64,000 nucleotides of DNA from Malacoraja senta (GCA_038087875.1 CM075992.1:6078001-6142000), one strand, 5' to 3'. Numbered from the stretch's first letter, positions 1 to 64,000 are shown. Notes: generated by a model from the sequence alone, not told the origin. Translations and numbers: made by a program.

Positions 1-419
1 CAGGGAGGAATTGGAAATTGTAGAAACAAAACCGGTTCACGTTAAAAAAATACAGGAGTCAAAAGAAATTTCCTGTTATAAGAAACTGGAGAAAGTCAGG
101 AAAAAGAAAATCACTTCTGAGTAACATCAGTGAAAACATTTTGAAAAACAGAAGCATGATGATGAGCCACAGTATGCTGGCTGTGTCTAATCTTTCTGAG
201 GCAAATGCCTGCTCTATGTCCAGGACATACTGATCAACCATCACATCTATCACATATTCAACACACACACTGACCCGAGTCCCATGCATAAGAAGGTTAG
301 GTAAGCATTCATCCTCAGTGCTTCTCTTAGAGTCAGTGTTGAGATGCCTGCTCCATTTAATAGCCTGTTCAATGCTGGCTGCCAAAATGTTTACAGTGCT
401 GACCCATTTGAGAGGTAAA

Positions 420-760
420 TTAGGGAGTAAAGATGTTCATGAATACTCCTGCCTGCGGGTTAGCGAGGTCCTGAGGACACAGATGGGTATTTAATCGGAG
501 TCATTTTCTTTCCATGGGTTCACACTCAGGAAGGTCGATCTGACATCTGTGACACTGACCATGAGTACAGGCACACGCGAGGCTGTCAGGGCAGGCCATG
601 GTCCACTGATCTTCTGTTAAAAGCGAGCATAGAAGGCAATGAGCTCATTAGAGATGGGTGCATTGCTGCCAGTGATACTGCCCAACATCACATTGTGGCC
701 CGTTGTAGCATGCAAGCATTGCTATAATCGATGGGTGTTCGTGCGGTTAATCCTGGAATC
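420..760 (-). mobile_element. Degraded Rex1/Babar-like LINE fragment
   Basis: Minus-strand remnants resembling NELIAFYARF and VTDVRSTFLSVNP...VLRT, with stops. Confidence 0.45.
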
Positions 761-769
761 AACACATGT

Positions 770-975
770 CCGGGATTTCTCTTATTTCGCTTGGGTAGTT
801 TACACCCCGGTGATATGAACATTGACTTCTCTAACTTCAGATAGCCCTTGCTTTCTCTCTCCATCCCCTTCCCCTTCCCAGTTCTCCCACCAGTCTTACT
901 GTCTCTGCCTACATTCTATCTTTGTCCTGCCCCCTCCCCTGACATCAGTCTGAAGATGGCTCTCAACCAAAAACA
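770..975 (+). mobile_element. Penelope-like element 3' fragment
   Basis: Encodes FRLGSLHPGDMNIDFSNFR-stop, the same terminus as the GIY-YIG ORF at 4927. Confidence 0.7.
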
Positions 976-1616
976 TTGTGAGTCTGCTGTGAGAACGACC
1001 TGCATTTTTTACTCCTTCTGGGCTTTATTTTGTAAATATGCCTTGGTTGCTGATTTATAAGCTAGTCTATGCATAGGATGTGTTTCTTTAGAGTGGAATG
1101 ACTTATTTTATGAGCTTCAGCTTGGTAACAATTATTGGCAGCTCTTCCACTTCTGAGTCACGAGATTATTCAAGCCCAACTCTGCAAATTGAGCATAAAA
1201 TGTAGGCCAGCAGTTCAGTACAGCAGGTTTAGATTTAGGTTTAGGTTTATTATTGTCACATGCACTGAGATACAGTGAAAAAGCTTTTGTTTTGCATGCT
1301 ATCGCTGCCTTGCCGCGACCGCTGAAAACCAATGCAGAATCACTCCCTGGAGCTGGAATAACTCCCTGGAGTAACTCTTGCTTCTGGCTTCCTGATCCTC
1401 CAAAAATATTCTAAATGGAATTTAAACTGGAAGTGGTGGAGGCTCCATCACCAAACTCCAAACTCTGAACAATAACAGCCTATTGCATTTTATCTGTTTA
1501 TTTATTGTGTATATATATGGTCTATGATATATATACACACTGAACTTTTATCTCCTGTTCTGTATTATGTTTACATATTCTGTTGTGCTGCAGCAAGCAA
1601 GAATGTCATTGTCCTA

Positions 1617-1849
<233 letters not shown>

Positions 1850-3004
1850 CACACACACACAATTTCCCTCCTGGGATTAATAAAGTTCTATCGTATAGTA
1901 TCGTGTGTGTGTAGGAAGGAACTGCAGATGCTGGTTAAAACTGAAGATAGACACAAAAAGCTGGAGTAACTCAACAGGTCAGACAGAATCTATGGACAAA
2001 AGGAAAATATTACGTTTTGGGTTGGGTCTGAAATAGGTTCCTGCACACCTTTGGAATGTGGAAGGAAACAAGAGCACCCGGAGAAAACCCATGCGATCAA
2101 AAGGAAAAGGAGCAAACTCCATACAGACAGCACCCATATTCAGGATCAATTCTGGGTCTCTGGCACTTTTAGGCAGCAACTTTATGGCCAATGTACTGCC
2201 CCATAGTCTTGAACTGAATTAAAACATACAGTAGCTGTAAAGGGGGGACATTTAAGACTGAAAATGGATATTTTCATTTTTTTAGTAACCAAAGTTATCA
2301 ACGTATATTTTTGTGTGTGTTGGAAAACAAAATATAGTGGCACAGCTGGTGGACTTGCTGCCTCACATGCCAGAGATCTGTGTTCGATCCTGTCCTCGGG
2401 CACTATCTGTGTTGAATTTGGACATTCTCCCTGCAAGCGTGTGGGTTTCCTCCCACATCCCAAAGACGCATTGGCTTTGTTGGTTAACTTGTCTCTGTAA
2501 AATTTCCCCCAATGTGTAGGGAGTGGGTGAGGAAAGTGGGATGACAGAACGTGTGAATGGGTAGCAAAAATGCTGGAGAAACTCAGCGGGTGAGGAAGCA
2601 TCTATGGAGCGAAAGAAATAGGCGACGTTTCGGGTTGAGACCCTTGTTCAGACTGATGTGAGGGTGGGGGGACGGGAAGAAGAAAGGAAGAGACGGAGAC
2701 AGTTGTAGATGATATGTGCATGTACCTTTAACATAGTGACCTCACCACTACTAACCACTCCCCACATCATTGGTAATATACAACCTTCCCACCCAGTTCT
2801 CTCTCTCTGGTTCCAGTGACAGACCACGGACAGCTAGGGCTGCAAAGTATGTGTATAATGTGTATTATGAATAAACAGTAGTAAAGATAAGTGCGTTATG
2901 ACACGTCTTTACATGGTGTCAGCCTCGTACCTTTGCGCCTCCAGTTTATCGGGTTTTCTTTCTTTTGAACTGTTTTCCCATTTTGTTTTTTTATCTCCCG
3001 TGCC

Positions 3005-3781
3005 ATGGCCACTTCTTGCCGTAAACCCGATATGCTCGTCTTCGACTCGGACATTGTCCATCGGTGGGGTGTCTTTAGACATGACTTTCAACACTACGTC
3101 ACGATCGCCCACCATGCTGCCACCGCTGTTACTCAGGCTTCCCTGCTTCTCAACCTGGCTGGTCCTGATGCCCTGGAACGGGCTGAGTCGTTTGTCTATG
3201 CTGCTGGTGAAGATGCTCGGGACCCGGTATGTCTTATGGCTAAGTTTACCGCGATGTGCGACATCCCCACTAACTGCATCCTAGAGCGTTTTAAAATGTT
3301 CACCCGGCGTCAGCTCCCTGGAGAGTTAATCGGTAGCTACATCGCTGCGCTGCGTCATCTGGCCAGGCGTTGCAGCCTGGACACGCTGACCCCCGATCAA
3401 CTGACCCGGGACATTTTAGTGTATGGTCTTCAAGATGAAAAACTAAGGGCTGAACTTCTGCGGAAGCACGACCTTTCTTTAACCGAGGCTCTGCACGCCT
3501 CCCGCATGGCTGAGGCTGTCGCCTCGGCGGTGTCGTCTGCTGATCATGACATTAACTTTGCCAGTGTTGCTGGTCACCGGCGAAACGCTGGCCTGCAACG
3601 ACAACGGGGGTCCCCCGCGTCAGGGGGCAGCAGCCCACAGCGGTGCCCCAACTGCAACTTTACCTCCCACCAGTCTAATGTGTGCCCTGCACTGGGGAAA
3701 ACGTGTAACTTTTGCAGGAAATTAAACCATTTCTCTGCAGCCTGTCGCTCCCGTGGGAAGCCAATTCCTGCTCCTCGCTGA
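3005..3781 (+). CDS. gag: Retrotransposon Gag with CCHC zinc knuckle
   Basis: 258-aa ORF with F..RRQ..GE...Y...LR.LA..C and CNFCRKLNHFSAAC. Confidence 0.85.
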   Translation: MATSCRKPDMLVFDSDIVHRWGVFRHDFQHYVTIAHHAATAVTQASLLLNLAGPDALERAESFVYAAGEDARDPVCLMAKFTAMCDIPTNCILERFKMFTRRQLPGELIGSYIAALRHLARRCSLDTLTPDQLTRDILVYGLQDEKLRAELLRKHDLSLTEALHASRMAEAVASAVSSADHDINFASVAGHRRNAGLQRQRGSPASGGSSPQRCPNCNFTSHQSNVCPALGKTCNFCRKLNHFSAACRSRGKPIPAPR

Positions 3782-4589
3782 ATGTTAAACAACCTTGCTC
3801 GAGCTGATAGCGCACTTGGTTCACAGTGTGACGAACTCCCTTTGTCTGATTCGAGTTCCTCCCAGGGGGAGACCAGCATATTTTCGGTGTTGGATGCACC
3901 TGCTCTGATAACGAACCCTTCGGTTCGCGTTACTGTCAACGGCTCGACCTTCACTGCCAAACTCGACACGGGGGCCGCGACCAATGTTATGTCAATAGGC
4001 CTCTTCAAAAAGATTTTTTTTAAAAATAATAATAATAAAAATGACCCAGCGGTCCCTCGTTCCCTCTGTCCTCCATCCCGCTGCCGTCCAGGAGCGCATT
4101 GCCTTCAAACAAGAAATCCAACGGTGCTCCCACGACAAGTCTTGTCGTCCTCTCCCACCTCTGCTCTCAGGCCAAGTCGTCCGAATGCAGTCCCCCTCCG
4201 GTCACCCCAGGCTTGCCATCGTCGTCGGTACTGCTGGTTCGCCGCGGTCCTACCTTGTTGACCATGACGGTACCATTTACCGCCGGTCCCGGCAACATCT
4301 GCGGCTTGTTAACGAGCCACCACCGCCACCTGCGGATCCCTTTTCCCCCCCACTGTCGACAACGCTGCCTGCCCCTCCAGCCAGTCCTCCCTCGCCTGCC
4401 CGTCTTCCTGCTACTGCTCCTGCTTCCCCTGCTCCTTCTCCGTTTTCTCGTTCTCCTCCTGGTTCCCCGGTTCTCTCCCCCGCGCCGGCTCCTACTCATG
4501 CTCCGCCTGCAGAAGGGGGGGATGGCGAACTGCGTACCCGGTCCGGGCGGGTGGTCAGGCCGCCTATCCGTTATGGTGAATTTGTTTAA
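3782..4589 (+). pseudogene. Pol remnants: aspartic protease (LDTGA) joined by A/T filler to the integrase C-terminus; RT/RNaseH absent
   Basis: AKLDTGAATNV at ~3955; SPRSYLV..YRRSRQHL and RTRSGRVVRPP in ORF 4041-4589. Confidence 0.8.
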
Positions 4590-7019
4590 CTGTTTGCTCC
4601 CTGCTCGTAGCGTATGAGATGTGGTCGCCCTGTCATTTCGGTATTGCTTATTATTTCCAAGGGGAAGGATGTAGATGATATGTGCATGTACCTTTAACAT
4701 AGTGACCTCACCACTACTAACCACTCCCCACATCATTGGTATAATTACAACCTTCCCACCCAGTTCTCTCTCTCTGGTTCCAGTGACAGACCACGGACAG
4801 CTAGGGCAGCAAAGTATGTGTATAATGTGTATTATGGATAAACAGTAGTAAAGATACAGTGCGTTATGACACATCTTTACAACAGTGGGCTGAGGGAGAG
4901 CTGGGAAGGGGAGGAGAAAGCAGGGATTACCTGAAATTGTAGAAGTCAATGTTCATACCGCTGGGGTGTAAACTGCCCAAGCGAAATATGAGGTGCTGCT
5001 CCTCCAATTTACGGTGGGCCTCATTCTGGCCATGGAAGAGGCCCAGGACATAAAGGTCAGATTCGGAATGGGAGGGGGAGTTGAAGTGCTGAGCCACTGG
5101 GAGATCAGGTTTGTTATTGCGAACCGAGCGGAGGTGTTGGGCGAAGCGATCGCCAAGCCTACGCTTGGTCTCACCGATGTAGAGCAGCTGACACCTAGAG
5201 CAGCGGATGCAATAGATGAGGTTGGAGGAGGTGCAGGTGAACCTCTGCCGCATTTTTCCTGCGGTTGCAAGGGCAAGTGCCAGGAGAGGTGGTGGTTTGG
5301 GTGGGAAGGGACGAATTGACCAGGGAGTTACGGTCTCTGCGGAAAGCCAACAGGTGAGGAAATGGGAAGATGTGGCCAGTGGTGGGATCCCATTGGTAGA
5401 CAAAAAAGCTGGAGAAAATCAATGGGTAAGGCAGCATCTATGGAGCGAAGGAATAGGCGGCGTTTCGGGTCGAGACCCTTCTTCAGATTGATGTCGGGGG
5501 GGAGGGGGGGGACACGAAAAAGAAAGGAAGAGGCGGAGACAGTAGGCTGTGGGAGAGCTGGGAATGGGGGAAGGAGGGAGAAAGCAAGACTACCTGAAAT
5601 TAGAGAAGCCAATGTTCATACCGCTGGGGTGTAAACTGCCCAAATGAGGTGCTGCTCCTCCAATATGCGGTGGGCCTCACTCTGGCCATGGAGGAGGCCC
5701 AGGACAGAAAGGTTGGATTTGGAATGGGAGGGGGAGTTGAAGTGTTGAGCCACTGGGAGATCAGGTTGGTTATTGCGAACTGAGTGGAGGTGTTGTGCGA
5801 AACGATCGCCAAGCCTGCGCTTGGTCTCACCGAGGTTGATCATACGCTGAATAAACCAACCACATTTTTGCTTGGAAGTGGAAAGAAATAATAGAAATTG
5901 CATTCATTGCAACGTGTAAAAAGAGTTGAGATACTGTATTATAATTTTACTGCATGTCATTGTGGTATATATCATGATTGGTGAATATGTTTAGTTTGTG
6001 ACTTTATTTAAAACAGAACTAATATGTGAATGCTTCATTGAGCATAATTCCGACTGGTAACTACGCACTTCGTCTGAGCACATTATCGCACGTGTCATGC
6101 AAGCCATCTAAACTGTCATTTGGCAACCTAAAAAGCTGCCAAGGTTGCCCGGCTGACAACAGAGAAAAAAAGTTAAGTGAGAGCCCTGCAAGGTGTATAA
6201 TATTTTTGACAATGTCATAGGCCTTTCTTACATATGCTGTCACAACGCACTGTAGTCTCTAAACAACCCTTCAGTAATTTTCTTTGCCCTCCATTTCAGA
6301 ATAATAGTGTTTTAAGCCGATAACACGAGACTAGCACTGGCAACAAATAAATAAATAAAAAGCGCATTTCCAGACCCTTATCTCATTGGCCACGCTTGGC
6401 TGCAAATCGGTGTCAATCTGGTGGACCATCTTCCTCTAGTCGTGGGGGTGGGGATTTGGAGTGGCCTCACAAGTGGAACAGCCTAGGGCCTCTCTTCATC
6501 TAAATCTGGTCCTGTACTGAGTGCTGAATATATATTCAGCATTGTAACACACCAGTTCAAGAGGCAGAGTCCGCAATGGGGTAGAGATGAATAAAAATGT
6601 ACGCTAGCCTATGGAAAGACCATTGATCAGCCTGATAACAGGGGAAGAAGTTGTTCCTGAGTTTTGTGATGTGCACTTTCAAGTTTCTGTATCTCCTGCC
6701 TGCTGGTAGTGGGGAGGAGGAGGAATGACCCAGGTGGGGCAAGCTTCGATATACAGCATGGAAACAGGCCCTTTGGCCCACCAAGTCCATGACGACCATC
6801 GATCTCCCATTCACATAGGTTCTATCTTATAGCACTTTTGCATCCACTCCCGACACATTTTGGGGATATGGGAGGAAACCGGAACATTCGGGGGAAACCC
6901 ATGCAGTCAAAGGGAAAATGTGCAAATTCCACACAGCCAGCACCCATGGTCAGGATTGAACTCTGGTTTCTGGTGCTGTGAGACAGCAGTTCTACCAGCT
7001 GCGCCACTGTGCCACCCAG

Positions 7020-7920
7020 TGTATTTGATTACGTTTTCTGCTTGTCTGAGGCAGTTTGAAGTGTAGTTGGAGTCGTATAAGGGCAGTTTATCTCTGAGAT
7101 GGACTGGGCTACATCTACAATTCCTTGGAGTGTCCCGAGGTCTTGGGAAAGCTGTTTTCAAACCTAGCTGCATGCTTTCTACAGTGCATCTGTAAAAGTT
7201 TGTAACAATCATTGGAGACGTGCTGAATTTCCCATCTCCTCAGGAAGTTGGTGTGCCTTCTTGGCTGTGCTTCAATATGGTTGGCTGTGATAGATCATTG
7301 GCAATATTTATGCCAAAGAACATGAAGCTCTCAACTATTTCCACTTTGGCACATATTTGGAGCATGTAATCCACCACGTTTCCTGATGTCAATAACAAGC
7401 TCCTTTGCCTTACTTACATTGAGGATTGTTGTCCGAACACCATATTACTAAGTTCTCTATCTTCTTCCTGTGCAATGTCTTGTCATTGTTTGTGATCTGG
7501 TCCACCACAGTGATGTAATCTGCAAATTTCTAGATGGAGTTAGAGTTGAATTTGGCAGCACAATTGTGAATGCATATTCGGGGACTGAAAATATATCCTC
7601 AAGATGCACCAGTGTCCCCTAACATCACCTATCCTTGCTAACTGTGGTCTGCGAGGTTGGCCTGATTGAGTTCCTTGCTATTATGAAAAAGGACTTGGGG
7701 TACTTAGTTTCAAATCTATTGGTGATGTTGTGTAGTTCCCTGAGTGAACGCTTAGCTTCTGCATGAGATGGAATGTCGACTGTTGTCAGGAAAGCTGAAA
7801 TGAACTCCCTCTGTAGGTAGCTGGAACAACACTTCACCACAAGATATTGGAGGTCTGAGGAGCAGGAGTGCTCCAGGACCATCATGTTCGATCCCATACG
7901 AAGTTAATTAGAAAGCAACC
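7020..7920 (-). mobile_element. Degraded Rex1/Babar-like LINE
   Basis: NFYRCTVES-like remnant and endonuclease-region remnants, with many stops. Confidence 0.55.
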
Positions 7921-9087
7921 CCCTCTGCCCTTTATGAGGGAGTGTGATATTGTGGAGATGTCGGCTTTTCAATAAACAGTTATTTCTATCTGTTTTGCAA
8001 TGGACTAAAGCAGAAATGCAGTTTGCAATTTATCCGAGCTATAACATAATGTGGAGAATAGCCCCTTACTGAGAAAAATGAGGCAATCCAATATTTTTAA
8101 CAGAATATCTCAATGCTGGATCATCCTTCCAATTATCTGCAGCATAATCTTAAGTTTTTATTGTTACAAACTAGGTCCTCGCTCCATAAATCACAACCAG
8201 AGGACAAAAATGTGTGTTAATTATACATCCATTAGTTGGGGTTCACTACAAGTCAAACTGTGTGTTTTCTTAGTACTTAACAGGTGTGCCATATCTTAAC
8301 AGCAGTCAATATATTTGACACAATTTTGTTTAATAAGAGGTCAAGTTTTGATTGTATCTTTTAATAATTAGCACAATCGACAAAGCATAACATCGCAGCT
8401 GTGGCTTTGAGGCACAGGAATTTAGGGCACGTCAGCACTTGCTGCCTGTCTAAATGAAATACACTGAATAAATAGGACTTTGGTCTCAATTGTACTTTCA
8501 AATGACAATGTTGGAAAATAAAGTAACAAAGTTTTAAAGCTTTCAAAGTTTCTGATGGATCTTTTCCAAAACAGTCTGCTGTTTTTATGCTCTGCAGAAC
8601 CAAAATTTGAAAAGCTTGCGCTCTCCTAAAATTTATGAACCCACCATCATGATTTAATGCAGATGGTTTTCCTTGAGGGTTTTTTGGAATTGACTATTAT
8701 TCATGGCAAATTTCTGATATTATTCAAAGGACAAATTTCAGTGATTTGTGAAGGTTTGATGAAAGATTGTAAAAGAAAGAAAGTAAGTAGATGAAGAAGA
8801 CGGGGTGTGATGAGGAATACATTGCGGTGTGAGAAGAGATGAAGTCCTGGAGAGAGTAAGACCACTTGCTCCATTTGCCGTAAGAAATAACATGGCTTCC
8901 ATTGCACTGCTGGGTCCATGCTATCAACCACAAGTTGTTGGGAAAACTATATGGATTGCTACATGCTCGGTAGGCAACTGCAAAGGCATTTGACTGTCCA
9001 CCCGAAGGAAACTTTTCAGCATTATTAAAGTGATCTGTCCATGGGAGGCTAATGGGTGAGTGGGGATAGGAGGAAAATAAGTCCAGG

Positions 9088-9839
9088 CAGGGGGCAGAAA
9101 TCGCTATAAAAACATGGGGTGGACATAATTTCTTGGTGGCCGCACGCGCACACACACACGCGAGGCTTCGGAGACTTTGGCCGTGGGCCCTGTGGATGAT
9201 AACATCGGGAGCTGACCTGGTTGGTGACCGACTCTGAACTCCAGCAACAGCACCTTAGTCCGCCCCGAATCGTGGGGCTTCAATCGGCCCGTTCGCGGGA
9301 CGTTTCATCGCCCGGCGCGGCATAAAACCGGCCGTGGGAACTTCCATCGCACGGCGGTGGCTTCAACATCGGGAGCCTCGATTGCCTCGATGCAGCAATT
9401 TGACCGCGGGGCGGTGGAAGACCCCGCGGCCGATTTTAAGCCGCGCCAGGCGATGAAAGGCCCCGCGAACGGGCCGATTCAAACTCCACTCTATGATCTT
9501 TGCTCCACCAGGACATCTCCCTCCTCCAATCACTGTGCTCTATGTTTAGTCCATCCCCCCCACTTCCACCTCTGACCAACACCTCCTCCTCCAATCATCG
9601 CGCTGAATCATCATGTCCAGCCCCTCCCCCACTGCCTGCTGACCGATGTCTCTCTCGTCCAATTGGCGCCCTCGATCATCAGTCCCACCCCCACTGTCTC
9701 GCGGAAAGCGGAGATTTTTAATAGAGTTTTTATCACCGAATTTCAAAATCTGGAGTACAAAACATGGGGGGGGATTGTCCCCCACCTCTCAAAACATGGA
9801 AGGGACACGTCCCCCCTGCCCCCCGGGATTTCTGCCCTG
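9088..9839. mobile_element. Non-autonomous DNA transposon (hAT-like) with an internal hairpin
   Basis: Imperfect TIRs CAGG..GCAGAAATC / GATTTCTGCCCTG, flanked by the direct repeat GTCCAGG. Confidence 0.65.
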
Positions 9840-12514
9840 GTCCAGGGGAGACCACATCTGCCCTGTCCACTCATTTTCTTTTACTCTATTCAATTCCAGG
9901 ATGTGACGCCGCTGATAAAGTTAACATTTATTGCCCACTGTGTCCAAAATTAACTCACACCCACTGTTATGCTATTTTGCAGTTTGTTGAACTGTACCAA
10001 AGATTGCTTGCAAAGAATTTACATAGAAATCAGAATTACAAGAGGATAATTCATTAAAAAGTGAGCTTCCAGAAAGACTTTGATTTACATTGTTTTCATT
10101 TCATTCAGCATACTGCACCCGTAGCTGAATTGAAAGTTAATAACTTAAGGTTGTACATTTTGTGACCTTTCCATTGTTTAAATAATGGGTGTAGTGCAGA
10201 AATGATAAGGTGCATTGAGACAGGATGTGTCTCATTTAATTTCTCCAAAGGAAATCAAAAAGGAAATGTATGCAAACACTCCCAAGCATGGCCAAATGGC
10301 TTGTTAGGCCAGATTTAAGCAGAAAGATAGGCACAAATGGATTTTGTCCAATTCAAGTTCTCAGCTATTGAGAAACCCTGCAAGAAAATTACAGAAATAT
10401 CAAGAACCATAAACTAATGTAGAACTTCAACTAGGAAAGCAACAAAAGTGGGAAGGAAAAGGTAAGGATGTCTGAATTGCACTCAAAACCTTCTTGATCA
10501 GCTGGTTCATGCCTCAATGAGAAAGAAGTTATGTATTTAAATTCACTATGTGAAAGGACAAGAAACTCTGGAGTACAAATACTCACTCGGGGGAGGTGGA
10601 TTGAGAATGGATCTGTTCTGGATATAGTGGAATCAAGAATAGGCAGGAAAATCTGCAACTGAAGAAGGGTAGTTTTAAAACCTAGATGGTTTGGGTTAAT
10701 ATCCATTCCGACCAAGGGAATCGTAGGTTAACCAAAACAGTTATCTGTATAATTAAAACAATATGTAGATTGTATGAATTAGGTCAACTGGAGTTAATAC
10801 ACATGAAAATGTAGTATTTTATTCAAGTATTGTTTTCATAAATTGTCAGCTAAGCTAACAATAATAATATTACTAATTTATCATTTAGTTTACAGCAGAA
10901 ATTTAGCACAATGGAGATTTCACCTCTGATTTGAACTAAAGTTGTTGACATGTAACTGTAGTCATAAATTCAACTCCAAAAAATAATTATCTCTGGTACA
11001 GTCTTGGATCAGACTCCACTTATGTAACTATTCATTAATACTCATATTTACAGTTATTTTTAAAAGCCTTATTCATGTCATTTCAAGCTCTGTCAGTATC
11101 TAAAACACCAACAGTATTATTTATAAAGATAATATAGTAATTATTGGCTTTATGGTGTTAAATGATTACTATCAACACTGAAAAAGTTTGTGCCAGAATC
11201 AAAATATAATCTGCTGCACATATAGATAATTAGAAATGTGGCAAAAATACAACAATGGAATTTGTGAAACATTTCATCACACCAAGCGCAGTGCTTTTTC
11301 ATACTAAAGGTAAACATTTGTTTATTATTCCCACTGGATTTTATTTTCAATTAATAGGATTACATTGTATTTTGGCAAAAGAATATTGATTTGAAATTAG
11401 CTAAAACTGTGTTTAGTGGGTATTTACTACATAATTAATAATTGGAGATTTAGCATGAGCCAATGCAAACGAATATAAAAGGAAATCTAGCATGCTTCAC
11501 CAGATACTTTTCCATTCACTTTTTACATGGCTTTAGGAATGAGGAACAATCCAGAACAATGGCATTTCTAGGTAAAAATACAGTTTGCAAACATGGCCCA
11601 GGGAATTAGTCAATGCATCACAGCCACTTACAATGGACGTATTTATGGATAACCACAATCACCTGCAGACTTGGTTGATTCACTTAATGAATCAAGAAGA
11701 GGTTCTTGAAATAACACTTCCTAAATTGGTTCCAGATTGTTTTTGTTTCTCTAGGGAGATTGCATATTCAAGGAAGTAAAATAATCTCATTTTGTTGTTG
11801 AGGCAGGGCATCGCTGTAGTTCTAGGTTCAACACCTACAGCTGCTTCATGAATGACCTTGCCTTCCAAGATGTCAGAAGTGGGATGTAGGCTGGCAGTTA
11901 CTCAATGTTCAGATACATTTGCAATTCCTCACCAAATGAAGCAGGCCATGGCTGCAAGCAGCAGGGTCTTGACAACATTCAAAGTAACAGTCATATCACA
12001 TCAAGAGTTACCCTTTATATTGAATGGCACTATCCATGCCAAATGTCTCATCAGGCAACTGAATCATCCTATCACAACCAGAGAACAGTGCTGAACTATG
12101 AATTACATCATTGGCGACCCTTGGACTATCCTTGATTGGAATTTGCTGGCTTTACCTTGCACGAAACGCTATTCCTTTATCATGTATCAATACACTATAA
12201 ATTGCTCGATTGTAATCATGTATTGTCTCTCTCGTGACTGGATAGCACCCAACAAAAGCTTTTCACTGTACCTCGTTACACGTGACAATAAACTAAACTG
12301 AAACTTGCAGCTTCGCAGAACTTTGGTTAGGCGACATTTGGATTATTGTGCTCAGTTCTGTTTGCCCCATTAGAATAAAGATGGTGAGTGTTGGGAGAGG
12401 GTGCAGAAGAGTTACACCAGGATGCTGCCTGGATTAGAAAGTTTAAACTATAATGAGATGCTGGACAAATGTAGATTGTTTTCTGTGGAGTAGTGGGTAC
12501 TGAGGGGAGGCCTA

Positions 12515-14443
12515 CATAGATACATAGATACATAGAAAATAGGTGCAGGAGTAGGCCATTCGGCCCTTCGAGCCTGCACCGCCATTCAATATGATCATGG
12601 CTGATCATCCAACTCAGTATCCCGTACCTGCCTTCTCTCCATACCCCCTGATCCCTTTAGCCACAAGGGCCACATCTATCTCCCTCTTAAATATAGCCAA
12701 TGAACTGGCCTCAACTACCCTCTGTGGCAGAGAGTTCCAGAGATTCACCACTCTCTGTGTGAAAACGTTTTTCCTCATCTCGGTCTTAAAGGATTTCCCC
12801 CCTTATCCTTAAGCTGTGACCCCTTGTCCTGGACTTCCCCAACATCGGGAACAATCTTCCTGCATCTAGCCTGTCCAACCCCATAAGAATTTTGTACGTT
12901 TCTATAAGATCCCCTCTCAATCTCCTAAATTCTAGCGAGTATAAGCCAAGTCTATCCAGTCTTTCTTCATATGAAAGTCCTGACATCCCAGGAATCAGTC
13001 TGGTGAACCTTCTCTGCACCCTCTATGGCTATAATGTCCTTCCTCAGATTTGGAGACCAAAACTGTACGCAATACTCCAGGTGTGGTCTCACCAAGACCC
13101 TGTACAACTGCAGTAGAACCTCCCTGCTCCTATACTCAAATCCTCTTGCTATGAAGGCCAACATACCATTCGCTTTCTTCACTGCCTGCTGCACCTGCAT
13201 GCCTACTTTCAATGACTGGTGTACCATGACACCCTGGTCTCGCTGCATCTCCCCATTTCCTAATCGGCCACCATTTAGATAATAGTCTGCCTTCCCGTTT
13301 TTGCCACCAAAGTGGATAACCTCACATTTATCCACATTATACTGCATCTGCCAAACATTTGCCCACTCACCCAGCCTATCCAAGTCACCTTGCAGTCTCC
13401 TAGCATCCTCCTCACAGCTAACACTGACCCCCAGCTTAGTGTCATCCGCAAACTTGGAGATGTTGCTTTCAATTCCCTCGTCCAGATCATTAATATAAAT
13501 TGTAAATAGCTGGGGTCCCAGCACTGAGCCTTGCGGTACCCCACTAGTCACTGCCTGCCATTGTGAAAAGGACCCGTTTACTCCTACTCTTTGCTTCCTG
13601 TTTGCCAGCCAGTTCTCTATCCACATCAATACTGAACCCCCAATACCGTGTGATTTAAGTTTGTATCCTAATCTCTTATGTGGTACCTTGTCGAAAGCCT
13701 TCTGAAAGTCCAGATACAACACATCCACTGGTTCTCCCCTATCCACTCTACTAGTTACATCCTCGAAAAATTCTATAAGATTCGTCAGACACGATTTACC
13801 TTTCGTAAATCCATGCTGACTTTGTCCAATGATTTCACCACTTTCCAAATGTGCTGCTATCCCATCTTTAATAACTGACTCTAGCAGTTTCCCCACTACC
13901 GATGTTAGACTAACTGGTCTGTAATTCCCCATTTTCTCTCTCCCTCCCTTCTTAAAAAGTGGGGTTACGTTTGCTACCCTCCAATCCTCAGGAACTACTC
14001 CAGAATCTAAAGAGTTTTGAAAAATTATCACTAATGCATCCACTATTTCTGGAGCTACTTCCTTAAGTACTCTGGGATGCAGCCTATCTGGCCCTGGTGA
14101 TTTATCGGCCTTTAATCCATTCAATTTACCCAACACCACTTCCCGACTAACCTGGATTTCACTCAGTTCCTCCATCTCCTTTGACCCGCGGCTCCCTGCT
14201 ATTTCCGGCAGATTATTTATGTCTTCCTTAGTGAAGACGGAACCAAAGTAGTTATTCAATTGGTCCGCCATATCCTTGTTCCCCATGATCAATTCACCTG
14301 TTTCTGACTGTAAGGGACCTACATTTGTTTTAACTAATCTCTTTCTCTTCACATATCTATAAAAACTTTTGCAGTCAGTTTTTATGTTCCCTGCCAGTTT
14401 CCTTTCATAATCTATTTTCCCTTTCCTAATTAAGCCCTTTGTC
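12515..14443 (-). mobile_element. CR1-clade LINE, RT domain and 3' end
   Basis: 461-aa ORF with NYRPVSLTS, LDFQKAFD, GVPQGSVLGP, FADD; (TATCTATG)n tail. Confidence 0.95.
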
Positions 14444-14643
14444 NNNNNNNNNNNNNNNNNNNNNNNNNNNNNNNNNNNNNNNNNNNNNNNNNNNNNNNNN
14501 NNNNNNNNNNNNNNNNNNNNNNNNNNNNNNNNNNNNNNNNNNNNNNNNNNNNNNNNNNNNNNNNNNNNNNNNNNNNNNNNNNNNNNNNNNNNNNNNNNNN
14601 NNNNNNNNNNNNNNNNNNNNNNNNNNNNNNNNNNNNNNNNNNN
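14444..14643. other. Assembly gap (200 N)
   Basis: Run of N. Confidence 1.
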
Positions 14644-16262
14644 GGAAGTGGTGTTGGGTAAATTGAATGGATTAAAGGCCGATAAATCACCAGGGCCAGA
14701 TAGGCTGCATCCCAGAGTTCTTAAGGAAGTAGCTCAGAAATAGTGGATGCATTAGTGATAATTTTTCAAAACTCTTCAGATCTGGAGTAGTTCCTGAGGA
14801 TTGGAGGGTAGCAACGTAACCCCACTTTTTAAGAAGGGAGGGAGAGAGAAAACGTGGAATTACAGACCAGTTAGTCTAACATCGGTAGTGGGGAAACTGC
14901 TAGAGTCAGTTATTAAAGATGGGATAGCAGCACATTTGGAAAGTGGTGAAATCATTGGACAAAGTCAGCATGGATTTACGAAAGGTAAATCATTGTCTGA
15001 CGAATCTTATAGAATTTTTTGAGGATGTAACTAGTAGAGAGGATAGGGGAGAACCACGTGGATGTGTTGTATCTGGACTTTAGAATGCTTTCGACAAGGT
15101 CCGACATAAGATATTAGTATACAAACTTAAAGCACACGGTATTGGGGGTTCAGTATTGATGTGATAGAGAACTGGCTGGCAAACAGGAAGCAAAGAGTAG
15201 GAGTAAACGGGTCCCTTTTCACAATCGGCCAGGCACGTGACTAGTGGGTTACCGCAAGGCTCAGTCCTGGGGACCCCAGCTATTTACAATTTATATTAAT
15301 GAACTGAGTGAGGGAATTGAAGGCAACATCTCCAAGTTTGCGGATGACACTAAAGTGGGGGGCAGTGTTAGCTGTGAGGAGGATGCTAGGAGACTGCAAG
15401 GTGACTTGGATAGGCTGGGTGAGTGGGCAAATGTTGGCAGATGCAGTATAATGTGGATAAATGTGAGGTTATCCACTTTGTGGCAAAAACAGGAAAGCAG
15501 ACTATTATCTAAATGGTGGCCGATTAGGAAAAGGGAGATGCAGCGAGACCTGGGTGTCATGTACACAGTCATTGAAAGTAGGCATGCAGGTGCAAGCAGG
15601 CAGTGAAGAAAGCGAATGGTATGTTAGCTTTCATAGCAAAAGGATTTGAGTATAGGAGCAGGGAGGTTCTACTGCAGTTGTACAGGGTCTTGGTGAGACA
15701 CACACCTGGAGTATTGCGTACAGTTTTGGTCTCCAAATCTGAGGAAGGACATTATAGCCATAGAGGGAGTGCAGAGAAGGTTCACCAGACTGATTCCTGG
15801 GATGTCAGGACTTTCATATGAAGAAAGACTGGATAGACTTGGCTTATACTCGCTAGAATTTAGGAGATTGAGAGGGGATCTTATAGAAACGTACAAAATT
15901 CTTTTGGGGTTGGACAGGCTAGATGCAGGAAGATTGTTCCGATGTTGGGGAAGTGCAGGACAAGGGGTCACAGCTAAAGGATAAGGGGGAAATCCTTTAA
16001 GACGAGATGAGGAAAAGCTTTTTCACGCAGAGAGTGGTGAATCTCTGGAACTCTCTGCCACAGAGGGTAGTTGAGGCCAGTTCATTGGCTATATTTAAGA
16101 GGGAGTTAGATGTGGCCCTTGTGGCTAAAGGGATCAGGAGGTATGGAGAGAAGGCAGGTACGGGATACTGAGTTGGATGATCAGCCATGATCATATTGAA
16201 TGACGGTGCAGGCTCGAAGGGCCGAATGGTCTACTCCTGCACCTATTTTCTATGTATCTATG
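14644..16262 (+). mobile_element. CR1-clade LINE, same subfamily, many 1-nt indels
   Basis: Near-identical inverted match to 12515-14143. Confidence 0.93.
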
Positions 16263-16264
16263 TA

Positions 16265-17470
16265 AATGGATGAAGTGGAGCCAGTGGATGTAGTGTATCT
16301 AGACTTTGAGAAAGCCTTTGATAAGGTCCCGCACGGGAGACTGGTGACTAAAATTAGAGCACATAGTATTGGGGTAGGGTGTTGACATGGATAGAAATTG
16401 GTTGGCAGACAGGAAGCAAAGAGTAGGAGTTGAACGGGTCCTTTTCAGAATGGCAGGCAGTGGCGAGTGGAGTGCCGCAAGGCTCGGTGTTGGGGCCGCA
16501 ACTGTTTACCATATATATTAATGATTTGGAAGAGGGAATTAGGAGCAACACTAGCAAGTTTGCGGATGAGACAAAACTGGGTGGAAGTGTGAAATGTGAA
16601 GAGGATGTTAGGTGGTTGCAGGGTGACCTGGACAGATTGAGTGAGTGGGCAGATGTGTGGCAGATGCAGTATAATATAGATAAATGTTAGTTATCCACTT
16701 TGGTGGCAAAAACAAGGGGGCAGATTATTATGTCAATGGGGTTTGGTTAGGTAAGGGGGAGGTACAACGAGACCTGGGTGTCCTTGTACACGGTCACTGA
16801 AAGTTGGCGTGTAGGTACAGCAGGCAGTGAAGAAAGCTAATGGAATGTTGGCCTTCATAACAAGAGGATTTCAGTATAGGAGTAGAGAGGTTCTTCTGCA
16901 GTTGTATAGGGATCTGGTGAGACCACATCTGGATTATTGTGTACAGTTTTGGTCTCCTAATTTGAGGAAGGACATCTTGTGATTGAGGCAGTGCAGCGTA
17001 GGTTCCGAGATTGATCCCTGGGATGGCGGGACTGTCATATGAGGAAAGATTGAAAAGACTAGGCTTGTATTCACTGGAGTTTAGAAGGATGAGGAAGGAT
17101 GTTTATAGAAACATATAAAATTATAAAATGACTGGACGAGCTAGATGCAGGCAAAATTTTCCCAATGTTGGTTGAGTCCAGAACCAGGGGCCACAGTCTT
17201 AGAATAAAAGGGAGGCCAGTGAGAAAAACCTTTTTCACCCAGAGAGGTTGTGAATTTGTGGAATTCCACTGCCACCAGAGGGCAGTGGAGGCCAAATCAG
17301 TGGATGGATTTAAAGAGAGAGTTAGATAGAGCTCTAGGGGCTAGTGGAATCAAGGGATACGGGAGAAGGCAGCCATGGGTTATTGATTGGGACGATCAGC
17401 CATGATCACAATGAAAGGCGGTGCTGGCTCGAAGGGCCGAATGGCCTCCTCCTGCACCTATTTTCAATGT
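16265..17470 (+). mobile_element. CR1-clade LINE fragment, more diverged
   Basis: GVPQGSVLGPQLF..KFADET; same 3' end structure. Confidence 0.9.
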
Positions 17471-17809
17471 TTCTTCCACGTTGATCTCACCTTCTCCCAG
17501 TCCTTCTCAGGAACTCCCCTTCGCATCTGGATCTCAGGAGAGAAGCCATTCACATACATCCTTTGTAATCTATGAATCTCCACAGCTTTCTTTACCTTAA
17601 CGTGTAGGAAGGAACTGCAGATGGTGGTTTACACCAAAGATAGACACAAAATGCTGGAGTAACTCAATGGGACCGGCAGCATCACTGGAGAGGGGGAATG
17701 GGTGACGTTTCAGACGGAAGAAGAGTCTTGACCCAAAATGTCACCATTCCTTCTCTCCAGAGACACTGCCTGTCCCGCTGAGTTATCTTTATCTTAGTCC
17801 CTCCTTCGC

Positions 17810-18372
17810 ACACACCTACACACACGTGCACACATGCACACACACACACACACACACACACGCTCAAACACACACACGCTTCACACACACACACACACAC
17901 ACACACCTACACACACGTGCACACATGCACACACGCTCACACACACACACACACACAAACACACACCTACACACACGTGCACACATGCACACACGCTCAC
18001 ACACACACACACACACGTGCACACACGCTCACACACACACACACACACACACACACCTACACACACGTGCACACATGCACACACGCTCACACACACACAC
18101 ACACACACGTGCACACATGCACACACGCTCACACACACACACACACACACGTGCACACATGCACACACGCTCACACACACACACACACACACATGCTCAC
18201 ACATGCACACACGCTCACACACACACACACACACGCTCACACACACACACACACACACACACGCTCACACACACACACACTCACACACACACACACACAC
18301 ACACATGCTCACACACACACACACACGCACACACACACACACACACACATGCTCACACACACACACACACAC
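17810..18372. repeat. Compound (CA)n satellite with a higher-order unit
   Basis: Repeats of CACGTGCACACATGCACACACGCT(CA)n. Confidence 0.95.
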
Positions 18373-18962
18373 CATGGTAAGGCAGAGTATAATGAATAAT
18401 GGGGAACAGCACAACTCGAAGACTTGGTCACTAGTAGAAACAGCCTCTCCACATTCTTTCCATCCAGGCCTTTCATTCTTCAGTAAGTTTCAATGCGATT
18501 CCCCCATCATCCATCTAAACTCCAACAAGTACAGGCCCACAAACGGTGGGTTCAGCCAGAGCAGCGAGTGTGCTGGTGGTGAGGATCTGGTTGTGTCTCT
18601 GCTCAAGGAACAGAATATTAATTGCCCACAAGGTGAGGTGCATGATTTAGACCCAGTAATGATGCAGGACCAGCAAAGTATTTCCAAATAGGGTTGTGCC
18701 TGACTTGGAGGGGAACCTGTGGGTGGTGGTGTTCCCAGTGCCTGAAGCCCTTGTCCTATTTGCTGATAAAGGTAAAAATGTCTGGAAGCAGCTGTTGGAG
18801 CAACCAAGGCAAGTAATCGACTGACTTCCAAGGACATTTCCTGCAGTATTTAAGAGCGACCACGTTGGTTCTGGTTACATAGACCAGCCTTGGTGATCAC
18901 ACCAGGTTAACAATAAGTAAACAATGTGTTTTTGTTGTTAACTATTGTCGCTGTTTACACAG

Positions 18963-19103
18963 ATATCGATGAGTGTGAATCCTCGCCCTGTCACCATAAC
19001 GCAAAATGTATCAACATGCCGGGTTATTACGTGTGCTTTTGCAAACACGGGTTTCTGGAATCACCTTCGTCGACCGGATACCAGGAAAATAGGATCTGTG
19101 ACG
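18963..19103 (+). CDS. Copy A exon: EGF-like Ca-binding domain 1 ([10 protein letters not shown]...RICD)
   Basis: acag|atatc acceptor, gacg|gtaagt donor, 141 nt, phase 1-1, six Cys. Confidence 0.9.
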
Positions 19104-22100
19104 GTAAGTACTGGAAGTGTCAACCACATTGGTGCGTTGGTCACGTGGGCTTGACCTGGTGAGGGCACCACATCTCCTTCCCTGGAGACGTGAGAGAAAC
19201 TGATGGTATATTTGTAACAACTTGTTCATTTTTGTGAGCACCATTACTCATGATTTGTTGTTTCCCATATTCCCGGTGCTGTGATGGGATGTGAATCTGA
19301 GTTTGTAGATGGAGACTGTGGTGATTTTATCCTGCACCACCAACAAACTCTGACCAGACACAATGTCCTCAGGTAACAGAGAACAACAAGGTTTACCATT
19401 GTGAAGGGTCTCAAGTTGGCATTGGAGTTGCTTACCCTTCACATTATCCCGCAGATTCCTGGAAATAACAAAGGATCTCATGGACGTTGTCCTCAGCCAA
19501 GGCCACAGGAAGGTCGAAGTGTTTTATAGAAGGCTGGGGTCACTTGGGATTTGTTGTCCACTGAGATTCAAAATTCAAACCTGGTTAGAGCCCAACCTGA
19601 GCCTGAGCCCAACCTGGAGTTGGGTCCCGCTGGAGGCGGTCAAGTCAAATGGTTTAACTTGACTTTGGACATGGATCTGAATGTGTGGGGATTGGGAAAT
19701 GGAGATGTGGACCAGGCTGTGCCCTTGGAAGCAGCGGTCATGTGGTAACGTCCGGATAGGCCAAGTTAGAGCTGGATGTCACACAATGTCTGGGAATTTA
19801 GTTTGGTGTAGTTTAGAGATACAGCATGAGTTCTATATTCTCCCACTTTCTTCTCCACTCCCCACACACTAGAGGCAATTTACAGAGGCTAATTAACCGA
19901 CAAACCCGCTCCTACTTGACATGTTGGACGAAAGCGGAGAATCAGGAATGTTTCCAATGACTCCTGTGTCTATGAGGCATACAGTCATAGAGTCATACAG
20001 CACGGAAACAGGCCCTTCGGCCCAACTCGTCCATGCTGACCAAGATGCCCCATCTAAGTTAGTCCCATTTACAAACATTTGGTCCATATCCCCCTGAGCA
20101 CTTCTTATCCCTGTACCTGTCCAAGTGTCTGTTAAATGTTATTATAGCATCTGCCTCAATTACCTCCTCTGTCACCTCGTTCCATACATCTGCCCCCCTC
20201 TGAGTGAAACAGTTGCCCCTCAGTTTCCTATTAAATTTGCCCCTCTCTTAAACCTCTGTCCTCTGGATTTTGATTCCCCTGCTCTGGGTAAAAGACTGTG
20301 TATTCATCCTATCTATTCCCCTCTTGATTTCATACATCTCTATAAGATCATCCCTCAGTGTGGGGTAAGTCCATGCCGGGCAGAGAGTGGGTGAAGAGTA
20401 ACAGGGATGTGAGAGTGAGCTCCTGTCACTCCAGGTTATCAACGAGTAAACAACGTGATTCTGTTGTCACTGTTTACACAGATATCGATAAGTGTGAATC
20501 CTCGCCCTGTCACCATAATGCAACTTGTACCAACACGCTGGGTTCCTACCAGTGCAACTGCAACGCAGGGTTTCAGGCATCAGTTTCGTCCACCGGACTC
20601 CGTGCAAATAAGACCTGTGAAGGTGAGGACAGGAAGAGTCAACCACATTCGTGCGTAGGTCACGTGGGCTTGACCTGGTGAGGACACCAGATCTCCTTCC
20701 CCGGGGACGTGAGAGAAACCGATGGTATATTTGTGACAACTTGTTCATTTTTGTGAGCACCATTACTCATGATTAGTTGTTTCCCATATTCCCGCTGCTG
20801 TGATGGGATGTGAATATGAGTTTGTAGATGGAGACTGTGGTGATTTTTTCCTGCACCACCAACATACTCTGACCAGACACAATGTCCTCAGGTAACAGAG
20901 AACAACGAGGTTTACCATTGTGAAGGGTCTCAGGTTGTCATTGGGGTTGCCTACCCTTCATATTATCCCGCAGATTCCTGGAATTAACAAAGGATCTCAT
21001 GGACGTTGTCCTCAGCCAAGGCCACAGGAAGGTCGTAGTGTTTTCAAAGAAGGCTGGGGTCACTTGGGATTTGTTGTCCACTGAGATTCAAAATTCAAAC
21101 CTGGTTAGAGCCCAACCTGCGCCTGAGCCCAACGTGGAGTTGGGTCCCGCTGGAGGCGGTCAAGTCAAATGGTTTAACTTGAGTTTGGACATGGATCTGA
21201 ATGTGTGGGGATTGGGAGATGGAGATGTGGCCCAGGCTGTGCCCTTGGAAGCAGCAGTCATGTGGCAACGTCCAGATAGGCCGTGTTAGAGCTGGATGTC
21301 ACACAAGGTCTGGGAGTTTAGTTTGGTTTTGTTCAGAGATACAGCATGAGTTCTATATTCTCCCACTTTCTTCTCCACTCCCTACACACTAGAGGCAATT
21401 TACAGAGGCTAATTAACCGACAAACCCGCACCTACTTGACATGTTGGAGGAAAGCGGAGAATCAGGAGTGTTTCCAGTGACTCCTGTGTCTATGAGGCAT
21501 TCAGTCATAGTCATACAGCACGGAAACAGGCCCTTCGGCCCAACTCATCCATGCCGACCAATTTGCCTCAATGAATTACTTCCTCTGTCACCTCGTTCCA
21601 TATATCTGCCCCCCTCTGTGTGAAACAGTTGCCTCTCCGCTTCCTATTAAATTTGCCCCTCTTAAACCTGTCGTCTGGTTTTTGATTCCCCTGCTCTGGA
21701 TAAAAACTGTACACTCGCCCTATCTATTCCCAACATGATTTCATACACCTCTATAAGATCAGCCCTCAGTGTGGGGTAAGAACATGCCGGGCAGAGAGTG
21801 GGTGAAGAGTAACAGGGATGTGAGAGTGACCTCCTGTCACACTCTGTGCATCACTCCCTCGTCAATCGCAGTCTCTCGCCCCTCACCATCCGTGCTGTTG
21901 ATGTTTGTATCTCTGTCCCTCTCTGCAACAGACGTGGACGAATGCGAGCATGGGCACCAGTGCAGCACCAACATGACCTGTCGCAACACCTTTGGGAGTT
22001 ACCTCTGTGTCTGTGGAGCAGGATATCACCCAGAGCTGGGACAGATGCACCAGGCCTGTCAAGGTAAACGCAGTCTTCAGATGAGAGCTGATGTTCAGGG

Positions 22101-25100
22101 AATCAAAACTGGAGATGACGGAAACACTCACCAAGTCAGGCAGAAGCTGTGGAAGGGACGGCGGGGACTGATTAGTGATGGTTAACATGGCTCTCTGGGT
22201 GGGAAATTGTGGATCACAGATTTGATTGGGTGCTTTGAAAAGGTGAGAAGGCACTTGCCATGTTTGCCTTCATTGGTCAGGGCATTCAGTACAACAGCCG
22301 TTGTGTTACAATTGTGCAAATGTTGGTGAGACCACACTTGAAATATTGAGACCACTTCAGGTCGCCCAGTCTGACGCTGCGCATGGTGGGAGCACCATGG
22401 TGGAGCTCTGGGTGAGGAGCAGAGTTGAGGTCTACTCTGCCCGATGGGTGAACATCAGGAGGGTGACTGGTGGAGTCTACAGGTGGCACTGACATCTCTT
22501 TCATGTGATTCTTACACCAGTCGATCCGCTCAATTGTTCCGACTCGGGAAAGCAGAGTTCCACAGTGCTGCGGTGCAGTCCCAAGCAGGTACGTGAACGG
22601 CCTCTGACTTCCACAGAGACACAGCGATTAGATCCACACTGCTGGAGCGACTCAGCGGGTCAGGCAGCACCTGTGGAGGGAATGGACAGACCACATCGAG
22701 TGTCGGGACCATCCTTCAAGATTTCACATTGTGGTGTCCACTACAATCAGACTGAAGAAGCTTCACGACCTCGAAACATCACCTATCCATGTTCTCCAGA
22801 GATGCTGCCTGACCCGCTGAGTTCCTCCAGCACTTTGTGTTTTACACTATGTACCATACCCTGTAAAGTACATGTCGCTCTACAGGACGTTTGTTCGGCT
22901 AAATTTGGACCATTACATACAGTTGTGGTCGCCACATTACAGGAAGGATGTGGAGGATCTGGAGAGGGTGCAGAATGATGTCTGGATTAGGTGGTGTTAG
23001 CTACAGGAGAGATTGGACAGATTGTGTTCTGGAATGCCAGAGGTTGAGGGGAGACCTGATAGAAGTATATAAAATGATGAGAGACATGGATGGGATAGAC
23101 AGTCAGCTTTAGGGCGAGAGGGGCAAAGTTTCAAGGAGTTGATCGGGGGACAAGTATTTTACACACGGGATAGTGGGTGCTTGGAACACACTGATGGGGG
23201 TGGAGCAGATATGACCATGGTGTTTAAGATACTTTTGCATTTGCACACAGATATGCAGGGAATGGAGGGATATGGGTTATGTACAGGCAGATAAGAGTTG
23301 GTCTTATCATCGTGTTCGCCACAGACATTATGGGCCAAAGGGCCTGTTCCTGTGCTGTACTCCTCAGTGTTCAGTGTTTATAAAGGCAACCCTTCTTTAT
23401 AAGCATCTCCTTGGTGTCATTGCCACCATTTAAGCCGTGAGGTCCATTCTGACACTCACACCACCCCTGTACACAAGCAGTTTTACAGCCTTTATAGTCG
23501 GACATTAACAAGAATATTTGTAAAACTCTTTTTCCGATTGCTTGTAACATTTGACTAATTCCCCAGCACGGCCAATCCAATATATCTAACTGTTGTCTTG
23601 TTCCATTGTCCAGTTAACCTCTGCAGAAGACGTGCTGAACAAAGCTGTTTGCTTCCAAGAGAAAATGTGTCAGAATTTCAACGTGGAAAGTGATATCAAG
23701 GTAAGGTTTTACAAACCGTACGATTTTATCTTCGGGTATAAGTGGTGAGTGTCTGAGATAGAGAGAGTCACGAGGATATTTACAAAGATTCTGTGGGCAG
23801 CACAGTGGCGCAGCGGGTAGAGCTGCTGCCTCACAGCCCTAGTCACAGGGTTCGATCCTGACTTTGGGTGCTGTCTGTGTGGAGTTTGCACGTTCTCTCT
23901 GTGACTGTATGGGTTTGCTTTGGGACCTCTGATTTCCTTCCACAATTGAAAGACGTGCAGGATAATTGTGTTCTGTAAGTTACCCCATGTGTATCGAGAG
24001 TGGATGAGAAACTGGGATGACATGGAACTAGTGTGAACGGGTGATCGACGGTCAGCGCGGACTCGGTGGGCCGAAGGGCCTGTTTCCGTGCTATTTCAGG
24101 ATTCTAGCATTCAATATGATGGAGACATCGAGAAAGGAAACAAGCACTTTGGCCAAACTCGTCCATGTTAACCAAGATGCCCCGTCTAAGCTCGTCCCAT
24201 TTCCCCATGTTTTGCCCATATTCTCTCAACATTACTGAACCATGTAACCGCAATGTTTTGCTTTTCAATATATTGAGTGTTCTCTTCACCCGTAGGACAT
24301 GGAAACCTTTACAAACACGGTTCTCAATCACTCACTGCTGGAAACCATGAACACAAATGAAAGGCTGAAGGTAGTAACAGCCACATTCGATCTTGTGGAC
24401 AATATGGCCATGGCGATAGCTCTCACTCTGCCCAGTTCACAAGTGAAGACCATCACAACAGATTCATTTGGTAAAGTACTCTCCGTGGGAAACATTCACC
24501 ATCGCAACAAAGGTTCTCGTTGCTAGTTACTGAGTGTGTGGAACTGGATTTAAATGAAGGGGAGGCAATGTGGAGTTTACTTTAAAATAATCAGCTTTGA
24601 GCCTGAAGTTCCTGTTCATCACTTGGTGTTGAATAGAGGAAGATGGATTGATTAAGATGTTGGCTCTTGATATCAATGTTACCGCAATATTTCCTGAGGC
24701 AGAAAATCAACAGAACTGCAGATTGAAGGGAATTTGGGGGGAAATGTCCCAGAAAATGCTGGAAACACTCGGCAGCTCAGGCAGCATCTGAGGCAAGAGA
24801 AACGGCCGATGTTTCAGGTTAAAGACGTGAACTCTTTCTCTTTCCACTCGTTCTGCCTGAGCTGCTGAATCCACCGCCTGCTGTGTTTTGATGTCAGAGT
24901 TGCTGAGACTGCGTGGGAAGGGCTTGGTGTAACAAGACACACCTAGAATGGTGAGGTGTCCTGTCTCCGGTGTTGTACCTGTTGCCACAGCTCCGTAGGC
25001 AGGTCGCTCAGGGGTCACTGTCAGCTGGGGTTCCTGTTTCGTGCAGGAACGAACTGCAGATGCTGGTTTAAACCAAAGATAGACACAAAACGCTGGAGTA

Positions 25101-28100
25101 ACTCAGCGGGGCAAGCAGCATCTCTGGAGAGAAGAAATGGGTGACATTTCGGGTCGAGACCCTACTTCAGACTGGTTAGAGAATAAGGGAAACGAGAGAT
25201 ATATACAATGAAGTCGAGAGATAAAGAACAATGAATGAAAGATATGCAAAAAAGTAACGATGATGAAGGAAACAGGCCATTGTTAGTTGTTTGTAGGGTG
25301 AAAACGAGAAGCTAGTGCGACTTAGGTGGGGGAGGGATAGGTAGAGAGGGAATGCAGGGGCTACCTGAAGTGAGAGAAATCAATATTCATACCACTGGGC
25401 TGTAAGCTGCCCAAGCGAAATATGAGATGATGTTCCTCCAATTTGCATTTAGCCTCACTCTGACAATGGAGGAGACCAAGGACAGAAAAGTCTGTGTGGG
25501 AATGGGAAGGAGAATTAAAGTGTTTAGCAACCGGGAGATCAGGTTGGTTCAGGTGGACTGAGCAAAGGTGTTGAGCTAAACGATCGCCCTGTTTCCCCGC
25601 ACCAAAGATCCTATAGCGAGCAAGATGGTCCACGATGGACGAAAAAGATGTAGCACGGTCATGGGCAGATTCATGGGTAATTTAAGGCCCCATTTCCGTA
25701 ACCGGCTTCCGTCTCCGCACCAAAGATCCCATTGGATAATAGTGCGGAGACGGAAGGGAAAAATCTTCTCCTCATTTTCAGAATTTTAATTTATTAACAC
25801 AAACTGTTACCCCGCAACGTTGATTACACTGCGAGTCGGGTCGGGTCGGGTCCGGTTACGGAAATGGATGAAAAAAAGGCCCACGTTCCGTTCCGTTGCG
25901 TACTACACGTCAGCCCATTGTATTTAGCAGGAGTGGTCTATCTTGCTTCGCTATAGGATCTTTGCCCCGCACTGTGCAGTGGTGACTGGAGCTCGCCTGT
26001 GCTGTACTTATACCCACAAACTCTAACTGTAGGTGTAGTAGCCGTTTAGCTGCCCACTGTTCACACTCAACTCACAACCTTCTCTAAAGAAAACAATGCC
26101 TCCTTCTCTGGCCTGTCCATGGGACTGGTGTTCCTCAGTGACTGGATATTACCACCAAATCTTGCCTGCTCTCTCTCTAAGGCCACATCTTCTCTCATGC
26201 AGGGTACCCAGGTGCAATATGACTGAACCATCTTCATAGCAATTCAATGACACTTCAACGGTGACATCCATCAGGACGTTCTGAGGTTGAGAGAGACACA
26301 GGGTTGAGGACCAGTCAGCCCAGACTCTGTGCTCAGGGTGTGGAAGTGGGACTCCACACTACCTCCAGGCTCAGAAGCAAGAGCACTACCTGAGCCACGG
26401 CTAACAAGGGTTGGCAAGCTGTTAGACCTTGGGGACTGTTGCAAAGCTTGTGGCAGAGAGAGAGACGGAGAGAGAGAGGGATCAGTTCTGTTGCCATTGC
26501 ATGCTTCACAATGTCTGATCTTTTCTCATAGTTCTGAAGGTCCAGGTGATTGAAAAGAAGAATAGCAGTGAGGACCAGTTGGTGGAGATGCAGGTTAAGA
26601 GCAATGTCATGAAGATATTCTGGAGTTCAATCACTGGAGGCACTAATCCTGGTAAATGTTCTGTCTCTTTCCCATCCTTCCATACCTGGTGTGTAGATAT
26701 CACAGGAACGGATGGAACATAGAAAACGACACAGCAGAGGAACAGGTCCTTTGGCCACAACCTCAGTGCGGAACATGAAGCCAAGATAAACTAGCCAGCC
26801 TGACCATGATCCATGTCCCTCCATAGCCATGTGCCTATCTAAAAGCCTCTTACACGCCATTATTGTGTCAGCTTACACCGCCACCCCTGGCAACATGTTC
26901 CAGGCACCCACCACCGTCTGGATTAAAAACTTGCCCCGCACATCTCCTTAAAACTTTTCCCTTTCACGTTAAAGCCATGCCCTCTCGTCTAGATATTTGC
27001 TACATTCATCACATCATTCCACAGAAAGGCATCATCTAGATGATGATGGGTGGATGTCATAGAATCTTTTATCCAGAGTAGGGGAATCAAGAACCAGAGG
27101 ACATAGGTTAAAGGTGAGAGGGGAACCCCAGGGGCAACTTTATCACTCATGGAGGGGTGGGTTTGTGGAAGAAGCTTCCAGAGGAGGATGTTGAGGCCGG
27201 TTCTATAACAGCCGGTTCTTTAAAAGACACTTGGACAGATACATGAATACAAAACATTTAGACAGATATGGGCCAAACGCAGGGAAATGGGACAAGCTTA
27301 GATGGGGCATCCTGGTCGGCATGGACAAGTTGGGCTAAAGGGCCTGTATCTGTGCTCTGTGACACAATGACTCTATCTTGTGTGTATGGCCATGTGTAAG
27401 CACCCACAAGGCACAAGTCAGGACCGTGATAGATCACCCTCCACTTGCCTGGATGAGTGCAGTTGAAACAGCACTCAAACTAACCTGACACTGTCCTGGA
27501 CAAAGCAGGCCGCTCGATGATCTCCCGATCCACCACTGTTTACAGCTGGTTTTAATGCTCAGAGCCCCAGTACAGGGCACCACAGGAATGGGTGGCGTGT
27601 GCTGTAGACCTGCCTTTATGTCCAGTTTCTGGAGTCTTACACCTGACATTTCTCCACACTCACCAATGGTTGAACTGTTATCTCCGGCAGAGTTTGTGGC
27701 TGTTTCCTTTCTTGTATTCAACGACATGGAATCCCTGTTGAACAGAGAGATTAAAGGGGGAAACTCAACTCAGAGGACGGTCCCATTGAAGTCCAAGGTG
27801 GTCTCAGCCACGATCAGCAACAAAGACGCCAGCTCCAAGCTGAAAGAAATGGTCAATTTCACTCTGATACTCAACCAGGTTTGTAAATACCACCCGGGGT
27901 GTTTCCCGATGGATAATGGGCTCCCCCAAAGGTACAAATGGGAAATAGTTCCTGAACTCAGAATTAAACCCCTTCCGCATCCATTGGGTAAGTCCCCATC
28001 AAATCTGGGTCACATAGTGCAGGAAATTACAAGGTGTTATCTAGGACTAACTGGACAAGTAAATGAGTGAAAAGCTAAAGGTGCAGAGACTGGAATGAAA

Positions 28101-31100
28101 TATAGAAAATGCCTGAAACACTCAGCAGGTCGGGCAGCATCAGTGGAGAGAGGAACAAAGCTAACTTCTCATTGTCTGCAGAACCTGCCTGACCTGCTGA
28201 GTACTTGCACCATCTTGTGTTTACGTTAGACTCAGATGAGAGGATTGGCTCTGATTGCACTCTTGGTGAACGAGGGAGAAGATGAGGAAGAACCTTTGCT
28301 CTGGGTGATTTACTGCTGGGAAGTCACCGTACACTATGTAGGGATGGGTGTCCATGTGACCCTGGTTAACCCACCACACCCTGCAGTGTGAAGGTTGGGA
28401 GGGCAGCAGACACACTGAGCCTGGCTTCAGGCCTGATGTCTCCACGTAAGCTGGGTCTGAGCTGGTTCAGGTCAGTTTATGGTCACCTCTCCATTCACCG
28501 TTACTCAGGGTCAGTACAAGGAGACCTGATGCAGGAAGTGGAAATGCCACATCTGAGGGAGAGGGGAGAAGGGTTAGAGATTGGTAATGAGGCGGGTCAC
28601 AGGAGGAGACCCTGTGCCACCATTTCTCAGGTGGTGGTGAAGCTGTAGTTTCAGAGTACAGCCGCCTTATCAATGAAAGACAATCGCTATCACTGCACTG
28701 TGCATGTGGGATGTCAGCTGGGATATTGTAGGAGCTTCACTCTCGATACACTCTGACTGCCCTTCCCCAGGCCAGTTTCAATGTGGAGGGAGCTTCACTC
28801 TGTATGTATCCAGTGCCCCACCCTCGGGCAGTTTGATGGGACAGTACGGTGTGATTGGTAGCAATGGTGTTCCCTCTGTTGTGTTAAATGTGATCCTGTG
28901 ACCGGTTTCCCACCTGTAGGAGGTCACTGTGAATTGCTGTCATCCAAGGGACAGGACAGATCTGATGTTTTCTGTGCTAACACAACTTGGGGAAGTGTGA
29001 ATGCTCAACCTGTTATCAGAAAGATTCCATCGATGGTTAACAGTCTTTGCTCTTCTCAGCCGCAGGAACAGAAAGACAACGAGACGCCAACGTGTGTGTT
29101 TTGGAAGACGACGGAAGGGGAAAGTGTCTGGTCCCGTGAGGGTTGTGTAACGTATGGTTTCAATCAGACACATGTGGACTGCCAGTGTGACCACCTCACA
29201 AGCTTTGCTATTTTAATGGCTCCTGTTGATCCTAAGGTACGAGGTCGTTCAACAGAAAAACTGAAGGGGGAACAAGTCAGAGTGAAGGAGACACACAGCA
29301 TTGAAACAGACCCTTCAGCCCACCATGTCCATGCTGACCCTGAAGCATCTATTGGTCTGAAGAAGGGTCTCGACTCGAAACGTCACCCATTCCTTCTCTC
29401 CAGAGATGCTGCCTGTCCCGCTGAGTTACTCCAGCTCTTTGTGTCTGTTAAATCTGCTACTTGATAGACTGAAGAAGTCTTCAGTCTGAATAAAGGTCCC
29501 GAACCAAAACGTCACCCGTCCTTTTTCTGCAGAGATGCTGCCTGACCTGCTGAGTATCTCCAGTGTCTATCTTCAGTATAAATCAGCATCTGCAGTTCCT
29601 TTCTACACAATGCTGCTACTTGGTCTGTTGCCTTCTACACCTTGGTGATTTAAGTCATACCTTAGTGCGCTGTGAGGGAGCTGCCTCTCCCACCCACTCA
29701 ATCTGAGTGTCCCAGATCACAGGCACTCACAGGGTGAAATCATTCCTCCTCAAATCCTCCCCATATCTCACACCCTTTACCCTACACCTGTACCCTCTGG
29801 TTTTACATGCCTGTGCTGTGATATAAAGTTTCTCATTATCCACTTCATCTACACCCATCCCATTCATAATTTGTGTACCTTAATCAAGTACAATCAACCT
29901 TACGGGAGAGGAATCATGAACTGAGGGACATGGGTTGAAGGTGAGAGGGGAAACAATTAATGGGAACCTGAGGGACAGCTTTTCCACACAGTGTGTCGCT
30001 GGTATGTGAAAGTAGTTGAGACAGGTCCAATGGCAACATTTAAAAAACATTTGGACAGGCACAGAGGAATGTGGTCCAAATACGGGCAAATGGGACTCAA
30101 GGGTTCTTGAATGAGGGGTTGAATGGGGAGCATTCTAGAACACAATGAATGGTGTTCTAGAGGTTGACTGGGCCTGGCCCAAAGCTCCAGCCTGTTGTCC
30201 CTGGAGACACTGCGAGTATCAGAGTCTCAGGACATCAGGGTGACAAGGGTTCTCGATCACAATGAAATTGATGGTCAATGGTCTAGAACATGACGGGATG
30301 GTGCCTGTAGATCTAGAACTCAAGGGGACCAGGTCCAGGCCTCAAGCCTGTTGTCAATGGACATTCTGGGGGTATCAGAGCCCCACACTTCAGGGTTGGT
30401 GTTCATGAAGGAATTGATTATTGACGTTCTAGAACATGATGAGCTGGTGCCTGTAGATCTAGAACTCAAGGAGACCTGGCTCAGAGCTCCAGCCTGTTGC
30501 CCATGGACATTCTGGGGGTATCAGAGCCCCAGGCATCAGGATTGGTGATCACCAGGGAATTAATAGTTGACGTTCTAGAAAATGATGAGTTGGGGCCTGG
30601 AGATTGAGCGCTCGAGGGGACCAGCCCCAGACTCCATCGTGTTGTCCCTGGAGACCCTGCCGCTGCTGTGGTATGAACGTTGTGTCCCACATTGTGCCCA
30701 CTGCAGGATGACCGGCACTTGGAGGTGATCACCTACATCTGCCTCATCATCTCTCTGCTGTGCCTCGCCGCCTCCATCGCCATCTTTGTCAACTGCAGCT
30801 CCATCCAGAACGCCAACACCACCGTCCACAAGCACCTGAGCTTCACCCTCTTCCTGGCACAGTTCGTCTTCCTGATAGGAATGCGGATCAAACACAAGGT
30901 GAGAAATCCAAGCTGCAGCTTCAAATTCTCAGCCCTCTCCTCAATCTTGACCTTATCTACACCTCTCATCATTTCACATACTCCTCTCAGATCTACCCTC
31001 AGCCTCCAAGTATTGCTGCAGAGAAAATAATACATATGCTCAACTTCAACTTATGGCAAATCCCTCTAATCCAGGCAGCTTCCTGGTGAACCTCTTCTGC

Positions 31101-34100
31101 ACCCTCTCCAAAGCTTCCACAACCTTCTCATCATAGACGGGTTGAATTACAGATTTATTTAATTATTGGTGGGATTGAAGTTCACGTTCTGGGTCCAAGT
31201 CCGGCAATTGACCCATTCTGCTTGGCTGCTGGGATCAACAGAAATGTGCAATTTATTTACACTACTAAACCTTGCTGGAGATATTGAGACCCGGAACTCC
31301 TGCAGAACTCCAAATTCATCATTCCAAACTAGGTTTAGTTTAGTCTAGAGATACAGCTATGAAACAAGCCCTTTGGCCCACCAAATCTACGCCGACTAGC
31401 GACCCCCACACACTATCCTACACACTCGGGACAATTTACAATCTTTTCTTACATTCACCAATTAACCCACAAACCTGTACGTCTTTGGAGTGCGGGAGGT
31501 AACTGGAGCTCCCGGAGAAAACCCACGCGGTCACAGGGAGAATGTACAAACTCCGTACAGACAGGATCTCTAGGCAGGCAGCAACTCTACCACTGAGCCA
31601 TTGTGCCACCCTAATGTATAGTGACGATAGTTTCTCTGGGTATCTGTGTGTGTGTGTCTCTGCCCACCGTATCTGACCATTGCTGCCTGTCTATGACACA
31701 CTCTCCTACCACCCAGTGCTGCCCACTAACCCAGCTGTTGCCATTGTCTTTAGGTGGTGTGCGGCCTGATTGCAGGATGTTTGCATTACCTCTTCCTCGC
31801 CGTCTTCGTCTGGATGTTCCTGGAGAGTTTGCAGCTTTTCATCATGTCCAGACACCTCACCGTCACAAACTACAGTCGCACGCACGTCATCAAACGAAGA
31901 TACCTCTACGTTTCCAGCTGCGCCGTGCCTGCTGTGATAGTCGTTATCTCCGTGGCAATAAACCCCAAAGGCTACGTATCGAATAATCAGTGAGTAACAA
32001 CTTATGGACAGGAATGTTTCAGTGGGATTCGGGCCAAACACTGGCACGTGGGACTAGGGTAGATGGGGCAGCTTGGTCTGCATGAGCAAGTGGGGCCGTA
32101 CGGCCTGTTTCCATGCTGTATGACTCTGTGCTTCTGATAGGGAAATGTCACAGCTCTACAGCTGATATATTCCTACACAGTGAGAGGCCATTTGGTCCAT
32201 TGGATCCATGCAAGCTCCCAGCAGACTGATCCCATCAGTCCCATTGTCCCTCTCCTTATCTCCCTGCATCTTATTCTCTCAGTAACTCTGACTCTTTTTC
32301 CACCCACCTACACTGAGGGGGAATTCACCGCAGATCGTCATCTCCCCCTCATCTTTAACAACTCCAAAGACGTACAGGTTTGTAGGTTAATTGGCTTGGT
32401 TTTAAATGTAAAATTATCCATAATGTGTGCAGGATAGTGTTATTGTACAGGGATTGCGGGTCGGAGCGGACTCGGTGGGCCGAAGGGCCTGTTTCTGCGT
32501 TGTCTCTCTAAACTATACAAAACAGTGACCCTATGTGTGTCAGTGCCAGCTCACAGCACTGGGCCTTCCACAAGTACCTCATGAGCCGAGTGTGAGTCAG
32601 TAACAAAACTCTTTCCTCCTCACAGCTGTTGGCTGAGCCTGGAGTCGGGCGTCCGCTGGAGTTTCCTGGGGCCGGTTTGCCTGGTGATCGTGGTAAGCTT
32701 CTCCCCGGTGACTCCCCTCAACCCAACAACACTTCACTAAACGCTTCGCTGCTTGCAGCTGGTGGCAACTCCATCCCAATGGTTCACCAGAATGCTGCCT
32801 GCATTAGAGGGGATTAGCTACAAGGGGAGGTTGGACAGACTTGGATGGTTATCCCTGGAATGCCAGAGGTTGAGGGGAGAACTGATAGAAGTATATGAAA
32901 TTATGAGAGGCATAGATAGGGTAGACAGTCAGAACCTTTTCCCAAGGTGGAGATGTCAAAGACTAGAGGACATAGCTTAAGGTGAGAGGGGATAAATGTA
33001 AAAGAGAAGTGAGGGGTAAATTTTGTTACACAGAGTGGTGGGTACCTGGAACGTGCTGCTGGTGGTGGTGGAGACAGATATGGTAGTGGTGTTTAAGAGC
33101 TGTTTAGATATGCACATGGATATGTGGGGAATGGAGGGATGTGGTTCATGTGCACAGAGAGGTGATTAGTTTATTTTGGCATCGTGTTCATCATGGACAT
33201 TGTGGGCCGAAGGGCCTGTTCCTGTGCTGCGCTGTTCCATGTTCTCTGTTAAAGCAAGTTCCCATCTTTAAAGCCCTCCCTTGCCTCTCCTTCTATCTCA
33301 CACTGAGTAGGCCTGGGACAGGCCAGGGGCAGGGCTGTGGATGCCTGCCCATTGAGGAGGTGACGTGGTGCAGGCTGAGGGGGCCGGGGCTCTGTGATTC
33401 TGGGCCGGCTGGAGGAAAGAGGCAGTGAAAGCAGGGGGAATAATTCCCCCATCTCCTGGCGCGGTGTTCCCGAGTCACAGACCCCCACCCGCAGTGAAAG
33501 GGGAACTCGGTGACGGCCAGACGATGCAGGAAGGACGGAGGAATCCCCAAAATATACGAGGGGAGAGATGAGGGCCGGCAGAGTCTCGGGCAGAGGGAGA
33601 GAGGGTCACGGGGAGCGGTGAGGGAAGAGTGTGTAGGTGGCAGCGGGAGAGAAGGGAAGGCACCGGAGGGAATTGCGTGTGGGATGTGGTGGATGCCGGC
33701 CTCAGGAGACTCTGTTTCTCTCCCTCTCCAGGTCAACACCGTGCTGTTAGCTTGGACGCTCTTCCTACTGAGGAAACATTTTGCCTCACGCAACAAGGAA
33801 GTGTCGAAACTCAAAGAAACCAGGTACGTGGAGCAGAGAACATCGAGAACGGTACAGCACAGCAACAGGCCCTTCAGCCCACCATGTCTGTGCTGACCAC
33901 GATCAACGTTGCAACTCATCCCATCTGCCTGCGTGTGGTCCACATCTCTCCATCCTCAGCCTGTTCAAGAGCCTGTCTGAATGTATCTTAAATATGACCA
34001 TGGTATCTGCTGCCACCTCCTGTCCTGGCAGCGCAGTCCAGGCACCCATCACTGTGTAAAAACAACTTGCATATCTCTCAAATCTCCCTTAAACCGGCTT

Positions 34101-37100
34101 GATTTTGAACAACTTTCTCCCCCCCCCCCCCGCTTCGGGTTTTCCGAGAGATGCAGAGAGTCGGGGCCTGTACTCTCTCTCTGTCTCTCACTTCCAGGGC
34201 TCTCTCCACTTTTCGCAGCCCACTCATTCGCCCGGCTCCCCTCCACCTCTCCCCCCTCTCCTCCTCCTCCTCTCTCCCCCCCCTCTACTCTCTCTCCCCG
34301 TCCCACCCTTCCCTCTCCCCCCTCTACTTCTACGCCCTCTACCCTCCCCCTCCTCCCCCTTCCCCCTCCTCCCCCTTACCCTCTCCCCTCCCCACTCTCT
34401 TCCCCCCTCCCCCTGCACTCCCCCCTCTCCCCCCCTGTGTGTTTGGGGGGTGGTTAGTGTGTGTGTGACGCCGCAGGCCCCCCCCCCTCCCCCTCCCCCG
34501 CAACCGCGCGTTGAGGGGACGGGACCCAACGGGTATCCCTTGGTCTAATCTCCCTTAAACTTTCCCCCTTACACTTTAAACCTATGCCCTCTAGCATTTG
34601 ACCTCCCCCACCCTGAGAATACCAGACCTTTCTACCCTTTCTACCCAACCTCTTCATCCCTTGTACTTGAACTGATCCCTGGTGACTGAGTGGGCTGAGG
34701 GATGGCAGGGTCCCAGGGTGGGTCTCTGTCCATGGTGCTGATCTCTGACCATGGTGACAATGGAAGTGGGGAGGGAAGCTGGATTAGTTTACAGATACAG
34801 CTTGGAACCAGGCCCTTCGGCCCACCGACTCCATGCTGACCATTGATCACCCATTCACACTAGTTCTATGTCATCCCACTTTCTCATCACTCCCTGCACA
34901 CTTGGGGCAATTTCCAATTAACTTTTAAACCCACACGTCTTTGGGGTGTGGGAGGATACCGGAGCTCCCGGAGGAAACCCACGTGGTCACAGGGAGAACG
35001 TTCATACTCCACACAGGCAGCACCCAAGGTCAGGATCAAACCCGAGTCTCTGGCGCTGGGTGGCAGCAGCTCTACCTGCTGCACCATTGTGCCGTCCCTT
35101 AAGTCAGGATCAATTTCTGCATGATGATGTTCGGAACAGGCCCTTCGGCCCACAATATCTGCACCAATCAGGTGATTATATGAAAGATGCACTGATTTTA
35201 TAACTTGCTGTTGGGTGTTCAGAATGCCCCAAGAGAGTGAAAGATCCCACATGGAAGGAGTTTCTTCATGACAATGTTCCCATTGACCTGCTCTCTTCCC
35301 TCCTTGTGCACAGAACCCTGACCCTCAAGGCTGCCGCACGGATGCTTGTTTTGGGAAGCACCTGGATCTTGGGAATATTCCAGGTGGATGAGAGCACCAT
35401 GGTGTTGTCCCACTTGTTCACCATCATCAACAGTCTGCAGGGGCTGTTTGTTTTCCTCATTTACTGTGTCTTCAACCGGCAGGTGAGGAGAACCTCCGCA
35501 AATAAACCTTCCCTCCTCTGATGCTGCTCTTTGCACTCTGACACGGCTGTGGTCAATGTTCACGCCGTCTTTCAATGACCCACGGACTGGGAGCAAGAAT
35601 CGCCCACTTGCTTCTTCACATTCCCTCCACCATTTAATAAGACCAGGACGATCTGATTGTGATCTCCCACCTTCGTTCCCATCCACCCTCGATCACCCTT
35701 CACCCCTTCCTGATCCAGAAGCTCTCCATCTCTCTGGGAAAGGTTTCCAAGAGCCTGCTCCCACTGCCTTTTGAAGCAGATTGGTGGTGTTTTGGATGGT
35801 GAGGAGGGTAGTCTCAGGCTACGGACAGATATTGATCAGCTGCTGAGATGGGCAGACCAAAGGCAAATGGAATTTAATCCACGAGAGGATGTTACCAGGA
35901 CTTGGGGGTCTGTGCCATAGAGGGAGTGCAGAGAAGGTTCACCAGACTGATTCCTGGGATGTCAGGACTGTCTTATGAAGAAAGACTGGATAGACTTGGT
36001 TTATACTCTCTAGAATTTAGGAGATTGAGAGGGGATCTTATAGAAACTTACAAAATTCTTAAGGGGTTGGACAGGCTAGATGCAGGAAGATTGCTCCCGA
36101 TGTTGGGGAAGTCCAGGACAAGGGGTCACAGCTTAAGGATAAGGGGGAAATCCTTTAAAACCGAGATGAGAAGAACTTTTTTCACACAGAGAGTGGTGAA
36201 TCTCTGGAACTCTCTGCCACAGAGGGTAGTCGAGGCCAGTTCATTGGCTATATTTAAGAGGGAGTTAGATGTGGCCCTTGTGGCTAAAGGGATCAGAGGG
36301 TATGGAGAGAAGGCAGGTACGGGATACTGAGTTGGATGATCAGCCATGATCATATTGAATGGCGGTGCAGGCTCGAAGGGCCGAATGGCCTACTCCTGCA
36401 CCTAATTTCTATGTTTCTATGTTTCTATGTGCTATAGGGTGAGATTGAGCAGGCTAGGACTATATTCCTTGGAGAGCAGGAGGATGAGGGGTGATCTCAT
36501 CAAAATCATTAGACGAGTTGATTGGGGAGATGAACAGAGTCTCTTAACCAGAGTAGGGTAATCAAGAACCAGAGAATATAGGTTTGAGGTGAAGGGGGAA
36601 AGATTTAATACAAATCTGAGGGGTAATATTTTCACACAAAGGGTGGTGGGTTTATGGAACGAGGTGCCAGAGGAAGTAGTTGAGGCAGGGACTATTGCAA
36701 GGTTTAAGAAACAAGTAGACTGGTACATGGATAGGACAGGTTTAGAGGGATATGGGCCATACGCAGGCAGGTGGGACCAGTGTAGATGGGACATGTTGGT
36801 CGACGTGGGCAAGTTGAGCCGAAGGCTCAGTTTCCACACTGTATGACTCTTTATGCCTCTTAATGGCAAGATACACATGAATGATGGGGTATTCAGGGAC
36901 AGAGAGACATTGATGTACGAGTCCTTAGTCCACTGAGGGCCACAGCACAGGTGTGTAGGGTGGTAAAGGTGACAACAGGTTGCCATCTTCACTGGCTGGG
37001 ACAAAGAACATAAGAGCATGGATGGTATGGGGCAGGTTTATAAAGCATTGGTTAGGCCACGTCTGGAACATTGTCTGCAGTTGTGGTCGTCACAGTCTAG

Positions 37101-38868
37101 AAATGCCATGATTGCTCTGGAGATGGAGCGGAGGAGATTCACCAGCACGTTGCCCAGAGTGGAGAGTCTCAGTTATGGACGGAGACTGGGTTTGTGTCCT
37201 TGGGGCGTAGAGGGTTGAGGGGGGACTGAGAGAGGTGTACAAAATGATCAGGGGCAAGGATAGACTTGAATCTCCCTCACAGCAGAGATGTCCGTTATCG
37301 GAGGGCAGAGGTTTAAAGGTATGGTTTAGAATGGATATAAGGAAGAATGTTTTCACTCAGAGTGGGTTGGAGTTTGGAGCCACTGCCTGAGGGGCTGTGG
37401 AGACACGGACTCTCACAACATTTAGACAAACACTTGAATTGCCAAGGCATAGAAGGCTACAGGCCAAGTGTGGGTAAACGGGATCAGTATTGATGGTTAC
37501 TTGATTGTCAGCATGGAGAGGATGGGCCGAAGGGCCTGTTTCTCAGCTGAACAACTCTGTGACTGAAGAGAGATCCAGAGAACCACGACCCTGTGAGAGA
37601 AAATGGTGGACAGGCCAATCCCAATGGAGCTGGTAAGAAGAGGAAGCATCTTGGAGACTCGCTCCTGAGTGAGTGATCCCATGGAGATGCTAACGGCAGA
37701 AGCCACTGGATAAGTGTGAACTCTCACTTGACTTTGGGACAAAGCGCGTTGAACGGTTGGAAGTTTTCTCCATGGGTTGAAATATTCCCATTTTGTTGAA
37801 GGTGGCGGCTGAATGTCGGAAATGGTTGACCAAAAAGCGCAAGAATTTCAACTCCAAATCCTCACAGATTGAGATGAACTCGACTGAGGTAAGGAGCTTT
37901 ATCCAGAAACACAGAAATCCTCAGCAGGTCAGGCAGCGTCTGTGGAGAGAGAAACCAAGTGAAGGACTCCGGTCGATGATCTCACATCAAACCTGCTCCA
38001 CTGGAAGGCTCATCCACCTGAAACACGAACTCTGTTTCTCTCTCCACATCTGAACGTTTCAGGACTCGTCCTCACAACATTCAGACACGGACTGATCTGT
38101 GGCAAGTGGTTCATAAGTTCATAAGATTGAGGAGCAGAATTAGGCCATTCGGCCCATCAAGTACACTCTGTCATTCAATTGTGGCTAATCTACCTTTCCC
38201 CCTCAACCTCGTTCTCCTGCCTTCTCCTCATAACCCCTGATAGCCTTAGGGGGGTCGACCAGGTCCTGGCCATGGTCTAGGTCCCAACTCACCTATAGAC
38301 CAGACCCCTAGAGATGGAGGGAGAGTTTCTGCCTCCACTCGGCTATCTGCTGCCCTCTGCTGGAGTCTGAAACCGTGATGACTTCAATAACAATGCAGTT
38401 TGTTCCTTTTGCTGGGAGTGGCATTCACAGGCTCCTGGCAATGTGCCCCATCCTCGCCCCTCCTCACCCAAGTAGGTGGCAGTGTCTGACAGACCATTGC
38501 AGGCCACCGCAGGTGATGGGCACAGTGTGGTCCTTCCTCCCGTTCCATCCCACCTGTTGACCCTGATGACCCAGAGGGACATTGTCCACCTGGTAGAACA
38601 AACTGCACAGTGGACAGAGGATCCGCACTGGCTATATATCTCGACATCACTGGCTATATCTCTCGTTCCCTTTCCTCTGACTAGTCTGAAGAAGGGTCTC
38701 GGCCCGAAACGTCACCCAATCCTTCTCTCCAGAGATGCTGCCTGCCCCACTGAGTTACTCCAGCACGTTGTGTCTATTTCAGGTCCATGAGGTTGATCTC
38801 AAGTGTGTGTTGATTGGAGCGAGATACAGTAAGCCATTGCAATCTCATTTTGTTTTATCCAGACTTAG
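18963..38868 (+). CDS. ADGRE: Adhesion GPCR of the EGF-TM7 / ADGRE (EMR/CD97-like) family, copy A; 16 visible coding exons, 5' end (signal peptide) not found
   Basis: Sixteen AG..GT-bounded exons with compatible phases total 2078 nt (+1 nt from an unseen upstream phase-1 exon = 693 codons). They encode 3 cbEGF-like repeats, a stalk, GAIN, the GPS motif [11 protein letters not shown] and seven hydrophobic helices. The specific paralogue cannot be assigned by eye. Confidence 0.92.
20482..20622 (+). CDS. Copy A exon: EGF-like domain 2 (DIDKCESSPC...KTCE)
   Basis: acag|atatc acceptor, gaag|gtgagg donor, 141 nt, phase 1-1. Confidence 0.9.
21932..22063 (+). CDS. Copy A exon: EGF-like Ca-binding domain 3 ([11 protein letters not shown]...ACQ)
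   Basis: aacag|acgtg acceptor, caag|gtaaac donor, 132 nt, phase 1-1. Confidence 0.9.
22521..22588 (+). CDS. Copy A exon: stalk ([23 protein letters not shown])
   Basis: ccag|tcgat acceptor, cag|gtacgt donor, 68 nt; phase 1-0 bridges EGF3 to the next exon; conserved in copy B. Confidence 0.75.
23614..23700 (+). CDS. Copy A exon: stalk ([29 protein letters not shown])
   Basis: Polypyrimidine tract + ccag acceptor, aag|gtaagg donor, 87 nt, phase 0-0. Confidence 0.8.
23796..24092 (+). mobile_element. tRNA-derived SINE (HE1/V-SINE-like); mirrored in copy B at ~58845-59142
   Basis: GCACAGTGGCGCAGCGGGTAGAGCTGCTGCCTCACAG..GGTTCGATCC head and GGGCCGAAGGGCCTGTTTCC tail. Confidence 0.8.
24296..24470 (+). 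CDS. Copy A exon: GAIN helical part ([10 protein letters not shown]...TTDSF)
   Basis: gtag|gac acceptor, ttg|gtaaag donor, 175 nt, phase 0-1. Confidence 0.85.
25045..25590 (-). mobile_element. Penelope-like GIY-YIG 3' fragment; mirrored at ~57355-57895
   Basis: [32 protein letters not shown]. Confidence 0.85.
25603..25964. mobile_element. hAT-type MITE (362 bp), copy A only
   Basis: TIR CAAAGATCCTATAGCG.. / ..CGCTATAGGATCTTTG, 8-bp TSD CCCCGCAC; empty site in copy B at ~57345. Confidence 0.92.
26532..26651 (+). CDS. Copy A exon: GAIN ([10 protein letters not shown]...GGTNP)
   Basis: catag|ttctg acceptor, ctg|gtaaat donor, 120 nt, phase 1-1. Confidence 0.85.
27691..27878 (+). CDS. Copy A exon: GAIN (EFVAVSF...SKVVSATIS...VNFTLILNQ)
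   Basis: ggcag|ag acceptor, cag|gtttgt donor, 188 nt, phase 1-0; SxVVSA and VNFT motifs typical of GAIN beta strands. Confidence 0.88.
29060..29236 (+). CDS. Copy A exon: GPS motif (CVFW...WSREGC...[13 protein letters not shown])
   Basis: Canonical GPS consensus with intact H-L|T cleavage triad; ctcag|ccg and aag|gtacga; 177 nt. Confidence 0.95.
29357..29384 (+). ncRNA. Minimal hammerhead-ribozyme-like motif (Penelope-associated)
   Basis: CTGAAGA-AGGGTCTCGACTC-GAAAC-GTC with GGT/ACC flanks. Confidence 0.5.
30130..30660. repeat. Diverged intronic tandem repeat, ~145-nt period; mirrored at ~52820-53290
   Basis: Recurring TTCTAGAACA(T)GA..GATCTAGAACTCAAGG..CCAGCCTGTTG units. Confidence 0.75.
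30707..30898 (+). CDS. Copy A exon: TM1-TM2
   Basis: [13 protein letters not shown]...[13 protein letters not shown]; gcag|gat and aag|gtgaga; 192 nt. Confidence 0.93.
31754..31989 (+). CDS. Copy A exon: TM3-TM4
   Basis: [20 protein letters not shown] motif; ttag|gtg and ca|gtgagt; 236 nt, phase 0-2. Confidence 0.93.
32626..32692 (+). CDS. Copy A exon: ECL2-TM5 ([22 protein letters not shown])
   Basis: CWL..WSFLGP motif; cacag|c and gtg|gtaagc; 67 nt, phase 2-0. Confidence 0.93.
33732..33823 (+). CDS. Copy A exon: TM5 end-ICL3 ([11 protein letters not shown]...SKLKET)
   Basis: ccag|gtc and cag|gtacgt; 92 nt, phase 0-2. Confidence 0.92.
34120..34548 (+). mobile_element. Helitron-like non-autonomous fragment with a C-rich tract; mirrored at ~48390-48770
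   Basis: Ends in a GGGACCCAACGGGT..CCC hairpin followed by TTGGTCTAA. Confidence 0.45.
35314..35482 (+). CDS. Copy A exon: TM6-TM7 (LGSTWILG...[14 protein letters not shown])
   Basis: LGxTW and NSLQG motifs; cacag|a and cag|gtgagg; 169 nt. Confidence 0.94.
35913..36430 (+). mobile_element. Young 5'-truncated CR1 LINE in a copy A intron
   Basis: Open C-terminal ORF, near-identical to the 3' end of the 12515 element; (TATGTTTC)n tail. Confidence 0.92.
37802..37888 (+). CDS. Copy A exon: helix 8 / cytoplasmic tail (VAAECRKWL...MNSTE)
   Basis: gaag|gtg acceptor, gag|gtaagg donor, 87 nt, phase 0-0; conserved in copy B. Confidence 0.82.
38686..38713 (+). ncRNA. Minimal hammerhead-ribozyme-like motif
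   Basis: CTGAAGA-AGGGTCTCGGCCC-GAAAC-GTC. Confidence 0.5.
38863..38868 (+). CDS. Copy A putative terminal exon, coding part (ACT TAG)
   Basis: Strong acceptor tctcattttgttttatccag in an island also kept in copy B; a phase-0 entry gives T-stop. Confidence 0.55.
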   Translation, partial: T

Positions 38869-40440
38869 AAAACGTCATAAGTGGAAGGTTTCAAGGCTCA
38901 AGGACATGGTTTATCTCAGTGGATTTTCCTCCTTTCATGCTCTCTCACTGTCGTTCCCCATCTCGCTCTGCTTCCCACCCCAAAGATTGTGGGTTGAAGT
39001 CGCACTCCAGAGCTCAGGAGATTTACGTTTCAGGACTGCTCGCTCCTCTTCATCAAGCGTAGAATGTGGCTGGAGACATCCCGAATTTGCGGAGCCTTCT
39101 GAGGAAGTCGAGGTGTTGATGTGCTGTCTTGGCCGTGGCCTCAGTGTGGTTGACCAGGGCGACTCATTGATGATATTTACACCTGGGAACATAAAGGTTT
39201 CGCCCATCTCCACTTCAGCCCCATTGATACAGACTGGGGCCTGTACCACACCCCACTTCCTGAAGTCCACCACCAGCTGATTCCATTTATTGACATTGAG
39301 GGAGCGGTTATTGTATCATTTAAAATTTTCAAGTGCGTGTGTGAATATGAGTCTGTAAAGGAATGATATTTGTTGCTTTTTCTGTGTGTGTGTGATTATC
39401 AACCTGTTTTTTGGATTGTTGCTAATATTCCGAGATTTGCCCAGCAATCCTCCATGATAAGGCGTCTCTGTTTCCCTGGAGTGCTGGAGACTGAGGGGTG
39501 ACCTTACAGAGTTTTGTAAAACCATAACGGGTGCAGATAAAGTGGTTGGGTACAATCTTGTTTCCCGGGTAGGGGAGTGTAAAAGTAGAGATTTAAGGTG
39601 AGAGAGAAGAGATTTAAAGGGGACATGAGGGACACTTTTTCAATATTCAAGAGACTCGGAAGAGACATTTATTGTCAAATGCGCCAATTGGTACAGTGAA
39701 ATTTGGGGTCACCATTACAGCCATACGAATAAAAAAAGAGTAAACTCACCACAGAGTGGTGAGTTTAATAATTGAGCTGTCGGAGGAGGTGGCAAGGGCA
39801 GTTATAATTCCTACATTTAAGAGACATTTGGACAGGTTTGTGAGTGGAAAAGGTTTTGAGGGACATGGGACAAATGCAGGCACAAGGGACTAACTCAGAA
39901 TGACACCTCGGTTGGTTTGGACATGTTGGGCTAAAGACCCTGCGCTGTACGTCTAGGATTGTATTATTTTGCTTATTTACTATTGAGATATGCTACTGTG
40001 GAGCCAACATGGCTGAGAGCATCTCTGGTCAATGTGAGACACCAGATTTGGACACTTACAGTAAATTTAACACATCTCCTTTAAACTATGCTCCTTTCAT
40101 CTCAAAGCTATTCCCTCTAGCTTAGATATTTCCACCCTGGGATAAAGGTTCTGACTGTTCACCCTATCTGTGTTTCTCATAATTTTATATACTTCTATCA
40201 GGTCTCCCTTCCTCTGATGCTCCAGAGAAAACAATCCAAATCTGTCTAACCTCACCTTATAGCTAATAGACTCCAATGCAGGCAGCAATCTGGTGAACCT
40301 CCTCTGGACCCTAGAGCAGAGGATGCTTTTTGTCCATCGACCTCTGCAGTTACATTGCTCCCAGCGCTGCCAATCTTCAAACTCCTCATCAACGTCCAGT
40401 TTTGTTTTCAGAATTAAACTTTATTTGTAATTTAAAAATA

Positions 40441-41511
40441 TCTATATAATTAAAAGTCTCATCTTGACCACTTCCAGTCTGTGCTGTATATTGATTTTAG
40501 AAAAAAAAACGCTACCCTATATTGCTATGATTTTTGGTCATCTTACTCACAGTCCTCCTCCACTGAGGCAGCCCCTAGGATTTTTCCGATCGATGAAAAA
40601 TAAAAAAGATATGAGTGTTTAAAAAATCTTGAGATCAGCTGATTGGTCCTCTCGCATGTCAATCACCACGATGAAGGTAACGCCCCTTCCGGGGGGGACG
40701 GCAGGACTATAAAACCCCGGATGCCTAGATGTGAGTCAGTCACTCTGAAATATCGCGAGGGAGAGGCCACAACTCTGATTCTGCTGTGAGTCTACTGAAC
40801 TGTGAGTCTACCCTTTATGTGGTTATGTGCTTTATGTGGTTAACTCTTTATGTGCTTGCAATAAATGATTTTTTTTTTAGCCAGCATTGTGCTTGCAATG
40901 AATGATGATTTGTTAACCCTTAATGTGTTTGCAATGAATGATTTGTTAGCCAGCAATGTGCTTGCAATGAATAATGACTTGTTAACCCTTAATGTGCTTG
41001 CAATAAATGATTTGTTAGCCCTTAATGAAATGAAATGAGTTGTTTGGCCTGCCCTGTGCTTGAAATGGAAATGGAAATGAAAATGAAATGAAATGAGTTG
41101 TTTGGCCTGCCCTGTGCTTTTGCTTTGGCTTTGCTTTGCTTGAGCTCACCTGAAATGAAAGCAAATGGATTGTATTGTTGGCTGGCCCCACCTGCCCTGT
41201 GCTTTTGCTTTTGCTTTGCCTTTGCTTTGCTTGAGCTCACCTGAAATGAAAGCAAATGGATTGTATTGTTGGCTGGCCCCGCCTGCCCTGTGCTTGACTT
41301 GACTTGAAATGGATTGACTTGACATCAAATGGATTGTTGGCCCTGCACTCACTGTCCTTGACTTGACTTGAACCACAACACGCATGCTAGCGCTCCAGAA
41401 CCCCCCCCCCCCCCCATTGGCCACCAATATTGGAATTGGTGGAGAAGTGGAATATTGCATTGGGGGATCAGCCCTCCTGTGTGAACCTGGGACCCAATGG
41501 GTCCCACTTAG
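40441..41511 (+). mobile_element. Non-autonomous Helitron-like element in the spacer
   Basis: A|TCTATATAATTAAAAG start, subterminal hairpin GGGACCCAATGGGTCCC then ACTTAG|T, internal tandem repeats, no TSD. Confidence 0.55.
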
Positions 41512-41628
41512 TATATATATATACCAAAAACTGCGCAAAACTCATCACGCATTCTTAGTGTCTATAAATTCAATATTGCTAGTGTTATCACCAGTAGAGT
41601 TAGCACCTCGCATTTTCCTTGCACATTC

Positions 41629-41940
41629 GGGCGGCACAGCGGCGCGGCGGGTAGAGCTGCTGCCTCACAGCAGAGACCCAGGTTCAATCCTGACCTCGGG
41701 TGCTGTTTGTGTGTGGATTTTGCACGCTCTGTCCGTCTGGGTTTCCTACGGCTGCTCTAGTTTCCTCCCACATCCCAAAGATGTGCCGGTCTGTAGGTGA
41801 GTTGGCCTCTGTAAATTTCCCCCTAGTGTGTAGGGAGATGATGAGAGAATGGGGCAACATAGAACTAGTGTGAATGGATGATCGATGGTTGGCGTGGACT
41901 TGGTGGGCCGAAGGGCCTGTTTCCACGCTGTGTCTTTCAA
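41629..41940 (+). mobile_element. HE1/V-SINE-like SINE
   Basis: Same head and tail as 23796. Confidence 0.8.
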
Positions 41941-42328
41941 TCAGTTCAAAGCACCATTGCTACACATGTGGCACTAGGGGCTGCTACCCCTTCCCTTGTT
42001 GGAGGGGAGTCCCCGCCAGACTCAGCCCCTCTCTGCCCAGCAGACTGGGGATTAAACCAGGAGAGCTGTCTTCCAGACTGGTACAACCACCAGCTGGTGT
42101 GCCCTCACTCACGCAACCGCACATTACAGTCAGTGTGCCTGGCTGCTCCGTCACCATCCCTAGGAGAACACGTACCAATTGCCAGGACTGTCGCTTTCAT
42201 CGTTGTGGATGCTGCTGTCACTGGTCATGGAGAGACAGGAGAGGTCAGGAGAATATTTTGGATGCCACTGCCAACATCCCCTCCTCAGCTGCTTCCAAAT
42301 ACCCGGTGCACGAAATGTCACCAGGTTT

Positions 42329-42655
42329 GGGCGGCACAGTGGCGCAGCTGGAGGAGACGCTGCCTCACAGCGCCAGACCCTGGTTCGATCCTGACCTCGG
42401 ATGCCCTGTGTGGAGATCGCACGTTCTCCATGTGACCACGTGGGTTTCCTCCGGGTGCTCCGGTTTCCTCCCACATCCCAAAGACGTGCAGGTTTATAGG
42501 TAAATTGGCCTCTGTAGATTGTCCCTGGTGTGTAGGGAGTGGATGAGAAATTGCGATAATAATGTATAACTTATGTTAACGGATAATCGATGGTCGGCAT
42601 GGACTCGGTGGGCTGAAGGTCCTGTTTCCATGCTGTATCTCTAAACTAAACTTTA
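42329..42655 (+). mobile_element. HE1/V-SINE-like SINE
   Basis: Same head and tail, (CTAAA)n end. Confidence 0.8.
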
Positions 42656-44199
42656 ATCTCTAAACCTTACTGTGTGGGGTTTCTCTGAGATCTTCGGTTT
42701 CCTCCCATACCCCAAAGACTCAGATCTGTAGGTTAATTGGCTTGGTATAAATGTAAATTGTCCCCAGTGTGTGTGGAATGGTGTTAATGTGCGGGGGATC
42801 GCTAATCGGTGTGGACTCGATTGGCCAAAGGGCCTGTTTCCACGCTGTAACTAAACTAAACTGATGCTCATCGTGGCACAAACAGCCATGTTCCTGTTGA
42901 ACTTCAGGGGGTGGGCACAAGACTGGAGATCCTGCCACAGAAATAAGAGTCCATGTTCTCTGTAAACAAGGTCATGCAGGTTTCCAATCCTCTCCAGACC
43001 CTGGGATTTCTGCGCAATTACGACCACGGCATGAACAATCTCTGCGACCACTCATTGTAGGATCTCCAGATACAAGCCATCAAGTTGTTGGGACTGACCA
43101 GCCTTTTGCCTGGCTTGTGGATATCATTGACTGTTCTGCGCCTCTCAGTGGTGACTCAAGGAAGTGCAGGTGCTGGGATCCTGAGCAACACACAGCGCTG
43201 AAGGAACTCAGCGGGTCAGGCAGCATCTGTGGAGCGAATGGGCAGACGAGGTTTTGTGTTGAGACCCTTCCTTCAGACTGCTGAAACAAGTTGAAGAATG
43301 GTGCCGCGGTGCATTTGGAACAAGGAGTGTTCAATATAACCAGCAAATCTATCGTCTTTAGAATTTCAATGAAATCCTCCCTCATTCTTCAAAACTCAAA
43401 CAAATGTAAACCAAATTTTGACCTATTATGAAGAAGGGTCACACGCCTATCTACGTCCTCCAGAGATGCTGCCTGACCCGCTGAGTTACACCAGCACATT
43501 ATATTCCATACAAGATTGCAGCATCTGCAGTTCCCTGTGGCCAAGTCAGACCTAATCTCTCTTCAGGCTTGTCATGCCAGAGTCTGCTTCGTTACTTAAC
43601 ATTTCAGGTCAGTGACGCTTCAGAATGGGTGAATGGTCACCAATTTGAGGCCTTAACTATATTCCTCTCTCCACAGATGCTGCCTGCCCTGCTGAGCATT
43701 TAACTATTCTGTGATTTTACTTTACAGTAAAACATAAAACACTGGGGAGGAACTCATTGGGTCAGGCAGCATCTGTGGTGGGAATGGACAGGTGACGTTA
43801 CAGGTCACAGGATTTTAATATCTTATTTACACTTAAGCATTAGGCATTGCATTTGGCTTTGTAGATCCAATAATATTTATTTGTGTAGCTTGATTAAATG
43901 AATTTGAACAACAGTGCAGTGATTTCCAAACATAGGCTCCTTTGTAAATAAACCACATTATTGCAATAAGAAAAATCATTGAAGTATGTTTTACATACGC
44001 ATTGTTTTTAAATGAATAAAGCAAGAAGTTACGTTGGTTCTGTTCATGAAGGTTCACTCTCACAGAACGAGAACGGGAGAAGGTGTGATATTCGTTCCAT
44101 CGATACTGCATTGGGCTGTCAAAGAAAAGTTAAGATTGGCCTCAGATCCTGAGTGGTGTGTCTCTGCTGTAATTGTGCCACAAGTCTGTGTGATCGCGG

Positions 44200-44860
44200 A
44201 GTCTATTTGTGTTTGTGTGTGGGTCTGTGTGTTTGCGTGTCTGTGTGTGTGCAGGTCTGTTAGTGGTGGTCTGTGTGTGTGTGCATGTCTGTGTGTGTGT
44301 GCATGTCTGTGTGTGTGTGCGCGTGTCTGTGTGTGCGGGTCTGTTAGTGCTGGTCTGTGTGTGCGGGTCTGTTAGTGCTGGTCTGTGTGTGTGCTGGTCT
44401 TTGTTTTTGTGGGTCTGTGTGTGTGTCTGTACGTCGGGTCTGTGTGTGCGCGCGTGTCTGTGTGTGCGCTTGTCTGTGTGCATGCTGGTCTGTGTTTGTG
44501 CCGGTCTGTGTGAGAGTGTCTGCGAGTGTGTCTTTGTATATGTGCGTGTGCGGTTCTGTGTGTGTGCTTGTCTGCGTGCAGGTGTGTGTGTGTGTGTGTG
44601 TTGTGTGCGCATGTCTGTGTATGTGCATGTGTGTGTATGTCTGCGTGTGCGTCTGAGTATGTGCACATCTGTGAGTGTATGTGTCTATATGTACATGCAT
44701 GTGTGTGCATGTCTGTTTTTGTGTGTACCTTTGTGTACGCTATATGAATTGTGTACATGTCCACATTCTGTCCTGATCTGTTTTGCAGGTGTGTTGCATC
44801 TGTTAGTATGTGGTGTACACGTGTGTACATGATCTGTGTGTATCTGGACCGTGCACATGC
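44200..44860. repeat. Degenerate TG-rich simple repeat
   Basis: GTCTGTGTGT-type units. Confidence 0.9.
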
Positions 44861-45328
44861 ACCAGTCCATACTTGTGTTTGCAACATTTGGGATAAGGTC
44901 AATTCCAAATCTGGGCTGACGTTGACTTCAGATCAGATGCCAACAGTGATGTCCGAGTGTTGTCCGCACTGCCGAGTATCTCAGGGGGAATAACCCTGAA
45001 TAACGCAGGATGGTTGGGCAAAACTTGGAAAATGAGCTAAAGTCCAGAAATATATTTGTGGTCACATGCACAAAACCCAATGCTCATCCACACATTCCCT
45101 GATCAGCTCACTTTCAGACACTGCCTTACATTCTACAGTGTATTTTCACAAGCCCAGGATGAGCCAAATAACTGGAGGATCGAGCAGTCCTGAAACGTAA
45201 ATCTCCCACCACTGGAGCGCGACTTCAATCCATAATCTTCGGGATGGAAAGCAGAACGACAGTGAGAGAGCATGAAAGGAGGAAAATCCACTGAGATAAA
45301 TCTTGTCCTTGAGTCTTGAACCTTCCGC

Positions 45329-45346
45329 TTATAACGTTTTATAAGT
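45329..45346 (-). CDS. Copy B putative terminal exon, coding part (TYKTL-stop)
   Basis: Same acceptor as 38862; ACT TAT AAA ACG TTA TAA. Confidence 0.55.
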   Translation of the reverse strand, partial: TYKTL

Positions 45347-48300
45347 CTGGATAAAACAAAATGAGATTGCAATGACTTGTCTCGTTCTTAGCAACACACA
45401 GTTGAGACCAACCTCATGGACCTCATGAAACCTGATGCATTTCCCTTTCCCCCGACTCTGTCTGAGGAAGGATCTCGACCCGAAACATCACTTATTCCTT
45501 CTCTCCAGATATGCTGCCTGTCCCGCTGAGTTACTCCAGCTTTTTGTGTCTATCATGGACCTAAGGATCCTCTGTTCACGCTGCTTGTTGATCTACCAGA
45601 GTTTCCAGCCAGTGGTGACCGCCAGGATGTGATGGAGGGGGATTCGACAATGATAATGTGATTGAATGTCAGGGCTCAGTGGATGAATGTGGACTTGTTG
45701 GAGATGGCCACTGTAGGGCATCTTCTACTGGGAATCAACAACGGGTCAAAGAGATGTAATGCTGGGGCTTTATAAGGATGGATGTATTGCCGAGGCTTTA
45801 TAAGCCACTGGTCAGACCGCATCTGGAGTATTGCGAGCTGTTTTGGGCCCCATATCTGAGGAAGGATGTGCTGGCGTTGGAGAGGGTCCAGAGGAGGTTT
45901 ACGAGAATGATCCCAGGAATGGTTGGGCTAACATATGATGAGCATTTAACGGCACTGGGCCATAGCCTCAGAATAAAAGGACATACCTTTAGAAATGAGA
46001 TAAAGAATTTCTTTAGTCAGAGGGTGATGAATCTGGGGAATTCATTGCCATGGACGGCTGTGGAGGCCAACAATGCATATTTTTAAGCTGGAGATTGACC
46101 GATTCTTGATTAGTTTGATGTGAGATCATCGACCGGAGTCATTCTCTCACCACAGACGCTGCCTGACCTGCTGAGGATTTCTGTGTTTCCGGATAAAGCT
46201 CCTTACCTCAGTCGAGCTCATCTCAATCTGTGAGGATTCGGTGGTGAAACTCTTGTACTTTCTGGTCAACCATTTCCGACATTCAGCCGCCACCTTCAAC
46301 AAAATGGGAATATTTCAACCCATGGAGAAAACTTCCAACCGTTCAACGCGCTTTGTCCCAAAGTCAAGTGAGAGTTCACACTTATCCAGTGGCTTCTCCC
46401 GTTAGCATCTCCATGGGATCACTCACTCAGGAGCGAGTCTCCAAGATGCTACCTCTTCTTACCAGCTCCATTGGGGTTGGCCTGTCCACCATTTTCTCTC
46501 ACAGGGTCGTGGTTCTCTGCATCTCTCTTCAGTCACAGAGTTGTTCAGCAGAGAAACAGGCCCTTCGGCCCAACCTCTCCATGCTGACAATCAAGTAACC
46601 ATCAATACTGATCACATTTAACCGCACTTGGCCTGTAGCCTTCTATGCCTTGGCAATTCAAGTGTTTGTCTAAATGTTGTGAGAGTCTGTGTCTCCACAG
46701 CCCCTCAGGCAGTGGCTCCAAACTCCAACCCACTCTGAATGAAAACATTCTTCCTTATATCCATTCTAAACCATACCTTTAAACCTCTGCCCTCCGATAA
46801 CGGACATCTCTACTTGAGGGAGATTTAATACTATCCTTGCCCCTGATCATTTTGTACACCTCTCTCAGTCCCCCCCTCAGCCCTCTACGCCCCAAGGACA
46901 CAAACCCAGTCTCCGTCCATACCTGTGACTCTCCAGTCTGGGCAACGTGCTGGTGAATCTCCTCCGCTCCATCTCCAGAGCAATCATGTCATTTCTAGAC
47001 TGAGGTGACCACAACTGCAGACAATGTTCCAGACGTGGCCTAACCAATGCTTTATAAAGCTGCCCCATACTGTCCTCGCTCTTATATTCTTTGTCCCATC
47101 CAATGAAGATGGAGTGGGAGCAGGCTCTTGGAAAACTTTCCCAGAGAGATGGAGAGCTGGATCAGGATGGGGTGAAGGGTGATCGAGGGTGGATGGGAAC
47201 GAAGGTGGGAGATCACAATCAGACCAGCCTGGTCTTATAAATGGTGGAGGGAATGTGAAGGAGCAAGTGGGCGATTCTTGCTCCCAGTCCGTGGGTCATT
47301 GAAAGACGGCGTCAACATTGACCATAGCCGTGTCAGAGTGCAAAGAGCAGCATCATAGGAGGGAAGGTTTATTTGCGGAGGTTCTCCTCACCTGGCGGTT
47401 GAAGACGCAGTAAATGAGGAAAACAAACAGCCCCTGCAGACTGTTGATGATGGTGAACAAGTAGGACAACACAATGGTGCTCTCATCCACCTGGAATATT
47501 CCCAAGATCCAGGTGCTTCCCAAAACAAGCATCCGTGCGGCAGCCTTGAGGGTCAGGGTTCTGTGCACAAGGAGGGAAGAGAGCAGGTCAATGGGAACAT
47601 TGTCATGAAGAAACTCCTTCCATGTGGGATCTCTCACACTCTCGGGGCATTCTGAACACCCAACAGCAAGTTATAAAATCAGTGCATCTTTCATATAATC
47701 ACCTGATTGGCGCAGATATTGTGGGCCGAAGGGCCTGTTCCGAACATCATCATGCAGAAATTGATCCTGACTTAAGGGGCGGCACAATGGTGCAGCAGGT
47801 AGAGCTGCTGCCACCCAGCGCCAGAGACTCGGGTTTGATCCTGACCTTGGGTGCTGCCTGTGTGGAGTATGAACGTTCTCCCTGTGACCACGTGGGTTTC
47901 CTCCGGGTGCTCCGGTATCCTCCCACACCCCAAAGACGTGTGGGTTTAAAAGTTAATTGGAAATTGCCCCAAGTGTGCAGGGAGTGATGAGAAAGTGGGA
48001 TGACATAGAACTAGTGTGAATGGGTGATCAATGGTCAGCATGGAGTCGGTGGGCCGAAGGGCCTGGTTCCAAGCTGTATCTGTAAACTAATCCAGCTTCC
48101 CTCCCCACTTCCATTGTCACCATGATCAGAGATCAGCACCATGGACAGAGACCCACCCTGGGACCCTGCCGTCCCTCAGCCCACTCAGTCACCAGGGATC
48201 AGTTCAAATACAAGGGATGAAGATCTTGGGTAGAAAGGTCTGGTATTCTCAGGGTGGGGGAGGTCAAATGCTAGAGGGCATAGGTTTAAAGTGTAAGGGG

Positions 48301-51300
48301 GAAAGTGATACAATGATACAACAATGATACAATTTATTTGTTGTCATTTGAACCTCATTGAGGTTCAAACGAAATTTGGTTTAAGGGAGATTAGACCAAG
48401 AGGTACCTGTTGGGTCCCGTCACACACACCCTAACCACCCCGCAAACACACAGAGGGGGGGAGAGGGGGAGAGAGAGGAGAGGGGGGAGTGCAGGGGAGG
48501 GGGGAGTGCAGGGGGAGGGGGGAAGAGAGGGGAGGACGAGTGGTGGGGGGAGGGGAGAGGGTAAGGGGGAAGAGGGAATGGAGGGACGGGGAGAGAGATT
48601 AGGGGGGGAGAGGTGGAGGGAGCCGGGCGAGTGAGTGGGCTGCGAAAAGTGGAAAGAGCCCTGGAAGTGAGAGACAGAGTGAGAGTACAGGGCCCGACTC
48701 TCTGCATCTCTCGGAAAACCCGAAGCGGGCGGGGGGGACGTGACTGCTCGCTGCGCAGGCCACGAGGAGAAAGTTGTTCAAAATCAAGCCGGTGAGTTTA
48801 AGGGAGATTTGAGAGATATGCAAGCTGTTTTTACACAGTGATTGGTGCCTGGACTGCGCTGCCAGGACAGGAGGTGGCAGCAAATACCATGGTCATATTT
48901 AAGAGACATTCAGACAGGCTCTTGAACAGGCTGAGGATGGAGAGATGTGGACCACACGCAGGCAGATGGGATGAGTTGCAACGTTGATCGTGGTCAGCAC
49001 AGACATGATGGGCTGAAGGGCCTGTTGCTGTGCTGTACCGTTCTCGATGTTCTCTGCTCCACGTACCTGGTTTCTTTGAGCTTCGACACTTCCTTGTTGC
49101 GCGAGGCAAAATGTTTCCTCAGTAGGAAGAGCGTCCAAGCCAGCAGCACAGTGTTGACCTGGAGAGGGAGAGAAACAGAGTCTCCTGAGGCCGGCATCCG
49201 CCACATCCCACACGCAATTCCCTCCGGTGCCTCCGTCCTTCCAGCATGGTCCGGCCGTCACCGAGTTCCCCTTTCACTGCGGGTGGAGGTCCTGTGACTC
49301 GGGAACACCGCGCCAGGAGATGGGGGAATTATTCCCCCTGCTTTCACTGCCTCTTTCCTCCAGCCGGCCCAGAATCACAGAGCCCCGGCCCCCTCAACCT
49401 GCACCACGTCACCTCCTCAATGGGCAGGTATCCACAGCCCAGTCCCAGGCCTACTCAGTGTGAGATAGAAGGAGAGGCCAGGGAGGGCTTTAGATTAGAT
49501 TCAAACAAATTCAGAGGTTCAAACGAAATTTGGTTTCTGCAGTCATGCAAACAAGAAGAAGAACCAAGACACAACACAATTTACACAAACATCCATCACA
49601 GCGAATTCCTCCTCACTGTGATGGAAGGCAAAGTCTTATCTCTCCCCTGCACTCCCCATTCTCCCGATGTCAAAGTCAAAGCCCCCAGCGGGCGATGGTA
49701 AATAAGTCCCGCGGCCATTAAAGCTGCGCCGGGCGATGCAAGGCCGCGCTCCGGGTCTTGATGTTGGAGCCCCCGGCGGGCGCTAGCAAGTTCCGCGGCC
49801 ATTTAAAGACGCGACGGGCGATGTAAGGCCCCGCAACTCGGGCGGGAGAAGTCGCCGTTGCGGAAGCGAGCTCCCGATGTCACCGTCCACCGGGCCGGCG
49901 GCTGGAGCCTCCGAATCTCCGGGGTCGGGCCGCAGCAGTGCGCCACCACAGCTCTCCACGCTCTGAACTCGGCCAGCTCCACGATGGTGAGTAGTCCGCG
50001 GGCTCCGCGACTGGAGCGCCCAGGTCGTTCCGGCTGGAGGCCGCTCCACGGTGCTAGGCCCCAACGACAACGGAGACCCGCCAGAGAAAGGTCGGGTCTC
50101 CCGTGCAGGGAAAAGATTTTAAAAGTATCCCCCGCCCCCCCCCCCCCCACACATACCCAGTTTTAAAAAGCACTATACACTACACACTACACTCAAACAA
50201 GACAAAAAAATAAAAAAAGACAGACAGACTGCAGATGGGAACTTGCTTTAACAGAGAACATGGAACAGCACAGCACAGGAACAGGCCCTTCGGCCCACAA
50301 TGTCCATGCTGAACACGATGCCAAAATAAACTAATCACCTCTCTGTGCACATGAACCACATCCCTCCATTCCCCACATATCCATGTGCATATCTAAACAG
50401 TTCTTAAACACCACTACCATATCTGTCTCCACCACCACCCCTGGCAGCACGTTCCAGGTACCCACCACTCTGTGTAACAAAATTTACCCCTCACTTCTCT
50501 TTTACATTTATCCCCTCTCACCTTAAGCTATGTCCTCTAGTCTTTGACATCCCCACCTTGGGAAAAGGTTCTGACTGTCTACCCTATCTATCCCTCTCAT
50601 AATTCCATATACTTCTATCAGTTCTCCCCTCAACCTCTGGCATTCCAGGGATAACCATCCAAGTCTTTCCAACCTCCCCTTGTATCTAATCCCCTCTAAT
50701 GCAGGCAGCATTCTGGTGAACCATTGGGATGGAGTTGCCACCAGCTGCAAGCAGCGAAGCGTTTAGTGAAGTGTTGTTGGGTTGGGGGGAGTCACCAGGG
50801 AGAAGCTTACCACGATCACCAGGCAGACCGGCCCCAGGAAACTCCAGCGGACGGCCGACTCCAGGCTCAGCCAACAGCTGTGAGGAGGAAAGAGTTTTGT
50901 TACTGACTCACACTCGGCTCATGAAGTACTTGTGGAAGGCCCAGTGCTGTGAGCTGGCACTGACACACACAGGGTCACTGTTTTGTATAGTTTAGAGAGA
51001 CAACGCAGAAACAGGCCCTTCGGCCCACCGAGTCCGCACCGACCCGCAATCCCCATTCAATAACACTATCCTGCACACATTATGGATAATTTTACATTTA
51101 AAACCAAGCCAATTAACCTACAAAGCTGTACGTCTTTGGAGTTGTTAAGGATGAGGCGGAGATGACGATCTGCGGTGAATTCCCCCTCAGTATAGGTGGT
51201 TGGGAAAAGAGTCAGAGTTACTGAGAGAATAAGATGCAGGGTGATAAGGAGAGGGGCAATGGGACTGCTGGGGTCAGTCTGCTGGGAGCTTGCATGGATC

Positions 51301-54300
51301 CAATGGACCAAATGGCCTCTCACTGTAGGAATAAAGCAGCTGTAGAGCTGTGACATTTCCCTATCAGAGGCACAGAGTCATACAGCATGGAAACAGGCCA
51401 TTCGTCCCCACTTGCTCATGCTGACCAAGCTGCCCCATCTACCCTAGTCCCACGTGCCAGCATTTGGCCCGTATCTCACTGAAACATTCCTGTCCATAAG
51501 TTGTTACTCACTGATTTTCTGACACGTAGCCTTTGGGGTTTATTGCCGCGGAGGTAACGACTATCACAGCAGGCACGGCGTAGCTGGAAACGTAGAGGTA
51601 TCTTCGTTTGATGACGTGCGTGCGACTGTAGTTTGTGACGGTGAGGTGTCTGGACATGATGAAAAGCTGCAAACTCTCCAGGAACATCCAGACGAAGACG
51701 GCGAGGAAGAGGTAATGCAAACAGCCTGCAATCAGGCTGCACACCACCTAAAGACAATGGCAACAGCCAGGTTAGTGGGCAGCACTGGGTGGCAGCAGAG
51801 TGTCATAGACAGGCAGCAATGGTCAGATATGGTGGGCAGAGACACACACACACAGATACCCAGAGAAACTATCATCACTATACATGTGACTGGATATTAG
51901 GGTGGTACAATGGCGCAGTGGTAGAGTGGCTGCCTGCCTAGAGATCCTGTCTGTACGGAGTTTGTACATTCTTCCTGTGACCGCGTGGGTTTTCTCCGGG
52001 AGCTCCAGTTTCCTCCCGCACTCCAAAGACGTACAGGTTTGTAGGTTCATTGGTGAGGGTAAGAAAAGATTGTAAATTGTCCCGAGTGTGTAGGATAGTG
52101 TGTGGGGGTCGCTAGTCGGCGTAGATCTCTAAACTAAACTAAACCTAGTTTGGAATGATGAATTTAGAGTTCTGCAGGAGTTCCGGGTCTCAATATCTCC
52201 AGCAAGGTCTAGTAGTGTAAATAAATTTCTGTTGATCCCAGCAGCCAAGCAGAATGGGTCAATTGCTGGACTTGGACCCAGGACCTGAACTTCAATCCCA
52301 CCAATAATTAAATAAATCTGTAATTCAACCCAAGTCTATGATGAAAAGGTTGTGGAGGCTTTGGAGAGGGTGCAGAAGAGGTTCACCAGGAAGCTGCCTG
52401 GATTAGAGGGATTTGCCATAAGGTGAAGTTGAGCAAACGTATTATTTTCTCTGCAGCAATACTTGGAGGCTGAGGGGAGATCTGAGAGGAGTATGTGAAA
52501 TGATGAGAGGTGTAGATAAGGTCAAGATTGAGGAGAGGGCTGAGAATTTGAAGCTGCAGCTTGGATTTCTCACCTTGTGTTTAATCCGCATTCCTATCAG
52601 GAAGACGAACTGTGCCAGGAAGAGGGTGAAGCTCAGGTGCTTGTGGACGGTGGTGTTGGCGTTCCGGATGGAGCTGCAGTTGATAAAGATGGCGATGGAG
52701 GCGGCGAGGCACAGCAGAGAGATGATGAGGCAGATGTAGGTGATCACCTCCAAGTGCCGGTCATCCTGCAGTGGGCACAATGTGGGACACAACGTTCACA
52801 CCACAGCAGCGGCAGGGTCTCCAGGGACAACACGATGGAGTTTGGGCCTGGTTCCCTCGAGCGCTCGATCTCCGGGCCCCAACTCATCATGTTCTAGAAT
52901 GTCAACTATTAATGTCCATGGGCAACAGGCTGGAGCTCTGAGCCAGGTCTCCTTGAGTTCTAGATCTCCAGGCCCCAACTCATCATGTTCTAGAACGTCA
53001 ATAATCAATTCCCTCATGAACACCAACCCTGATGTGTGGGGCTCTGATACCCCTAGAATGTCCATTGACAACAGGCTTGAGGCCTGGACCTGGTCCCCTT
53101 GAGTTCTAGATCTACAGGCACCATCCCGTCATGTTCTAGAACAATGACCATCAATTCCTATGTGATCGAGAACCCTTGTCATCCTGATGTCCTGAGGCTC
53201 TGATACTCGCAGTGTCTCCAGGGACAACAGGCTGGAGCTTTGGGCCAGGCCCAGTCAACCTCTACAACACCATTCATTGTGTTCTAGAATGCTTCCCATT
53301 CAACCCCTCATTCAAGAACCCTTGAGTCCCATTTGCCCATATTTGGACCACATTTCTCTGTGCCTGTCCAAATGTTTTTTAAATGTTGCCATTGGACCTG
53401 TCTTAACTACTTTCACATACCAGCCACACACTGTGTGGAATAGCTGTCCCTCAGGTTCCCATTAATTGTTTCCCCTCTCACCTTCAACCCATGTCCCTCA
53501 GTTCATGATTCCTCTCCCGTAAGGTTGATTGTACTTGATTAAGGTACACAAATTATGAATTGGATGGGTGTAGATGAAGTGGATAATGAGAAACTTTATA
53601 CCACAGCACAGGCATGTAAAACCAGAGGGTATAGGCGTAGGGTAAAGGGTGTGAGATATGGGGAGGATTTGAGGAGGAATGATTTCACCCTGTGGGCGCC
53701 TGTGATCTGGGACACTCAGATTGAGTGGGTGGGAGAGACAGCTACCTCACAGCGCTCTAAGGTACGACTTAAATCACCAAGGTGTAGAAGGCAACAGACC
53801 AAGTAGCAGCATTATGTAGAAAGGAACTGCAGATGCTGATTTATACTGAAGATAGACACTGGAGATACTCGGCAGGTCAGGCAGCATCTCTGGAGAAAAA
53901 GGACGGGTGACGTTTAGGTTCGGGACCTTTATTCAGACTGAAGACTTCTTCAGTCTATCAAGTAGCAGATTTAACAGACACAAAAAGCTGGAGTAACTCA
54001 GCGGGACAGGCAGCATCTCTGGAGAGAAGGAATGGGTGACATTTCGGGTCGAGACCCTTCTTCAGACCAATAGATGCTTGAGGGTCAGCATGGACATGGT
54101 GGGCTGAAGGGTCTGTTTCAATGCTGTGTGTCTCCTTCACTCTGACTTGTTCCCCCTTCAGTTTTTCTGTTGAACGACCTCGTACCTTAGGATCAACAGG
54201 AGCCATTAAAATAGCAAAACTTGTGAGGTGGTCACACTGGCAGTCCACATGTGTCTGATTGAAACCATATGTTACACAACCCTCACGGGACCAGACACTT

Positions 54301-57300
54301 TCCCCTTCCGTCGTCTTCCAAAACACACACGTTGGCTTCTCGTTGTCTTTCTGTTCCTGCGTCTGAGAAGAGCAAAGACTGTTAACCATCGATGGAATCT
54401 TTCTGATAACAGGTTGAGCATTCACACTTCCCCAAGTTGTGTTAGCACAGAAAACATCAGATCTGTCCTGTCCCTTGGATGACAGCAATTCACAGTGACC
54501 TCCTACAGGTGGGAAACTGGTCACAGGATCACATTTAACACAACAGAGGGAACACCATTGCTACCAATCTCACCGTACTGTCCCATCAAACTGCCCCAGG
54601 GTGGGGCACTGGATACATACAGAGTGAAGCTCCCTCCACATTGAAACTGACCTGGGGAAGGGCAGTCAGAGTGTATCGAGAGTGAAGCTCCTACAATATC
54701 CCAGCTGACATCCCACATGCACAGTGCAGTGATAGCGATTGTCTTTCATTGATATGGCGGCTGTACTCTGAAACTACAGCTTCACCACCACCTGAGAAAT
54801 GGTGGCACAGGGTCTCCTCCTGTGACCCGTCTCATTACCAATCTCTAACCCTTCTCCCCTCTCCCTCAGATGTGGCATTTCCACTTCCTTCCTCCACCTC
54901 CTTGTACTGACCCTGAGTAACGGTGAATGGAGAGGTGACCATAAACTGACCTGAACCAGCTCAGACCCAGCTTACGTGGAGACATCAGGCCTGAAGCCAG
55001 GCTCAGTGAGTCTGCTGCCCTCCCAACCTTCACACTGCAGTGTGTGGTGGGTTAACCAGGGTCACATGGACACCCATCCCTACACAGTGTACGGTGACTT
55101 CCCAGCAGTAAATCACCCAGAGCAAAGGTTCTTCCTCATCTTCTCCCTTGTTCACCAAGAGTGCAATCAGAGCCAATCCTCTCATCTGAGTCTAACGTAA
55201 ACACAAGATGGTGCAACTACTCAGCATCTTTAGCTTTTCCCTCATTTACTTGCCCAGTTAGTCCTAGATAACACCTTGCAATTTCCTGCACTATGTGACC
55301 CAGATTTGATGGGGACTTACCCAATGGAGGCAGAAGGGGTTTCATTCTCAGTTCAGGAACTATTTCCCTTTTGTACCTTTGGGGGAGCCCACTATACATC
55401 TGGAAACACCCCGGGTGGTATTTACAAACCTGGTTGAGTTCCAGAGTGAAATTGACCACTTCTTTCAGCTTGGAGCTGGCGACTTTGTTGCTGATCGTGG
55501 CTGAGACCACCTTGGACTTCAATGCGATCGTCCTCTGAGGTGAGTTTCCCCCTTTACTCTCTCTGTTCAACAGGGATTCCATGTCGTTGAATACCAGAAA
55601 GGAAACAGCCACAAACTCTGCCGGAGATAACAGTTCAACCATTGGTGAGTGTGGAGAAACGTCAGGTGTAAGACTCCAGAAACTGGACATAAAGGCAGGT
55701 CTACAGCACACGCCACCCATTCCTGTGGTGCCCTGTACAGGGGTTCTGAGCATTAAAACCAGCTGTAAACAGTGGTGGATCGGGAGATCATCGAGCGGCC
55801 TGCTTTGTCCAGGACAGTGTCAGGTTAGTTTGAGTGCTGTTGCAACTGCACTCATCCAGGCAAGTGGAGGGTGATCTATCACGGTCCTGACTTGTGCCCT
55901 GTGGGTGGTTACACATGGTCATTCACACAAGATAGAGTCATTGTGTCACAGAGCACAGATACAGGCCCTTTAGCCCAACTTGTCAATGCCGACCAAGATG
56001 CCCCATCTAAGCTTGTCCCATTTCCCGGCGTTTGGCCCATATCTGTCCAAATGTTTGTATTCATGTATCTGTCCAAGCGTCTTTTAAAGAACCGGCTGTT
56101 ATAGAACCGGCTTCAACATCCTCCTCTGGAAGCTTCTTCCACAAACCCACCCCTCCATGAGTGATAAAGTTGCCCCTGGGGTTCCCCTCTCACCTTTAAC
56201 CTATGTCCTCTGGTTCTTGATTCCCCTACTCTGGATAAAAGATTCTATGACATCCACCCATCATCATCTAGATGATGCCTTTCTGTGGAATGACATGATG
56301 AATGTTGCAAATATCTAGACTAGAGGCACAGCTTTAACGTGAAAGGGAAAAGTTTTAAGGAGATGTGCGGGGCAAGATTTTAATACAGACGGTGGTGGGT
56401 GCCTGGAACATGTTGCCAGGGGTGGTGGTGTAAGCTGACACAATAATGGCATGTAAGAGGCTTTTAGATAGGCACATGGCTATGGAGGGATATGGATCAT
56501 GGTCAGGCTGGCTAGTTTATCTTGGCTTCATGTTCCGCACTGAGGTTGTGGCCAAAGGACCTGTTCCTCTGCTGTGTCGTTTTCTATGTTCCATCAGTTT
56601 CTTTGATATCTACACACCAGGTATGGAAGGATGGGAAAGAGACAGAACATTTACCAGGGTTAGTGCCTCCAGTGATTGAACTCCAGAATATCTTCATGAC
56701 ATTGCTCATAACCTGCATCTCCAACAACTGGTCCTCACTGCTATTCTTCTTTTCAATCACCTGGACCTTCAGAACTATGAGAAAAGATCAGACATTGTGA
56801 AGCGTGCAATGGCAACAGAACTGATCCCTCTCTCTCTCTGTCTCTCTCTCTCTCTCTCTCTGCCGCAAGCTTTATAACAATCCCCAAGGTCTAACAGCTT
56901 GCCAACACTTGTTAGACATGGCTCAGGTAGTGTTCTTGCCCCTGAGCCTGGAGGTAGTGTGGAGTCCCACTTCCACACACTGAGCACAGAGTCTGGGCTG
57001 ACTGGTCCTCAACCCTGTGTCTCTCAACCTCAGAACGTCCTGATGGATGTCACTGTTGAAGTGTCGTTGAATTGCTATGAAGATGGTTCAGTCATATTGC
57101 ACCTGGGTACCCATGCATGAGGGAAGATGTGGCCTTAGAGAGAGAGCAGGCAAGATTTAGTGGTAATATCCAGTCACTGAGGAACACCAGTCCCATGGAC
57201 GGCCAGAGAAGGAGGCATTGTTTTCTTTACAGAAGGTTGTGAGTTGAGTGTGAACAGTGGGCAGCTAAACGGCTACTACACCTACAGTTAGAGTTTGTGG

Positions 57301-60300
57301 GTATAAGTACAGCACAGGCGAGCTCCTGTCACCACTGCACAGTGCGGGGAACCAGGGCGATCGTTTAGCTCAACACCTTTGCTCAGTCCACCTGAACCTA
57401 CCTGATCTGGTTGCTAAACACTTTAATTCTCCTTCCCATTGCCACACAGACCTTTCTGTCCTAGGTCTCCTCCATTGTTAGAGTGAGGCTAAATGCAAAT
57501 TGGAGGAACAGCATGTCATATTTGGCTTGGGCAGCTTACAGCCCAGTGGTATGAATATTGATTTCTCTCGCTTCAGGTAGCCCCGGCATTCCCTCTCTCT
57601 CTCTATCCCTCCCCCTCCCAAGTCGCACTAGCTTCTCGTTTTCACCCTACAAACAACTAACAAGGGCCTGTTTCCTTCATCATCGTTACTTTTTTGCATA
57701 TCTTTCATTCATTGTTCTTTATCTCTCGACTTCATTGTATATATCTCTCGTTTCCCTTATTCTCTAACCAGTCTGAAGTAGGGTCTCGACCCGAAATGTC
57801 ACCCATTTCTTCTCTCCAGAGATGCTGCTTGCCCCGCTGAGTTACTCCAGCGTTTTGTGTCTATCTTTGGTTTAAACCAGCATCTGCAGTTCGTTCCTGC
57901 ACGAAACAGGAACCCCGGCTGACAGTGACCCCTGAGCGACCTGCCTACGGAGCTGTGGCAACAGGTACAACACCGGAGACAGGACACCTCACCATTCTAG
58001 GTGTGTCTTGTTACACCAAGCCCTTCCCACGCAGTCTCAGCAACTCTGACATCAAAACACAGCAGGCGGTGGATTCAGCAGCTCAGGCAGAACGAGTGGA
58101 AAGAGTTCACGTCTTTAACCTGAAACATCGGCCGTTTCTCTTGCCTCAGATGCTGCCTGAGCTGCCGAGTGTTTCCAGCATTTTCTGGGACTTTTCCCCC
58201 CAAATTCCCTTCAATCTGCAGTTCTGTTCATTTTCTGCCTCAGGAAATATTGCGGTAACATTGATATCAAGAGCCAACATCTTAATCAATCCATCTTCAT
58301 CTATTCAACACCAAGTGATGAACAGGAACTTCAGGCTCAAAGCTGATTATTTTAAAGTAAACTCCACATTGCCGCCCCTTCATTTAAATCCAGTTCCACA
58401 CACTCAGTAACTAGCAACGACAACCTTTGTTGCGATGGTGAATGTTTCCCACGGAGAGTACTTTACCAAATGAATCTGTTGTGATGGTCTTCACTTGTGA
58501 ACTGGGCAGAGTGAGAGCTATCGCCATGGCCATATTGTCCACAAGGTCCAATGTGGCTGTTACTACCTTCAGCCTTTCATTTGTGTTCATGGTTTCCAGC
58601 AGTGAGCGATTGAGAACTGTGTTTGTAAAGGTTTCCATGTCCTACGGGTGAAGAGAACACTCAATATATTGAAAAGCAAAACATTGCGGTTACATGGTTC
58701 AGTAATGTTGAGAGAATATGGGCAAAACATGGGGAAATGGGACGAGCTTAGATGGGGCACCTTGGTCAACATGGACGAGTAAGGCCAAAGTGCTTGTTTC
58801 CTTTCTCGATGCCTCCATCATATTGAATGCTGGAATCCTGAAATAGCACGGAAACAGGCCCTTCGGCCCACTGAGTCCGCGCTGACCGTCGATCACCCGT
58901 TCACACTAGTTCCATGTCATCCCAGTTTCTCATCCACTCTCGATACACTAGGGGCAACTTACAGAAGCCAATTAACCTACAAACCCGCACGACTTTCAGA
59001 TGTGGGAGGGTCCCAAAGCAAACCCATACAGTCACAGAGAGAACGTGCAAACTCCACACAGACCGCACCCAAAGTCAGAATCGAATCCCGGTGTCTGGTG
59101 CTGTGAGGCAGCAGCTCTACCCGCTGTGCCATTGTGCCGCCCACAGAATCTTTGTAAATATCCTCGTGACTCTCTCTATCTCAGACACTCACCACTTATA
59201 CCCGAAGATAAAATCGTACGGTTTGTAAAACCTTACCTTGATATCACTCCCCGGGCGCGTCCTCAGGGCCTGTGCTGCGCAGCTGACAGACGTCTGGACT
59301 GACATCTTCAACCTGTCACTTGCCCAAGCAGTTGTGCCCACGTGCCTTAAATCCACCTCCATCGTGCCGGTGCCAAAACACTCCACTGCGGCAAGCCTCA
59401 ACGACTTCCGCCCAGTTGCACTTACTCCCATCATCGCCAAGTGCTTCGAGAGGCTGGTCCTGGCACACCTCAAAGGCTGCCTACCCCCCACGTTGGATCC
59501 CTATCAGTTTGCCTACCGCAAGAACAGGAGTACGGAGGATGCCATCTCAACGGCACTTCACTCCGCCCTCTCCCACCTCGACAACAGAGACACTTACGTA
59601 AGAATGCTGTTCATCGATTACAGCTCAGCATTCAACACCATCATACCCTCTAAACTGATCACCAAACTCGGTGACCTGGGCATCGACCCCTCCCTCTGCA
59701 ACTGGATACTGGACTTTCTAACCAACAGACCCCAGTCTGTTAGGTTAGACAAGCACACCTCTTCAACCCTCACCCTGAACACCGGCGTTCCACAGGGCTG
59801 TGTGCTGAGCCCCCTCCTCTACTCCCTCTTCACCTACGACTGCACACCTGTACATGGTACTAACACCATCATCAAGTACGCAGATGATACAACGGTGATT
59901 GGCCTCATCAGCAACAACGATGAGTCGGCCTATAGGGAGGAGGTCCAGCTCCTAGCAGCATGGTGCGCTGACAACAACCTGGCCCTTAACTCCAAGAAGA
60001 CCAAGGAGCTCATTGTAGACTTCAGGAAGTCTAGGGGCGGCATGCACACCCCATCCACATTAACGGGAGGGAGGTGGAACGTGTTTCCAGCTTCAGGTTC
60101 CTGGGGGTCAACATCTCCGATGACCTCTCTTGGACCAACAATACCTCAACTCTGGTCAAGAAGGCTCACCAGCGTCTCTTCTTCCTGAGGAGACTAAAGA
60201 AGGTCCATCTGTCTCCTCGGATTCTGGTGAACTTCTACCGCTGCACCATCGAGAGCATCCTTACCAACTGCATCACAGTATGGTATGGCAACTGCTCTGT

Positions 60301-63300
60301 CTCCGACCGGAAAGCACTGCAGAGGGTGGTGAAAACTGCCCAACGCATCACCGGTTCCTCACTCCCCACCATTGAGTCTGTCCAAAGCAAGCGTTGTCTG
60401 CGAAGGGCGCTCAGCATCGCCAAGGACTGCTCTCACCCCAACCACAGACTGTTTACCCTCCTACCATCCGGGAGGCGCTACAGGTCTCTCCGTTGCCGGA
60501 CCAGCAGGTCCAGGAACAGCTTCTTCCCTGCGGCGGTTACACTACTCAACACTGTACCTCGGTGACTGCCAATCACACCCCCCCCCCGGACACTCCTCCC
60601 ACCAGGATTTATTAGATTTATTTATTTACTGCTCATATTTATGTCGCTCTTCTAGGGAGATGCTAACTGCATTTCGTTGTCTCTGTACTGTACACTGCAC
60701 AATGACAATAAAGTTGAATCTGAATCGGACTTTCCACGTTGAAATTCTGACACATTTTTTCTTGGAAGCAAGCAAGTTTGTTCAGCATGTCTTTTGCAGA
60801 GGTTAACTGGACAATGGAACAAGACAACAGTTAGATATATTGGACTGGCCGTGCTGGGGAATTAGTCAAATGTTACTAGCAATCGGAAAAAGAGTTTTAC
60901 AAATCTACTTGTTAATGTCTGACTATAAAGGCTGTAAAACTGCTTGTGTACAGGGGTGGTGTGAGTGTCATGAACCATGGCAACTCTGAATGGACCTCAC
61001 AGCTTAAATGGTGGCAATGACTGGAAGGAGTTGCTTATAAAGAAGGGTTGCCTTTATAAACACTGAACACTGAAGAGTACAGCACAGGAACAGGCCCTTC
61101 GGCCCATAATGTCTGTGGCGAACACGATGATAAGACCAACTTATCTGCCTGTACATAACCCATATCCCTCCATTCCCTGCATATCCGTGCACAAACGCAA
61201 AAGTATCTTAAACACCATGGTCATATCTGCTCCACCACCATGGCACCCACTATCCCATGTGTAAAACACTTGCCCCCCGATCAACTCCTTGAAACTTTGC
61301 CCCTCTCACCCTAAAGCTGACTGTCTATCCCATCCATGTCTCTCATCATTTTATATACTTCTATCAGGTCTCCCCTCAACCTCTGGCATTCCAGAACACA
61401 ATCCAAGTCTGTCCAATCTCTCCTGTAGCTAACACCACCTAATCCAGACATCATTCTGCACCCTCTCCAGATCCTCCACATCCTTCCTGTAATGTGGCGA
61501 CCACAACTGTATGTAATGGTCCAAATTTAGCCGAACAAAAGTCCTGTAGAGCGACATGTACTTTACAGGGTATGGTACATAGTGTAAAACACAAAGTGCT
61601 GGAGGAACTCAGCGGGTCAGGCAGCATCTCTGGAGAACATGGATAGGTGATGTTTCAAGGTCGTGAAGCTTCTTCAGTCTGATTGTAATGGACACTACAA
61701 TGTGAAATCTTGAAGGATGGTACCGACACTCAACATGGTCTGTCCATTCCCTCCACAGGTGCTGCCCGACCCGCTGAGTCACTCCAGCAGTGTGGATCGA
61801 ATCGCTGTGTCTCTGTGGAAGTCAGAGGCCGTTCACGTACCTGCTTGGGACTGCACCGCAGCACTGTGGAACTCTGCTTTCCCGAGTCGTAACAATTGAG
61901 CGGATCGACTGGTGTAAGAATCACATGAAAGAGATGTCAGTGCCACCTGTAGACTCCACCAGTCACCCTCCTAATGTTCACCCATCGGGCAGAGTAGACC
62001 TCCCCTCTGCCCCTCACCCAGAGCTCCACCATGGTGCTCCCACCATGTGCAGCGTCAGACTGGGCGACCTGAAGTGTTCTCAATATTCCAAGTGTGGTCT
62101 CACCAACATTTACACAATTGTAACACAACATCTCAGCTGTTGTACTGAATGCCCTGACCAATGAAGGCAAACATGGCAAGTGCCTTCTTTGTCACCTTTT
62201 CACCCAATCAAATCTGTGATCCACAATTTCCCACCCAGAGGGCCATGTTAACCATCACTAATCAGTCCCCGCCGTCCCTTCCACAGCTTCTGCCTGACTT
62301 GGTGAGTGTTTCCGTCATCTCCAGTTTTGATTCCCTGAACATCAGCTCTCATCCCAAGTCTGCGTTTACCTTGACAGGCCTGGTGCATCTGTCCCGGCTC
62401 TGGGTGATATCCCGCTCCACAGACACAGAGGTAACTCCCAAAGGTGTTGCGACAAGTCATGTTGGCGCTGCACTGGTGCCCATGCTCGCATTCGTCCTTG
62501 CCTGTTGCAGAGAGGGACAGAGATACAAACATCAACAGCACGGATGGTGAGGAGCGAGAGACTGCGATTGACGAGGGAGTGATGCACAGAATCTGACAGG
62601 AGCTCACTCTCACATCCCTGTTACACTTCACCCACTCTCTGCCCGGCATGTTCTTACCCCACACTGAGGGCTGATCTCATAGAGGTGTATGAAATCATGA
62701 GGGGAATAGATAGGGTGAGTCTTTTATCCAGAGCAGGGGAATCAAAAACTACAGGTTTAAGAGGGGCATTTTAATAGGAAGCGGAGGGGCAACTGTTTCA
62801 CTCAGAGGGGGGCAGATATATGCAATGAGGGGACAGAGGAGGTAATTGAGGCAGACTGGTCGGCATGGATGAGTTGGGCCGAAGGGCCTATTTCCGTGCT
62901 GTATAACTATGACTGTATGTCTCATAGACACAGGAGTCATTGGAAACACTCCTATTTCTCCGTTTTCGTCCAACATGTCAAGTAGGTGCGGGTTTGTCAG
63001 TTAATTAGCCTCTGTAAATTGCCTCTACTGTGTAGGGAGTGGAGAAGAAAGTGGGAGAATATAGAACTCATGCTGTATCTCTAAACTAAACCAAACTAAA
63101 CTCCCAGACCTTGTGTGACATCCAGCTCTAACTCGGCCTATCTGGACGATACCACATGACCGCTGTTTCCAAGGGCACAGCCTGGTCCACATCTCCATCT
63201 CCCAATCCCCACACATTCAGATCCATGTCCAAAGTCAAGTTAAACCATTTGACTTGACCGCCTCCAGCGGGACCCAACTCCACGTTGGGCTCAGGCGCAG

Positions 63301-63935
63301 GTTGGGCTCTAATCAGGTTTGAATTTTGAATCTCAGTGGACAACAAATCCCAAGTGACCCTAGCCTTCTTTGAAAATACAATGACCTTCCTGTGGCCTTG
63401 GCTGAGGACAACGTCCATGAGATCCTTTGTTAATTCCAGGAATCTGCGGGATAATATGAAGGGTAGGCAACCCCAATGCCAACTTGAGACCCTTCACAAT
63501 GGTAAACCTTGTTGTTCTCTGTTACCTGAGCACATTGTGTCTGGTCAGAGTATGTTGGTGGTGCAGGATAAAATCACCACAGTCTCCATCTACAAACTCA
63601 TATTCACATCCCATCACAGCAGCGGGAATATGGGAAACAACTAATCATGAGTAATGGTGCTCACAAAAATGAACAAGTTGTCACAAATATACCATCGGTT
63701 TCTCTCACGTCCCCGGGGAAGGAGATCTGGTGTCCTCACCAGGTCAAGCCCACGTGACCTACGCACGAATGTGGTTGACTCTTCCTGTCCTCACCTTCAC
63801 AGGTTTTATTTGCATGGAGTCCGGTGGACGAAGCTGATGCCTGAAACCCTGCGTTGCAGTTGCACTGGTAGGAACCCCTCGTGTTGGTACAAGTTGCGTT
63901 ATGGTGACAGGGCGAGGATTCACACTCATCGATAT
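45329..63935 (-). CDS. ADGRE: Adhesion GPCR of the ADGRE family, copy B; continues beyond the window; one stalk exon interrupted by a LINE (possibly pseudogenised or exon-skipping)
   Basis: Fifteen exons homologous to copy A, with the same sizes and intact splice sites; all are open except the 87-nt stalk exon. Confidence 0.88.
45760..46112 (+). mobile_element. Old CR1 LINE fragment
   Basis: [25 protein letters not shown]. Confidence 0.85.
46207..46293 (-). CDS. Copy B exon: cytoplasmic tail ([29 protein letters not shown])
   Basis: 87 nt, AG/GT intact. Confidence 0.82.
47392..47560 (-). CDS. Copy B exon: TM6-TM7
   Basis: 169 nt. Confidence 0.93.
47777..48090 (+). mobile_element. HE1/V-SINE-like SINE; mirrored at ~34790-35095
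   Basis: Same head and tail. Confidence 0.8.
49067..49158 (-). CDS. Copy B exon: TM5 end-ICL3
   Basis: 92 nt; protein identical to copy A. Confidence 0.92.
49493..50232 (-). mobile_element. GC-rich ~740-bp insertion, copy B only (probable retroposon)
   Basis: Copy A is uninterrupted at ~33268; CpG-rich interior. Confidence 0.75.
50811..50877 (-). CDS. Copy B exon: ECL2-TM5
   Basis: 67 nt, [16 protein letters not shown]. Confidence 0.92.
51512..51747 (-). CDS. Copy B exon: TM3-TM4
   Basis: 236 nt. Confidence 0.92.
52574..52765 (-). CDS. Copy B exon: TM1-TM2
   Basis: 192 nt. Confidence 0.92.
54038..54065 (-). ncRNA. Minimal hammerhead-ribozyme-like motif
   Basis: CTGAAGA-AGGGTCTCGACCC-GAAAT-GTC on the minus strand. 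Confidence 0.45.
54186..54362 (-). CDS. Copy B exon: GPS motif
   Basis: 177 nt; [13 protein letters not shown] intact. Confidence 0.94.
55430..55617 (-). CDS. Copy B exon: GAIN
   Basis: 188 nt, homologous to 27691-27878. Confidence 0.88.
56655..56774 (-). CDS. Copy B exon: GAIN
   Basis: 120 nt, homologous to 26532-26651. Confidence 0.85.
58467..58641 (-). CDS. Copy B exon: GAIN helical part
   Basis: 175 nt, homologous to 24296-24470. Confidence 0.85.
59237..60806 (-). pseudogene. Copy B 87-nt stalk exon split by a 1.48-kb LINE insertion
   Basis: 60732-60806 (75 nt) plus 59237-59248 (12 nt) rebuild the 87-nt exon of copy A; LINE sequence lies between them. Confidence 0.88.
59249..60728 (+). 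mobile_element. Young 5'-truncated Rex1/Babar-like LINE (RT domain)
   Basis: [33 protein letters not shown]; one frameshift near 60055; tail AATAAAGTTGAATCTGAATC; ACT duplicated at the junctions. Confidence 0.93.
61841..61908 (-). CDS. Copy B exon: stalk ([10 protein letters not shown]...)
   Basis: 68 nt, AG/GT intact. Confidence 0.75.
62370..62501 (-). CDS. Copy B exon: EGF domain 3 ([11 protein letters not shown]...)
   Basis: 132 nt, AG/GT intact. Confidence 0.9.
63795..63935 (-). CDS. Copy B exon: EGF domain 2 ([10 protein letters not shown]...KTCE)
   Basis: 141 nt; 7 nt differences from copy A 20482-20622. Confidence 0.9.
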
Positions 63936-64000
63936 CTGTGTAAACAGTGACAACAGAATCACGTTGTTTACTCGTTGATAACCTGGTGTGACAGGAGCTC

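Follow-up and report, generated by a model that had tools for sequence, protein, structure and literature searches.

The analysed DNA, a stretch of 64,000 nt from Malacoraja senta (GCA_038087875.1 CM075992.1:6078001-6142000; referred to as the window), carries a plus-strand gene designated gene A and an inverted paralogue, designated gene B. The 15 gene A exons in the window all have AG/GT ends, form a single open frame and encode, in this order, three EGF domains, a stalk plus GAIN region with a GPS, and a secretin-type 7TM region. Upstream of the window the gene continues with exons for a signal peptide, for a half-EGF and for one more EGF; the last is designated E0 (G000:C16:6067237-6067377). 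The joined gene A model comprises 774 codons with 0 stops; its start codon was seen and it ends short of the last exon. The features are as follows:

14444..14643, unstranded: assembly gap in the repeat-rich intron between E0 and E1
18413..18962, plus strand: upstream intron flank of E1
18963..19103, plus strand: EGF1 exon (E1), the second complete EGF of gene A, of a derived and fast-evolving type
19004..19039, plus strand: E1 codons 14-25, predicted major beta-hairpin
19104..20481, plus strand: intron after E1
20482..20622, plus strand: EGF2 exon (E2), slow spacer type, 4-14/141 nt from 13 gene B exons, Glu3 replaced by Lys
20623..21931, plus strand: intron after E2, second copy of the 1.5-kb unit
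21932..22063, plus strand: EGF3 exon, membrane-proximal type
22521..29236, plus strand: stalk and GAIN region with GPS motif, six exons (22521-22588, 23614-23700, 24296-24470, 26532-26651, 27691-27878, 29066-29236)
30707..37888, plus strand: secretin-type 7TM region and start of the tail, six exons
46113..64000, minus strand: gene B, continuing past the window with an array of spacer EGFs
63795..63935, minus strand: gene B EGF exon B01, positional counterpart of E2 (7/141 nt apart)

The ORF lists of the intron between E0 and E1 revealed only transposon remains and no further gene. Nested CR1-like LINE copies, inverted (96%), lie on both sides of the assembly gap (window 12521-17474), which may represent a mis-join. 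An LTR-retrotransposon-like element with 210-nt direct repeats (97%) occupies window 2704-4881; its internal frames are, judged by their motifs, gag- and protease-like.

Profile searches of gene A identified the GPS (PF01825, E=2e-16) and, on four exons, 7tm_2, as is characteristic of adhesion GPCRs, and the His-Leu-Thr cleavage motif is present. The Pfam GAIN profile matched the 69-90% identical homologues and not the single window exons. Two further traits are those of the ADGRE (EGF-TM7) group: (i) tandem N-terminal EGF or calcium-binding EGF repeats, each encoded by one phase-1 exon, and (ii) clustering in one chromosome region, 20 of the 24 matches to one 7TM exon being located on contig C16. 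The non-EGF part of the predicted protein shares about 90% identity with proteins of Amblyraja and Leucoraja, 81-82% with Rhinoraja and 69% with Pristis; the ADGRE-like names of these batoid homologues (7/7 matches) come from automatic annotation. Gene A is thus predicted to encode an intact ADGRE-like adhesion GPCR, whose likeness to CD97/EMR2 is one of fold only.

Comparison of the paralogues A, B and C (paralogue D was left out on account of its frameshifts) revealed purifying selection on the 7TM region (omega 0.40), and values of 1.28 for the stalk/GAIN region and 1.01 for EGF3, which point to loose ectodomain constraint across the whole young family. In the cytoplasmic tail exon (window 37802-37888 and its counterparts in paralogues B and C) almost all differences are non-synonymous (29 codons, LRT 9.2 vs omega=1). 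Related 7TM exons were found in C16 1.1-12.8 Mb (at least 20 on C16) and on C1473 and C5399. Two close paralogues, one with an open frame at C16:12.756-12.783 Mb and one with frameshifts on C1473, start, in the fetched DNA, at an EGF3-type exon; no exon of the EGF1 or EGF2 type was detected in 100 kb of paralogue C or on contig C1473.

The preliminary description of this DNA had proposed that EGF1 and EGF2 are tandem duplicates whose exons diverged far faster than their introns, and its observations on the pair were reproduced. Both are genuine phase-1 EGF exons with AG/GT ends and differ at 31 of 141 nt, with 19 amino-acid-changing codons and two that are silent only, whereas the first 290 nt of the following introns contain 18 differences; all six Cys are conserved in both, and two sequons (residues 12 and 42) are present in EGF2 and absent from EGF1. 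Over the whole alignable intron, 71 of 1217 nt differ (5.8%), and the exon-intron contrast is significant (Fisher p=4e-9; p=4e-5 with each changed codon counted as one event). The 31 exon differences (12 transitions, 19 transversions) are distributed over codon positions 1, 2 and 3 as 6, 16 and 9; 29 fall within nt 43-141, and CpG transitions account for 4 of them in an exon that is CpG-rich. The reported scarcity of silent changes holds as a codon count, but multi-hit codons mask silent steps, and Nei-Gojobori dS is 0.20 against a dN of 0.29. In unchanged codons, silent differences affect 1-2 of 18-20 sites (5-11%), a level similar to that of the introns.

Since the outgroups have Thr14, the absence of the first sequon from EGF1 is a loss; at position 44 they have Ile, Val or Ala, so that the second sequon probably arose in the lineage of EGF2. 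The calcium-binding EGF consensus comprises acidic residues before Cys1, Asn17 and an aromatic residue at position 22. E0 and E1 match it; only in EGF2 is the acidic residue 3 replaced by Lys, which the preliminary description had missed, although EGF2 still scores above the EGF_CA cut-off. Around the donor site of E1 (window 19102-19118) lie five changes specific to this unit, by which the site has become a perfect consensus donor; E0 retains the ancestral form.

Gene B contains a head EGF, 13 full exons of the EGF2 type, one truncated exon and three exons that are of a different type and have dead acceptors. Its introns are 2.0-4.7% from those of gene A (four samples), and the two genes are colinear, with E1 occupying the place of B02. 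In the array (G000:C16:6141795-6165191), which is built of higher-order 3.65-kb repeats (97% identical), three exons have CAT for the CAG acceptor, two of these being also frameshifted, and besides the truncated exon there is another that lacks Cys1. A 1.5-kb fragment of a non-LTR retrotransposon, whose frames resemble reverse transcriptase (window 59239-60728, minus strand; G000:C16:6137239-6138728, approximate), is inserted 10 nt before the donor of an 87-nt GAIN-region exon of gene B, a phase 0-0 exon whose skipping would keep the frame. A 6.65-kb tandem duplication with 99.8% identity (G000:C16:6176771-6191171) ends at an assembly gap and is likely an assembly artefact. In exon 2 (end of the signal peptide plus half-EGF; G000:C16:6055338-6055436 in gene A, 6165804-6165899 in gene B) 28 of 57 nt differ in the mature part. 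This exon was considered as a second selected case (37/96 nt in total, flanks about 88-90% identical by eye) and rejected: omega is 0.87 and the site test (LRT 3.3) was not significant. Relics of exon 2 were found in a gene A intron (G000:C16:6061794-6061921), where the final Cys is missing, and in the DNA upstream of gene B (6172225-6172536).

Comparison with this array showed that EGF1 and EGF2 are not sister copies: the relatives of EGF2 are the repeats of gene B, and the sister of EGF1 is E0 (bootstrap 100). The distance of EGF2 from the 13 gene B exons is on a par with that of introns, whereas EGF1 differs from them at 27-36 and E0 at 26-36 of the 141 nt, although the E0/E1 flanks are only 3-6% from the corresponding gene B flanks. 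A repeat of Amblyraja differs from EGF2 by 3 residues and from EGF1 by 17, and relative-rate tests of E1 against E2 were significant with 5 of 6 homologous repeats. Because of these distances and rates, EGF2 is best regarded as an almost ancestral, ordinary repeat of the spacer array, and EGF1/E0 as a derived lineage. Fast divergence of the exon pair therefore applies to EGF1, while EGF2 has barely changed. Between E0 and E1 there are 12 non-synonymous differences and one synonymous difference. The ancestral head EGF, present in gene B, Leucoraja and Pristis, has no copy in gene A; therefore E0 and E1 would be the membrane-distal domains.

Two contigs from other species span the exon, one from run X10 (organism F, depth 13) and one from X12 (organism D, depth 9). 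Read by hand, both lack the spacer letters at the EGF1-diagnostic codons 21, 31, 36, 39, 41 and, by subtraction, 18, and they differ from E1 at codons 14, 19, 23, 25, 28, 32, 34, 40, 43 and 46. The 23 exon differences among those listed for X10 correspond to 11 amino-acid-changing codons and one silent codon; 7 of 31 letters for X10 and 18 of 38 for X12 lie outside the differences listed, which makes the comparison a lead rather than a count. On this sequence evidence, the EGF1 lineage appears to be carried by two other species with different residues at these places. The spanning contig of X16 has spacer-type letters, runs X1, X2 and X3 gave no contig over the middle of the exon and are uninformative on the EGF1 type, and intron pieces from four runs other than those of organisms D and F are about 3-6% from the window.

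Codon models were fitted with our own code and naive empirical Bayes, rather than codeml, to only 46 codons, the truncated B05p and B12 (a near-duplicate of B10) being omitted. For the EGF1-EGF2 pair itself, dN/dS was not significantly above 1 (omega 1.4-1.8, p 0.30-0.39), and the site test of the pair (p=0.026) fell to p=0.30 when multi-nucleotide changes were allowed. The branch model was no better than a single ratio (LRT 1.7) and marginal against omega=1 (LRT 4.0). With 15 exons, M2a fitted better than M1a (LRT 32.7) and placed 31% of sites at omega 6.3; for the E0/E1 lineage the branch-site test gave an LRT of 26.8, with sites 14, 23, 25, 28 and 39; with double and triple hits the values were 23.7 (site) and 19.3 (branch-site). 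Overall, once E0 was added, the site and branch-site p values ranged from about 1e-4 to 1e-7, including the runs with multi-nucleotide changes. Star trees of three sequences (E0, E1 and one spacer exon), whose topology cannot be wrong, were significant in 5 of 5 cases (p<=7e-5), and with multi-hits the LRT of 18.4 was matched by 0 of 83 null simulations. The spacer array alone (13 exons) was also positive (p=1.7e-4), a value that recombination may have inflated by distorting the tree. The tests support positive selection on the E0/E1 lineage at a small number of exposed codons. The diversifying selection on an exposed surface that had been suggested for the EGF1-EGF2 pair is therefore upheld after addition of E0 and the other repeats, not on the pair alone, and only for the EGF1 lineage.

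The upstream flank of E1 is 4.3% from that of E0 and 3.3-5.5% from those of gene B units, and is shared with E2 over only about 56 nt; downstream of E1, the intron differs by 5.1-5.8% from its counterparts after E2 and in five gene B units, with E1-specific changes near the donor. The upstream introns of E0 and E1 are closer to those of B08/B10 (2.7-3.3%) than to each other (4.0%; weak tree support), and the upstream and downstream introns of E1 match different sets of units. These distances and trees lend partial support to the earlier alternative of intron homogenisation by conversion, as an exchange of flanks between units, with selection supported as well. Selection and flank exchange both act, and the exon-intron gap therefore overstates the effect of selection; contrasting exons with introns in tandem exon arrays overestimates selection generally, owing to such exchange of flanks. 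An ancient paralogue under ordinary purifying selection is excluded as the source of EGF1, judging by the silent sites in unchanged codons, since just 1-2 of 18-20 of them differ.

We consider it probable that E0 and E1 are derived copies of a spacer-type EGF under positive selection, in which the outer face of a hairpin was likely remodelled into a ligand-binding patch. It is unlikely, though worth serious consideration, that they are instead an older EGF1-type lineage drifting under relaxed constraint, while crossover and conversion made its introns uniform with those of the array, in which case the gap would be due to different ages, not selection. Such drift would account for a dS of 0.20 against an intron distance of 0.058, for the omega near 1 of other ectodomain exons, for E0 and E1 being sister exons despite upstream introns nearer to B08/B10 (weak support), and for the two introns of E1 belonging to different unit sets. 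The neutral exon distance was estimated at 0.12-0.19, and an intron-like 0.056 was rejected (p<0.05) in 4 of 5 trios; however, 0.08 was rejected in none of the five, silent sites in unchanged codons are just 5-11% apart, 16 of the 31 differences are at second codon positions, and M1a, which permits neutral sites, was rejected without use of the intron data. There is a small chance that clustered multi-nucleotide mutation or a local hot spot made the excess, purifying selection having merely purged changes of Cys and core residues. The strongest sites 23, 25 and 28 are indeed multi-hit codons, the changes are rich in transversions (19, with 12 transitions) in a CpG-rich exon, four intron changes lie within the first 15 nt past the E1 donor, and the pair-only test loses significance with multi-hits. 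Nevertheless, tests including E0 remain significant under multi-hit rates, only 4 of 31 differences are CpG transitions, and the same codons changed again among E0, E1 and the X10/X12 contigs while adjacent silent sites did not.

It is highly improbable that gene conversion brought in the middle of EGF1 from the EGF exon of a distant paralogue, for instance the head EGF, even though the differences lie in one tract (nt 43-141) and Trp23 and Lys27 are common to E0 and the head EGFs of gene B and Pristis. Apart from E0, neither a protein search (only E0 exceeded 63% identity among the 150 of 317 candidates scored) nor a DNA search of the assembly (E0 and E1 only) identified the near-identical distant paralogue that such an import implies; by eye, the silent positions of Gly20 and Cys24 in E0 are spacer-type codons and not those of the gene B head exon, and the protein tree places E0/E1 among rajid spacer repeats (rough support). 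We attach next to no probability to E0 and E1 being two haplotypes of one exon set in tandem by the assembly, which would make the signal partly allelic. An assembly gap and near-identical LINE copies do separate them, but the second unit starts directly after E0, without the gap intervening (6067478-6068189 repeats 6062086-6062804), intron divergence between the units amounts to 4-6%, and even between alleles the ratio of 12 non-synonymous to 1 synonymous difference would indicate balancing selection.

The position of the changes is consistent with positive selection on the E0/E1 lineage. A structure model of EGF1 of moderate confidence (pLDDT 73, four of five models being at or below 50, and with no side-chain directions; single-sequence folding was poor, pLDDT 59) predicted a hairpin at residues 13-18 and 21-26. 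E1 is changed at all six of residues 14, 16, 18, 21, 23 and 25, and at none of 13, 15, 17, 22, 24 and 26, three of which are Cys; from strand alternation we infer that the changed residues face outwards. They read T,T,T,S,Q,N for the spacer type, K,I,M,Y,V,F for E1 and Q,I,M,Y,W,W for E0: polar residues have given way to mainly hydrophobic or aromatic ones, and the core and the Cys are retained. Foldseek returned no row with E<0.001; the top rows were CD97/ADGRE5 and EMR2/ADGRE2 (TM 0.72-0.79, E 0.02-0.03). By analogy with known EGF ligand platforms, the hairpin face of E0/E1 is a candidate ligand-binding patch.

The following course of events may be proposed for the E0/E1 lineage. Because gene A is without the ancestral head EGF, a spacer repeat would have taken the distal position. 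Loss of Thr14 would remove both an N-glycan and an O-fucose consensus site, exposing the hairpin face, and the fact that E0, E1 and the copies in other species have gone on changing suggests that the partner itself is moving, as a pathogen ligand or a host protein that evolves fast would be. The intron flanks would meanwhile have been exchanged between units by unequal crossover and conversion, so that the intron distance of 5-6% probably understates the age of the E0/E1 exons somewhat. Codons 14-28 and 39 in both distal EGFs are the specific surface at which an orphan adhesion GPCR probably contacts a partner that changes, and the near-ancestral spacer repeat is a built-in control for binding assays. 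As a more speculative and rather doubtful generalization, skate ADGRE-like genes might draw new binding heads from glycosylated spacer EGFs (a copy moves to the tip, sheds its glycan site and acquires an aromatic hairpin face convergent with the lost head and Notch EGF12, in a species-by-species arms race), the cluster of about 20 genes being a diversifying innate-recognition family in cartilaginous fish.

Gene A shares with the batoid ADGRE-like proteins of Amblyraja (XP_032890620), Leucoraja (XP_055521421 and XP_055520038), Rhinoraja (XP_078285515) and Pristis (XP_051898097) a signal peptide, a half-EGF, tandem calcium-binding EGFs, GAIN/GPS and 7TM. Their non-EGF parts are 69-90% identical to that of gene A and their spacer repeats nearly identical to EGF2; among the EGF repeats drawn from 12 such proteins there was no EGF1-type repeat, and gene A differs in being without the ancestral head EGF. 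A search by title and start of abstract, with subscription journals outside its coverage, yielded no skate or shark report of this locus.

Among unrelated receptors, Notch1 carries a ligand platform on EGF12, formed by the hydrophobic pair L468 and I477 across the central hairpin, beside O-fucose Thr466 (PMC3591638). In a gapless alignment, residues 14, 16, 21, 23 and 25 correspond to T466, L468, E473, Q475 and I477 (our numbering from residue order), so that Ile16 and Phe25 of E1 align with L468 and I477, and Thr14 of the first sequon also fits the O-fucose consensus Cys2-X4-Ser/Thr-Cys3 (PMC3591638). The likeness is positional only: the Notch1 platform is conserved and keeps its fucose site (PMC3591638), whereas the skate face is hypervariable and has lost it.

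In CD97/EMR2 the distal EGFs bind ligand, and three residues alter affinity (PMC8191316). By our own mapping from Cys82 and Gly87, the CD55-contact residues Asp81, Glu86 and Val137 of CD97 correspond to positions 14 and 19, which are changed in E1; the strongest skate sites 23, 25, 28 and 39, however, lie outside the CD55 contacts named there (PMC8191316), and identity between the CD97/EMR2 and skate EGFs is 29%. Conversion among EMR2, CD97 and EMR3, as cited in PMC2720389, keeps EGF exons alike, whereas the skate exon diverges while its flanks stay alike.

A further parallel is mammalian ADGRE1 (EMR1, F4/80), for which rapid divergence, duplication and skipping of EGF exons have been described and pathogen-driven selection proposed (PMC6174849). 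As in gene A, each EGF is encoded by one in-frame exon and EGF exons are duplicated internally, and conservation of the EGFs is limited to structural and calcium motifs; the paper names lack of constraint as an alternative and does not contain the phrase 'positive selection' (PMC6174849). In the skate, by contrast, the fast lineage goes back to a spacer repeat and codon-level tests were applied to it; ADGRE1 serves as a parallel, not as a demonstrated orthologue. Fast evolution of ADGRE EGFs is known in mammals, and what is new here is a skate instance of this known pattern.
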